From Ophelia neglecta (Eukaryota), in the NCBI GenBank assembly GCA_965285935.1, contig OZ260667.1:7936001-8000000 (forward strand): a DNA stretch of 64,000 nucleotides, in the 5' to 3' direction. A model generated the notes under the pieces. The model searched no databases. It saw nothing but the letters and a program-made list of their open reading frames with translations, and had not been told where the DNA came from. Both the position numbers and the translations under genes were made by a program. Numbering within the stretch: position 1 is the stretch's first letter; the number at the start of each line of letters is the position of its first letter. This document shows positions 1-64,000 of this stretch, piece by piece.

Positions 1-208
1 CAGATCACTTACCAGGATGCCATTTACCGTGTGGATTATCTCAGATCACTCACCCGTCCGCCATTTGCTGTGCGGAGTATCTCAGATTACTCAACCGTCC
101 GCCATTTGCTGTGCGGAGTATCTCAGATAACTTACCCGTCCGCCATGTGCCGTGTGGAGTATTTTGGACCACTTACCCGTCCGCCATTTGCCGTGTTGAG
201 TATCTCAG
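1..208. repeat. 41-bp tandem repeat derived from the exon 10 3' end plus splice donor of guanylyl cyclase A
   Basis: Units start at 7, 48, 89, 130 and 171; consensus acttacccgtccgccatttgccgtgtggagtatctcagatc. The array runs off the window start. Confidence 0.9.
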
Positions 209-3200
209 CACATTTGAGGAAGACACCAGTGGCTGGCTCCATATCCAATATCCAGTAATCTGGTTCTCGGTCGCCAAGTTCATCCAAAATAACATTTCCC
301 GATATTCCTAAATAACAACTGTTCATAAGTTAGACAATTTCCAAGAAATGTTAGATTTCTAGACTTAACTTGTAAATAGCATTACACAATACAAGAACGG
401 GCAACAAAGGAACAAAAATGGTCTTACAATTACTCCAGGAATTGCCCGAGTCATATGTCTTTTCTCAGAATTACTCAATAACCCAAATTCTCCGAAGTCA
501 ACATTTTAACCCTCATATTTAAAAAAAATACTAATGTACTGTTATCTGGTATCACGATAAACATATCCTTTGCCAGCGTGATACACAAGTATCATTATAT
601 ATTAATGTTTGAAGGCACAATATACAATGAATTATACCTTTATATAGCACATTCTTCATGTTCTTAGCTACTGTAAGTCCGCTTTCGGGGTTTCCGCCAT
701 CACGCAGTGTTGCGTTCAAACCAATAGCATAAAGTATTACAGCATCATGAAGGAAGGGGCTGTATTTGTCACCCATCAGAAACTGGTATTCACGCTGGAA
801 TATACAGCAGTTCACCCATCAGTTTCATAAATTTATTCCTATTGGTTAAATTCGACAGGCACTTTGCAATAGGATCAAACCTCATGTATGAATTCAGATC
901 ATCTTGTAAGTATATACACAACAGTGCCAATAACCTCGTTTATTTTTAATGAGAAACACAAATATACCATTTTGCGCCACGTTCTCAAGTTGAAAATATA
1001 AAGTAAGAGCCCCTTTTTGAAATGAACTAAGACCAACATGATAAAAACAAAAAGGTATATATTGCACTAAAAAAGAATGTGGCTGATAGTTTTAATATTT
1101 ACCAGAACTTGTGGTGGAATAGTTTCTCGCCATGGTGACTTTTTCATTCTATCTGCTACTTCCATACGAAAATCAGTTACTTGTCGTCCTGTTAGAGCCG
1201 CTAAGCTCACCTAGAAAAACGAAGATGGCCATCTTAGTCAATGTTGGACATATTTTCAACTGTTGATTCGTTTTCTTCCATATTCATTAAATTAAAGAAA
1301 AAGTAAAATTGATGTCTATTCAGGGCTGCAGAGTAGACAATAGTTTCACCGCGTAGCATTCATTAAGGAATATATATCTTTCAGTGTATATTAAATGATT
1401 GCAATAGAAATGCGACCCTAGTAAGCACGGTGCATTATTTGAAGACAAGAGTGTCGACATTTATTAAAATGTGTACCTACATGGAACACGGATTCGAAGG
1501 CCACTCTTGATTCTGCGTCCCTCCCATCGTTTCCCTTCCAGACGGACTCGGGACTTAACACCTGTGGATGGTTAAATTATTATATCCTAGAAGACAACAT
1601 ATTAACGTATTGACCATGGACAAGGTGCATAGATATTATAATAAAACTATCGGTTTACCAAAGTATAAACATTACTGATACAACCAATATTAATGAAACA
1701 GCAAAATTATAAGGTTCAGTTGTCTTGAAAACTATATAAATGTTTAAACATATGAAGAAAGCGTGGCAAAACGTATAGGTAGTAATGACAACGAAACAGA
1801 CACCTTTAAATGTTACAGCTTTAAATGTTACTATGTAACAATATTAATTCCATGTATGAGCGTCTTGACCACAGTAGCCCTTGGTAAGATTTCACGGACG
1901 GTTTAACCACAAAATGAACACTTATCAAACCTCTAAATTAGGTAGCATATCAATTGTGTAGAAAACGAAAGTGAGCATAAAACGCCTGCGGTCTTCTTTG
2001 GGGGCGATTAGGAGCACAACTACAACGGGGAGAATACACTAAAGCAATATAAAGCAGAAACTATTATTTAGGTTCGCGAAAAAATACTTATCACACCTCT
2101 TCATCAGGAAGCATATCAATTGTGTAGAAGACATAGTCGCCTTTAGTCATGCCCAGATCATGGGCAGTGATCATAAAACGTCTTCTGTCTTCTGCGGGGG
2201 CGATTAGGAACACGACTATAGTGAAGAGAAAACCCTGCCATTACTTATTACGTATGGCGTTAGGGATGTATCACATTTCATAACCCACCTGGGATATTAG
2301 TTAGTAATGCAAAGGTTTAAATCCAAGGCAAGCCAAACGCACCTTTGAAATAACGTTTCCATTTACATAAAACACTGTGTTTATTCAATCTTGGCAGACA
2401 ATCAGGCTAAAGTTGGTACTGAAACGCACACGCAAAGCAATTTCACCAAAATCAAGGTACAGTGGGAGAATTAATGCCAATTTAGTAATATAATCATGGG
2501 ACATTTACGACTCTTTTAACAATAAATTGTCTCGCCTTGACATATAAAAGCAGGCTTGTCAATACTGTATTTACTGCACATAAAGGTCAGTATATAATTG
2601 ATAGTTTATAACTATATCTTCTATGAAGAAAGTAATTCATCTAAAACAAGTAACACCGAATTAATATTTCAGTCACCATCGCGGTGCATATCAACCCGAA
2701 AAACGTGGCCTTTAAAGTACTAGTTGTTTCTTTCTGGTATAAAGAAAAGTTGATTACATTGAGGGAAGACACACAGGGTTTTGTCTTTAAACCCCCTTTC
2801 CCCAAACAACTATTGAAATGGGTCAGAATGGAAAGATGTTGTCAAAAAATGAGGGAATGTACTTATAAATGTACTTGTTAATAACTGAGAATAAGGTTAT
2901 AACATTCTACTTGTGCTGGAATAATAATTCAGAAATTTTGAAAACCACAAACGGAATCTCGCATTTAATAAATTGTGATGATGTTATTTCATTATCGAGA
3001 CACGCGTGGATCTCTTGCTGAACCTGTTGTACATGAATTCAATATTGAAGCCAGCAACATCTGTCAATATCAATATCTCTACTTATAATCACAGGGTTTT
3101 TATTCGAGAACAAAGCCCTTAAACCAACCTCTTCCTTCCATCTTTGTCCTAATTAATTCATTTCGTATATATTGCTGGGGAGGGAATCTGTTGAAAAATG

Positions 3201-6200
3201 AATTATTGACATTTTTTACACAATGATTTCCTCGAAGATCACAATAATAGCATAACACCATAAAAAGCATGCTTTTTGACCGTATTTTAGTTAAAGTGAA
3301 ACCTGTGAATTAAGACCACCCGAGGGACTAGAAAAAGCTGGTCTGATTTTGGAGGTGGTCTGTTTAGACAGGTTATTTAACATTGAAAGTATACAAACGG
3401 GTCATTATATTAGTGGTCTAAATTGACAGGTGGTCTGATTATGGAGGTGGTCTTTAAGGCAGGTTTCACTTTAATAACCGGATATCTCCAATGAGCGAAG
3501 CATAAATACAGACAAGGTAGAATGTTCAAATATGTGCGTTTTTTTTGTAGGTTGCACATTGATGAACATTAAATATTTCTGGCATATGTATGCTTTATGT
3601 TTCTTCTTAATTGTTTGTACATAATATTACGCGACCTGGAAACAATAAAAAACATTCAGAGAAAAAAGGATATACCATGCTAACCGTTGTGATCTGATAT
3701 TATTATTAAAAGGCTGTGTTATCTGTATACAGAGTAGATCACCAACCTTTCATATTCTGCCTGGTAGGCAATGGTGATGTTATTTTCGTTAAACACTTTC
3801 CTGATTGCTTTACTGGCATCCATATATAAAAGGTAGTTAGAACTGAAAAAGTAAGACGAAACATCGATTGAAACAAGAGGGAACATTGACAGGAAGTAAT
3901 AATCATACATCAGGCCTAACACCTAAGGTGTTAAGGAAGTTACCCAACTCAATCGTTCGGTAACATTATCCTTTCATCGGTCTAAATATAATAGAAATCT
4001 CTATATAATAGAAATATCTAAATACATTTACTGACATCATATTCGCAAGAATATTCGCAAGAATGCCTCTTGGCAAGGAAATGGATTGTATCAAGCAGAT
4101 TTCTTTCAAGATTTGGCCGCGTTATGGCTTGAATGAAATAGCAAATAAAATGAAAGAAGTGACTTGGGCGGTATTTACTTTGACTAACCTCAGAACCACC
4201 ACTCTCTTCCAATTGTACATTTTTAGATGTTCCAAAATAAAAAGTCCCATCTTAGAAAAAGGTCCTAGGGTTCTAACTAGTGTAGAATATGACACCTTAT
4301 CGTCGAAATCGGGATCCGTCGCCACCCAGGATATAACTGGTATATCAAACACTGATGCTATCTCGGACAGAGATCTACAAGCTGTAACAAAAGAGATCCA
4401 AATTACTGACAAGTAGTCACATCCAGGGTACCACAGACAGATTAACAGTGGTGAGAATGTATTCGAGTAACGTTTTAAAATTGCTTTAAGCTTTAAAAAA
4501 AATGACCTGTTTCAAGTCTACCTTTTCAAGCTTTAGAAACACCAACAAGTACCATGCCAGCATAAGAACATTCCTACGTTTTTTCTCTTACTAATAAGTT
4601 TATAAATATAAGCAAAATTTCGCTTATTTCCGAAAAATCAATTTTGATTATTTCCTTGCAAAGAAAAACGCAGAGGAATCGTGCTTGCAAAGTGCCGTCA
4701 ATTACAACACATACAACGCTGCCAGATACCTTAGTTATTTATTAACTATATAATAAGTCCACACTCTTCGCAATATTTCGGTTCATATGCACATTAGAGC
4801 GAAGTGGTCAGGGGTCATTAAAAGGCATGAATTAATGTCAGTTTAGCCATTCAGATTTGAAAAAACATCAAATGTTTCTTCATAACTTCTACTAATCAAT
4901 GGCAAAAACTGACTAATACTTCATCCCTCACTTAGTTCCTTTGATGATAATGAATGTTTGTTTTAATACAGCAGTAGCTGACAGAATGGTCTAGGGTTGT
5001 GTATGTATGTTCTATCCATTAATGCATGAATATTGTATCAAGTACGCCGGATCTTGAATGCACGCAGTACAGCCAAGAAAGCATCAATGAATTCCATACA
5101 TTTTTTTTCCGATTAAAACCATATTAAACCAAAAAATGGTACAAGTGTCTGTGGAACAAGGTTACCCAATGATCTGTTCTGATGACTATCTATTCTGACG
5201 TCACTATCAGCTGGCTGGCAAATAAACCTAATAAGAATAGATCAACAAAGAAACTTGTTGGCTGGCCGCCATCAGATTATTTTCAAAAGACTACTCTATC
5301 AGCCTATACGTGGTGTACACCCATGCACTGACCCAATGTAATATATGAAGAACTATAAGTGCCACTCGGGAGAAACGGAGTATCCTGCTTGGTGGAAAAT
5401 AAGAAAATATCTATTATTTTAACCCCTGTTGATAAAGCATACCTATGCAAAACTTCAAAGCATATTTGACCAGTTTGGCCTCAGCGGTAGTCGGGGCCCT
5501 GTGCTATATTGCCTACCTGCAGAACAGGGAGGTCCTATGAACACGTTTACAGACTCGTTATGCCAGAGATCCACGGCCTTCCCAATAGATTCCTTGCTTT
5601 TGCAGGCCGAATCTCGGTGGACCACGCTGGAAGACAAAGGGGCCGAGAATTACTCACTAAGATATTTAGATGAAAGGGTGGAAATGTTTAAAACATGATT
5701 TCAGGGTATGTAACAGCAATTTAATTTATTATATATTTTCAAGCTTTTTTGATTTCAAGTTGGAAATTCATACTTGCCCAAAATTCCACGAGCAGCTGTA
5801 TTAGCAAATGAGCTTTAATTCTATACCCATACAATATTTAAGGATATTTTCCGATTAGAGACAATTCCTGAGTGAAATTTTCCTGCTTGACCTACACAGG
5901 CGCTTGTGGCAGAATATTATTTATCCTTTTTGTACATTCGTCTATGTATAAGGAGACTAATACATGTAGAAAGTATGAAATAAGAAGCAGGTAAACCGAC
6001 TCGAGCATGCTTTTGTCTTAAGATTATCATTTCCTGTCCTGCGTGCTATCTCCTGGCGTTTTGAAATAATCGGGGCAATAACCACAGCGTCGTTTTCTTG
6101 CCATTGCGATTCTTGAAAGGCTGTTTAACGGACAACATACGAAGTGTTTTTATAATAGTGGATAATAGTAAATTTAATTTCTACAGCCTACCTGAGTGTG

Positions 6201-6415
6201 AATTCCCCATTGGCATTGAGAGACGGGTTAGATGCCACTTTCTCCATTGCGATTGACACAGCGCTGGCCGATGTTATCCCACTAAACTCAAATTCCATGC
6301 TCCATGGGGCAAGCAGGCCGATCTTGAAATTCCTAGTGCCCCCAGTTAAACGGGTAGCGCAAAGGAACAGGAAACAAAGAAGCAGGAGCCCAGGCATTTT
6401 CTTCTGTGAAGCCAT
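177..6415 (-). CDS. Receptor guanylyl cyclase (natriuretic peptide receptor-like), paralog A; 5' ten exons (signal peptide + extracellular ligand-binding domain), continues beyond window start
   Basis: Phase-consistent GT-AG exons: 6415-6192, 5626-5517, 4381-4189, 3842-3747, 3187-3129, 2215-2097, 1561-1481, 1210-1103, 782(or 794)-638, 307-177. Translation has ANF-receptor motifs ([59 protein letters not shown]). Internal exon sizes match paralog B except exon 9. An alternative in-frame ATG lies at 6439. Confidence 0.93.
1931..2019 (-). other. Tandem duplicate of exon 6 of guanylyl cyclase A (candidate mutually exclusive exon or pseudo-exon)
   Basis: ag|..[29 protein letters not shown]|gt; 89 nt, same phases as the 119-nt exon 2215-2097, with an in-frame 30-nt deletion. 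Confidence 0.7.
3294..3471. mobile_element. MITE family A (Tc1/mariner-pogo type, ~178 bp)
   Basis: TIR aagtgaaacctg...caggtttcactt flanked by TA; internal ggtggtct repeats; at least 6 copies in the window. Confidence 0.85.
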
Positions 6416-9400
6416 TATTTTCTTCGTAGCACCTGGCATAGCTATAAAAGAGGACCAAAACAGCCACAATATAAATTGTCTAAACCGAGGTTTGGCAGAG
6501 CTCTTCTTATAGTTGTAAAGGTAACAAAAAATACCACCAAAGGGCGGGTTAATAGTCAAAAATTTCAGAGAAGAGGTTTGAGAAACCCTCCCCGATCCAC
6601 GACAAAACGTTTGTGATCTCCTCGTCACAGGAATCGTAGTTATGAGGCGCCGATAATGACATAACCCGGAGCACATTGCCTATGTACATAATATTCTGTT
6701 AATGTACCATACATAAGTGTGTGTTCTTGTATCGCCAAAGGCATACAATGGTATTACATTTTACGCCGGCGTCATTAATAGCCTAAAGGCTTGCTCTAAG
6801 CCCCATACGAAATGATATCGACAATAGCCAGCAGACCAATATAACATCATTGCTTACATGATCTCTTACACTTCGAAAAGGAAAATATGATTCTATTGAT
6901 TATCATGTTTGTACGTGAACGAATAAAGTATGGTTATCAAATTTTCAGGCATTTACTTTCAACTGTATATGGAAAAGGTGAAGCACATTCAATTAGGTAA
7001 TTTGTATATTCTAAACATGTCAATAATAATATACATAAATAAACGTATAAACGTAGGCCCTTTTCCTGCTAATAAATTGCAGCCTATGATGTATCCCATT
7101 AAGGCCTCCTGTGATTCAGGTCAGTAATTTGACTATATGCTTATAGAATGCGATTTTTTTTTAAATAAATTTATTAATTAGTCCAACGGCAAAAACCTAA
7201 AACAGGTCAATAAGCAGGCCAACCTTAATAGTTTCGCTAAAAAACACGTTAATTAGCTATAGTGTTTTATTATTATTAAAAGAAGACCATACAGTGCCGA
7301 GATAGGAACAGTAGAAATAAAGCTATGTGACCTATATAAAGTAGGTCAACAAAAATTTAATCAATTAGAAGTCGGGTCATAGGCTACATTCTTACCATAC
7401 GCTTGGATCTACGCATCTTTTTCTGATCAAATGCATTTCTACTTTACTCTTCTTTTACGTTCTCAATTTGTTGGCACGTTTTTTGCAGATAAAAAAAAAT
7501 TCTGCTTGTTTGGCGGCCGGCAAGGATGGTGCTGACAGCAAATGCTATATGTGCTATAATAACATTTCGTTTGGCGATTGGTTTTTTTCAATCAGGTAGA
7601 AAACCGGTTATACCCAGAAACCTGGTGCCGATGGCAGTTTAACAGAAACTAGTAACCGTTTGAATTAGACAGGTAAGGTCGTTTGTGAGCTAGTACAGTT
7701 GCTAGTATTATCATAGCTCAGTAATTTATTACCAGATGGCGTTGCGGGTATTAGGCTATGGATCGGTTATAAATTAACACAACTAAACTTGATTCTATCA
7801 GGAAACCAATCGATCATTAAGATGGGCCAAGGTCAAATGAAGGTCACCATTATACTCCATTAATATATTTATCTTGACCGTTAAGCCATCAGGAGACAGA
7901 GAAAATATCTGTAATCGCAAAGTGACTCTGACGGTAAGTTCAAGATGAATCTCACCACTGAATTCCTTTCATATAAATTCCGATCATTTAGGGGTCAGTA
8001 AATTTTATAGTCCTAGCTTGTAAGGTTACACCATAAGAGTGCACACAAAGTTTAGCTTCAAGACAATTATTGCGTGTTAAATAAAAGTGAAATTAAATAA
8101 CATCAGATTTCTTGTTACAGATTCCCACTATGAACAATGCACCCTTCAGGATCAAACTCGCAATAACGTCAAATGTGTAAATTGTACCTTTGAAAAGATT
8201 CCCAAGGGCAAGTTCATGGTCACGACTGGATTCTTTGCATAGGAATCGTAATCAGTTATTGATATATATATATATATTAGGTACATCAATTTTTTCACCA
8301 TTAAGACACAAAAAGCAATTACAGATTTACTTTAAAGTTAGGAAATTTGCTAATCTCATCATTTTATCAATAAGGCCAAAACGTTAAGCCATATACTATC
8401 TATTTCAAAAAAGGTGGTCACTCTGCACTAGCCTGAACTGTTGGGTTTTGAGGGTTAGATTTTTAGATAAATTTTGATGGATTGGTTAAGGGTTTACAGT
8501 AAAATAAAAGTCCCAGCACCGACTTTATATAAATCGGCTAGCGCTTTGGGGGAAAGTATCAGTTATGAAAATCAAGATGTAAAACATGTTCTTGAAACTT
8601 GCAGCAAAGCAAGTTGTGGTTATGGTTCCGACTTGCTTATTTTCAATTATTGAACCCTTTGGTAATAAAACTAATCAATGACAACCCCCGACACCTACCC
8701 CGGCCGACATTTAATTGCCGCCCCTTGAACATAAGGGACCTTGCCTGTAAGGTGTATTGGTGTCTGACATGTTAATAATGTAGGCTATTTGAAAAGACAA
8801 ATTACAGTTCTGTTTGTGGCATTCGTTTCCATTTATTTCTCTTTTACTGCAAATAAGGTTTACATTTAAATTAGAACCAAACAGGGAATGACACCTTTGC
8901 CAATAAAAATAACACTGTTATATCATTTATTCTGTTGCACAAAATTCATACTAGTAAATTATCACTATTTCATGCCTTAAGTACACTTATGACTACCTTA
9001 TTTCAATTCCATTAGTACATTGATAATTAGTAAGCGCTTAACTTAGAGTAACTAAATATGATATGCAGAAAACTTCACCTAAAACATATCCCAACGTTAT
9101 TAGTTTTTTGTAATGTGTTTTCCAACACCGTTATGACTAATAATAACTAACTAATGTGTTACTTATAAACCACGATCAAATGAAACGGATAATTTTTAGC
9201 CTGCTGCTTATTTCCATATTTATCTAACATACACGTTTGATATACTTCTGTATATACAACTGTTACTTTTAGGATAAAAAGTAGCCCTACTCGCAAATTA
9301 TAACTAAAAGGAACGTTGACAATTAACAGAACTGTAACTCGATGCAAAACTAGCATGTAACATTTCTACTCACTGCCTAAAATTTTCCTTGCTCTCTCTT

Positions 9401-9905
9401 CTTATAACACTGTGAATATAAAGTGTATTTTACGTGCTTAATAACAAGACGTTTTGACAACCGGTTTCATTGTCTAGACTGTAAATTCTCAAAATTAGTC
9501 TCAATATGCAACTTTTATGTTCACTTTTTACCGATCACAAGGACGTACTGGGTGTGTGTTTGTCGACTGGTATAAATTCAGATTCCAGGAACTGTGGTAA
9601 ACTCGACCAAAGAACACACTCGAGTTAGTTAAAAGGGCAAGGCCTGAAAACTAGGGGACCGTTGATTTCGGATAAAGCCTATGCCATAATCTATGTTTAT
9701 TTTACCATAAGAATAACCGGAAGAGAGCTACACACCGTCTCCGTTTGCTACTTAGTCACTTGCAATGGATTGACATTTATTGTACAGTAACGGTTATCTC
9801 TTTGTACAATTGTTCCTACAACCACAGATATGTGAGATATTATGACTGGTCTGCATTCACTTATGTACCCACTCGTTCAATCAATTAACTTTCTTGGTTG
9901 CCTTA

Positions 9906-12900
9906 TTAATCTTTGCCATCCTCCTTGTTCACCGTATCCCTAAAAATAAATACATATATAGTAATCAACTGTGAAAACGTTGTCTAAGTAATAAAATGAG
10001 TAATAATCTTCATCGTAGAATCTGTGGGCATGTTTACTGTACATAACCCAAAAGTGAAGATCATTTTAACGCTCATATCTGAATATTAACATAAATGTTT
10101 TCACATGCAAAATATGTGAAGATGAAGTATTCGAGTGTTTCAAATTCTAGTTAAATTATCAGGCCCCGTTTCCGGAAGCTCTGTTAGGCTAAGGGATAAG
10201 ATAGGCTTATAATCCATAGGTTGGGACTGGCAAAATCCATTTTTCAATTAGTCAGAATTAGATTTAAGGCCAGGCTGTCTAGGTCTAGGAGCGAAGGTAG
10301 CTTCCAAAACCCCTACAGTAAAGTCGGCCGAAGTTTGCAATTTAATCATGAATCTATTTGGCATTGAAACTTATATATATAACTCCTACCGGATTTTTTA
10401 CTGTGGGGATTATAACACGTTGCCTGAATGGCCCTGCTTTATTTGGTAATGAGAATGATTGTACAAAGGGGATTTGGTCGACACTAGTCAGTCATGCGAG
10501 AAGTTTGTCCTTTCAGTAATAAAAGTGTAAGCATTAGATATATAAGGCTTACATTTCCAGTCTGTAACTGGCTATGTTTGTTTATACTGCACTAAAACAA
10601 ACATAAAGAATGGACAGAGATCCTTACTTATCAAAGGCCGGGAGAGGTTTATCAAATCCTTTTCTTCCGAACAGCCAATATGTCATTTGCAAGCCCTTTC
10701 CCTGAAATATAGAGTAAACTGCGTAAAAAATATAATAAAAATAAACCTTACAAGCATACTAATCTAATATAAAATTATAGGACACTCGAGTAATATAAAG
10801 ACACCCAATGAAATCATTAGTATTTTATTAGGATAACTAATACTAGTAGTATGAATTTAGTATTTAATAGCATTACACGTTTTGACCGCTAAAAACTAAA
10901 TACCCTGGCCATAATGAAACACTGTTTATCATTAAACCCAATCCTTATTTTCTCTACTTTATTACAATGTTTATTGTCATTCATTTTTCTCCCGAAAGGA
11001 ATAGGTAGGATTTCTTCCTCCTCCATTTGGCAAATCTGTCCGTTTTATCAACACAAATTTCAGTTTACCTTTATATTCATTTCCCCCCTCGGCGCCATCT
11101 CATAACCTCCGGTTGTTGTTAGGTACCCGTGTGTGGTTCTACTCATGTGGATCCTCAAGGCTGAGAAAAAAAGGTAACAAGGGACGTATTACTGTAAGCA
11201 AGGACATTATCAAACCCTATTTTGTGATGTATTTCTCTTATGAAGTTCAGCCCCTGAATAATACTGGAGTGATTTCCTATGTAAAGAATGAACACGTAGG
11301 AAAATGCCATGTAGGGTTGTTAAGGGAGCAGGGACCTGTATTTACAAGCGGTCTTAAGTTTAGTGATTAGAGTACCCTACTTACAATTATATCGGTCTTA
11401 TCCGTGTTTCCATTGACCAGAATTGAATTTAGACAACATGGCTAGGATTAAGACTAAATCCCGCTCTAGAAGCCTTCATTATTTTGTCTAGTCAAATTAC
11501 GATATCTTATATTGATTTTTATCCGATTTAAGACTTAAGATCGTTTGAAAAACAGGTTCCTGGACATTTTCGTGACAATTTCCGGCCGGAGTAAAACCCC
11601 TGGTTTACAATATAATAAAAAATTTAAGTTTGCTGTAAATGAAGTATTGTAGGCACTAGGGCGGTGCCACCGATCTCAAACTTAACGTGTTGATCAGCAA
11701 GGGAAGGAAGCCGAATGTTTTACTAGTATACTGGATTATGCGTAGGTATATGTAGGATTCACAAAATGAGACATAAATTGAAAACCTCATTGTCAAGGGT
11801 GGTTTTCAGATTAATTACGAACACATTCCTTAACTATGTCACTTAAAAGTTTGTGAAGGGAATATCTACGTTTTCCACTTGATTCCATTCTAGCTGCTAT
11901 GTTGACTGTGTCCCCGAAGAGACAGTATCTCGGCATCATAAGGCCTACCACACCGGCTACCACCGAGCCACTATGAAGACCTGAAAAACACAAAGAAAAG
12001 TCATAAGACCGACCAGGCCAGAAGACATTTTTCTATGACCTACAATCTGATCACACGACAGGCTTGTTCACATTGTTATAAGGAAAGTCTTAAAATGGAA
12101 TCCAAGGGCTTGGTATAGGATTAGAATAACATGCCACTCACCGATTCTTAGCTGTAATTGTTGAGCCGGTCTGTGACGTATTTTGAAGTGGGTGACTGTA
12201 CTAAGCAGGTCGAGGGAGACATTGGCGATCTCCGCCGCATGTCTGTTACCATTTCTTACGGGTACTCCACTCACAACCATGTACGCATCCCCTATTGTCT
12301 CAACCTGTCAAAAATTAAACAGTTTATATTAAGAAAAACACCCTCTCATTAACATCGGAGGCTTGACATCTTTGGATTTGGTTAAGTTCATCGTGAAACG
12401 AGATATATTTCCTTTCATGTATTAAATAATATTTTGTCGGTTTATTAAGTTGAACTTACTTTATAGACATCGTGTTTAGCGATTATATCATCAAAACAAG
12501 TATATAAATCATTCAAAAAGTCAACAACCTGAAAATAGATTAATTTCCTAAAACTTTCAAACTGCAAAATATTTTCAACTATGATTGCGTTCAAACCTTT
12601 ATATCCAAAACCCAATGTTAATACGGAAAAATTATTATCGAATAATATTAAGACGTTCTAAAAGGCTCCCTCTCCTGAACCTTTGAAAATATAAATCCAG
12701 AAATATTCATACTTCATTTGCGTCATTTTTTTAATGAGCATCATTTGGAATTCGTTTAAACATTTCAGCCAATCACACAGGATGTTAGAAAATGCCAGTC
12801 AATCACATATGACTATTTAAATCATGGAAATGACGGAGTTTTCAATGAGACGAACATTGTTCTTCACATTTTAGTCAGACTAAAGCTATCTCACCAACCT

Positions 12901-15900
12901 GCAAAGGGCTGCTGTCTGAGGAAATGGCAGTAAAACCGACAATATCAGAAAAATAAATCGTTGCCTGCTCATAGTTTTCTGGTTGAACGCATTTCCCAGC
13001 TTTCAATTGCTCTGCTACGCTCCTGCATATAGAAGAAACTATATAGTTGACTACCGGTTCTTTAAACATGCGTCCGCTTTGCCATGCACCAATATTAATG
13101 TTATGCAAGCGAAAATATATTAGAAAGATATAAAAAACGCATGCTAAATTGATTAACAACGATGAAAAATTAATTAACAAACTTCAGGTAAAATTTGTGC
13201 CACATGCGTTAAGTCAGAACTGTCGTGCCGCTTTTTCTCTACTACGAGAGTAAGAAAAAGTTTTTATATATATGACACTATGCTGACTTGATACATATTC
13301 ACTTTATTAAACTATGCATCGTAATATGTCAAACGTGATAAGGAGTGGTCTCAATTATATTAAATAAAGATAGATTGTCACGCCCCAAATCTGCCGGCCT
13401 GATGTCTCTAACTGGTATGACATGCTTTTTATAAGTGAGATGGATAAAAACTGTTACTTGACATGTCTGCAGTGGTGTTATACCCTAATGTGTACAGCGG
13501 GGCACGCTACTTTTTTCCTTTTCTCCCTGTACTATTTGATATATTTTAGTAATCATTGCACAACTTTTAATATTATGAAATTTACTTCGTAACATTAAAC
13601 CAATCCGTCGCTCAATAAATTTTCTGGCCTACAAAAAGTGCTTTAATCTAATTCAGCACTTAAAACTCGAAAGACATTGGGAAGCGTTTCGCATAGCCAT
13701 CTCCCCCTCCAAAGCAAAATGAGCTTTGACTTTGTCCGTAGAGAGAATAAATCATTTGTGATTCCTACCAGTTACCTAATTTTATAATATGGAACCCACT
13801 TCACTGGAATATAATTGAAGGCCTTTTAAACAGCGTTGACACAACAAATGATTTGGAAACATGAATATAACATACGAGGGCAGCATTTTATAGAGAAGTC
13901 TGTCGGTCTTCTTCTTCTCCTCCACCAATTGTTGGGTTCGCTCGTCTACGATTTCCTCCAAGTTGTATGCATACTTCTCCATCATGCCCATAATGTTGTC
14001 CATGATGTTAATTCTAGAAATAGACACATGAGCATGAAAAAGCGCATATAATAATACCATGCAATATGATCAAAATTTATTAAACGCTTGGTGTCATAGC
14101 CACGATGTTCCAGGCATATATTTATATATTAAAAACACAATCCTTACCAAATCGTTGCCTAAAACAACGTGGCTATGAGACCAAACGTTATATATATTAA
14201 TAAATACTAAATTTTGAAATGCTCTGCCCAGTCATATTAGATAATGAGCAGCTATTGATCTTCCTCTCAAGGACTGCTATGGAAATAGGTCACTTTTTTT
14301 CTGGTACTTTCCTTTCATTGTCTTGTACATATATATTTCTCATCAATTAGTGTGCACCGCGTTTGCTATTAATCAATCCGTGCGAAATATTCCAGTATAT
14401 CATGTGCCATTTATTGACTCTCAGTTGGCTATTTATTATAAAGCATACCCTTTAGTACAGTGCATTGCTTTAATATTCTTGATTGGCCTTTTTGCGTTTT
14501 CTGTCAGGTATACATGGCTAGAAGAAAGGAATTATTGTAATACTATTTCAAAAGAAGGAATGAATATTCGAGTAATATAAAGGCCCTACTCTCCTCCCGC
14601 CATCTTTCTGAGTATGACCCTGGTTTGAGCGAATGTAGGCCGCTGATTGGTGTCTTCGCTCCAGGCCGTCCTGATAAGATCCAGCATTGACTTGGTGATC
14701 TCCATGGTTTCAGGGAGCTTCGGGCGGAATGGAATGGATTCTCCATTCCGTACGCGATTAACTGCATCTAAAATGAGGAAAATTTATCTGAATTAATATC
14801 ACATAGGGTAAAGATATTATATGCTGAACATTAGCCCGAAAATAACGTTTCCCAATCTTTTCTGTATTTTATGCTGATGTACAGTTAAGCAGACCTGCTG
14901 ACCCGTATGTCATTAACATTGGTTTAAAACACACATGCAACTGATCATAATTATGGTCTTAATATGTGGACTTGATGAATTTGTTAAACTTTTTCATATA
15001 GGATGTTTCGTACCTCTTGGTGTCATGTCTTCAAACGTATATGGCTCAGATCGTGTCATTATCTCAAACGTGATTATAGCAAAGCTGTAGACATCACCTC
15101 GCTGAGTTCCTCTCTTTGGAGGGAAGTTCTCACGGAGTATCTCAGGGGCAGTCCACAGCTTCTCTGGTGGGGGGAGAAACACGTGTTATAATATATCACT
15201 TATTTTTCTTTACCCGACAAAATTATCCTGATTTGGTTTTGACAGAGCGTGTTTGCTAAATGTAACTTTTTAACTCATTGGCATCTACAATTTAATCGCT
15301 ATACTTACTGCTAAATATATCAGCGTCCGATTCGGTGCCGGTGTTTTGACCAGAGAGAAAGCTTGATAGTCCATAATCGGTTATCTGTCCAAGCAAATCG
15401 AATATACATTTCCATGTTCTATACAGTAGCACCCGGTATAATATGAATAAACATGTGATTTATCAAATCATCAAAGAGAATAATCTTCTTATTTAGGTTT
15501 CTCTGCAGGAGGAGCACGAGGCTATTAAACACTTGGCAGGTTGTTCAGTCTTCTTCACTATTCATTTCATTATACTGTTGTTTAAATTTCATTATACTGT
15601 TGTTTAAAGTGAAGCAATCAATGACTGATAATTTTATGCTTGCAGCCTAAGGTCCCTCATAATTTAATGGAATATTCTAGATGAATTGTTCTGTCTGCCG
15701 GGTCTCCACTCCCGTCTGGAACAGACTCTTCTACAATTTAATTAAGCCAAGGTTCTTACCCTAACCATCCAACGGGAATCAACCAAGCAATTAGAACTCT
15801 TTAAATTTCCATGAGAATTAAGATGGCTTCTATGTATATAATCCATTCCTTTGCAGATATCTGTCAAAAAGCTCATCTTGAACATTTCGTCGACCTTGAT

Positions 15901-18900
15901 ATCATCATTCATGACTATGTCCTGAAATATCCTAAGGCATCTTAGGTTTGTAAAGCGGATTTAAAACATCTACAACCTAATTGTACCAGTTTTATTCCAT
16001 TAAAGGTAGGGTAAAGTCGAGATTAATTCGAAGACCGAGTCCAAGAGTGTGAAATTTAATATGAATTGAAAGTTATACCTTCATCTTTATAAATAATATT
16101 TAAGATAAAAGCATACAAATACATACTTAATGGACATCAGTCAATCAAAAGTTTGGATAAAGTAAATAAGGGGCTTCGGTTGTTATCTATATGCATTCGA
16201 AAACAAATAACCCATAGAGAGGCCTACCTGTATGCTCCCACGAGGACAATAATGCCAAACTAGACAAATGTTTGGAGGGTCAATGCTTGCTCCAACAAAC
16301 ACATTCAGGTTTTCGTGCGCTATATCCTTAATCTGAATATAAGTTGAGGGAATTTTATTTATTTGAAAACATAGGAAAAACAAATCTCTATCAAATAAGA
16401 ACGAAAAGCGAACGTCATGTATCTGCGACTCAAGAATCATTAATGGTATTTATTGAGAAACTATAACATCTGTGTCCAGCATTTAGGAGACAACGAAACA
16501 AACATAACGAAACGTTTTATATATGCACCTTGTCTGCTAAATAAATTCCGATATCAATAATATTTAAAAATGTGAGAAAGACCAATACATGCTGCATATC
16601 TTAAAAGAAGATAACGTTGTTACACGAAATGAGGCAAATAAGCAAGGCGTAAATTGTGCCTGAATCTTGTGGCAGAGAAATTTATGTGCGGATACACAAC
16701 ATGTCTACTCACGAAACTCGCGAGGTCATGTATGAAAGCAGGAGAGCAGAGGGTGGGCAAATACATAGAGCAGTGATACTATGATATGTAAATCCATGAC
16801 CAATGATCATGTAGACATCATTTGTAAGTACTGAAAACTTGCCTCATTGAACTCTATCAAGACCTGTCGTGATAATTGTATGTGCTCTTTCTTAATGTGT
16901 TTTAAGGCAACAAGGGTACCTAGAGAATGATGGAAATAACAGCCATGGGTTCCACGAATACGTTTTCACATGTTATCTATAGGAATTGTAATTCTAAGAT
17001 ATTTCATATTACTATTTTACTTGTTGCCGTTTTCCGTCAAATATGAGACAGGTTTGAAATCAGAAACGGTCAAGAGTCGCTAAATATTGTTTTCTACAAT
17101 ATAATAAGCAATCATTTAAACTAAAATAAAGCATCATAGTCGCCAAACTAGAAATATATTTACTATGTTTGTATATCCCAATTAAATGGCAAATTAATGT
17201 TATGTGATGAACAACTAATTTACCTTTGTAGTAGCCCACATCGGAAAATATCTGATTCTGTGTGTTTCCGAAACTTGAAATACTCTTCATGTGTGACGAG
17301 CTTCCGGCTTCAAAACATTGAGGTTATTTTATTAAGAATTGGGAAACTAACGCTTATTTGTATTATATACCAAAGCAAAAGCATTATTTCTAAGGCCACA
17401 TCCTAATGGAACTATATTCTTGATAAAACATTTCTCTTAAAATACAAATACCGCAATTATTGCTTTCTATGTTTGATGCATTGGATTATAATTGTTGGCC
17501 TAATTAATATTGAAAAGCCTCTTTATATCTATTTGCATGGCAATATGTAAATACCTTTGCTAGTTGATGGTTCACTGGATCCGTCTTGGTTACTGTCGGA
17601 GGTTGTCGCCCCTGAATATTGCTGCGAATAAACACAGTCGTATTCCATTATTGGACACTTTCAAGGTGACGAATACTTGCATACTTAAAAGTGAAAACTA
17701 AAGATGAGAGTTTTTCCAGATATTTCCTTGTCTTAGAGTGCGTGGCTAAATATTGTCCGGGCAGTGTTTGTATGTGGTTGGGGGCGGGGGGGGGGGATTC
17801 GTTATCGTCCGTGCCCATGGGGTTTGAGGACTTTTGTTGGTGGATTCGGAAATATATTGCCTGTCATATCTCCCTTAGGAACATTTTTCGAATAGCCCTT
17901 ACCAAGATAAGCTTTAACCAGCTTATTTACTTTTGGCTTGCAGAACGCATGTAACTACGACGCTTCATATACTACTGGCATTGCATACCATGATATACTC
18001 ACACTGCCACTCTTCAGTGATATTTTTGAATGCTGCCCTTTCTTGTGAGCCATTTCAATCTCTGTCATATCTAATCGCCAGGACTGAATCAGAAGGATTG
18101 CTTCATACTGATTTTTTCTGAAACAGATAATTAAATTTGCAGTGAAAAGTCGGGCAATTGCGATTATCGTCTAATACCGCGCAGACAGTTTGCTTATTCC
18201 GCGCAGAATAAAAATCTTTTTCCGAATACAGTGATAATGCAAGCAGTTTTAAACATTGTTTAATTACTAACAGTATTATTCCGCGCATATTATGTTCGAA
18301 ATGAAGCTACTTACTACGAAGAATTAAACATTGGGTGAAATAACCCATGGGTAATAAGTGTTTTGCAAAATCTAGATGACACCAATAAAATGACTGCTAA
18401 TTACCTATAAATGAAGAAAGACATAAGAGACACTGCTAACACCAGGACGCAGCCTGCTACAGCACATACAATTATCACCCACTTTGCCACTGCAAACAAA
18501 TAATATTGAACAGAATGAACTTTATGTTTGAAGAATCATTTGCGCTCATCAAATAATATATCTTATATGTAAAGCTAGTATATATTTACTGAAATCGAGG
18601 CAGGATTTATTTTCTCATTATATGCTGGGCTTAATAGGCCTTTTTAAACCTACAGCGGAGAGATAATTGTAGTGTTACAAAACTTTGGAGAGACAATTGT
18701 AGTGTTACAAAACTTTGGGGAGTGACGCCATAATTAGAAATAATAAGACTGGTTGGCCACTCACCGCCTTTTGACTGACAATTCTCGCCCATGAATCCAC
18801 ATACAGGAACATCCTTCGGAGCATACTGGTGTCCAATCTTTCCACCAGGCCATTTAGGCTCTAAAATATTGTTTCGGAATTCCTGCAAAATTTAAAGATA

Positions 18901-21900
18901 AAAGTAAAAAAATCAAATAAACCTTATTCTAAAGGGATTTTTTAAAAATTCAAAAAGTCAGACATCCGTTGTCGGCACAGGAATAAAACCCTTGTTTTGA
19001 GTCTTTGGCAGAAGAGTAAAATATATTTTATACACTTGGTTAAATATAAGAATATTCGCTTTTAGGATGCATTAATATCATGGTGCTTAAATCATGTTGC
19101 AACAGAATGAATTATCATTAATTGACCAAACTCTCTTACCTAAAAAAAGGGGCAAAAATAATACAGAATTTGGTCTGGACGCCAAAACTAGTTTGCACCG
19201 ATTTGTTGGACGCCCTCCTCAACGCCAAATACTAACACACAATGTGACAACCAGCTGCCACTTAGCTCCATTTGGTGCCCCTGTCTTTATTTACATGTGT
19301 AGCCAGAGCCCCTATCTAATGACAAAGCCAAAGCACATACCCGTCCTCCGTCTGCCGTATTGAGGACCTCAGCAATTTTGATGAAGACACCGGTGGCTGG
19401 CTCCATATCTAATATCCAATAATCTGGTTCACGGTCTCCACGAGTATCTAACACTACATTTCCGGATATGCCTAATGAATTTGTACAAAAACGGAATGAC
19501 TTATGATTTTTTGCTAGTAATATATTTTTTCTTTATCCCTTAAATTGATTCAACAGGGATAAGAACTGCTTTTCTATACGTGAAACATTTTAAGTGTATT
19601 ATTCATATTCGTAATCATTTTTTATTTTGCTAAACATGCATTTCTGTAGCTATTGTAGTGTTTCGTGTAGAAGCTTATCACTAATAAAGTAACCCATGTA
19701 GTCATCATATATATAAATACATAATAAGTACCGCTATATAGCAAATTCTTCATATTCTTAGCCACTGTAACGCCGCTTTCAGGATTTCCGCCATCGCGTA
19801 TTGTGGCGTTCAAACCAATAGCATAAAGTATTACAGCATCATGAAGGAACGGGCTGTATTTGTCACCCTGGAGAAACTGGTAATCCTTCTGTTAAATGGA
19901 AAAGAATCGTATCATTTAGCGGCATATTCAGATATATTTTAGGGTTAGGTTGTGACAGGGTTTGGGAAGGGTTTTTCTATCATCCTAACTGAAACATTCC
20001 ATCCTAAACCCTTTTTAAACCCTTCCCTAAACTCAACCCATTAAGCTACGATTTAAAATATTTCTTATATGGTAGTTTGTATTGGGTTTAACATTATGCC
20101 CTATTCGAAAGAGGAATGCAGCCTCTGTAACTAAATGTATTGTTGTAAGGGAAAGCAGACTCGCTATTCTAGATCAAACATGCGCTCTGAAATTTATGAA
20201 ATTCTTTTCTCTATAGCTGTAGAATTATTTATATAAACAAGTTAATGAACCAAGCTTTCGATTATCATCATAAGTCCGTCGGTTAGCTTTTTAATCCATC
20301 TAAAACGGAATTCATAGACACAGTACAGTAAGTTTTGATTTCATACCAGAACTTGTGGTGGAATAGTTTCTCGCCAAGGTGACCTTTTCATTCTTTCCGC
20401 AACTTCCATGCGAAAATCAGTTACTTGGCGACCTAACAAAGCAGCCAAAGTCACCTAGAAAGATACAATAAGGGTCATTTCGGAACTGTTCGTCACCAAT
20501 ATATCCAATGCTTTCAATAATGTCGACTTTTTGTTGTACTTTCAAAGACACTGTATTTCCATTTTGCTATTTATTTTATTTTCTGGATTTTGGAAGACAA
20601 TATACCTTACTACACTACCACGATTTCTTCGGTCTGAAATAACTTAACACTAAATATTTGCAGATGCTATTTATGTGAAGCTAAGAAAGTTGTTTATGAA
20701 ACAAGTGTGTACACACATGGAAGACAGACTCAAACGCTTTCCTTGAAGCTAAGTCTCTACCGTCGTTTCCTTTCCAAACAGACTCGGGATTCAATACCTG
20801 TGGTTGGAAAACTTTGATTAAACCATTGAACACACAACTTTAGTTTGATAAAAACTGTTAATAATATTGAATGAAATGATTTGACCGACTTTAGTTTTGC
20901 AATGGGAAATTTCTTTCCTTCTTTCCTTTGATTAAAGAAAAAAACATATTAAAAACATCGAAGCAGATAATTCAACCGTTAGCAAAGTAGACAGCACGAT
21001 AGTAACAGAACATAAATGAACCAGTCAATACATACAGTCCTTGAGGAAATAAGTATAAATATGAAGAGAGTAGTTAATATCTAACAATAACCGCTCACAC
21101 TGCTATGATAGCAACCCAGAGGACCATTCAAAACTTTATCGACAACAACAGCCATACGCCCCTGTTCACGCTTAAATCAATAACTTTAGGTTCCCGTCAG
21201 AAATATTCGCTAGACTGATGAGGGCGGGTGGTTTTTATTTTATTTTATCACTGGTTCTAATTGTTAAAATTTATCTTTGTGACAGGAAAAACGGAAAATT
21301 GAGCGTTTTTATAGGATTCTGGAAATTCCACTCCTTCTGACGACTTGGAAAGTGAGAGCTGCACAATCGGAAATCTTTTTTGGGGGTCTTTATTACGTGT
21401 ACTACATCAAGAGGATAAAAAACAATTCAAAATATTTCTGTTTCGGAGGGAACAATCCTATAAACATACGAAGACAACAGGAAGGAAAGCTGCTCAAATA
21501 CTTTTCATCGACGTGGGCGGGACTTTTTATTTGAATTAAAAAGGTTAACGCATACACCTATCTGACGCGCTCGCTGACCAGAACCAAAAGTGCTCTTTTT
21601 TAAGCATTAACAAAAATACTTATCACACCTCTTCATCAGGAAGCATATCAATTGTGTAGAAGACGTAGTCGCCTTTAGTCATGCCCAGATCATGGGCAGT
21701 GATCATAAAACGTCTGCGGTCTTCTTTGGGGGCGATTAGGAACACGACTACAACCGGGAGAATAACTTATCATTTCACAGTTTTAGCGATACATTGACTA
21801 TGATATATATGTTTGGTGCATGGTGCCGTCGGTTCAAACAGAAGTCTGTGGTTTATTTGGCTGAGTGTATTATTGCCATGGGACCTCTTCTTATATTTAC

Positions 21901-24900
21901 CACGATTAAGTTGGATATTCGGTACGCTGCTATCAACTTCCGTTGATTGAAACATAATATATATTATCCCAGTGAGTTAAATAACGTCAAGTCCATATCA
22001 ATATGTGATCAACATAATTAGAGTATTACCTATATACGCCATACCTTGGACAAGTAATAGCACTTTACATTTCTGTGTGCGTATTTCAATGAGAGATGCG
22101 CCCGAATTCATAAGAGTATTTTTCGAACACACATTCATCCCGCGTTTTTCTTTTACACATAATAAGACGTCAGAAAGCTATGTGTTTATAAGCTTAATCA
22201 AACGAATAAGAACAATGAATATACTTCTTTTTTACTAAATACCGCTTTATCTGATCATTGGAACCAATGCGTAAATTCAAATAAATTCTTCTTACAATGC
22301 ATCACAGGTGCAAGTAGTGTTACTTTAAACCAAGAAATTTTCTCCCGAATGAAACCTTCCAGAATCGTATTTCAACATTTGTTTTTGACGCTGAGTAAGG
22401 ATAGATTAATTCCCCTTGGAAATTTGGCCTAGTAGATGAATCGTACCCAGGACAATATCGGGAGACGAATTCTTTCTGAGAATTCTGTGTCAATTTCTTG
22501 ATCAAGAGTATTTTCTGAGTAAAATTACCAATATCGGTGCCCCTCCCGAGGTCCCTTCCCTAGGTCCCCTCCCTCTGACGGGTGCCCCTCCCGAGGCCCC
22601 CTCCCTAGGGCGAGTGCCCTTTGCAAGCGCCCCTTCCCTGGCATTGCTGAACCCTCCTAGGTCCCCTTTCTAGCATATGCGACCCCGTCCGACGTTCCCT
22701 CCCTTGGCTGTGTGCTCCCTTGCAAGGTCTCCCCCTGCAATGTGTGTTCCCTTTAATGTCCTTTCCGGAAGAACCGCATAAAGTCAAGAGTTTTTAAAGG
22801 TAGAAAAATACATTCAACACTAACCTCGTCCTTCCATCTTAGTTCGGATTAATTCATTTCGTATATATCTCTGTGGTGGAAATCTGTAATTAATCAAAGG
22901 TTTTTCGTGAGACAGTGGAGCTTTAAGCCTTATTTTCAGGGATTTATTTTCAGTTTTCACCTTAAACACGAACTTGAATCAGCCAAACACAAACGTTTGG
23001 TATTCAATTTTATGTCAATATTTCTGTTCATAACAAAGTATTCACGAATACAACCTTTGGAGACTGCATCATGATATCTTTGCCCCGTCTGTAATTTGAA
23101 GCATTACCCCATAACTAACAATTCCAGTTGTTTGTGGTAGTGTTTACCTGTTTAACTTAAACTCAGTTTGGGGCATTTTATCTTATACACGTTAAGACCT
23201 GGGGACGGTTTATGGAAGCGGTGTTAACTCTTAACTCGGATCAGGATTCAAATTACTTAATCAGTCTTTACTTGCTATTTGGAGGTTCTAGGAGCTGGGT
23301 TGTGTCATAGACCAAGCCATTTTGGTCTTAAACTTTATCATGGTCAATCAATGAAAATACAGAATAAAGCAGTCTCAGCTTATCGGTAATAGGCTAAACT
23401 CATCCAAAACTTAAGACAACTTCAAGAATCTGACCCTGTATGCTAGGCGGTTACTGAACAATGATAGTATATTTTAAACACATTTAACTAGAAATATAAG
23501 GGGGAGCACTCAACAATCACCTATGCTTTGAAAAAAAATACACATTTCAATCATTTCTTTATCATTGCATAACTGTGAATATACAGCCCTTGCAACATCC
23601 TAACCCAACAATAGCAACGCATTTAATACTGTTCAAATGGCACTATTAATTTAGGAAGTGATATCGCATCGCGAGAGGTGTGTATTTAAACCCCAACCAT
23701 GTATACATTGATTGAAATATACTCGAACAAAGAAAACCAGGATTTGAATAACATATGAGAAAACTCAAATTCCAAGGAATTAAAATGTGATTCCTACATT
23801 TAAGAAAATCCTACCGATTTCAACCTGAACATGTATATGAATGAATAAAACAATGCCAGCTCACCGTTCATATTCCGCCTGATACGCAATGGTCACGTTA
23901 TTTTCATTGAACACTTTCCTGATGGCTTTGCTGGCATCCATATATAGAAGGTAGTTAGAACTGTAACATATATTAAAAAGAAAAATGAAACCTGTATAAT
24001 CAGGTGAGTCAAGGGACTGGAAAAAACTGACCACATTATGCAGGTGGCCTTAATAGGCAGCACAGTTAACACAGGCACATATGGGGTTCAGGCTATTATA
24101 AGGTGACCTCAGTGGGCAGGAGACCTTATTACACAGTTCTCCATTAACACAGGTTTCATTGTATAAGACTGCACAGAGGAAGATAAAATCTGAGATACGA
24201 CGTAATGAACAAGCTACAAATATCAGAGATACGTCTATACAAGCAACATAGGCTGTGTGTGAAGTATACATGGATTCCTTAAACCATGTGCTAAAAAAGA
24301 AAAGGTCTGTTGCAAAGGACAGCGTTCGATGTAAATCCATTTGCATACCTATTTCTTCAAACCGTACTGTTTACAACTTAGGTAATCACGTTTTGTTTCA
24401 GGTTTATGTATCTAGGCGCACTGTGGAATTAGAGGATTTCATATTGATTATGATATTGGTCACATTTAATAAAAAAAACAATCTTATTCCCTTTATTTAC
24501 CAATATTTCTATGACTTACCTCAGAACAACAACTCTCTTCCAATTGTACATTTTAAGATGTTCCAAAACAAATAATCCCATTTTGGAAAACGGTCCCAGA
24601 GTTCTAACTAAGGTAGAATATGCGACCTTGTCGTCGAAATCGGGATCCGTCGCCACCCACGATACAACTGGTATGTCAAACACTGATGCTATCTCAGCCA
24701 AAGATCTACAAGCTGAAAACAGTTAAGGAACAAACGAATCGTTAGGACTTGGCAAATTAGAAATAGAAGTGAAAGTGCGTCGACTAGCATAAAATATAAC
24801 TAAAGAATAACATTTATTTAGGAATTAGAATTTTTGTCCAACTTCAATATTTCTTGGAATGTTCGAATACTGCTGAGCCATGAACCAAACTGGACAATGA

Positions 24901-27900
24901 GGAGGAACATGTGTATAGTCTAAGACATTGATTCCGTGAATTTATTTTAATGATTTGGTTGCCGAATGTTTGGCTCTTCCGTGGGCCTTTTAACCATTAA
25001 AGATGGCTTCCGATCAGTGGCCTTTACGGAAACATATTACATAACAAAGCAATTAAAAATCACCTGCCCTCAAATAACAAGACTAAAAGGCTTCATTTAG
25101 TAATAGGTGGGAACTGGCTTGATCGTTGAATGCGTTGTCATTGAGTTGCTCATGTAATAAGGCCAACCTAACAACAAAGCAGGCTACTTCTAAATAAGCT
25201 GGAAGATTGTACACTAACTACAGCATGATCTACTCATCATGTCTGGTGGCCCTATCACATCTGTTGGACCAGTTTACTTATTAGCTGGAATTATTTCTCG
25301 GATAAATATAATAAATACACATTTTAATAGAAAAAATAAATTACTAGTGTCGTATTTGTGGGCTATTTTACATGGCTGGGGCCGAAATGAAGACAGCCAC
25401 AATGGGTGAATGTAGTGTACTGTACACGCGTTCATTCTTGTATTTGATTGGCTTATAATAGAGGTCACATATGGTAATCAAATGATATTATACTGTACGC
25501 AAGATGTCGCTAGTTATCGGGGAACACAACCGACTGCTCCGAGATTGAAGTAGTTACACTATGTTTAGCCATAAGTAGTTCCGAATATTACAACTAGTGT
25601 TGGGAAACCTTAAGTCAATAAATCGGGCGTCGGGTATTCTTCTTTTCCTTTAAAATGCTAAAAGTTAATACACTGTAAATCGTGGATTAACTATAACATA
25701 ATAGCGCATTTAGTGGAAAACCATTGTTAAATTGTGAACAAAATTTATAATATAATAGACGAGGGGTTTCGTTCAAAACAAAATTAGACCGCTGTTGGTT
25801 TGCACCTAGCACACTACATGCAGTGTGAAGCAAAAAGTAAGTTCTATTTTTAAGACTTAATGGCAGTGTCCATGACCATGTTCTTTATATGCATATTACT
25901 ACAGCTAGTAGTCTGGTTTTACGTGGCTTTCAGCACTTATCGGTCATATCGCCACAGTGCCTACTTGTGACAGTGGGCCCAATGCCCTCTTCAGAGTGCT
26001 GCCTCACTGGAGTACCTGCCGTAGACACCAGCCAGGGAACCCCACCCAGTCACATTATACTGACACCGGGCTGACCAGTCCTGTTACTACCCCCGAAATA
26101 CAGGGCGCCTGGCAGGGGAGCTATCAGTACCTTTTTTGTTTAAATTAATTATTTAATTTATTCAACTCAATGGATTTTAAGTCTTGGGTTTGACGCGATC
26201 TGGATTTGACCCCGATCTGCCACTTGCGAGGCGGACGCTTTAAACACTCGGCTATGCTATGCTTTGGTGGTTGGGGCAGGTAGGGCGCTTGGTCATATAA
26301 TGGTTGTATGGGGGGGGGGGGGGGGGGGGTATCCCGTAGCATCATCTCAGTGGTTTTTCAACATGCGTATTATTTAATGATTAGTTTAATGTATTTGCTA
26401 CTTGTGTTATGCTTTACTATTGGTCTATTAAAATTCTCTAAATCTGAATCCGAGTCAATACCTGTTCCTTTCATACAAGAACTTATTAAGGTATTACTTT
26501 GGTTATTCTTCAAGTAAAGTGACTTGTAAACATGTTTGCCGTGTCGTACTGCATGGTAATCATATTTCATGACACAATATTTCAACTGAATTATTTCTGA
26601 AGGTCAGTGGAACTGCGCTTCTACCAAGGATGATTTATGTATTTAAAAAAGACAAAACAATAATCACATATCGCCGGGTAGGCCTGCATTCAGTATCTTC
26701 TTTTAGTACAATTAGTTCAGTTTGAATAGATAAAGGCATGAGACTTTATAGTGTTTTGATTTTAATCGGGTGTCCCTTTCTATTTTGTTTTTCCGAGTGA
26801 TCGATGGTAAACATAAAAAGTCCAAGGAGACAATAGACAATGCCTATCTTTTTAACTGATTTAACTACAGTGCCCGGTTCCTGGAAGCGGTCTTAAGGTT
26901 AGGGATTAGATTAGTATATAAGAGATTAGTTGAGACCGCATTCATTGGTGTTATCATTGACCAAGATTGAGAATAAGACCACAATGGCCAGGGCCTGACA
27001 TAACCCACTGCCCGACTGCCCGGGGCAGGCAGTATTGGCTGTCGGGCATGTTGATATTTCAGTTTACCTGCCCGACGGGGCAAGTGACCACATCCCTGAT
27101 CTTTTTTATTAGTTGCTTTAAAAAATAGTGCCTGTGTAAGAGGGAGCATGCTGTTTGGTCCGCCATGACATTTGACCCATTTCCGGCCTAGTTCCTAATT
27201 TGGCAGTTAGTGAATCCCCGTGTCACAGTTTCCCGCGTAAAACTTCGCTTGTTTTTCCAAATATGATACTGTATTTTGTAATGATAGAAAAAACTATGGG
27301 CAAGTAGAATTTTCTCGGGGCAGGTAGAAATTTTGGTCACCTGCCCTACTGGGGCAGGCAAAAAATAAAAATTATGTCAGGCCCTGAATGGCTATTTTTA
27401 AGACCAAAGTCTGCTTCCAGAAACCTGGATTAGAAAGTTGAGATCGAATAAGCAATGTTATTCTGATTTTAATCCTAGGTATGTGTTAAGAATGCCTCCC
27501 AAACAAGGGCCTATAATATTGAGAAACGGGTCAGTTTTCTTACCAATGGAGCAGGGCGGTCCTATAAAGACGTTCACAGACTCGTTATGCCAGAGGTCCA
27601 CGGCCTTCCCAATAGATTCCTTGCTACTGCAGGCCGAATCTCGGTGGACCACGCTGGAAGGAAAACGTGCCAAGAATGGCTCATTGAATTTTGAGAAATT
27701 CGGATGAAAAGTGGAAAATGGACAACACTGGGAGGACAAAAAAAGGACAAGATTTAATTTTTTAGAATTCACGGCAAGATGATTCTCAAAAGTAAGTTTA
27801 TGAGTTGTTGTATGAAATAATACAACAATGCCGTCTGCATAAATTTGAATATAAATGCTGTCCGAGGTTTCCTGCTGGTAACTCAGTGGAAAAATGTATC

Positions 27901-30319
27901 CCGAGGAACTGCTTATTAACGTCCCTTATTGCTACCGACAAACACCCATGGTCCGCCCCTTTCTCCCCACAATCACCCCCATGGTCCGCCCCTTTCTTCC
28001 GACAATCACACCAATGGTCCGTCCCTTTCTCACGACAATCACACCCATGTCCCGTCCCTTTCTCCCGACAATCACACTCATGGTCCGTCCCTTTCTTCCG
28101 ACAATCACACCCATGGTCCGCCCCTTTCTCCCGACAATCACTCCCATGGTCCGTCCCTTTCTTCCGACAATCACACCCATGGTCCGCCCCTTTCTCCCGA
28201 CAATCACTCCCATGGTCCGCCCCTTTCTCCCGACAATCACACCCATGTCCCGCCCCTTTCTCCCGACAATCACACCCATGGTCCGCCCCTTTCTCCCGAC
28301 AATCACACCCATGGTCCGCCCCTTTCTCCCGACAATCACACCCATGGTCCGCCCCTTTCTCCCGACAATCACCCCCATGGTCCGCCCCTTTCTCCCGACA
28401 ATCACTCCCATGGTCCGCCCCTTTCTCCCGACAATCACACCCATGGTCCGCCCCTTTCTCCCGACAATCACACCCATGGTCCGCCCCTTTCTCCCGACAA
28501 TCACACCCATGGTCCGCCCCTTTCTCCCGACAATCCCCCCTATGGTCCGCCCCTTTGTTCCGACAATCACACCCATGGTCCGTCCCTTTCTTCCGACAAT
28601 CACACCCATGGTCCGCCCCTTTCTCCCGACAATCACACCCATGGTCCGCCCCTTTCTCCCGACAATCCCCCCTATGGTCCGCCCCTTTCTCCCGACAATC
28701 ACACCCATGGTCCGCCCTTTCTCCCAACAATCACACCCATGGTCCGCCCTTTTCTCCCGACAATCACCCCTATGGTCCGCCCCTTTGTTCCGACAATCAC
28801 ACCCATGGTCCGCCCTTTCTCCCGACAATCACTCCCATGGTCCGCCCCTTTCTCCCGACAATCACACCCATGGTCCGTCCCTTTGTTCCGACAATCACAC
28901 CCATGGTCCGCCCTTTCTCCCGACAATCACTCCCATGGTCCGCCCTTTCTCCCGACAATCACACCCATGGTCCGCCCCTTTCTTCCGACAATCACACCCA
29001 TGGTCCGTCCCTTTCTTCCGACAATCACACCCATGGTCCGCCTCTTTCTCCCGACAATCACACCCATGGTCCGCCCCTTTCTCCCGACAATCACACCCAT
29101 GTCCCGCCCCTTTCTCCCGACAATCACACCCATGTCCCGTCCCTTTCTCCCGACAATCACACCCATGGTCCGCCCCTTTCTTCCGACCCCACACCCATGG
29201 CCCGTTCCTCTCTCCCGACAATCACAGACATCATTCCCCCGATTCTCACAATATTCACAGTGCCCACAAATCTATCCCTGTCCTAATCCTAATACTAATG
29301 ACCGTTTGCCTCGTGCCACCCATACTAACATGATATCCGCCTCCACATAACCTCCGCGTTTAAGCGGTAGGCCCGATTTCTGGAAGCGGTCTTAACATTT
29401 GGGATTTAATTAGCCTATTACCGATTCGCTGAGATCAAGTTGATCGGTGCTTCCATTGAACAGGATTGATTTTAAAATCAAAATGGCTAGGTTTAAGTCC
29501 GAATTTAGCTTACAGAAACCCTGATTAGCCAGTTAAGACCGTTTAAAAACCAGGTCTAGCCGTTATTTGTCTTATTTCAACTTAACAGTACATTAGCCTA
29601 GACCAGATTTTGGGGCCAAAAAAAATTCCCTTTTAAGTCCCCTTCTGATCTTTTAAAAATGTACTAAATCTCTTCGCGGCAAACTGCTGGACCCCCTTGC
29701 AGTTCTGGCACTCATTTTCTCATCACCCAAATTACAGCATGACCACAATGCCTTGGCCACAGCCGATAAAGAAAACGTATTTAAGACACATATGCAATGC
29801 ACCATAACTTATAGGCCTAGCCCTTGCCTGCTAGAGAAATCCCAGAGAACATGCATAATCAATTTGTACATTAATCAGAATGCGTACATTTCAACAACAG
29901 TATTAACTGATGAAGAAGGGTATACTATTATGCGATTTAAATATTAAATATACAGTTGCCATAACCTGTTGAAAGCAGATAGCATTTCAATAACGAGATA
30001 GCTAAATCAATGATTTAACAATGCGATTTGATATTAAAACCGACAAAGTCCACTTGACATTGCCCCAGACATTAGATAATTAACTTACTGAGACCTACCT
30101 GAGTGTGAATTCTCCGTTTGCGTTGAGTCTGGGGTCTGCCGCCACTTTCTCCATGGCGATTGACACAGCACTGGCCGAGGTGATCCCGCTGAACTCATAC
30201 TCCATACTCCATGGTGCCAGCAGGCCGATCTTAAAGTTCCTAGTTCCCTCAGCTATCCCTGCACTGAGAAGCAGAAGACATACATGTAAAACATGTACTT
30301 TTACCACCATTACCTCCAT
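9906..30319 (-). CDS. Receptor guanylyl cyclase (natriuretic peptide receptor-like), paralog B; complete, 29 coding exons, 1091 aa
   Basis: Exons: 30319-30099, 27653-27544, 24712-24520, 23960-23865, 22883-22825, 21747-21629, 20797-20717, 20454-20347, 19867-19732, 19471-19341, 18882-18765, 18489-18405 ([27 protein letters not shown]), 18117-18003, 17621-17555, 17307-17224, 16919-16843, 16332-16228, 15921-15760, 15384-15309, 15163-15014, 14767-14590, 14013-13876, 13022-12899, 12528-12460, 12304-12142, 11980-11870, 11160-11069, 10701-10628, 9939-9906. Sum is 3276 nt, in frame. Domains: pseudokinase ([23 protein letters not shown]), coiled coil ([16 protein letters not shown]), cyclase ([33 protein letters not shown]) with the GTP-specifying Glu and Cys. 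The last micro-exon is less certain. Confidence 0.95.
11329..11562. mobile_element. MITE family C (~200-240 bp, long imperfect TIRs)
   Basis: cagggacctgtatttacaagcggtcttaag...cttaagatcgtttgaaaaacaggttcctg with internal ccattgaccag...atggctagg. Related copies lie near 10160-10310, 30870-31051, 43000-43220 and 45673-45780, in addition to those listed separately. Confidence 0.75.
23199..23438. mobile_element. MITE family C
   Basis: ggggacggtttatggaagcggtgttaa...ttaagacaacttcaagaatctgaccctg. Confidence 0.65.
23984..24161. mobile_element. MITE related to family A
   Basis: aatgaaacctgt...acaggtttcattg|TA; shares the internal aagggactggaaaa motif. Confidence 0.65.
25912..26255 (-). mobile_element. 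tRNA-derived SINE (Meta-SINE-like core)
   Basis: On the minus strand: A-box tagccgagtgttt, B-box gggtcaaatcc, core ggactggtcagcccggtgtcagtataatgtgactgggtgggg...cagtgaggcagcact, tail gatatgaccgataagtgctgaaagccacgtaaaacc. Second copy at 57.2 kb. The family name is from recollection of mollusc SINEs, not from a search. Confidence 0.8.
26868..27513. mobile_element. MITE family C interrupted by a family B insertion
   Basis: gcccggttcctggaagcggtcttaagg...aagaccacaatggc[family B]aatggctatttttaagacc...ttaagaatgcctcccaaacaagggcc. Confidence 0.75.
26989..27386. mobile_element. MITE family B (hAT-like, ~390 bp), nested in a family C element
   Basis: Perfect 15-bp TIR cagggcctgacataa/ttatgtcaggccctg; flanked by aatggc direct repeat; near-identical copy at 59404-59790. 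Confidence 0.9.
27934..29228. repeat. 33-bp minisatellite (~39 copies) in intron 1 of guanylyl cyclase B
   Basis: Unit cccatggtccgcccctttctcccgacaatcaca; it explains the long repetitive ORFs. Confidence 0.97.
29368..29558. mobile_element. MITE family C
   Basis: taggcccgatttctggaagcggtcttaa...ttaagaccgtttaaaaaccaggtcta. Confidence 0.75.
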
Positions 30320-31249
30320 TGTTTTTCTTAGCGCCGGAAAAGAAACAGACAAATATTAGTGGATTATATATGATTTTCTATTTCTCGGAAGAAAGGCTAG
30401 ATAACCACTAGACGGGGGGAACAGAATTCCACAGTTTAAACAGAGGAGATCGGAGAATCTCTCCCCGGTCATAGACAGATAGATTGTGAGCACTTCACTG
30501 TTAACACGAATCGTAATTATAAGTTACCGAGGAAACAATGACCCGGAGCAAAGAGGTGTAGGGATCAGCACATGCTAAAATGAAACCATAAATTGTTAAT
30601 GCCTGTATCACCGCTGGCAAACATTGGTTTTACATTAAATGGTGACGTGTGCAGTAACCGTGGGATATTTTTTTCATTAACAAACCCCACTCCCAAATAA
30701 AATGCAGTCGGCTATAGCCTTAAAGCTGACATGCCTAACGGAACACTAAGAAACAGACGTATTCCACCCAGCAGCGGGTTTCCTATATGCCCGCGGCCCC
30801 CATTTAAGCCTAGATTGCCGAAAGTGTTCTGTGATTCATACAATGCATGATTCTAACCACTGTATCTATATACTTGGACCACGATAATCAATGTTTCCAT
30901 TGACCAGGATTAAGTTTAGGACCAAATAGCTAGGTTTAAGACCAAATCCAGCTTCCGGAAACCCCGATTATTAAGAAGAGACCGATTTAAAAAGCACTTT
31001 AATCCAGATTTAAACCGAGTTAGGACTTGAGACCGCTTCCAGAAACCGGCCGGGGAGTTCTTTATTTGAACATATATAAAAGTTATAACTAATGTTTGTT
31101 TAACAAAACAGGACACCTACATGACCAATCCAACACATCGACCGAGGCGTCTCGTTTAAATGGTCTCAGTCAAGGCAGATCACCTACATGTATATCGAAA
31201 TTATACATTAAACTTTAACATTTTTCTTTTCCTTTTTATTCTTTTTTAA

Positions 31250-31492
31250 CCTATTCCAGAAACAGGGTTTAATGTTAAAGTTATGGGATTGGATAAGCCT
31301 ATTACAAATAAGCTGCGACCGCTTTAATCTGTGTTTCCAATGACTAGGAATGACTTTAAGACCAAAATGGCTAGGTTGAATACTAAATCTAGCTTCCTTA
31401 AACACTGACTAGCAAATTAAGTCTGTTTAAGCTCTTTAATCCTGTTTTAATCCAATTTATTAGTTAAGACAGCTTCTATAAACCGGGCCCTG
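31250..31492. mobile_element. MITE family C
   Basis: Internal aagaccaaaatggctaggtt; end ttaagacagcttctataaaccgggccctg. Confidence 0.65.
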
Positions 31493-32084
31493 AGACTAAT
31501 ATCAATAAGCATGCATTAGTTATGATTAATGAAGATATTACTTATAAACCAGGTTGTAGTGTATAGTGACGGTGCTACAAAGAGGAATATGATTCTGTAT
31601 TATCACCATATAATAAGGGGTGCAATGAATCATAGCGTACGTGTGTACGCTATTATGACTAGTTGTGCATATTGTACACTAATGTGAGATAAAATTAGTT
31701 TTGAATGTTCAGTCATTTTTAATCAAACGTATCTCAAATTGGTACAAACTGACATTATGGAAGTCATCCGACTATTTGGCCAGTTATTTTATGTAATTGT
31801 ACAATATAATTTAGATGTTCGAGAAAAATTATTTATACATGCCCCAATTTCAGAGATGCATGCGATTTGCATTGGGATGCTATTTTTTGATAACATTGAC
31901 CCTCCACTCGCTGTGCACTCATATCAAACGCTCTCTTGGGTAAAATTCAGTGTCACCAGTACAATGACGATACCCTTCATCTCCTAGAACTCAGAACTGC
32001 TAACATTAACTGCTATCTACTGGGTTAGAATACACGATACTCTATAAGTGTTTAACAGTAAAAGGGTCAAACTACATAATAATA

Positions 32085-32315
32085 CAGTGGCGGATTTGCT
32101 TTTTTTTGGGGGGGGGGGGGGCAGGGGGGCCGCCACCCCCCCCCCTCCCCCCCCCCCCCCGCTTTGCCAAAAAGTGGGCCAGGACCAGGGCCTATTTCTG
32201 GACCCACGCAAGATGCTTTCAAACAGTTGGTGACGGGGACAATCCAGACATTTGCCTTACTAGCCTTGAACAATTCTGCCCCCCCCCCCTTCCTGAAATC
32301 CTGGATCCGCCACTG
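32085..32315. mobile_element. MITE family D
   Basis: TIR cagtggcggat/atccgccactg; core shared with 39843-40023. Confidence 0.85.
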
Positions 32316-32544
32316 TTATAAAAACAATCAAAGCATATTGTATTAGATATAATAGCTACTATAACTAAATTAATGGTTACTGGTTTTCAAGAAAACACAT
32401 GCCAAATGTTCCATATATAGAAATTCATCTGGAGTAGGTTTATTTACAAATATATATTCTTTTCATATACTCTTCTGTCTACTATTATATATATACGGGA
32501 AGCATACAATTTGTGTGTGTGGATGTTTTGTTAAACAGGTAATA

Positions 32545-32723
32545 CATTGAAACCTGCCTTAAAGACCACCTCTTTAGTCAGACCACCTACAAATTCATAC
32601 CACTAATATGAAGACCCATAGAGCACTCTTTCAATGTTAAATAGCCTGTTTAAACAGACCACCTCTGTAATCAGACCTGTATTTGCCAGTCCCTTGGGTT
32701 GTCTTAATTCACAGGTTTCACTG
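32545..32723. mobile_element. MITE family A (opposite orientation)
   Basis: TA|cattgaaacctg...caggtttcactg|TA. Confidence 0.85.
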
Positions 32724-33525
32724 TAATTGAATGCTCCTCTGTTGTTAATGAGGGACATAAATGAAATAATAATGGTTTGACAGTTAGGTGATAAGCTGTA
32801 TGTTCGCGGTGTCGGTACATAGAGCAGTATAGAGTAGAACCTGCAGGTAGGCACGCTGCACCTTTTTTATCGGATCATTGTATTCGGCGCTGTGGTCGCC
32901 CCGCTGCTAAAAACAGTAGAATAATTCTGCGTTAACCCTAGTCTCACCCTGCTGCAAGAGCATGCCAGAGCTGCAATGTCAGGCAAACAGCGTTGCGCAC
33001 AGGGCAGCCTATAGACCTCCTGTTTTCAGAGGATGCAAATCATACCTGTGCAAAGAAATGCCAGTTTCCTGTGAATCTAAATGTAACAGTATATGTATCT
33101 TGAATTGTGTACTCATGTGCTTCTGAGGGCGGCCAGTTGAAACAGCCTAGGCTATTGTTGGCTTCCATTTAATAAAATGATTTCAAATCAAATAAAACAT
33201 AATAAAGCATTTTATGAATCGGATTATGACTTCGGTCATATCTGGATTTGAGCAATTGGCAGGTTTGCTGAAATAAACTTGGCGTGATTCAGTTCTCAGG
33301 TGGGATTTTTCCTAAAGGGATATTTATATAACATGCGCCCATTCATGGGCGTGTCAGTCTATTGGTCTGAATGGTGCCCAAGCCTGTGTCCAGGAGGGGC
33401 TTAACTGGTTAAGGTGGATCATTGCATCAAGTGAATTGATCATCTGAAATGCCTTATACCCTGGCAACGTATAGTTGTCTTCATTAATAAACAACTATAT
33501 GGTGCTATAGTATTAAGCATTTCAG

Positions 33526-33612
33526 ATGTCGGAGCCATCTACTCTTGGCCGTAGATGGACCATTATTGAGTTGAGCCGTACGTTCTCTATTAAGTATGCA
33601 CTTGGATAAGAA
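33526..33612 (+). pseudogene. Degenerate copy of the first (signal-peptide) coding exon of the CTLD-SRCR-IPT receptor
   Basis: ttcagATGTCGGAGCCATCTACTCTTGGCCGTAGATGGACCATTATTGAGTTG aligns with ttcagATGTCGGGGCTACCTTTTCTGGGTTGTAGTTGGACAATTATTGGGTTG at 37023. In-frame TAA at 33607 and the donor is lost. Flanking similarity spans ~33500-33750. Confidence 0.75.
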
Positions 33613-34183
33613 CGTTCGCGATAAGAAGGTGTTTTCAGAGGATACTTGTTTACTTTTTATAAACTCCCTTGTTAAAATATCCCACTGAACGCATAAGCCA
33701 GCCATTACGGTTACTCAGGATTCCATCGGTCTCTAAATACTAGTGGCCGACAAACTGCGCCCCAGTTACAATTTCTTCGTAAAAAAGTCGGCCCCAGTAC
33801 CGAATATCATAGCTTTTCACATCTACTTCAGGAAATAATGTTTTGCCAAGTTATAGCTTTGAGTATATATTCATTATCATTACAATAATCGGCCCCGTCC
33901 ATTCAAGGATATTTATTTACCTGGCATATAAAAGGATAACAGATATAAGCGGGCATAAATATGGCGCCGGATATGAACTCCCCCGTTTATTTCCGTATAT
34001 TCTCGTATGTTTAACATATATAATAAAAGACGTAATTTGCAGTGGTCGAATACATGTTTAATCCACGTGTTACTGTGAGGATGTCTATATATTCAGCTTT
34101 ACTATATGACTTTGCCATCCAGTCCCATGACAGACGATTTGTTATCGCTAGGGACTCTGTGACCTTCCTCCGGCCTCTGGAAG

Positions 34184-34340
34184 GGTGCCAGTTCCTCAGG
34201 TTCCATTCTATGTACAGAGACTTTAAATCATATGACAAGCCAGAGGTTCAGAGGGACTTCAACCAGATGTTTGATAAAGCAGTCTTGCCGGGAGGATATC
34301 GCCAGTTAAAGCTCTACAAGTTCAGCAGAAAATACTACTC
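34184..34340 (+). pseudogene. 3'-terminal fragment of the GT77-like glycosyltransferase
   Basis: 34184-34315 matches 50675-50806 with 5 mismatches in 132 nt (LRFHSMYR.FKS.DKPEVQRDFNQMFDKAVLPGGYRQLKL). No upstream GT sequence is present. Confidence 0.9.
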
Positions 34341-36282
34341 GATCGATCATTGCATCATATTGCTTGAAATACTACTCGCTCTCGATCATTGCATCATATT
34401 GTTTGATATACTACTCGATCTCGATCATTGCATCATATTGTTTGAAATACTACTCGATCTCGATCATTGCATCATATTGTTTGAAATACTACTCGATCTC
34501 GATCATTGCAATATATTGTTTGAAATACTACTCGATCTTGATCATTGCATCATATTGTTTGAAATACTACTCGACCTCGATCATTGCATCATATTGTTTG
34601 AAAAAACTACGCGCTCTCGATCATTGCATTATTTTGTTTGAAATACTACTCGATCTCGATCATTGCATCATATTGTTTGAAATACTACTCGATCTCGATC
34701 ATTGCATCATATTGTTTGAAATACTACTCGCTCTCGATCATTGCATCATATTGTTTGATATACTACTCGCTCTCGATCATTGCATCATATTGTTTGAAAT
34801 ACTACTCGCTCTCGATCATTGCATCATATTGTTTGAAATACTACTCGATCTCGATCATTGCATCATATTGTTTGAAATACTACTCGATCGATCATTGCAT
34901 CATATTGTTTGAAATACTACTCGCTCTCGATCATTGCATCATATTGTTTGATATACTACTCGCTCTCAATCATTGCATCATTTTGTTTTTAATACTACTC
35001 GCTCTCGATCATTGCATCATATTGCTTGAAATACTACTCGCTCTCGATCATTGCATCATTTTGTTTGAAATACTACTCGATCTCGATCATTGCATCATAT
35101 TGTTTGAAATACTACTCGCTCGATCATTGCATCATATTGTTTGAAATACTACTCGCTCTCGATCATTGCATCATATTGTTTGATATACTACTCGCTCTCG
35201 ATCATTGTATCATATTGTTTGAAATACTACTCGATCTCGATCATTGCATCATATTGTTTGAAATACTACTCGCTCTCGATCATTGTATCATATTGTTTGA
35301 AATACTACTCGATCTCGATCATTGCATCATATTGTTTGAAATACTACTCGCTCTCGATCATTGCATCATATTGTTTGATATACTACTCGCTCTCAATCAT
35401 TGCATCATTTTGTTTTTAATACTACTCGCTCTCGATCATTGCATCATATTGCTTGAAATACTACTCGCTCTCGATCATTGCATCATTTTGTTTGAAATAC
35501 TACTCGATCTCGATCATTGCATCATATTGTTTGAAATACTACTCGCTCGATCATTGCATCATATTGTTTGAAATACTACTCGCTCGATCATTGCATCATA
35601 TTGTTTGAAATACTACTCGCTCTCGATCATTGTATCATATTGTTTGAAATACTACTCGATCTCGATCATTGCATCATATTGTTTGAAATACTACTCGCTC
35701 TCGATCATTGTATCATATTGTTTGAAATACTACTCGATCTCGATCATTGCATCATATTGTTTGAAATACTACTCGCTCAATCATTGCATCATATTGTTTG
35801 AAATACTACTCGCTCTCGATCATTGCATCATATTGTTTGATATACTACTCGCTCTCGATCATTGTATCATATTGTTTGAAATACTACTCGATCTCGATCA
35901 TTGCATCATATTGTTTGAAATACTACTCGCTCTCGATCATTGTATCATATTGTTTGAAATACTACTCGATCTCGATCATTGCATCATATTGTTTGAAATA
36001 CTACTCGCTCTCGATCATTGCATCATATTGTTTGATATACTACTCGCTCTCAATCATTGCATCATTTTGTTTTTAATACTACTCGCTCTCGATCATTGCA
36101 TCATATTGCTTGAAATACTACTCGCTCTCGATCATTGCATCATTTTGTTTGAAATACTACTCGATCTCGATCATTGCATCATATTGTTTGAAATACTACT
36201 CGCTCAATCATTGCATCATATTGTTTGAAATACTACTCGCTCGATCATTGCATCATATTGTTTGAAATACTACTCGATCATT
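34329..36282. repeat. 39-bp minisatellite (~50 copies) with higher-order variant structure
   Basis: Unit ctcgatcattgcatcatattgtttgaaatactactcg(a/c)t. The variant ctcaatcattgcatcattttgtttttaat recurs at ~34965, ~35392 and ~36049. Confidence 0.97.
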
Positions 36283-37027
36283 ATGTTATTTGTTGTTATG
36301 GATATCATCATTTCATGTAGTGTCTCCTTTTTAAAGGAAGACGCAGCGTTTAACGGAATGCACACGATGGCAATTATTTTCCATATTTTGTTAACGTTTC
36401 CCATCAAAGATGCGGGATTATTTTCATTCTAAATAGTATACAAGAACCACTTATTATTAACCTTCTAACTTGCATCCGAAGCTGGCGAAGGAGTGTACTC
36501 ACGTTTTATGCTCTCTGGGTATATAACTGGTGAGAATACAAAAATCAATTCCCTCGTTAAATGTGTCTTGCATAGTTGGTTTTATGAATTGTGTTTTCAG
36601 CTATGTAGATATGGCAAACATCCAAACGCTCGAGGAGATCCTAAATAAGGAATGCATTATGGACTTGTTTAAACGTCGGGTAAAATAAACAAGCGTACTC
36701 CATGCATGAGAGAACCACAATGATCTCTTGGAGATAAGAAAAAACCCAGTCATTTAAACATTATGTTATTGAATCATAGCTTTATGCGCCCCTGAATACA
36801 TGTGTATTTACAAGTAAGCTTAGAAAATCCATGACATACAATGACTAGCTATACCGCCAACTTAAGGAAGAGGTTGTAGTTTTGACACGCTAAGGTGGGT
36901 TAAATCAATGTATACTGCAGACATTTATTTTCCAAATAGTTAGCACCTATTGCAATGTTAAGATTTGGATAACATAAGAATGTTTCATCACCACTATTAA
37001 TCACTGCCATTGTATTATGCAATTCAG

Positions 37028-40000
37028 ATGTCGGGGCTACCTTTTCTGGGTTGTAGTTGGACAATTATTGGGTTGTCCTGCATGTTTGCTATATGTGCGA
37101 ATGGATTAGAAGGTAAGTGATCAGCAGTACTATAAGTGTTAAGAGGGTACTCGTTTACCTAAGAAGAATTCCCTGTGACGACCTGGCCAATCCCTTAACA
37201 GAAGTCAGGAATCATCGGGTTGTGAAACCTGTAAATTGTGACCACCCAAGGAACTGTAAAATGTTGGTCTAATTATGGAGGTGGTCTGTTTAGACAAGTT
37301 ATTTTACATTGAAAGTGCAAAGTAGGGTCTTCGTATTAGTGGTCTGAATTGAAAGGTGGTCTGAATATAGAGGTGGTCTTTAAGGCAGATTTCACTGTAC
37401 TAGTATAGTAGCCCGACTTGCTTGCTACGACTGGGAGTGTTATGGACTAAGTGGCCCAAGGACAGCGTGTCTTAGATGGGGACGCACTATTACAAGAATA
37501 CTATTAAGGGGTGGTCATTTACTTTGGAGGGGGAGGGGCGCAAATCCTGAGGGGGGTCCAAGAATTGTGACACAATCTGTTGGGCGGGCGGGCGAGGGGG
37601 GGGGGGCACAAAATTCGGTTCGTATGTAGGGCGGAGGGTCATAAAACCATACACCCGTGACATTAATATATTATAATAATCTTGCTTCCTTTTCATTCCA
37701 TGCAGCACCCCTTCAGGTATAAATGTCACATTTTGAAGGTGCGCAAATAAAAATGTGGGCTCAGGGAACAATCAAAATTAAACCTGGTAAAGTAGATGGG
37801 GGGGCGGGTTAAAACAATCAGCGGGATCTCGTATTGGAGGGGTCATAGTGATTCAGTAGAAGACTACTAATCAGGGGTGGTCATTTACTTTGGAGGGGGG
37901 GGGGGGGTCAAAGTATTCTGACACCATCTGATGGGCGGGCGCGGGGGTGGGGGTCCCAAATTGTGCCCCATCCCCCTCGTATGGAGGCTAAAAAGTTTAG
38001 TAAAGGAAGTGGTCGAATAAACGTTTATTCCATGTGTTACTGTGGAAATGCAATGACTATTAAGAATGGACGGATATTTATAACTTTCGAAATTCTTAGA
38101 ACTGTGTGTCGTTCGGACCCTCAGATCTTTAGCACCGGACTTGAAATTCTTGTTTATATTTTCCCCGGTCTCAAATTAATGGTATCTTAATCTACTTGAT
38201 TACAAATTTGGGCCACACTAGTCTCGTGTGGGGGACATTTAAACCTGTATCCCTTCTCACCAGACCCTAAGTGAATGCGCTGCTTGAGTTATTATGTCTC
38301 TCCGGCTTGTGGGACAACGGTCATATACAAATATATAGGCTTTGCCCTTCATACTGTTTTTTCAATGATCACATCATCTTGTTTGCAGATGTCAATAACA
38401 CCTGGATACGAAGTAATGATACAGGGGGTTGTTATACATTAATCAAAACGAGACTGTCTTGGTTTGATGCCAGGGATTACTGTATTTCACAGGGAGCATC
38501 ACTAGCATCAACCACTTCACCGGAGGAATTTCAAGTTATTCTAAGTAGGTATCATTATGGTTGGAATACAAACTGAAACATATTTTAATCCATTCCGTTT
38601 GGTAACAAGCAAAAGGCCATTCAAACTTGGTAAATCACAATTTTGGAAAAGAAGAATGGCTAGTAGGGTAAGATTATGCTTTACGCAGAGGTCTTTAGCC
38701 TGCTATAGCCCATCTCTGTGAATCTTTAGTGAGTGTGGCAAATGGAAAATTTTATGGGTCCAACGTGTACCCAGACAGGAATTGATTCAATGTATTACAA
38801 AACATAACAGCTTGTGTCATTACTTGCACACCCTTTACGATACACACTTACTATTGAACTCTTTTTAGTTTTGGAGGAGAAAATAGTCAAGTTTATCGGA
38901 TAGTAGCCAACTCTTAACTAAGGTCAAATTGAATTGAAGAATCATGAATTCTACCCACATTTTGAAAAGAAATTACGACAGTCGTAATTACTCATTTGTT
39001 TATGATGTAAAATTTCCCCATAGATTTAGACGGGTTATCATTCAACGAATCGCGGACGTATTGGCTTGGTGGAAATGATTTTACCACTGACGGACAATGG
39101 ACCTGGGCGGATGGTAGTCCGATGGGACCTTGGATGAAATGGCACGCAGGTGAGTTGTGGCGCAACACACATTAAACAACATAAATGTGAATTGCTATTT
39201 ATTCGTATAAATGAATATTTTTGGTACAACACACATTAAACAACATAAATGTGAATTCATATTTATTCGTATAAATAAATATTTATGGCACAACACTCAT
39301 TAAACAACATAAATGTGAATTCATATTTATTCGTATAAGTAGATATTTATACTTATAAAAGTAATAAGATGCGACGGTCATATTATTTTTTATTATTAAA
39401 GTATTGGTTTACTGAAAAGGTCGACAAGATTATCATCTTTTTCGGACCTATGATCTAATTACGCGTTTTTATCTACGCACAGGTGAGCCAAACAATACTG
39501 GACAAGGACAGTACTGTGTGGTTTTAAGGTTAGATGATGAGGCTGGATGGAGTGCCGTGGAATGTGCGGGGAATGTAAATCCCTTCGTTTGTTTCATTAC
39601 AGGTGAATATCGCAATTTTAGACATGCATGCCACGGTAGAAATATTGTGGAATAAGTAGGAATGCAATAACTGACAAAGCTAGTATAGCCACTCTCCCCA
39701 TAAATAGAAAAGGATTCTTCAATTCTATAATGAATAGGGTAAATAAGAATAATTTCTCTTTCAATTCCTTTGCATTAAACAAGATTGTTAATGGTAAACG
39801 CAGTTTATAAATATATTTATAGTCAGTTCTGGCATGATACCACAGTGGCGGATTCAGGGGGGGGCCCTTTGCAAAAAGTGGGCCTGGACCAGGGCCTATT
39901 TCTGGACCCACGCAAGGTGCTTTTCCAGAGGGTTGGTAACGGGGACAATCCAGACATTTGCCTTGTCAGCCTTGGAAAATTTTGCCTCCCACCCCCCTTC

Positions 40001-43000
40001 CTATAATACTTGATCCGCCACTGTACCGTTTTAACAAAATACTGCACATCTTTATTTTAACACCTAAATGCAGCCGATATAGATCTTGTTGATGGTTCGA
40101 GTCCATCCGAGGGCCGTGTTGAAGTATATCGTAACGGTTCGTGGGGGACTGTTTGTGATGACTACTGGGATGATTTAGATGCTAGGTATTGTGAAATACC
40201 ATACACGTTTCAAATAAACCCGCAGACAAAATATATCATAAAAATGATATTTTGTTCAAATCTTAATGAAGTCAGAAGGGGCTAATTTTATATTCCAGCG
40301 TTGTGTGTAGAGAGATGGGCTACAGCGGAGGGAAAGCAACACAAGGAGGGCACTTTGCACAAGGCACTGGGATAATCTGGTATGACAATGTGCGTTGTAA
40401 TGGGACAGAACGTTCTCTGGCCCATTGTCCAAAACGAAGTCTTGGTGTGCATGACTGTCTGCATTGGGAAGATGCAGGTGTGATATGCCAAGGTAATGGA
40501 ACATTCTTTTACCTTCTAATCCATCAACCCACCTCCAAAAAAAAATCGGTATTGCAATTTTAAGAAATGTTATTCAAAAATGTTATTTTTACTATATTTA
40601 CACCTCTTGTTGTGGCCATTGACCTGTTTTCCAAGTTGTATATGAGTAACTAAGGATGTCTTATTGTGCCTGTTTTAGACTCTCTGGACAATAATGTAAC
40701 GTGCCGACCCTCCAAGCCTGGGTTGAAGCTAACTACTGAATTATCGGCAATGACAACTACCACAAGCCAATTAATTACTTCATCGCTTGCCTCAGGTACA
40801 CCGCATTAACAAAACAAGCATGTCTTATTTATTAGATTTCAACGTCGATATAGATATATAATTATTCATGCTCTTTATTCAAAGAAAATATGTTCCCTTT
40901 GTTTGCTAAATTGTCGATAGAAATACAATTTATAGCTTCATCGGAAAGCAGTCTCGCCGTTGTTAAATCAACCGATCCAAGCCAAACATTGCCGCCCGGT
41001 AGGTCTCCATAACAATTGCCAGAACTACATATCTGCTACCACCTCAAGTGAATTAGTATTAAGCAAACACCCGTATTCATATTTCATATGAATATCAATA
41101 CACATTTCTAAAACAAAAAGCCTAACCACGTTTTGCCATCATAGTTATAGTGACACAAGTGGCTCCCTCACACGGACCCATATCAGGAGGCACTGCGCTG
41201 ACCATTCAAGGAACTGGCCTCCTAAATTGGCGACTGGCAGCGGCCAGAATAGGAACTCATCAAATTGCAAACATCACGTGGTATTTAATCATATCCTAAA
41301 TACATATAAATGTGGTTATTAATTAAAGAAAAAAAATGATATGAATCATATCGGATTTTTCTCTCCCTCTCGCAAGCGCGTCTAAATAAGGACTTTAATA
41401 GAATGGAACATTTTAAAACCCAACGTCTATTTAGCATCCATGTATGACGTTATAAGGATGTCACACATTAGTAACCAACTAAATAAAATTAACCAAATCG
41501 TATCTTTTTATTCACAAAGAGTTTGAATAAATACAAGCAAATATAAAACGACCGACAAAATGAAGTGATAAAATTTGTTATATTTTCTTAGGCTTGCCAA
41601 CGGTATTTTACTATTCACGCCTAGAGGAAGTGAGACGTATAAAGATTTTAAAATTTTCTTGGTATTGACTGACGGGTCAGTCATTGATACTCAGTTTTCT
41701 TTCACCTACAAACCTGACCCGCAAATATCAGAAATTCACCCACTAGAAACTATAACCAGGTACTCCGCTATACTTTACAATTTGAGAAGTATGGGATATT
41801 GGCTTATTAATGAAGTTCATTCAAATACGTTTCCTACAAAAATGAATCCACACCAGGTCCTAAACGTACTACTGCCTAAATTTAATACTGTGTTCGATGA
41901 AGCAAGAAAATGTGCACAAACTACTTAAGCACATTAGATCGACCCCACCAGAATGATAAAAATTAAAAAAAAATATCCGGTAATGAACTCATCAACTTGA
42001 TAGCATTATTTTCCTCTTCCCTAGTGGCGGTACAAAGTTAACAGTACAAGGAAAGTATTTAGATTCGGTAGCCGACCCAGACCTACTGATGACTCTTTCG
42101 GCTAGAGACAAACAGTCTTTGAAACAGAATTTGGAATTGACTAGTGTAAGTGTTGTTTGGAATATAAAACTGTTTAGCGAATGTCTTTGAGTTGAATGTT
42201 TCTCAACATTGAAGCAGCTACACTGTATCTTTAGGTGACATAAGAAGTCAATACAATACATAAAGTCTCGTAATGGCACGAAATTAAGTAAAACGCCTTT
42301 TTAAATATGTTATCTGCAGCAATGCGAAAAAGAAACTGTTAAGTTCAACAAGATGTTCTGTCAGACTCCAAACACGACAGGCTACATCAGGCAGGATGAT
42401 ATAGACTTCTACGAGTTGTATATAGGGTTGAAACTGGATGGAGTGCCTACATACAGGAATCTGTCGGCCACACTACCACAATATTCTCAACTACAGGTCT
42501 TTAGGGATCCTGTGCCTGAGAATTTTGCCGAGGAAAAGTTAATTGAATCCGGGAAACCGCTGGTCATTGAAGTACGTTTCAAAGTATAGGCCTATATTTT
42601 TTTCATATTTCTCACCATGACTTGTTAATTCATAATTAAAATCTACTATCAATAAATTCTATACATTGTAAAGAAGATTGAATGATGAATGGGCAATTAA
42701 AGTCAAAAACTACAATGACGTGACAAAGAAGCTAATTTTATTTTCAACGAAGGGCGAATCACTGAGCAAGGGATGTAGTATGGATGACTACAAGATTACT
42801 ATAGGTCATGGTCGCTGCCATGTTGAAGAGTTGCTAGACAATGAAGTGCGCTGTTGGCCGCCAGAAACTTCACCACAACAAAAACCTGATGAGCGACAAC
42901 TGGGAGACAACAAATTTAACCTTTTGGTAAGGGAACATTCTGATACTTAAAGTAAAACGTCAATCTAAACATATATACTAAACAATAAGATTGGACTACC

Positions 43001-44042
43001 ATAGAGAAGTAGTCCCAACTCTTAACTCGTATTAAAATCAGGATTAAGTCGGTCTCATCTTGCTAAACATGGCTTTTGGAAACTATGTTTGGTCTTAAAC
43101 TTAGCCAATATTGTCTTAAACTTAACCCCGGTCAGTGGAAAGTTACAGCAACACCAATTGACCAAATTATAGTAGGCTTATCTGATCCAGGAACTTACGA
43201 CTGCTTAAAGAATCTGGGGCTAACTAATCAATTATTTCATGGATTGGTGTTGAATTGAAGTTGATTTTCATCATGCACAAAAATGACCTCAATACACAGT
43301 GTTATTGCAGGTACAAGTCGGGTACAGCGCCGTTCATCAACTTGGTATTGTCTATTACTACAAGGATAATACTGTTCTGTACGTCATCATTGGGTGCTCA
43401 GTCGCTGCCGTGCTGGTCATTCTAATGGCAGTCATCGCCTGTGTCTTAATTAAGAAGAGATACAAGCCCGGCGCATACAGTGAGAGGACAATGGGAGATG
43501 GTGAAGTCTTGGAAGGTCCACTGGACATTACCAGTGGAGGAAATGACATGAATCTCTCTGGACAGAACAGCAGACCAGAGAACTCAATTGGTCATTACAA
43601 TCAAAGTTTGGCGATTTCGAGTGGACACACTAGCTTCAACGAATACGGTGGAGAAAATCCTAGAATAGCGTCTAAAGATGAACACGATCCTAACGGTTAT
43701 CCCATTGGGAAGCGACAAAGACAGGAAAATGAAGAAGGGTATCTACCACCCCTAGGAAGACCAACAAAGAGGTATTTACCCGAGGGGGGCAACTCACTGC
43801 CGAACTGGGTAAATGATTCAGACGGGGTCTACGAGTCTAGATCACAAAGAGAATGGTCAGGACAGCCGCACCGAAATCATGCGGCTGGATCAGGCATGAT
43901 AGCATCAAACAGTAATATGAAATGGCACACTGCTGGACTACCCAGGGTTACCAAAATGGCTCGCGCTGTCAATCAACGAAGGAGGCTGCCTCGAGATGGG
44001 GCCAGGCCAGATCCCTTAACTTTCGATGATGAATATTATTGA
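37028..44042 (+). CDS. Type I membrane receptor: signal peptide, C-type lectin domain, SRCR domain, S/T-rich linker, 3 IPT/TIG (plexin-like) domains, TM, ~200-aa cytoplasmic tail; 14 exons, 851 aa
   Basis: Exons: 37028-37112, 38389-38544, 39024-39149, 39483-39602, 40074-40185, 40299-40492, 40679-40795, 40936-40998, 41145-41280, 41592-41759, 42025-42145, 42320-42571, 42753-42926, 43311-44042. All GT-AG, 2556 nt, in frame. CTLD motifs: CY...[31 protein letters not shown] motifs: [43 protein letters not shown] motifs: [40 protein letters not shown]....CWPP. TM: [26 protein letters not shown] followed by KKR. Confidence 0.9.
37221..37397. mobile_element. MITE family A
   Basis: gtgaaacctgtaaattgtgaccacc...gcagatttcactg|TA; absent from the paralogous remnant at ~33730. 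Confidence 0.8.
37505..37995. repeat. G-tract-rich interspersed repeat, related copy at ~63110-63540
   Basis: Shared tgacac..tctg.tgggcggg, gggtcataaaacca..cacccgtga and ttccatgca.caccc; internal re-start ggggtggtcatttactttggaggggg at ~37874. Confidence 0.6.
39163..39340. repeat. 64-bp tandem repeat (~2.7 copies), intronic
   Basis: caacacacattaaacaacataaatgtgaatt... starts at 39163, 39227 and 39291. Confidence 0.9.
39843..40023. mobile_element. MITE family D
   Basis: TIR cagtggcggat/atccgccactg; core gggcctatttctggacccacgcaag...ggggacaatccagacatttgcctt. Confidence 0.85.
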
Positions 44043-44370
44043 CTAAGACTAGATTGCCAAGTACATGTGCAGAAAAAACGCAGTACACTTGTGATTTGAA
44101 AGGTTTCTTAAGCATACGGAAAGGACTTTGTCTCTTCAGGCCCACATATCGTTTATATTCAATGATACTACACTCTTCTATTAGACTACTTAAATTGGAC
44201 GTGTAGATATAAATGTATTAATATGTATGTAATGTTGTTTATACCCCCCCCCCCCCCGCACCTATTGGTGGTTGACCAATCAGGAGCAAGTTTTACCTGT
44301 TTTATTTTGCGATAAAGCACCTAAAACTACTATCTTCGATATTCTGGCAGTGGTACAAAGTACCTATATA

Positions 44371-44544
44371 CAGTGAAACCTGTGAATTGAGACCACCAAA
44401 AGGGACAGGAAAATACTGGTCTCATAATGGAGGTGGTCTGTTTAGACAGGTTATTTTACATTGAATGTATGCAGTAGGGTCTTCAAATAAGTGGTCGTAA
44501 ATTCCAGGTGGTCTGAATATATAGGTTGTCTTCAAGATAGGTTT
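44371..44544. mobile_element. MITE family A (right end degenerate)
   Basis: TA|cagtgaaacctgtgaattgagaccacc... same internal sequence as the other copies. Confidence 0.8.
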
Positions 44545-45794
44545 AGCTTAGCGGATGACAATCAATAGTATTTTGGATTGCAGTTTGAACGGCTCAAGAC
44601 AGTCGGGCCGCAAAGACAGTAAAAATGCTTGAATGAACTTCAAAAATACAATTTAAAGTCACAAAAATTCTAAATCGTTTCTTGCCTGTATTAAAGCTGG
44701 CATTTGGCCTTACGAACAACAGTGACCTATCATGGAGCGTGGTCTGTTTTGGGCTCGAGATATGAAGGGTGTCAACATGGTCGAGTCAGTTCTAAAATGT
44801 ATATCCTTATGCAAATAGAGATTTTTGACAGACTTTGAAATGCTATTACCGTTTTCAATATGGCGGGTTTGCTCATTAGGGTCACTAAAGGACGATGGCA
44901 ACTGCGCGGTCTTACGACCTAAAGGTGTTAATCGTGCAAGTGTACGCGGTCGTGAAGTCAGCTCCGACGTTTAGTCCGTACCTGCGATATCAGCTACAGC
45001 AGACAGCATTTCAAAGTCAATGAAAAACTTCGGCTTGCGAAGCACAACGCTGGTGGTTTGATCCATCGGTGTACTGTGGTCAAAAACATAACACACGTTA
45101 CCATTAAGTCAGCTAATTGTGACTCATGAAGTGCCTAGGCTTCGCATTTCCATTTTATACAATTTCTGCATGGCTCTAGCAGTACAATAATTTCAGTGAA
45201 TAAATAAAATAGTATTATAACCCTTTGTATTGTATTCTGATCTGTCTCGATCTAATATGGATTCAGTTAATACATTATAGCGATATTTTCGATAAATATA
45301 TTTAACCTATGAGCAATATTACCACTGTAGGGTGTTTAAACAGAGGCAAGTCATTTTAATTGTAACATAAATTTAAGTATGCAGGAACAGGTAGAACGAT
45401 ATAGTCAGTGGTTTTCTTTATTTAAGTATACGAGGTTATTTGGCTGTCCGCCAACCCGGCAAATAGAATCAGTTTTATCTTTTTGTTGTACAATAATTGA
45501 ATGATCGTTATGCGGCGGTACATTATTATTTACAGTGCATTTTGACCGTGTTATTAAAAAGTGTGTTCGAGATCGTTCGCAGAACGTAATAAGAACGTGA
45601 CACACTCTAATTCGCCTAACTATGCAAACGTGCTGATTGTTTGTTATTGTATTTGCCCCATTGTTTGACACCTTGGCCCGGTTTCTGGGAAGGGTATTAG
45701 GATTCGGGATTACAATAGGCTGTTACGATTAGCTGAGACCTGCGAACCGAGCCATAGTTCGGGGTTAGGTTTAATATCAAATTGGCAAATTCGT

Positions 45795-46140
45795 CCACAT
45801 AAAGTTAATAAAATGGTCCTCCGGCTTTTATGTTTCAATTCTGAAAAAGGGGGTGAGGCATGATTTTTATTATTGATTTTTTTATTATTTACGCAAAAGT
45901 GTTAAGGGTTAATTCGGTACAATAGGGTGAGGCAGATTTTTAGGACTGTTTTTTGACAGTTTTATGAGAACTTTCGGTGTCTAAAAGGGGGGAGCCGCGG
46001 TTTTATTAATTTATTTCGTGGGCGCAAAGGCGGGGTGGGGGTAGACACTTATTTTTATTTATTCTCAGAACAGAATACGAAGTGGGTGCGGAGATTCTCA
46101 GGGGGAGCGAACGGTGCCTGATTTTATATTTATGTGGCCT
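45795..46140. repeat. Interspersed TIR repeat (ccacataaa...tttatgtgg), related pieces at 62268-62430 and 63780-64000
   Basis: Shared ttaataaaatggt, aaaaagggggtgaggca, tacaatagggtgaggcag and tcagaacagaa motifs. Confidence 0.6.
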
Positions 46141-48081
46141 TATGAAAGTTAATTATTTCGTGCTATAATGGTAAATATCATATAATCCATGGTCTGTTAG
46201 ACCATTTATATTCTTTAAAAAATGTACGGCGATAGAATTTAATAATCGTTAAGGAGGAAATAATAGAAATGAAATAAGTCCTGTAATAAATAAAAGAGTG
46301 ATAATCAAGAGGAATGTAGACGGAAAGCACTTGGAGTTCTAGAAAACCTAGAGACCCAATGAAGAGCAAACTGCCTAGTAAACACTCCCGTGAAAGTTGT
46401 ATCCTTTTGAACCAACACAATACTAGCAAATTGCTGGGTACTTGAAGAATAAGCCTTTGCTGGAGCATGCTCACAGACAATGATAAATTAGGAACGCCCA
46501 GGTACTTGCGGGGGAGGAGGCAGCTAAATATTTCTGTAGACAATTTTTTTCGGCCATATTTTGATAAGAAACAGTTTGTGCAAAGTCTTTGAAAATAGGA
46601 TAGTTTGCTTGGACCAAAGAAGGAGTTACAAGTATTCTTTAAATAGCCAAATATACGTGTCATTAAATTATGATACGATAAAATTTAGAGAATAAAAAAG
46701 GGGTTCAAAAAGACTCTTCAGAATACCTTCTAGACCTAACCCCCCACCCACCTCACCCCTACCCAGCAAGTTATATAATGGTGCGATTCTACTAGCTAAG
46801 ACTGTAGTTAGCAGGATTGACATCGCAAAATCGAGTTACGTTAAGCTTACTAAACTGGAAAGTCACACAAGCCCACCGATGTGTACAGGCGAACAATATC
46901 AAATATAAGGAACATATTCATAGCAGGCGTCTTTGAGTCTGGTCCCTTACTCTATGGTTAATTCAGAAGGTGACAAGCGAACGCTCAAGGCAAAAGTAGT
47001 GCACTGCGGCTTCGTTGGTTTATGCACAATTGAATTATGACTTTCTCACTAGAAAAGCATTAATATTCATTAAGTACTTTTTACATATGCATAGGCATAT
47101 CATACCTGCATTAATTAACATGATTGATTCAACGCTAGCACGAGGCATGACAATTAATGCTATGGTAAGACATCCTTAGCATTCCGTGTATACGAGTTTG
47201 GTTGGTAGACTATCGCCTGTAGTCATTTGTTTCTCAGGACCATAATGAATATGTACGAACGACTACTCTTAGGCATATCAAATATTAAAGTCGAGTATCG
47301 GGTATTGAACAGAACTAGTTGTGAACTATTTATCTTGCTCTGACGCTAAAATGATATGTGCACAAAAAGGCACAAAACAAAGTATTCCGTGATGTTGTGT
47401 GAATCAAACCAGTTTAAACGTCTGAAACGCAACGAGCACTTTAGATGACACATTATTCCGGTGAGTTTAACAATTTATATTTTATTCCTAGTGCAATAAA
47501 ATAAAATATTGAACTCGTCTTCTGAAACAATTGCTCTTCGTGCTACACTCTGGGCTGAGTTGTTTACGCAATGCTCTTTTTTCCATCAGCTGCATAAACA
47601 GCAAAATGCTGTTGGAGGGATAATTGGAGCCATTCCTCTTAGGCGCAAGGGGATCCATAAAAAGATTTCGACATAAGTTCCCAGTGCATAAAAATTGACT
47701 CTGGCTACAAGTTATAAAGACTTCATATAAATAGATGCAAGGATGAAGTGTAAGTCATTTTAATGTGTATACTGGTATAATGTAAGATTACTTCAATATA
47801 TGCATCCCATCTATTTGCTGTATAATTGCTCATAATACAACAAAACAAATATTAATGATGACTCGTTGAAACCGGAAATGGAGTTAATGTACAAAGACTA
47901 ACAAGGATACTACTTTTGTGATTTTGGAACTTAATTGCAGAGGACAATTGCAATCAAATCTATATAAGTTGTGTGCCGTAGAACACATTTTCATATTATT
48001 TCAAGACACAGTTCCTCCAGCCTTATCTTTTTTTCTATAGTGCAATAACTTGTGTTAATCATTCGTCCCTCATCTCTCCAG

Positions 48082-50829
48082 CTTGGCGAGTGAAGGTGTT
48101 ATGGCGGATGCTGTTAATAATGACCATCCAATGTGCGTTTCTTCTGTTTCCCGCTAGAAAGTGGTTAGGAGACTTTCCTGCAAGTGGGAATAATGGTAAG
48201 TAACTCGGCCCTGTCACTCAACATGTTTAATATGATTCTTCGTATTGATTATCGCAAGTAATGGACAGTGAAACCTGTGAATTAAGACCACCCAGGGACT
48301 GATAAATACTGGTCTGATTACAGAGGTGGTCTGTTTACAAAGGTTATTTTAGATTGAAAGAGTATACTGTGGTCTTTACATAGTGGTCTGAATTGGCAGG
48401 TGGTCTGATTTTAGAGGTGGTCTTTAAGTCAGGTTCACTGTATATTATTTTTGTAAACTTTGATGAGGGTGACGGCATGGAAACGGTAGAATTGGATTCC
48501 AGATTCGAGGGGGAGGGGGGGGGGGGGATAACCTCACCCCCACCCTGCCTTCAGAATTGTACAACCGTCGTCTAAAATCTTTTTCCTGAGTAGGTTTATG
48601 AATTTTACTTAGCAAGTAAAACATGCAAGATATTCATAAAATGGTTATTCCTAACCATCACAGGCATAGGTTACATTATTTCGGAAGTTATTTATGCCCC
48701 AGACATGCTTAAAGCCCTTGCAAGGGTAATTAAATTATAAAACTTACAACTGCAGTGTACATACAAGCAATGTGCGAATTAAACGATATGCCTGCTACTT
48801 AGAAAACTGCAAAGGGCCTATCAAATAAAGATGCCAGTGCTTTGGGAATTTAAACTATATTTGGCATGATCTAAAACTAACAACCCTTGAGAGGCAAATA
48901 TGTTGTTATAATTCCGACTCTTCTACTAACTATGGCTTATTCCAAATCCGACCTTACAAGTCTTGTGAACGAATGACTGAAAATTCACTATTATCAGTTG
49001 CGATCACACTAAATCGTATCATATTTTGAAGAGCTTAGGTTGTTTATCTAAGAAAGACTTTAGCTAACTATTTGAAAGAGATTTTATGTAACTGTTTGTG
49101 TAGTTTATTAAGTAATTGGAAGGTCAATGAAAAGCTCCGGCTACTGTTGGTGCCTCTCTGACTGTCAATGAGCCACAGGCCACCTCAAGCCTCAGAGCGC
49201 ATGCGCGGGGACTCAACAGCTTGATGGGAATTTAACAGGGAGGGTCGCCTATGCTGGGTAAGGTCAGATGGAAACTGAACAGAGGGGCAGTCGAGATGTA
49301 GCGAGATAATTGAACGGACTTGTTGGTGTGGAACTGTGTTTCGGCATGAATCGTCACAATATGCTTTGTTTTGATAACCAGTTTATTAAGATACTTTCTT
49401 ATTCCATTTAGAATTTATACCACAACAAACTGATGTGTTGTCAGAAAATCAAATGTCATTTACGGTGATAAGAGCAAGACCATTTGTGGCAGAAGTAAAG
49501 AAGAGAGTGAACCGTCATGGGTTCATCATAATCCCCGCGGTGATAGACCACGCTTATGTGGACATGGCGCGGAACTTCTATGAAAGCAGCATTAAGCGGT
49601 TACAGTTAGAAAACAACACCCTCTTCGTGTGTGCGGAACAGGACGCCTGTGACGAGGCACAACGTCAGGGACTCCCTGTTTATCTGTACAAGGACATCGC
49701 AAGGTCATCCGGACTGTTTGGTTCCAAGGAATTCATTCAGAAGGAGACGATTAAGCTGGATGTGATAAACGAAATCATCAATTCCGGGCATGGTGTACTA
49801 CTCACAGATTTGGATATGTTCTGGTTCAAGTCACCAATTGATGACGTGATTAAAAATTGTGGAGACAAGGACTTTGTTGTTCAAAATGAAACCTTTAACA
49901 CTGATTTGAACATCGGTTTCATGTACATACGCCCCACCCGGGCGTCCAAGAACTTGTTCAAAAAGATGATGCGATTTTCAGGTTCAGAATGCGCTCAAGA
50001 CATTTTCAACAAATTTGTCCGAACCCATAAAAGCAGATTGAAATATAAAGTTCTTAGTGTAGATGCCTACCCAAATGGTGTAACATATTTTGAGACTCAC
50101 GGGCGTATTTTGAGAGGTCAGAATCCGTGTGAACAATGTTTATTGGTTCATAATAACTGGATCGTTGGGACAGAGGCCAAAGTTTTCCGGTTTAAAGAGC
50201 ACCACATGTGGTATTTGGACGACAAGGGCTATTTTTCTGATCCTAATGCCAGGTACCTCGTGTATGAGAACGTGTTAGGGCCATCGGGCACCGAGAATAT
50301 AACTGCTCTGGAGAGGGGTGTGTTGAAAGGTGCATTGGCCATTGCAAAAATACTTAACAGGACCCTCATCCTCCCACAGAGATTTCACTCTAAAAACCGC
50401 GAAGTTACCGCTTTAAACGGAATTTTGATTATAAAAGTCTTTGATAAATACTTCAATCATTCGTATCGGGAGAGCACATTTCTTGATCACTCTTTGGTAC
50501 CCTTACATGTAAAGAAAGGGGAATGCGGCCCCTTGCTCATCAAAAACAATTTTTCCCAATCCACTTTCCCAGATGAAGAACAAAATATGAGGACTGTTTT
50601 TCAGCCTAATGATATGGAGAATGGAGCGATGGAGGGAGAAATACGGAACTGGTTGACTAGTACACCGTTTGTTAGGTGCCAGGTCCTCAGGTTCCATTCC
50701 ATGTACAGAGTCTTTAAATCATTTGACAAGCCAGAGGTTCAGAGGGACTTCAACCAGATGTTTGATAAAGCGGTCTTGCCGGGAGGATATCGCCAGTTAA
50801 AGCTCTTTCGTGTTAAGCAGAAATTGTAA
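48082..50829 (+). CDS. GT77-like nucleotide-diphospho-sugar transferase (type II Golgi glycosyltransferase, GT-A fold) with C-terminal extension
   Basis: Large exon 49412-50829 contains DXD (LLTDLDMFW), LNIGFMYIRPT, Q..FN, YPNG..YF, VHNNW and ALAIAKILNRTLILP. A phase-compatible upstream exon 48082-48195 encodes a signal-anchor (WRVKVLWRMLLIMTIQCAFLLFPARK). The start is uncertain: in-exon ATG 48108, or micro-exon ATGAAGT|gtaagt at 47743-47749. Confidence 0.85.
48266..48440. mobile_element. MITE family A
   Basis: cagtgaaacctgtgaattaagaccacc...caggttcactg|TA. Confidence 0.85.
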
Positions 50830-51383
50830 CTCGACCATGGCATTATATTCTTTATCATTGAATCATATTGTTGGAAAAACTATTCGATCATTGTATCCTG
50901 CTTTGTTGATATGGGTATCGTAGTTTTGTGTGTTTATTATTATGAAAGACGCAACGACATTGTGAAAGAAACACATCATGTGTGCCATTGCATCTGAGGC
51001 CGATAATGTCATGTTGGCTACGTGAGGCCACGTTCATACTAATTTATTTTTTGATTTTTTCTTAGCAAGCCAATTATGTATACAAAGTATGCACGCCTTT
51101 TATACGAGACATATGCTTGAGTAAACTGACAAGTCATCGGCTGGGATTGACCAGGAGAGGACTACAATTACAACTACAATAAGGATAATACAGTACCAGA
51201 GTTTCCTCAACATATCAATGCCATTGAAAGCGGAAAAGGATAGGTTTACAGTTTTAATGCTTACATAATTTTAATGTTAAATGTTCATGCTTTATCGCGC
51301 CAAAAGACTGCGGGCCTTCTTGACATACTACTTTAGAATTGAAGCTGAGGCTAAGGTCGTTTTGGATGCTGAGGGTAGTTGTT

Positions 51384-52447
51384 AACTAGGCCAACGCTGT
51401 CGGTGGGCCGACAGCAAGGGGTATATCCGCGAATGCGTGCAATAATCAAATGGGGAACATGGCATAAGGCGAGGTAGTGAATATGGTAGTTGTTAGTTGG
51501 CACAAAAGATAACGACCTTAACTAATTTTTGTTCAGGTCATTAATAAAGTTAAACTAGTTAACTCATTACACAGGACTAGCTAACTTATTACACAGATTG
51601 TAGTAGGTTCTATTTGACCTCAATAATAATGCAGGTCATTCTTAAAGTTGGTGTCATATGACCTCAATAATAATGCAAAACGACCCTAACTAATTTTTTT
51701 CAGGTCATTAATAAAGTTAACTAGTGAACTTATTAGTAGGTTTCATAAGACCTCAATAATAATGCAAAACGACCTTACCTAATTTTTTTTCAGGTCATTA
51801 ATAAAGTTAACTAGTTAACTTATTACACAGTACTAGTTAACTTGTTACACAGATTGTAGCAGCTTTTATATAACCTCAATAATAAGGCAGGTCATTAATA
51901 AAGTTGGTTCCATATGACCTCAAGAATAATGCAAAACCACCTTAACTAATTTTTTTCAGGTCATTAATAAAGTTAACTGGTTAACTTATTATACAGATTG
52001 TATATAGTTATTACATGAATCATGACACAAAACTTCAAGCCAATATCATCTATACTTTGGAATATTTGATAGAAAATGTGTTTTTGACATAATTAATTAA
52101 TTATTTTAACTGATTAATAATTATCAGAAATTCACCAGAATAAATCCAGGCCTTCCTCTCACTTAGGTCAATGGCTGTGTCAAATTAGAAAAAGATGTAT
52201 CAAATATTTTTTGTGTTATTGTGGAAAATGCGTTTCTGACGTAATTAATTAATTGTTTTAACGAATTAATAATTATTGGATTTTCACTAGAATCTCCTCA
52301 GTTCCTCCTCTCAATAAGGTCTATGGCTGTGTTGAATTTGAAAAAGATGTACGAAATGGTTTTTGAGTTATTGCATTAACGACTAAAATCTGCGGCAGCG
52401 GCGGCGGTGCTACTGAAAACGTAATATCCTCATTTCGCAGATATAAT
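51384..52447 (-). mobile_element. Non-autonomous Helentron-type element (HINE/DINE-1-like) with internal tandem repeats
   Basis: Sub-terminal inverted repeats tatatccgcgaatg (51422-51435) and catttcgcagatata (52431-52445); terminal hairpin gctgtcgg-tggg-ccgacagc (51396-51415); (GGC)n microsatellite ~52392-52407; tandem array 51510-52000. Confidence 0.7.
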
Positions 52448-55400
52448 GATATTACTACTTTGTAATTAATTTCAGTATGCTGATTTTTTAAAGAATAAAC
52501 AATTTGCCCAATTTCATCGCATAAGTGATGTTCACTAGCCAAACGGGCGGTTGCACAAATACTGTTAACTACTTTATTTCACTGGTGTTGACTTTGCTGA
52601 TTTAACAATAATACAGATATTTGATTATTGACATTAAATATATTCTAGCAATTACCTGCGGGCAACAACAATGATGCAGCAGTGCATTTAAATTGGAGGT
52701 CACAGTGTCGCAAAATGCAAATAAAACAGATTATCTTAAAAATGGATGACACATAACTGGGCAAGTAACCCCATCCCCCAACTCTCTTGGTTGACAAATC
52801 ATGTTTTAACATGACCAAGAGAAAAGTAGACAACTTTTGATTCCTATTTAAAAGAACATAAAATGCGGCTACCAAGCACAAGATTTAATTTGCTGTCGTC
52901 AATCCCTTTAACCCGCAATGGATTCGCCTTCCTCCCCTCTAGCCCGACCCAACTGACCACTCTCCTGCCCAACTCCCCCCCCCCCTCTCTCTCTCTCTCA
53001 TTCCTCAAGGCTCCTACCTCTCACTCTAGAGCCCCCCCCCCCTTTCCTCCCACCACTTCCCCTCCCAATATTGCACTAGCCTTCTTCCATCAAAGTCCTG
53101 CCCTCCCCTCCTTCATCCAAACCCTGCCCCTGCCCCTGCCTCTCTTGCCCGCTCCCACTCCTATATTGGCCCATTGCCCCTTCCTCTCCTAGCCCCTGCC
53201 CCCTCCGTTGCCACTGTATAATCTCAAATTCATCCCCCCCCCCTCCTTCCCCCTCCCCTTCTTATCCCCCCCCTCCCTCCTGCCCCCATCCCCTATAAAA
53301 GGTTTTAAAAAGCAGATTACCAAAATGTGGTTGCAACTGTATGACTTACTGGCTCTGCAGTCATACGCTCAGTTGTATAAGTATTGAAAGTGCAAGTTAC
53401 ACCAACCGGCATGCATCTATCATGGAATATTATATATTCAGCAGAGTAAACCTAATGCCCTTTGGAGAAGGGTGAAGGTGTTCAGTTTGGTAATTTAATC
53501 ATATGTAAAAAAAAAAGGGCGATTTCCAACCCGTGAAAGTGAACGAAAATATTTCCAAGCTAGGGGCGACACAAAAAATGGCTTATGTAAAGGTCATATA
53601 GGAATAAGTTATATAAGTAAGATGAAAAGCATGCAAACCCATTAAAATATACCCCCCCCCACCTTGCCTTTGACTAAAATCAGACATGGTTACCCAAGAA
53701 GAGAGATAGTAAGTAGGTAGATCAACAAATGTGATGTAGGCAAATGGAAAATATAGGTCAACCGCACCACTCAATTGATTTGCGACAAAATATAATGACG
53801 TGAGAGTTTCGTGCTGTAATTTCACAAGTATAGCCCAACTATTGCTATGGACTATTTTAATAGGCATATGCTATGCTAAATGAGTAGCTGGACTAGGCCC
53901 ACTTTTGGCCTAACCCCCCCCCCTTCCCCCCCCCCCTCCCCGTGGAAACTGAAATCACTGATTATATATAGAAGGGTGTCTAAATGCGCAAAAACGTGGA
54001 CATGAAGAATAGTTCGCAACATTTTCTGTGTATGTTCACTGCGGATGACATATGATAGATTTTTTTCCTTTTTTAATTCAAGAATATGACCCAACATAAG
54101 CTTATATATATATGAACACGTCAAACAAAAAACACACATTGGTGACTATATTCACAATCTATATTTTGAGTCATTTTCTATGTTCTTTCTTACTCTCAAT
54201 AACCTGATAGGGTGGGACGGGAGTCAATTTGGTGCCGGCCCATAAGATCGGTAGGTCCTCTGGCTAAAAAGACCCCTCCAACTGAAATCCCTAGAATAAC
54301 AAGACCTCGGGGACTTAATTGACCAGTGTTTTGCGACCGGGAACAATGAGCCTTAGGGCTCAGAGTGCTGTGATACCTAGTCCTAGGACTTGGTGTCTGT
54401 ATAAATTTAATAGTAGGACTCAGTGTCCGTAAGACTCGAGGGCCTAGCTTTCAATGTCTAACATACTGACTGCCTACCATAATTTTTCACTATATCTAAT
54501 TATTCGATGTATCAAATATAAATATAAATATGAAACTACCTAATAACATTAATAACATTATAACATTTTAACTATCCTCGTCCTCTCTATCATACACCCC
54601 GAAAGCAACCAGCCATCACTACCGTTTCAAGTTCTACCAGCTTTGAAAAATAAATCACCTGCTGTCTACTACTGCACACCCTAGAGAAAATATTCACACT
54701 ACTTGAACAGGGCAAGGATAATGGTAGCGCCTGCTTTTATGAGTGCAATAGTATGATATAAATTCTCTGGCTACGCAATCAAATATGAAATGGATAGTTA
54801 TGTAAAACATCAATATAATTTTAAATAGTAGGCTATGTGACCATGTTGTATCGATTAAGTATACTGTCACGCTATCGGCTCATTGGGTGAGTGGATAAGA
54901 CTGTCGTCTTGCTTGCATGCGATTGCACAGTTTTTACGCCTGCCAAAGATGACGGGATTGACTCCCATCGCAAGCTTTCTCATATTCCCTCATTTCGCTG
55001 AAGCTCACAAAATTGCACAAGTTTGAGATGATAGCTATCTCACATAAAAATTGCTGTAGCGGTTCTTGGATAACTTTGTGATGACTACTTGCGATATAGA
55101 CGCTGCGTAGAGACATATATCATCTTCTAGATTTTAAACACTTATTTAATACATACCAATGTTGAATTCCTTCATAGATTCAGTCCCTGGCATAATTAAA
55201 TATATTCAGGCGGTAGTACATTTGTATTCAGTTTATATAGCAACCTCCCCAAACGCTCAAATGGCCAGGCTATCAGCAGACTGGTCACAATGCAAAGTGG
55301 GCGGTTGAGTGAACAGCATAGTGCTGCGACAGCAGAGCACAGCAATAGTGATAGTAGGGATAGAAGTGAAAGTAGTAATGACAGTGATAGTAGTAGTGGC

Positions 55401-57208
55401 AGCAACAGTTCATTAAAAGTAGTACCCTCTCACATCATATACTCAAACACACCACCAAAGAAAAAATAGTTCAGGGTGTCAACACCTTGCTTGGTTGCAG
55501 CAGCTTTCAATGCCCAGTATATCCCCCCCCCCCCCCTCCATTTCTTCAGAGGTCAATATTTTTAACATTTGGAAAACAAATACTTTTGCACTTTGGTCAA
55601 ACCGCCTGTTTACCAAATAAAGTGCAAGGAACCTGAAATCCCATCTTTTGTATTGGAATATATTGCAGAATTGCATAAAGGTCATAAATAGATGACTGAT
55701 AATAGTGTGGGGCCATCTAATCAATGTTGCCAATTCTTCAGTCAGTGTGTAAATCATAATGATTTAGCTCTCACCGTGATTATTCCATGTCAAGTTGTTG
55801 TAGACTAGGACGTTCAAGTCATTGGTTCAGCCATTACATTGGTCGCCAATCATACTCCTTTAGGTCACAAGCCTTTATTATCCTTGTTCATGACCTCGGC
55901 TGTTGATTGGTAGCTTTGTTTGAGACTGGCGATTTCTGTCTTGGTATTTCTCCATGGTATCATAGCCCAATTGATCGGAGGAAGGCAGGCATCCTAATAT
56001 AAAAACATATATAATATTATCATATACAAGCCACACATTTAAAAGGGTAGGGAACACAAATGTCCTGTGAAGAGCTGAAACTGAACCCAAATACAGCTGA
56101 GAATACTGGTGTAAAGGATAAGTCTCATGAAACAAGGGCTTAAAAAAGTGGTTTACAGGAAAACAAAGGTCTAAAAGAGTGGCTTACTCAAAAACAAGAG
56201 TCTAAAAGAGTGGATTATCTTCGAAAAAAGGGGTCTAAAGGGTAGATCACTTATGAAGTTCCCATATGGCCATATACAGGGAGCACCCTGCCACCCTTTG
56301 TGGGCCCCATATTATCAAATTTACTTCCTGAGTAAACTGATAAACAAGATTTATTCCCAATTTCACAAAAAAAGGGGGCATTGTATCACCACTTTGGTGT
56401 CCACAAAAACCTGAAAAATGGTTTTTCTAAAAAAAAGACAGTGAAATTTCAAAAAGGGGGTATTATAATCTAACTATGTCAAATAACCATGCGAAAAAGG
56501 AATTTGAAAAATAAAGATGGAACTACATTATGTCCTTCTTTTTTCTCTGGAGTGCCCACCAGTTGACTTTTTCATTTTTCACAATTGCCCTCCCTTCCCC
56601 CTCCCCCCCCCCCCCCCCCATACAAAACATTTGTAACTGTCTGGAATGGCAAGAATAGCAAAAAATATTGTACCTATTAAAAAATACTTGCTCAAATCAT
56701 CAAAAAAATAGTTTGAGAATTTATAAATTCATTCTTATATCAACCTAATATTACTGTACCATGCTTTCTTAGCTTATAGGTCAACTGCAAGGGCATCCTG
56801 GATGTCATTCAAGACACCAGGCAGCATTCCAAAAGGATAAGTGCAACTGAATTCAGCAAACCAGCTGGATCAACAGCAAATACCCATCTACAACTACTCT
56901 CATTGATGTAAGTTATTTGACCCTCTCAACCTACAATAGTTATTTGATTACTGATAACATGATATTTAAATAATATATAATATGCATTACAAGTGAGTTG
57001 TCAGGGCACCATTTTATTACTTTAGCTAAAACAACAATTTTATAGCATCTGACCCACAACCAACTTAATATGTGTAAACATTAAAAATAAATAACTAGAA
57101 TTTGAAACACACTTCCTACGTATAATCTCCACATATGATCAGAATCACAGGATACATTTTCCTAATACCCTTCATATATCTATTTAAGGCCTAACTGCTA
57201 TATTAAAA

Positions 57209-57478
57209 GGTTGGTTGGGTGGTTGTTTCGGGTTTTACGTGGCTTGCAACATTTACCGGTCATATCGCCATGGTGCCTACTTGTGACAGTGGGCTCAATG
57301 CCCTCTTTAGAGTGCTGCCTCACTGGAGAACCTGCCGTAGACACCAGACAGGGAACCCCACCCAGTCAGATTATACTGACACCGGCTTGAACAGTCCTGA
57401 TACTAACCTAGAAATACTGGGCCCCCGCCAGGGGAGCTATTGGTACCTATTTATTATATATGTCTTGGGTTTGACGCA
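57209..57478 (-). mobile_element. SINE, same family, tRNA head truncated, (CAAC)n-like tail
   Basis: High similarity to 25915-26200; tail reads ggttggttgggtggttg on the + strand. Confidence 0.8.
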
Positions 57479-59403
57479 ATCTACCACATCATCGATGTAA
57501 AAAACACCTATATATTTGGTCAAATAAGAGCCCTACGTTACGGCACATTGACCAAAATAATGGCTCTAGTCGTATCTGGCGGAAAATTGTGACCCTTGGA
57601 GCTGGACGTTCCTACATAGCTAGGTAACGGAAGTTCCCCTACCAATTAGTTGTGGACTAAAATATGTAACTCAGGTCTTGATGGCGATTCAGAGTCGGAA
57701 AAAGACGACTGTGTCTCAGTAACTTCATCTGAATCGCCAAAAAGAACACCAGTTACCCCTTATAGAATTGATTTACTTCAGTTCCTTTCGGTTATAACTG
57801 GTAGTTTTTATTACAGGCTATGGGTTTCAGTTTTTTGATTGGCTGAAGTAGTATTCTGATAAGGTTAATGGCAGTTACAGTTTTGTGTTCCTATATGCCA
57901 ACCTCACTCTTAGAACCATTCATGGCGATGTTACCCCCATCACTTTTAGGACCATTCTTGTTGGTGCTGCCAACCTCACTCATAGAACCATTCATGGTTG
58001 TGTAACACCCATAACTTTTAGGATCCTTCTTAGTGGAGCTGCTTGCACACTTTGCTGTTTTCACTTTTTCATTTAAAAAGAGGTTGTAGATCATCATATG
58101 ATTTATATATGCCACTTGAAGCCCTGTTTTGCCCACAGGGCAACCCATGGAGAGGAGGGTCAACATCAAAGGATCGGAGAAAAATTATGATGCATTAGAT
58201 TCCTTTCAATGGCTATATCACATGAGTGAAAGTCGGCAACACTTCTGACAATGGGTAAGCATTTGAAAAATTTAAGTCCATGTATCAAGTGAAAATTAGA
58301 TATTTTACACTACCTATAAGTAGTATTTTGTGGTCATTTATTACTTGATACAAGATAAATATGGCATAATGAGCCTGTAAACCCCCTTCTGTAACTAAAA
58401 TTGATGTAGAGGAAAAGTAAATTACATCCTCTTTTCAACTATTATTTCATGATTTTATACCCTTTTTGAATGAAAACGCAAAATATCTGGTCTTCGAAAA
58501 ACACCCCTTTTTGGATTTTCTAGAATGTTTGTTTTCAGTAACTCCTTTTTTAAGCTTTCAAGCTTTGTCTTTGATGCACACACAGCTACTACAAACATGT
58601 AGCGTACTGCAGCAGACTGAATACAGCCAAGAGCTCCCTGCAGCCTAGCTTGCTCATACAGTCTACGAAGGACGTTTGGCAACACTACAGTTACCCAAGC
58701 CACCCCCTTTTGGTAAAACTGCTAATTCCATCCTTAAAACACCACTTATTCGCAATCATGCCAAATTAACCCTTTTATTCAGGAAATTCCGAAAGCCTCT
58801 GAGGCCCCTTGATGATGTTGAGTTAGATGGCCGGGCTTTTAAACACTTATAATCATTGTCGCTACTCCCTGTCAATAGGTGTATGTTGCACTGAATGGGC
58901 ACTAATTTTTTGTCCAAGCTGGTATTTACATGTTAAAAATTGTGGCAGCCACAGTGGTATACCGCTACTCGATCAGTAGGTGTGAACCTCCCCCCCCCCC
59001 CCCTACACCACTGAGTTATTGTGTTATTTCTAGCTAATAATACAGGTGATTCAACTAGCGGGAGGGAGCATGTGGGATAATAGAGGCCAAAAGTACACAC
59101 AAGAACAGCCGTGCTCAGAAAAAAAGCAAAAATACTATTAGTAAGGGCTCGCATTATACATAACATTTCACTTAATGATCGTTATTTTACACTGAAAAGT
59201 CAACATATTGTCAATAGATCAATTATTTTTACATATGTTAGCGGATATGCCATTTGTGATACTACTTATGTATGGTTAGTAGTGTATGGCTGTGATCTGT
59301 ATCTATAATATGCCTTGTATATGTGCTTGTGTTATCAGCCTGGGAATTTGTCAGAACACACACTGTAAAATTAGCTTGGCCATGTATTTCAGTTAGGACA
59401 CCC

Positions 59404-59790
59404 CAGGGCCTGACATAACCCACTGCCCGACTGCCCGGGGCAGGCAGTATTGGCTGTCGGGCATGTTGATATTTCAGTTTACCTGCCCGATGGGGCAAGT
59501 GACCACATTATTAGTTGCTTTAAAAAATAGTGCCCGCCTAAGAGGGAGCCTGTTGTTTTGGTCCGCCATGACACTTGACCCATTTCCAGCCTAGTTCCTA
59601 ATTTGGCAGTTAGTGAATCCCCGTGTCACAGTTTCCTGCGTAAATTTTCGCTCAATTTTTCCAAATATAATACTGTATTTTGAAATGATAGAAAAAACTA
59701 TGGGCAAGTAGAATTTTCTTGGGGCAGGTAGAAATTTTGGTCACCTGCCCTACTGGGGCAGGCAAAAAATAAAAATTATGTCAGGCCCTG
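59404..59790. mobile_element. MITE family B
   Basis: Same 15-bp TIRs; flanked by caccc direct repeat. Confidence 0.9.
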
Positions 59791-60404
59791 CACCCTTGTC
59801 TAGGGTAAGTTTAGATTAGTTGACTTGTCTGTATTATATAAAGTTTATTTTGTATATTGGGAAGTTAACATACTATAGCAAATTGTAGCTGTAACAGTGA
59901 CATTGAATGTTTTGACTAATAGGGTTGTTTTGAAGTCTGCTACTTATGAATGATGTAAATGAATTTAGTAGTGCTGTACATGATCCAGGGAATTCATGTG
60001 TATTTTATATGAAGTAGTATGATACAAGTTTGGACGAAAGTTTTTTGGCAGATGAGCAAGTTACCGGTACATTCTTTTGTTTCCTTGTCGTCAAATTAAT
60101 ATGGGCACATGCATAAACATTTAGTAAACTTAGCCATTAGCTTGTATTCATTACTAGAATCCCCCATTAGAAATTTATACCCCATTTTCACCAAGCTGGC
60201 TGATAAGAGATTGCCTGAAATCACCAACTGTGTAAACACACTGGTGGTGCTAATCCTTTAAGTAAACAAGCTGCCATATTGGGACTGCAGGGACTACTTT
60301 TCTGAGGTTAAGAAATACTTTGACAAGCCATGGTAATTGACAACTGGCTAGTTTTACTTTGACAAACCATGGCAAGACCAGTTACTTTTAATTTTATAAA
60401 AACT

Positions 60405-60602
60405 GTTTCTTTGCTGTTCCTCGAATGGAGGTAGTGGAGCACGTAGTTCATGCTGTGACACTACGATGTCACATCCAGGATATCCCTGAAAACCAACCAA
60501 AAAACCCTCTTCCTCTGTCACATCTTTTATTCTTGCGTTTGACCACCTCCCCAACTCATCCACGGCCTGCACCCGACTTCCAACGATGAATACTCCTGCC
60601 AT
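60405..60602 (-). other. Isolated Tudor/Agenet/chromo-barrel-like coding fragment (gene context unresolved)
   Basis: MAGVFIVGSRVQAVDELGRWSNARIKDVTEEEGFLVGFQGYPGCDIVVSQHELR fits the F.VG.RV.A.D..G.W..A.I......V.F.G....D..V....LR pattern. No further exons could be linked. Confidence 0.5.
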
Positions 60603-61018
60603 TTTTAGGTCTACTCGCCACATCCAGCCATTGAATAATTGTGAATGATTGCGTCCGAAAACAGTTAGTAACTGAGATTTGCAGCACCACTCAGGCTCTA
60701 CCAGTCTATGAAGGAGCATTTGCTTATAATATTGATCATACTTTTATCCACTAGCTTCTTACAAATATCCTATTATATCCCATTATAGTACTACTTCATT
60801 GCATATAATTCGTTTCCAGAATACTACTTGTTTTTGACATATTGCCCCTACAAAAGCTGTCAGATATCAGAGCAACATCAGTGCCTTTTTTCCAAATGGG
60901 TACCTTACCAGTAGTAAACACTACTTTATTTCAATGGTGTTGACAGTGCTGCACCCAAGTGGTCATGTTTGACTCCCTGGTTTCGGGCAGACTCTCTAAT
61001 GATACTATCTTCAAAGTA

Positions 61019-61187
61019 CAGTGGTCCTTGTGATGTAGGGCCCCTCTGATGAAGGGCCACCTTCGATTGCTGGACAGTTTTTGAATTCCCATCTTTTCCA
61101 TGTTAAAGTACCTGGGATGAAGGGCCACCTGCAATGTAGGGCCACTTTCCCTGAGATTGAGGGCGCCCTACTTTGCAGGGACCACTG
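61019..61187. mobile_element. Tc1/mariner-type MITE (distinct subfamily)
   Basis: TA|cagtggtcc...ggaccactg|TA with internal gggccac repeats. Confidence 0.7.
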
Positions 61188-61931
61188 TATAGTTTTCTAA
61201 AAACTTTTCAAAATCAATAAAAATAATAACTAATAAAAAAATCAAATAAATTTAAACACAACAAAAATTTGCAAAGGGAAACAAAATTGAGTCTGCAATT
61301 GAGACTGACCTTCACAGATATTTTAGCGGCCATCGATGAGATTTAAGTCCCCACTTCCATTTGTCTGTTTAAAACATTCAAAAACTGCCTATTTGCAAAA
61401 TGGGTACCTTACCAGTACTACTCACTACTTTATTTCAACTGTGTAGACAGTGCTGCACCCATATGGTCATGTTTGAGATTTGAGCGGCCTTGGCTGAGAT
61501 CACAATTGCCACTGCTTAGATTTTAGCAGTACAGTATTCTCTGTAATAGGCACTTTTATATCTATATGACCCAAGAAAAGAAATAGGGAATTAAAGTCCC
61601 TACCATTTTTCTGCTTAAAACCCTCAAAAAACTAGCAAAAACGTAGTAAAATGGAAAGATTTTGTCAGGAAAATAAAGAGGGTTGGTGCTTATTAAGGCA
61701 TGGGATCTTGTTACAAGACAGTATGGTAGTCATCACTGTGAAACACCGCATGTCCCGCTGAGATTTGCCTTAGGATTTCATCGCTTTTTAAATAATGAAT
61801 ATAATGGGTGGTTGTCAACTTGGTAGTTAAGAGATTAACTTTGATTACACTTTTCACTGCAATGTTTTTCTAAAAGGGACTTTATCTAGTCAAAAATATA
61901 AAATCAGCATAATTGGCCAATTTTTCATAGA

Positions 61932-62109
61932 CAGTGAATCCTGTAAATTAGGACCACTCAAGGGACTGGAAAATGCTGGTCTGATTTTAGAGGTGGTCTG
62001 TTTAGACAGGTTGTTTAACATTGAAAGTATACTTCATGGTCATCATGTTAGTGGTCTTAATTGGCTGGTGGTATGATTATAGAGATGGTCTTTAAGGCAG
62101 GTTTCACTG
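61932..62109. mobile_element. MITE family A
   Basis: cagtgaatcctg...caggtttcactg|TA. Confidence 0.85.
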
Positions 62110-64000
62110 TAATGGCTAGTTCAACTCTAGCTATACCCTATCTATATATGGCACATGTACGTCATGTCCAGTCACCTTTTATAATTATTGAAATGTTTAT
62201 AATCTCTTTGAAGTTTGCAGTTATCCCCTAGCTCGCCTGTTATAACATATCTCTTGACACACATTAGGCCATATAAAATTAATAAAATGGTTTCTTAAAA
62301 AGGGGGTGAGGCAGGTTTTTTTTTGGTTTTTTTGCAAAAAGGGGTGAGGCACCTTTTTCTATATTTTGTTTTCAATTCGATACAATAGTTTCAATTCGAT
62401 ACAATAGGGTGAGGCAGGGTTTTTTTTGCTTCCTGTGTAAGTCATGACTGTTTTACGCATGCAATTCTGAGAGATACTTTATATAGAAGTGAAGCAATGA
62501 CTACATACTATGATAAAAAATGCTTCAAAATCAATTATTTGTTTTAAAATTATGATCACTCTTGAAATCGGTCAAAGAAAACCCATTGTTCTCTTCTAAA
62601 AAGAGGAGCTCCCTCCGGCACCAGTCTTCCATCATATTTACCGAATATCATCATGTCAACTATCAGCAATCTGTTACATCATTCAAGTATAACAACAAAG
62701 CTATGTTGCTTACAGAAGATGATTAACTATCTAATGTTTATTATTAGTGTTGTCACCTGTAGTGTGCTAAGTCAGTAACCTAACTTGTTGTCTGCCGTCA
62801 GTTTTCAATTTTTCTCCATTGTTTTGTTAAATCTTTAATCACATTATTGTTCTAGTAATATGGGTAAATAAGCCTATGGCTTCACCCAGTTGTCATCCTT
62901 AAAATGTTTATGTCGCCTGTTATAATCTGTTATATATTATTCGATGACAATAAACTATTATTGAATAAAAAAAAAAAAAAAATAAAAAATTGTGTGAAAT
63001 TTCCTGATTATCGCCCACTGTCAATTTCAGGTATATTTGAATGGTTATTACCGAAAAATAGTCGAGGGGTTACACTGTTTCCATCGGCGGCACCGTGCCT
63101 AAGTACTTCTTAGGGGCAGGTCTTTTACACAAATCCTTTGGGGGGGCGGGGGTCTAAGAATTGGAACACCATCTGATGAGGAGGGGGGTCACAAAAATGT
63201 GACACCCTCCTATGGGGGGGGGGGGGTCATAAAACCAAAGCACCCATGAAAATAATTATTATAAATTTTTCTTTGTATTCCTTCCATGCAACACCCATAC
63301 ATTTTTTAATACCACATCAGGGTGCTCAAAAAAAATCGGGTTTACTGTCAATTTAAATTTAACCCAGTAAAGTGGATAGGGGGGGGGGGAGGGTCAAAGA
63401 ATCAGGGGGCCTCTGTCTGATAGGAGGGGGGGGGGGGGATTACAGAATTGGCGTTGTTCTGAAAGGGGGAGGGGGGTCATAAAATTTAAAATCATAAACA
63501 GGCCATTTCCACCCACTCCACACCTTTTTATTGAAAGAGCTCTAAACTTTTAAGAGTATATAGTGACCTTTTTTTACATTAAAATGCACCAGAGAGAGCC
63601 AACAGGATGCCTTAATTTGCTCTGCCCGCGCCTTAGTGCCATATGGCCACCAACATTTGTCCTAAACATTTTTGTCCTTTGGAACAAATGTCCTAAAGCT
63701 AATTCAGCATTCAACTGGCTGAAGTAGTGTTATCGGAGAGGCTGCGCTGTCACCAGTCGCAAACTGCCTCAGGTCACGTACAAAGTTGGAGATTGCCCCA
63801 CTGAAGACTTTCGAGTGCAAAGTTTTTTATTTAGGAAATTTAAAGGGGGTGCGGTGACTTTGTTTTTTATTTTGTGCACTATAAAAGGGGGAGTGGCCGT
63901 TTTTAAAATTTATTTGATGTGCGAAAAAAATGGGGTAATGCGATTTTTATTTTTATTTGATTTTCAGAACAGAAATAAAAAGGGGATGGGAGCTATATTA

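Follow-up and report, generated by a model that had tools for sequence, protein, structure and literature searches.

Probable remnants of a tandem duplication of neighbouring lectin-receptor and glycosyltransferase genes in Ophelia neglecta

Clustered gene families evolve by birth and death, in which segments are duplicated in tandem and copies become pseudogenes. We analysed a window of 64,000 nucleotides from Ophelia neglecta (assembly GCA_965285935.1, contig OZ260667.1, positions 7,936,001 to 8,000,000; coordinates below are those of the window) that contains, in order and all on the + strand, a receptor remnant, a glycosyltransferase (GT) remnant, an intact receptor gene and an intact GT gene. 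As in other cases of segmental duplication and pseudogenisation, a collinear decayed copy lies by the intact genes, an exon has decayed neutrally, a repeat occupies the junction and gene conversion is probable. The locus differs from such cases in nothing essential; a minisatellite derived from the dead 3′ flank is an addition.

Enzymes of CAZy family GT77 (PF03407) include plant RRA, XEG113, and RGXT and Dictyostelium AgtA (PMC3797821, PMC8724618). The GT described here resembles them in its PF03407 match, DxD motif, GT-A fold, and predicted signal anchor, whereas it is an animal protein, belongs to a family of at least 25 loci and carries a C-terminal domain like the N-terminal half of POFUT2. 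With Met and Met-LP (PMC6374515) and with the IPT-stalk kinases of Owenia (CAH1793778.1) and Ptychodera (XP_070544682.1), the receptor has in common a membrane-proximal IPT stalk and a membrane span, with an identity of 27–29% over ~360 residues. Unlike Met and Met-LP, it has no Sema, PSI, or kinase domain, its head consists of lectin and SRCR domains, and it exists in at least 27 clustered copies. The NKRP1–CLEC2 pairs (PMC3819593) are similar in that a lectin-like receptor lies in a lectin cluster beside a neighbour proposed as its partner. However, in those pairs the ligand is a protein and several family members show the pairing, whereas the locus described here has an enzyme beside the receptor, in a single instance.

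A preliminary description of this DNA had proposed that the receptor and the GT, copied as one unit, could form a co-evolving pair in which one protein writes a glycan and the other reads it. If true, a linked writer and reader would represent a self-recognition locus of a new type, and none was found in the literature searched. We read the locus as a product of ordinary gene birth and death; it also illustrates that co-duplication alone is no proof of partnership.

The intact receptor and glycosyltransferase genes

The intact receptor gene (37028 to 44042, + strand) has 14 coding exons with GT-AG borders and an open frame of 853 aa that ends at 44042. It encodes a type I protein with a signal peptide, a C-type lectin-like domain, an SRCR domain, a Ser/Thr stalk, an IPT/TIG stalk, a membrane span, and a tail of ~190 aa that carries tyrosine motifs and lacks a kinase. 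Scanned exon by exon against Pfam, it yielded matches to SRCR (2.8e-17 and 1.9e-9) and TIG (5.4e-6 and 0.052); the matches to Lectin_C (0.0016 and 0.021; 19.6 and 16 bits against PF00059) fell below the cut-off of 22.6 bits. In the lectin domain, the EPN motif is kept, in exon 4, and WSA replaces WND; eight other lectin exons, picked by pattern, retain WxD. According to PMC12842671, residues of the WND type ligate calcium, but sugar binding is still possible in invertebrate lectins whose motifs deviate. Because WND is replaced by WSA though EPN is kept, sugar binding by the receptor is uncertain.

The receptor stalk is 27–34% identical to those of IPT receptors, including the Owenia and Ptychodera kinases. 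When two kinase domains were used as tblastn queries, no match was obtained in the window or in the receptor regions that we fetched. Residues 29–265 consist of the lectin and SRCR domains, and the model leaves no space for a Sema domain. A full HMMER scan for relatives returned 90 matches, the majority of them short fragments; Pfam scans covered 13 of these and names were sought for 10, and three bacterial-looking matches were disregarded. A search of a word-indexed library with the receptor exon alignment for longer relatives gave just one protein, of 150 aa. The receptor is likely a cell-surface recognition protein that has no kinase and relies on tyrosine motifs for signalling. Many of the clustered family members combine a lectin and SRCR head, a Met-like IPT stalk, and a kinase-free tail, often with a GYLxP motif; it is plausible that the family comprises immune or recognition receptors. 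No description of this architecture was found in the literature searched. This expanded, kinase-free, lectin-headed family of Met-like receptors is a more interesting by-product of the analysis than the gene pair.

The intact GT gene (47445 to 50829, + strand) has two exons, 48082–48195 and 49412–50829, that join in frame, and a possible short first exon at 47445–47460 that would complete a protein of 516 aa. With splicing as predicted, hydropathy reaches 1.83 over a 19-residue window when this first exon is included. The protein matches PF03407 (Pfam 1.2e-24, 87.9 bits against a cut-off of 22) and consists of a predicted signal anchor, a GT-A domain with a DxD motif, and a POFUT-like C-terminal domain, a two-part build that plant XEG113 presumably shares. 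The motif, DLD, is invariant in all 23 rows of the GT alignment. A structure model (pLDDT 90.2) aligned with 6mw8 at Z 15.8 (rmsd 4.3, 214 residues), tied within ~1 with other GT-A enzymes, and its C-terminal domain aligned with the N-terminal half of POFUT2 at Z 10.7 (rmsd 3.8, 167 residues). Sequence searches of the PDB returned no match in one case and two matches, at E 0.7 and 1.6, in another, and so gave no solved sequence relative; the best named relative is a hypothetical protein of Paralvinella (33%). A metagenome scan gave 72 pattern matches, with no relative and no locus among them. The intact GT is likely a Golgi-type, metal-dependent GT-A enzyme, and the two intact genes likely work independently. 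A second by-product that may matter more than the pair is that an enzyme family mainly known from plants and protists has expanded in an animal, where it occupies at least 25 loci.

Remnants of an upstream copy

The receptor remnant (33401 to 33669, + strand) comprises the first coding exon and its flanks. It is ~70% identical to 36882–37174, with a local alignment score of 126, whereas 200 shuffles reached 46 at most. The ATG lies at 33526 and an in-frame stop at 33607–33609; the core of the signal peptide and the splice donor are degraded. Identity to the neighbouring gene is 70%, compared with 54% and 57% to the first exons of the two paralogues found, and the remnant appears to derive from the adjacent gene rather than from a paralogue. 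A second block (34002 to 34089, + strand) matches receptor intron 1 at 37976–38060 (63 matches, 14 mismatches; score 64, with 100 shuffles reaching 48 at most) and forms the left side of the deletion. On the right side, the GT remnant (34184 to 34345, + strand) retains the last ~50 codons. Over 34184–34315, which aligns with 50675–50806, 127 of 132 bases are identical, with two synonymous and three replacement changes; the final codons are 31% diverged. This coding block is 96% identical to the adjacent intact GT versus 72% to the C9/C1 paralogues. Farther on, 36244–36349 (+ strand) is homologous to 50854–50957 in the GT 3′ flank and is 24–31% diverged (score 103, with 200 shuffles reaching 62 at most); its part past the array unit is marginal on its own (45 against 44). 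The order and coordinates first reported for the remnants and intact genes hold, and the collinear blocks score well above shuffled sequences.

The deletion junction is occupied by a fragment of a dispersed repeat (34090 to 34186, + strand; ~100 bp) that has 34 other copies at 76–97% identity, is absent from the intact unit and shares three bases, GGT, with the GT remnant. Elsewhere its copies extend on both sides. We take its translation to resemble RNase H motifs, and the fragment is probably from the RNase H region of a non-LTR retrotransposon; Pfam gave no match to RNase H in either of two pieces. Between the GT remnant and its 3′ flank lies a 39-bp minisatellite of ~50 copies and ~2 kb (34330 to 36276, + strand; TRF period 39, 50.3 copies, 93%). 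Its unit matches 50854–50889 in the 3′ flank of the intact GT at 86–89%, has no match in 1.22 Mb of other loci and likely grew out of that flank. The array accounts for most of the 3′UTR homology previously traced to ~36350. The intron-1 block, the repeat fragment, and the array are details absent from the earlier account.

The 3′ flank of the intact GT (50830 to 50957, + strand), the source of the minisatellite unit, also holds the last detectable homology to the upstream copy. To its right, just outside the unit, lies a dispersed repeat (51378 to 52450), with copies at 85–96% on C1, C9, and elsewhere on C12. For the left breakpoint, no homology was found between 32730–33420 and 36280–36900 (score 26). 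No homologue was detectable for 33670–34000 or 36350–36880, and queries made from the remnants and upstream sequence had no match in 140 loci (1.22 Mb). The span missing from the upstream copy is ~12.6 kb and the minimal duplicated unit is ~14.1 kb (the preliminary description had proposed a ~13-kb deletion and a 14- to 17-kb unit); the retroelement scrap and the minisatellite are additional to that proposal.

Receptor and glycosyltransferase genes elsewhere in the genome

The preliminary description had suggested a search for more pairs of a receptor and a GT77 enzyme in this genome. We found at least 24 other GT loci and at least 26 other receptor loci, and none of either makes a second pair (0 of 24 and 0 of 26), counts that are lower bounds and that bear on recurring pairing rather than on a functional link unique to this locus. 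Three weak matches to a receptor exon on C1, one of them ~300 kb from a GT, were dropped before counting. The other GTs lie on C1, C2, C5, C7, and C9, and the other receptors mostly on C12 and C8. Measured from the other GTs, the closest receptor is 14.7 Mb away, where the contig has one at all; measured from the other receptors, the closest GT is the one in the window, at 238 kb, and 380 kb around the receptor paralogues contained no GT match. The sister clade of the window's GT consists of loci on C9 (24.69 Mb) and C1 (96.62 Mb; support 100/99), with no lectin, SRCR, or IPT match in 60 kb at each, and no lectin was found within ~25–30 kb of its closest paralogues, which are on other contigs.

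GTs are copied along with any flank, as segments shared between C9 and C1 and within C2 are 88–98% identical. A lectin exon query placed 40 of its 49 matches at 7.13–11.92 Mb of C12, a lectin-rich region of 4.8 Mb that holds the window; therefore, the chance of finding one within 12 kb is at least 18%. A genome-wide Lectin_C search, in which 150 of 581 candidates were scored and even the exons in the window went undetected, gave no background rate. Because both genes belong to large families and are unpaired elsewhere in the genome, they are likely chance neighbours, and the caveat that co-duplication may simply reflect adjacency is supported.

Origin of the remnants

The blocks of the upstream copy do not share a single age. 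The GT coding block is 3.8% diverged versus 28% pooled over the other blocks (Fisher P 7e-11); at synonymous sites only, P is 0.03. In the receptor exon-1 remnant, pS is 0.38 and pN is 0.30; in the GT block, pS is 0.083 and pN is 0.029, from five changes. For comparison, pS is 0.24–0.57 between two functional duplicates that also lie in the window. With synonymous changes at 2 of 24 sites in the GT block (binomial P 0.009–0.10, depending on the assumed rate), the synonymous evidence for its youth is thin, and the block would need an extra event. Because this block is ~4% diverged versus 28% elsewhere, one duplication and one deletion are inadequate. The collinear, same-strand blocks of both genes support the earlier proposal of a tandem duplication followed by an internal deletion, which the unequal block ages amend. 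Probably, the upstream GT copy long outlasted the receptor copy, through homogenisation or continued function.

We consider it likely that the remnants are what is left of a single, old tandem duplication, ~14 kb long, in which two unrelated genes were copied because they chanced to be adjacent. A member of the dispersed, expanding GT family would have come into the lectin-rich part of C12, beside a member of the clustered receptor family, and the segment would then have been copied in tandem, giving blocks now ~28–30% diverged. The upstream receptor copy may have lost its function early, to decay from then on at a near-neutral rate, while continued function or gene conversion likely preserved the upstream GT copy for much longer. 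Later, ~12.6 kb would have been lost, with a piece of retroelement left behind at the junction, and amplification of the GT 3′ flank would have produced the 2-kb minisatellite.

An unlikely alternative is that two events were involved: an old local duplication of the receptor 5′ end and, later and independently, insertion beside it of a copied GT 3′ end together with retroelement filler, as might occur in break repair. The far younger GT coding block and the repeat fragment lying exactly between the two remnants fit this, but the final GT codons and the 3′ flank are as diverged (24–31%) as the receptor remnant, the order and strand fit a tandem unit and no poly-A tract follows the flank. A retrocopy origin of the GT remnant was rejected, given the lack of poly-A and a flank as old as the receptor remnant. 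That the GT makes a self mark read by the lectin domain, the two being inherited and copied as a unit, we regard as very improbable. The genes do lie on one strand ~3.4–4 kb apart (receptor stop at 44042, GT start at 47445–48108) and were duplicated together, the receptor shows several allelic replacements and its lectin domain has EPN, an unrelated two-domain lectin gene lies 7–10 kb from the GT at 68.45 Mb of C7 (one of 16 GT regions examined), and vertebrate lectin clusters contain linked receptor–ligand pairs (PMC3819593). However, none of the paralogues found of either gene is paired, and the first copies apparently met different fates, the receptor decaying while the GT stayed close. In contigs from one sample, the receptor is variable and the GT nearly invariant: GT coding contigs differed at 0 of 1569, 3 of 1215, and 1 of 1405 letters and gave no hint of a deep second haplotype, and receptor variants comprised seven replacement and six silent codons, for a pN/pS of ~0.4 among 40 of 374 rows. 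The WSA motif, where eight other lectin exons have WxD, also argues against a reader. We find it hard to credit that a GT77-like copy captured in a lectin-receptor cluster writes a self glycan read by its kinase-free, Met-like neighbour, which would make this a linked locus for glycan self-recognition in an invertebrate.

We give scant credence to a young chimeric gene at 34036–34641, where a 201-codon frame stays open over both junctions, from intron through retroelement scrap and GT tail into hydrophobic 13-residue repeats, and where pN is below pS in the GT block. One in three joins is in frame by chance, the minisatellite includes 37-bp units that break the frame, and the pN/pS ratio rests on five changes. 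An artefact of assembly, for which the preliminary description had allowed, or of haplotype, which a 2-kb tandem array in the middle might favour, has a negligible probability. Single short-read contigs from one sample, possibly the source of the assembly, span 32724–34262 in two of three runs and 33438–34262 in the third; because they cross it, the junction between the remnants is not an assembly join. The allelic differences seen were 0–4%, far below the ~30% divergence of the remnants.

Domain structure of the receptor and glycosyltransferase

The intact receptor gene (37028-44042, plus strand) has 14 exons with canonical borders that splice to an open frame of 853 amino acids. Its predicted parts, with Pfam on exon pieces and Atlas as the sources, are in order a signal peptide, C-type lectin-like domain, SRCR domain, Ser/Thr-rich stalk, IPT/TIG stalk, membrane span, and a tail of ~190 residues. 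The stalk is 27-34% identical to IPT receptors, including two tyrosine kinases (Owenia, Ptychodera), and the best named relatives include the annelid Owenia. We found no kinase in the window or in the genomic regions fetched around receptors. The overall build is like that of Met-type receptors, but the head is another one and the kinase is missing, and the protein does not belong to the Met group as described in PMC6374515. Literature listings contained no description of this architecture, a lectin and SRCR head on a Met-like, kinase-free IPT stalk. In the lectin domain EPN is present and WSA stands where WND is expected. According to a review, WND-type residues ligate calcium, yet invertebrate lectins whose motifs vary can still bind sugar (PMC12842671, in part). 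Judged by sequence, with EPN kept and WND replaced, the receptor's domain may bind sugar. An allelic difference at 38432 changes Cys43 to Trp; the partner cysteine of the paralogues is already missing from this gene.

At least 27 receptors have a common IPT stalk (C12 7.1-9.5 Mb, C8 4.5-5.8 Mb, and elsewhere; C12 is the window's contig), many with lectin and SRCR heads, and several tails have GYLxP and RRRLPRDGA motifs in common. At least six further lectin genes without an SRCR or IPT match lie at C12 7.796-7.811 and 8.03-8.08 Mb; in some of them both the EPN and the WND motif are complete. Invertebrates usually have large, variable lectin repertoires (PMC10140915, in part).

The main frame of the downstream glycosyltransferase gene (GT; 49390-50829, plus strand) matches PF03407 (1.2e-24, Pfam), and two predicted upstream exons join it in frame to give 516 amino acids with a predicted signal anchor. 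The best named relatives include the annelid Paralvinella; with Owenia for the receptor, this makes an annelid the likely source of the DNA. In the predicted structure (pLDDT 90.2) one domain has the GT-A fold, with 214 residues aligned (Z 15.8, rmsd 4.3) and several GT-A enzymes tied as matches, and the C-terminal domain resembles half of POFUT2 (Z 10.7). PF03407 and the predicted fold point to a putative GT77-like enzyme. Characterized GT77 enzymes, in the portions of PMC3797821 and PMC8724618 available, comprise arabinosyltransferases and xylosyltransferases of plants as well as AgtA of Dictyostelium.

Upstream remnants and probable duplication history

Decayed pieces of both genes lie upstream, on the plus strand. 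From 5′ to 3′ this stretch comprises the first coding exon of the receptor with flanks (33401-33669), a homologue of its intron 1 (34002-34089), a dispersed-repeat piece with 34 other copies (about 34090-34186), the GT tail (34184-34345), a 39-bp array (34330-36276) with a unit that is matched in the GT 3′ flank, and a remnant of that flank (36244-36349). The repeat piece, on which Pfam was silent, presumably derives from a retrotransposon RNase H. Alignment scores exceeded shuffled controls, except for the flank past the array unit, which was marginal. At 70% identity, the exon remnant is closer to the adjoining receptor than to the first exons recovered for two paralogues (54-57%). Contigs from three of three runs cross the remnant junction; the runs represent one sample, possibly the assembly's own source, and contigs were checked at the junction rather than over the array. 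The homologous blocks and the crossed junction thus bear out the preliminary description's claim that remnants of both genes stand beside the intact pair. The remnants also contain a chimeric 201-codon open frame (34036-34641) that joins intronic sequence, the presumed retroelement piece, the end of the GT, and repeats of 13 residues, and an imperfect 88-bp inverted repeat (78%; 33441-33528) that ends at the remnant ATG and is not reported for the intact gene.

A tandem duplication followed by an internal deletion had been proposed. The outline holds, but these two events do not suffice: six pooled remnant blocks differ at 122 of 432 sites (28%), versus 5 of 132 in the GT coding block (Fisher P 7e-11), and one more event is needed. 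The high identity of this block stops where family protein conservation stops. Synonymous sites should have diverged, since selection alone would not conserve them, but pS is 0.083 in the GT block, versus 0.38 in the exon remnant (pN 0.30) and 0.24-0.57 in a functional duplicate pair in the window; for the GT block P is 0.03, with 24 sites. On the simplest reading, we infer, the upstream receptor copy would have died early, while the upstream GT copy would have stayed functional and been homogenized until a later deletion of ~12.6 kb. Such differing fates of the two genes would speak against an obligate receptor-GT pair.

At 170-30355 on the minus strand, the 5′ halves of two ANF-receptor-domain genes, which we take to be receptor guanylyl cyclase-like, lie in tandem; they form a second tandem duplication beside the remnants, apparently surviving (exons 82-89% identical; pS 0.24-0.57, pN 0.03-0.10). 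One intron holds a 33-bp minisatellite of 39 copies (27935-29226) with several frames open. A very abundant dispersed element of ~180 bp has six copies in the window (3291-3476, 32540-32726, 37222-37402, 44369-44544, 48261-48443, and 61927-62113).

Pairing of the two gene families across the genome

The preliminary description also raised the possibility of a co-evolving pair in which the GT makes a glycan that the receptor's lectin domain reads. In the 762-Mb animal genome, where all locus counts are lower bounds, we found at least 24 other GT loci, on five contigs and none on C12, and at least 26 other strong matches to receptor exon 12, 14 on C12 and eight on C8; the latter count leaves out three weak C1 matches, one ~300 kb from a GT. 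No other GT is closer than 14.7 Mb to any listed receptor, and the GT closest to other receptors is the window's own, 238 kb away. No GT matched in 380 kb scanned near receptor paralogues, nor SRCR or IPT in 16 regions covering 20 of the 24 GTs. A lectin lay in one of these regions, a two-domain gene (C7:68.444-68.448 Mb) past a GT64 gene; at related C2 loci the GT64 gene is present and the lectin is without a match. In the GT sister clade (C9, C1), whose segment (at least 15 kb) is a recent copy between contigs, lectins are absent in 60 kb around each. C12:7.13-11.92 Mb holds 40 of the 49 sequences that match a lectin exon, so for any gene inserted in that region the chance that a lectin exon lies within 12 kb is 18% or more.

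Polymorphism was read from differences between contigs and the window (40 of 374 inspected; one sample, collapsed contigs). Fourteen fall in 13 receptor codons, seven replacement and six silent (pN/pS about 0.4). GT coding contigs have 0-3 differing letters per 1.2-1.6 kb, and the sole GT difference among the inspected rows is the letter found in the remnant. Because non-coding 30300-30854 differs at 21 of 555 positions, receptor variability seems not unusual and the GT quiet, a weak comparison from one sample and collapsed contigs.

With no second pair among these loci and with the differing fates of the copies, a glycan writer-reader pair is very improbable. Titles and abstract beginnings of the papers listed yielded no description of a linked glycosyltransferase-lectin recognition locus. 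The mammalian linked lectin receptor-ligand pairs differ in being protein-protein and recurrent (PMC3819593, in part).

The GT family showed other arrangements. The C9:24.69 Mb and C1:96.61 Mb copies are ~95% identical, and the C1 GT is interrupted close to its beginning by a stop and a frame break. Seven near-identical GT copies lie at C2:14.67-14.85 Mb, spaced 23-38 kb. At three loci (C7:68.44-68.46, C2:38.45, and C2:38.58 Mb) a GT77-like gene is immediately followed by a GT64 gene in the same orientation, a repeated two-enzyme pairing. Close to where the GT77-like gene ends, a candidate splice donor raises the possibility that the two are transcribed as a fusion.

What the first reader, a model, noticed from the sequence alone, without database searches (positions are those of the whole stretch)
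37028..44042. Chimeric receptor: C-type lectin + SRCR head on a plexin-type IPT stalk, with no GAP or kinase domain
Seen: a clean 14-exon ORF with SP-CTLD-SRCR-S/T linker-IPT x3-TM-tail. Known: tandem IPT domains just before a TM, ending in ITIG..C.V.....CxPP...VQVG.....LG.V.Y, resemble the stalk of plexins and MET/RON, which normally have an N-terminal Sema domain and a cytoplasmic GAP or kinase. Here two pattern-recognition modules, bounded by phase-1 introns (typical of exon shuffling), replace Sema/PSI. Inference: a lineage-specific glycan or microbe sensor built on a plexin stalk. I do not recognise this architecture from any characterised protein.
Basis: partly seen in the sequence, partly recalled or inferred. 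Interest (0 to 1): 0.8.

Follow-up and report, generated by a model that had tools for sequence, protein, structure and literature searches.

The report
Lectin-SRCR receptor on MET-type stalk
This is a real, intact 14-exon gene of a probably annelid invertebrate, encoding a surface receptor with a C-type lectin and a scavenger-receptor domain on a MET/plexin-type stalk and no enzyme domain; it is one of about 27 related genes that share the stalk, the layout was not found in public data, and its function is untested.

Summary
Window 37028-44042 (+) contains 14 GT-AG exons that read as one 851-codon frame: signal peptide, C-type lectin domain (3 exons), SRCR (2 exons), Ser/Thr-rich linker, three IPT/TIG units, a transmembrane helix and a 196-aa tail. 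There is no kinase or GAP.

The gene is not a one-off chimera:
- Its stalk exons have 26 paralogues in the same genome, in clusters on contigs C12 and C8.
- At least six of these, probably seven, keep the same lectin-SRCR-IPT order.
- Others carry lectin-only or EGF heads.

This conserved order is the main argument that head and stalk belong to one gene. No RNA data exist.

The stalk is closer to IPT stalks of invertebrate MET-family receptor kinases than to plexins. The nearest named relatives are from Owenia and Ptychodera, and four kinase loci in this genome also match.

The lectin domain keeps EPN but has lost WND and one N-terminal cysteine, so classical calcium-dependent sugar binding is doubtful.

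The tail shares a conserved GYLxP tyrosine motif with its paralogues.

No protein with this layout turned up among 1.84 billion representatives or in the literature. The scan already noted the same family 349 kb downstream (s1-735123).

Verdict: a new variant of a known kind, of moderate interest.

The parts
37028..37112 (+). Exon 1: start codon and signal peptide (aa 1-29); a phase-1 intron follows.
   Evidence: ATG at 37028, donor GAAG|gtaagt. Hydrophobic peak at aa 6-24. Weak match to the first exon of paralogue L023.
38389..38544 (+). [quoted passage not shown] The first cysteine of the long-form pair is replaced by Val; its partner Cys43 is polymorphic with Trp.
   Evidence: Lectin_C positions 2-31, 19.8 bits. 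Paralogues have CxxxW...C. SNP 38432 T>G.
39024..39149 (+). [quoted passage not shown]
   Evidence: Lectin_C positions 37-64, 15.9 bits. 34-61% identical to paralogue exons.
39483..39602 (+). [quoted passage not shown] EPN is present, WND is replaced by WSA, and the site Glu is Gln.
   Evidence: Lectin_C positions 72-105, 15.6 bits. Motif comparison with paralogues.
40074..40185 (+). Exon 5: first third of the SRCR domain; a phase-2 intron lies inside the domain.
   Evidence: SRCR positions 1-32, 38.9 bits, E 1.1e-9.
40299..40492 (+). Exon 6: rest of the SRCR domain (six cysteines in all, group-A-like).
   Evidence: SRCR positions 34-100, 62.7 bits, E 4.4e-17. Cysteine positions.
40679..40795 (+). 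Exon 7: Ser/Thr-rich linker, a symmetric phase 1-1 exon (predicted only).
   Evidence: Open frame and splice sites. S+T+P fraction 0.44 over aa 266-335. No homology support.
40936..40998 (+). Exon 8: Ser/Thr-rich linker, a symmetric phase 1-1 exon (predicted only).
   Evidence: Open frame and splice sites. No homology support.
41145..41280 (+). Exon 9: start of IPT unit 1. An alternative acceptor at 41151 would remove two residues.
   Evidence: TIG positions 3-44, 26.8 bits. 40-58% identical in paralogues.
41592..41759 (+). Exon 10: end of IPT unit 1 and first strand of IPT unit 2.
   Evidence: 36-58% identical and collinear in 20 paralogues.
42025..42145 (+). Exon 11: IPT unit 2 ([10 protein letters not shown] start motif).
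   Evidence: Collinear paralogue matches. No Pfam hit of its own.
42320..42571 (+). Exon 12: end of IPT unit 2 and start of IPT unit 3. This is the best-conserved exon of the family.
   Evidence: 26 paralogous exons, 45-73% identical. With the profile, 27 members score 92 bits or more, then a gap.
42753..42926 (+). Exon 13: core of IPT unit 3 (ITIGHGRC...RCWPP).
   Evidence: TIG positions 29-63, 14.1 bits. Profile A2 finds the same family.
43311..44042 (+). Exon 14: last strand of IPT unit 3, the transmembrane helix (about aa 632-657), a 196-aa cytoplasmic tail with the GYLPP and [12 protein letters not shown] motifs, and the stop codon.
   Evidence: Hydrophobic peak KD 3.12 at aa 637. Tail alignment with paralogues. 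No catalytic domain.

Best explanation
The locus is one intact gene for a type I membrane receptor. Its domain order is signal peptide, C-type lectin domain, group-A-like SRCR domain, mucin-like linker, three IPT units, one transmembrane helix and a disordered 196-aa tail without any enzyme domain.

It belongs to a lineage-specific family of about 27 genes, tandem clusters on two chromosomes of a probable annelid. The family keeps one stalk-transmembrane cassette and carries different heads, joined at phase-1 introns (exon shuffling). The cassette is related to the IPT stalk of invertebrate MET-family receptor tyrosine kinases.

Inferred, not shown:
- The head binds an extracellular ligand (microbial, glycan or protein).
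- The rigid stalk holds the head away from the membrane.
- The signal passes through the conserved tail tyrosine (GYLxP, a pYxxP-type SH2 site) after phosphorylation by a separate kinase.
- In this copy the lectin domain probably does not bind sugar through the classical calcium site.
For: - One frame across 14 GT-AG exons, 851 codons, no internal stop.
- Collinear Pfam matches for Lectin_C, SRCR and TIG.
- The same exon order lectin, SRCR, IPT on one strand within 5-8 kb in six paralogues (L021, L022, L025, L026, L029, L030), and weakly in L039. Heads are only 35-63% identical, so the joint arrangement has been kept through old duplications.
- 27 family members at 92 bits or more with the exon-12 profile, then a gap to 51 bits. 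The exon-13 profile finds the same set.
- EGF heads upstream of two paralogous stalks. A CUB-like, EGF and fn3 head sits on a homologous kinase-less stalk in another organism's contig, L042.
- Stalk relatives are kinases. Owenia CAH1793778.1 (Ephrin_rec_like-TIG-kinase, kinase nearest MET/RON) and Ptychodera XP_070544682.1 match collinearly to exons 9-13. Four kinase loci in this genome score above the plexins.
- The window holds no kinase-like exon.
- The tail motifs GYLxP and [12 protein letters not shown] are shared with paralogues.
- In independent DNA contigs of the species, all six indels lie in introns or the 3' UTR, and pN/pS is 0.44.
Against: - There is no transcript evidence at all. 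No RNA run holds the locus, and the three runs found are DNA.
- Linker exons 7 and 8 and the second IPT unit have no independent support.
- The three Lectin_C pieces are each below Pfam's cut-off.
- This copy has lost WND, a calcium-site Glu and one long-form cysteine, and Cys43 is polymorphic with Trp. pN/pS of 0.44 is only moderate constraint.
- Ligand, signalling partner, tissue and any immune role are all inferred.
- The spliced protein could not be searched or folded as a whole.
Confidence: 0.6

Rival explanations
1. Kinase-less partner or decoy of the MET-like receptor kinases. The shared IPT stalk lets the protein pair with an IPT-bearing tyrosine kinase of the same genome. The lectin-SRCR head would then supply ligand recognition and the kinase the signal, or the protein would sequester the kinase or its ligand.
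For: - The stalk exons are homologous to exons lying 2-6 kb upstream of MET-like kinase exons at C1:120.81, C1:122.89, C8:64.53 and C8:47.44 Mb.
- One such kinase locus may lie inside the family's C12 cluster (exon-13 profile 27.6 bits at C12:8784019, a kinase exon at C12:8794633).
- The tail has no enzyme domain of its own.
Against: - Similarity between family and kinase stalks is low (20-50 bits against 92-167 bits within the family). Nothing suggests co-evolving pairs.
- No interaction was tested.
- A tail motif conserved across paralogues argues for signalling of its own.
Confidence: 0.15
2. The protein is an adhesion or matrix-organising protein (cell-cell, cuticle, chaetae or mucus interface) rather than a microbe sensor. 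The family's head diversity would reflect tissue-specific matrix ligands.
For: - Heads in the family include EGF and calcium-binding EGF, and CUB-like, EGF and fn3 in L042. These are typical of adhesion and matrix proteins.
- The lectin domain lacks the full sugar site.
- A mucin-like linker is present.
Against: - Tandem expansion, fast-diverging heads and high allelic amino-acid polymorphism (15 nonsynonymous SNPs in 2.5 kb) are more typical of recognition receptors.
- A characterised crab receptor with SRCR and lectin domains mediates phagocytosis (PMC6716108).
Confidence: 0.15
3. The model wrongly joins two genes: a secreted lectin-SRCR protein (exons 1-6) and a separate IPT-transmembrane protein (exons 9-14).
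For: There are no RNA data. Exons 7 and 8, which link the halves, have no homology support.
Against: - The same order and strand recur in six to seven diverged paralogues.
- Exon 6 ends in phase 1 with a strong donor and no stop. Exon 9 starts in phase 1 and has no start codon or signal peptide of its own.
- Exon 6 can join exon 9 in frame even if exons 7 and 8 are skipped.
Confidence: 0.05
4. The gene is a decaying copy, intact by chance but under relaxed constraint and on its way to becoming a pseudogene in a birth-and-death family.
For: - WND and the first long-form cysteine are lost, while paralogues keep W-x-D and the cysteine pair.
- Cys43/Trp is polymorphic, and exon SNP density is at least as high as in introns.
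Against: - All 14 exons are open with canonical splice sites.
- None of the six indels seen in other haplotypes touches coding sequence.
- pN/pS is 0.44, below 1.
Confidence: 0.1

Closest known systems
CTL-SRCR-IPT receptor family noted earlier by this scan in the same genome (s1-735123, 349 kb downstream)
   Same: Same domain order, same stalk exon structure and the same tail motif. My own searches recover those loci as paralogues (C12:8.35 and 8.36 Mb).
   Different: This is a separate, solitary copy, about 240 kb from the next member. It is 58-73% identical in exon 12, and its lectin site is more degenerate.
Owenia fusiformis receptor protein-tyrosine kinase CAH1793778.1 (UniRef A0A8J1UNS8) and Ptychodera flava XP_070544682.1
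   Same: Collinear similarity to stalk exons 9-13 at 31-53% identity. Both are type I receptors with IPT units before the membrane, and the head is not Sema (Ephrin_rec_like in Owenia).
   Different: They carry a MET/RON-like tyrosine kinase. The window gene has a non-catalytic tail and a lectin-SRCR head.
MET/RON receptor tyrosine kinases (Sema-PSI-IPTx4-kinase), present in annelids and molluscs (PMC6374515)
   Same: IPT units directly before the transmembrane helix, with the cysteine pattern C...CxPP in the last unit.
   Different: No Sema, PSI or kinase here, and three rather than four IPT units. The exon-12 profile finds no PDB chain at all, including human MET.
Plexins (Sema-PSI/IPT ring-RasGAP)
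   Same: IPT/TIG fold next to the membrane.
   Different: No Sema, PSI or Plexin_cytopl. The two plexin genes of this genome score 19 bits (E about 1) or nothing with the stalk profiles.
Bark-type scavenger-receptor-like protein SpBark of the crab Scylla paramamosain (PMC6716108)
   Same: Type I membrane protein that combines SRCR and C-type lectin domains. It has been shown to bind LPS and promote phagocytosis, which makes it a functional analogue for the proposed role.
   Different: Three SRCR domains plus one lectin domain and no IPT stalk. No sequence relationship was tested.
Vertebrate class A scavenger receptors and SRCL/CL-P1 (from general knowledge)
   Same: An SRCR or C-type lectin head on an extended stalk, with a short non-catalytic tail.
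   Different: Type II orientation, a collagenous coiled-coil stalk, and one head type per protein.

Membership tests
Plexin | [quoted passage not shown] | tested here: not met
   The N-terminus is a signal peptide followed by a lectin domain; no exon matches Sema or PSI. Sema exons of this genome lie elsewhere.
Plexin | Cytoplasmic RasGAP domain (Plexin_cytopl, PF08337) | tested here: not met
   The tail has no Pfam domain. PF08337 matches only two loci, both on contig C1.
Plexin | Membrane-proximal IPT/TIG repeats | tested here: met
   TIG in exon 9 (26.8 bits) and exon 13 (14.1 bits).
MET/RON receptor tyrosine kinase | Cytoplasmic tyrosine kinase domain | tested here: not met
   No kinase hit in the tail. 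tblastn with two IPT kinases finds no kinase-like exon anywhere in the 64-kb window.
MET/RON receptor tyrosine kinase | Sema-PSI head | tested here: not met
MET/RON receptor tyrosine kinase | Stalk homologous to the IPT stalk of MET-family kinases | tested here: met
   Collinear matches of exons 9-13 to the Owenia and Ptychodera IPT kinases. Kinase loci in this genome score above the plexins. No detectable sequence match to human MET.
C-type lectin-like domain superfamily | CTLD fold signature (four core cysteines, WIGL-type motif) | tested here: met
   Three collinear partial Lectin_C matches cover profile positions 2-105. Each is below the cut-off and together they total 51 bits. Cys60, 134, 150, 159 and YWLGG are present.
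C-type lectin-like domain superfamily | Canonical calcium/carbohydrate site (EPN or QPD plus WND and the site Glu) | tested here: not met
   EPN is present. WND is WSA and the Glu is Gln. Paralogues keep W-x-D.
SRCR superfamily, group A | SRCR domain with six cysteines, encoded by more than one exon | tested here: met
   SRCR at 38.9 and 62.7 bits in exons 5 and 6. Six cysteines at aa 190-263.
Class A scavenger receptors / SRCL | Type II orientation with a collagenous or coiled-coil stalk | tested here: not met
   N-terminal signal peptide and C-terminal transmembrane helix (type I). The stalk is IPT; no collagen repeats.
Stalk-sharing receptor family of this genome (about 27 genes) | Homologous exons 9-14 with the same exon structure; shared tail motif | tested here: met

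The most novel reading that the evidence does not exclude
The roughly 27 kinase-less stalk genes and the IPT-bearing MET-like kinases of this genome form a modular two-part recognition system. Interchangeable heads (lectin-SRCR, lectin, EGF and others) sit on a common stalk, and that stalk docks onto kinase-bearing relatives. This would be an animal counterpart of plant receptor-like-protein and receptor-like-kinase pairs, built from the MET/plexin stalk.
Probability: 0.1. Interest if true: 0.8.

Novelty: new variant of a known kind. Interest (0 to 1): 0.45.

Why it matters
The IPT stalk of the MET/plexin superfamily is usually seen only with a Sema head and an enzyme tail. Here it has been reused in one lineage as a general chassis for recognition heads without any enzyme.

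This gives a clear natural example of exon shuffling at phase-1 introns, followed by tandem expansion. It adds a candidate innate-recognition receptor family to annelids, whose immune receptors are poorly known. It also raises a testable question: how does a kinase-less MET-type stalk signal?

It remains an uncharacterised predicted gene. Novel domain combinations are common in marine invertebrate genomes, and the family had already been noted by this scan.

Tried and rejected
- RNA evidence. The look-up of sequencing runs lists no RNA run. The three runs that hold the locus cover introns and exons alike and show no intron-skipping joints, so they are DNA.
- PDB sequence search with the exon-12 profile: no chain at E up to 10.
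- Word search with the last exon (transmembrane helix plus tail): nothing at E up to 0.001. This covers only proteins of 134-425 aa.
- Small tree of exons 9-11 from 21 family members: many gaps, no support values, implausible midpoint root. Not used.
Profile scores by position were used instead.
- Contigs around other public exon-12-like fragments:
  - P0122 was withheld and P0068 gave no DNA.
  - L041 and L043 show only an exon-12-like exon and a weak exon-9 match.
- Literature. Four-term and five-term searches gave no paper on this architecture. 'TIG' hits in three immunome papers were the word 'tight'.
- A PAN/apple-like look of exons upstream of paralogue L034 got no Pfam support.
- Ser/Thr-rich linker exons were seen between SRCR and IPT in only two of six paralogues at my threshold.
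- Exons were searched one by one by reference. Exon coordinates were concatenated only inside local scripts. This was done to check the frame, classify SNPs and list residue features, and, for stalk exons 9-11 only, to build the local tree alignment.
Full report
**Observation**

Stop-free segments on the + strand and their flanking splice signals define 14 exons between 37028 and 44042. All have AG acceptors and GT donors. A local frame check gives 2556 nt with no internal stop and a terminal stop, which is 851 aa.

Intron phases are 1,1,1,1,2,1,1,1,2,2,0,0,0. Exon 9 has two acceptors six bases apart (41145 and 41151). Both keep the frame.

Exons were searched singly by reference, and the joined search step is left out. 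Exon coordinates were concatenated only inside local scripts. This was done to check the frame, classify SNPs and list residue features. Stalk exons 9-11 were also joined locally for the tree alignment.

**Domains (Pfam, exon by exon)**

- Lectin_C: profile positions 2-31, 37-64 and 72-105 in exons 2, 3 and 4 (19.8, 15.9 and 15.6 bits). They are collinear, but each is below the cut-off on its own.
- SRCR: positions 1-32 and 34-100 in exons 5 and 6 (38.9 and 62.7 bits).
- TIG: exon 9 (26.8 bits) and exon 13 (14.1 bits).
- Tail: no catalytic or other domain.

Hydrophobic peaks mark a signal peptide (aa 6-24) and one transmembrane helix (around aa 637-655). The tail is 196 aa. Residues 266-335 are 44% Ser, Thr or Pro. 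The SRCR has six cysteines and is split over two exons, which from general knowledge is the group A pattern. Three IPT units fit the about 305 aa between exon 9 and the membrane. The second unit rests only on its [10 protein letters not shown] start motif and spacing.

**One gene or two?**

No RNA run holds the locus. The three runs that do hold it cover introns and exons alike, without intron-skipping joints, so they are DNA.

The best available evidence is comparative. Exon 12 has 26 paralogous copies in the window's own 762-Mb assembly. With a profile, 27 members score 92-167 bits, and then there is a gap to 51 bits. An exon-13 profile recovers the same set. The copies cluster on C12 (7.1-9.5 Mb, where the window lies) and on C8.

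In 10 kb upstream of 20 paralogous stalks, the window's head exons match in the same order and on the same strand (lectin, SRCR, IPT) in L021, L022, L025, L026, L029 and L030, and weakly in L039. These copies are only 35-63% identical in the head, so the joint arrangement has survived old duplications. Exon 6 ends and exon 9 begins in phase 1. The stalk part has no start codon or signal peptide of its own.

**Family context**

- Other paralogues have a lectin domain without a detectable SRCR (L023, L024 with two lectin domains, L032 and L033), or EGF and calcium-binding EGF exons (L031 and L040, Pfam).
- For several paralogues I saw no recognisable head.
- In a contig of another organism (L042, ENA ERZ25069296), a collinear stalk with the same exon pattern follows CUB-like (sub-threshold), EGF and fn3 exons and a Thr-rich stretch. 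It then runs into a transmembrane helix, with no kinase exon in the next 9 kb.

Kinase-less IPT-stalk receptors with varied heads are therefore not confined to this genome. The lectin-SRCR head was seen only here.

**Origin of the stalk**

An exhaustive profile search of 1.84 billion representative proteins with exon 12 gave 117 hits, none below 1e-30. Nearly all are short single-exon fragments. The proteins of 250 aa or more that match the stalk exons collinearly have TIG only or TIG plus a tyrosine kinase, and none of the ten long hits scanned has Lectin_C or SRCR.

The named ones are Owenia fusiformis CAH1793778.1 (Ephrin_rec_like-TIG-kinase) and Ptychodera flava XP_070544682.1. The Owenia kinase is closest to MET and RON among solved structures. 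No plexin is among the named or domain-scanned hits.

In the window's own genome, the stalk profiles give these outgroup matches:

| Locus | Exon-12 profile (bits) | Exon-13 profile (bits) | What lies there |
|---|---|---|---|
| C1:120.81 Mb | 49.8 | 43.5 | 2-6 kb upstream of MET-like kinase exons |
| C1:122.89 Mb | 38.6 | 37.9 | 2-6 kb upstream of MET-like kinase exons |
| C8:64.53 Mb | 32.5 | 31.8 | 2-6 kb upstream of MET-like kinase exons |
| C8:47.44 Mb | 19.7 | 27.4 | 2-6 kb upstream of MET-like kinase exons |
| Plexin gene at C1:0.23 Mb | 19.1 (E about 1) | no match | Plexin_cytopl exons 2.4 kb downstream |
| Plexin gene at C1:104.57 Mb | no match | no match | Plexin_cytopl exons |

No Sema exon was detected beside these kinase loci. 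The stalk is therefore better described as MET-kinase-type than plexin-type. MET and Met-like kinases are known in annelids and molluscs (PMC6374515), but that survey covered only Sema-bearing proteins.

**Details that bear on mechanism**

*Lectin domain.* It keeps EPN, but the WND triplet reads WSA and the calcium-site Glu is Gln. Paralogues show EPN..WYD, QPK..WHD, EPS..WTD and QPD..WLD. Paralogues also have the long-form cysteine pair (CxxxW...C). This copy has Val for the first cysteine, and its partner Cys43 is Trp in the DNA contigs of other reads. Classical calcium-dependent sugar binding is therefore doubtful for this copy.

*Tail.* It shares a GYLxP tyrosine motif with most paralogues and a C-terminal [12 protein letters not shown] motif with three of them. 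From general knowledge, pYxxP is a class of SH2-binding site, and that is the basis of my proposed signalling route. It is inference only. No relative of the tail was found in the public protein set within the word search's length range.

*Polymorphism.* Of 25 exonic SNPs, 10 are synonymous and 15 nonsynonymous, giving pN/pS of 0.44. All six indels lie in introns or the 3' UTR. The gene is under constraint, though not strong constraint.

**Organism**

The only named relatives are from Capitella (for the neighbouring PF03407 glycosyltransferase gene) and from Owenia and Ptychodera (for the stalk). This fits the 'probably annelid' label in earlier notes of the scan but does not prove it.

**Comparison and novelty**

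The protein fails the defining tests for plexins (no Sema, PSI or GAP) and for MET/RON (no Sema or kinase). It qualifies as a CTLD and SRCR superfamily member.

The closest characterised analogue in function is the crab receptor SpBark. It is a type I protein with three SRCR domains and one lectin domain, and it mediates phagocytosis (PMC6716108). It has no IPT stalk.

Neither the exhaustive protein search nor the literature searches showed this domain order. The scan itself had already reported the same family 349 kb downstream (s1-735123). It also has first-reader notes, not followed up, on stalk genes with other heads (s1-739823, s1-732055). I confirmed the stalk exon of the latter at C12:5.993 Mb.

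I rate this a new variant of a known kind. It is a real and neat case of exon shuffling on a MET-type stalk within an expanded family, but it lacks expression or function data, and novel domain combinations are common in marine invertebrates.

Noticed in passing
window 27935-29226: GC-rich 33-bp minisatellite, about 39 copies, 91% matches. It is open in several frames and explains the GC peak and strong negative GC skew at 28-30 kb.
   Followed up: partly
window 34042-36276: A 39-bp minisatellite of about 50 copies lies at 34330-36276. It is preceded at 34042-34330 by a fragment copy of the 3' end of the glycosyltransferase ORF at 49435-50829 (same C-terminal peptide).
   Followed up: partly
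window 49435-50829 (+): Single-exon 464-aa nucleotide-diphospho-sugar transferase (PF03407). Best public relatives are 46-48% identical and unnamed; the only named one is from Capitella teleta (29%).
   Followed up: partly
window 39776-40169 (intron 4 of the gene): Very high-copy repeat. Summed word depth is 36,000-92,000 in the DNA contigs of three runs, against about 25 elsewhere, with many G/C-run joints and loose ends.
   Followed up: no
G000:C2:104.6-105.5 Mb (own genome, outside the window): Six loci with related stalk exons (exon-13 profile 51-61 bits, exon-12 profile 26-35 bits). They appear to be a second, more distant stalk family whose heads and tails were not examined.
   Followed up: no
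G000:C12:8784019-8794791 (own genome, outside the window): An exon-13-like exon (27.6 bits) lies 10 kb upstream of a MET-like kinase exon on the same strand, inside the C12 cluster of the kinase-less family. It may be a kinase-bearing relative next to its kinase-less kin.
   Followed up: no
L042:6494-11089 (ENA ERZ25069296, ctg18087): A gene of another organism with CUB-like, EGF and fn3 exons, a Thr-rich stretch, a collinear IPT stalk and a transmembrane helix. Exons 13 and 14 are fused, and no kinase exon follows within 9 kb.
   Followed up: partly
window 6188-6676 (-): A 162-aa open frame whose second half looks like a signal peptide followed by a conserved-looking extracellular start. It has no Pfam match and is possibly the first exon of a receptor gene on the minus strand.
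   Followed up: partly
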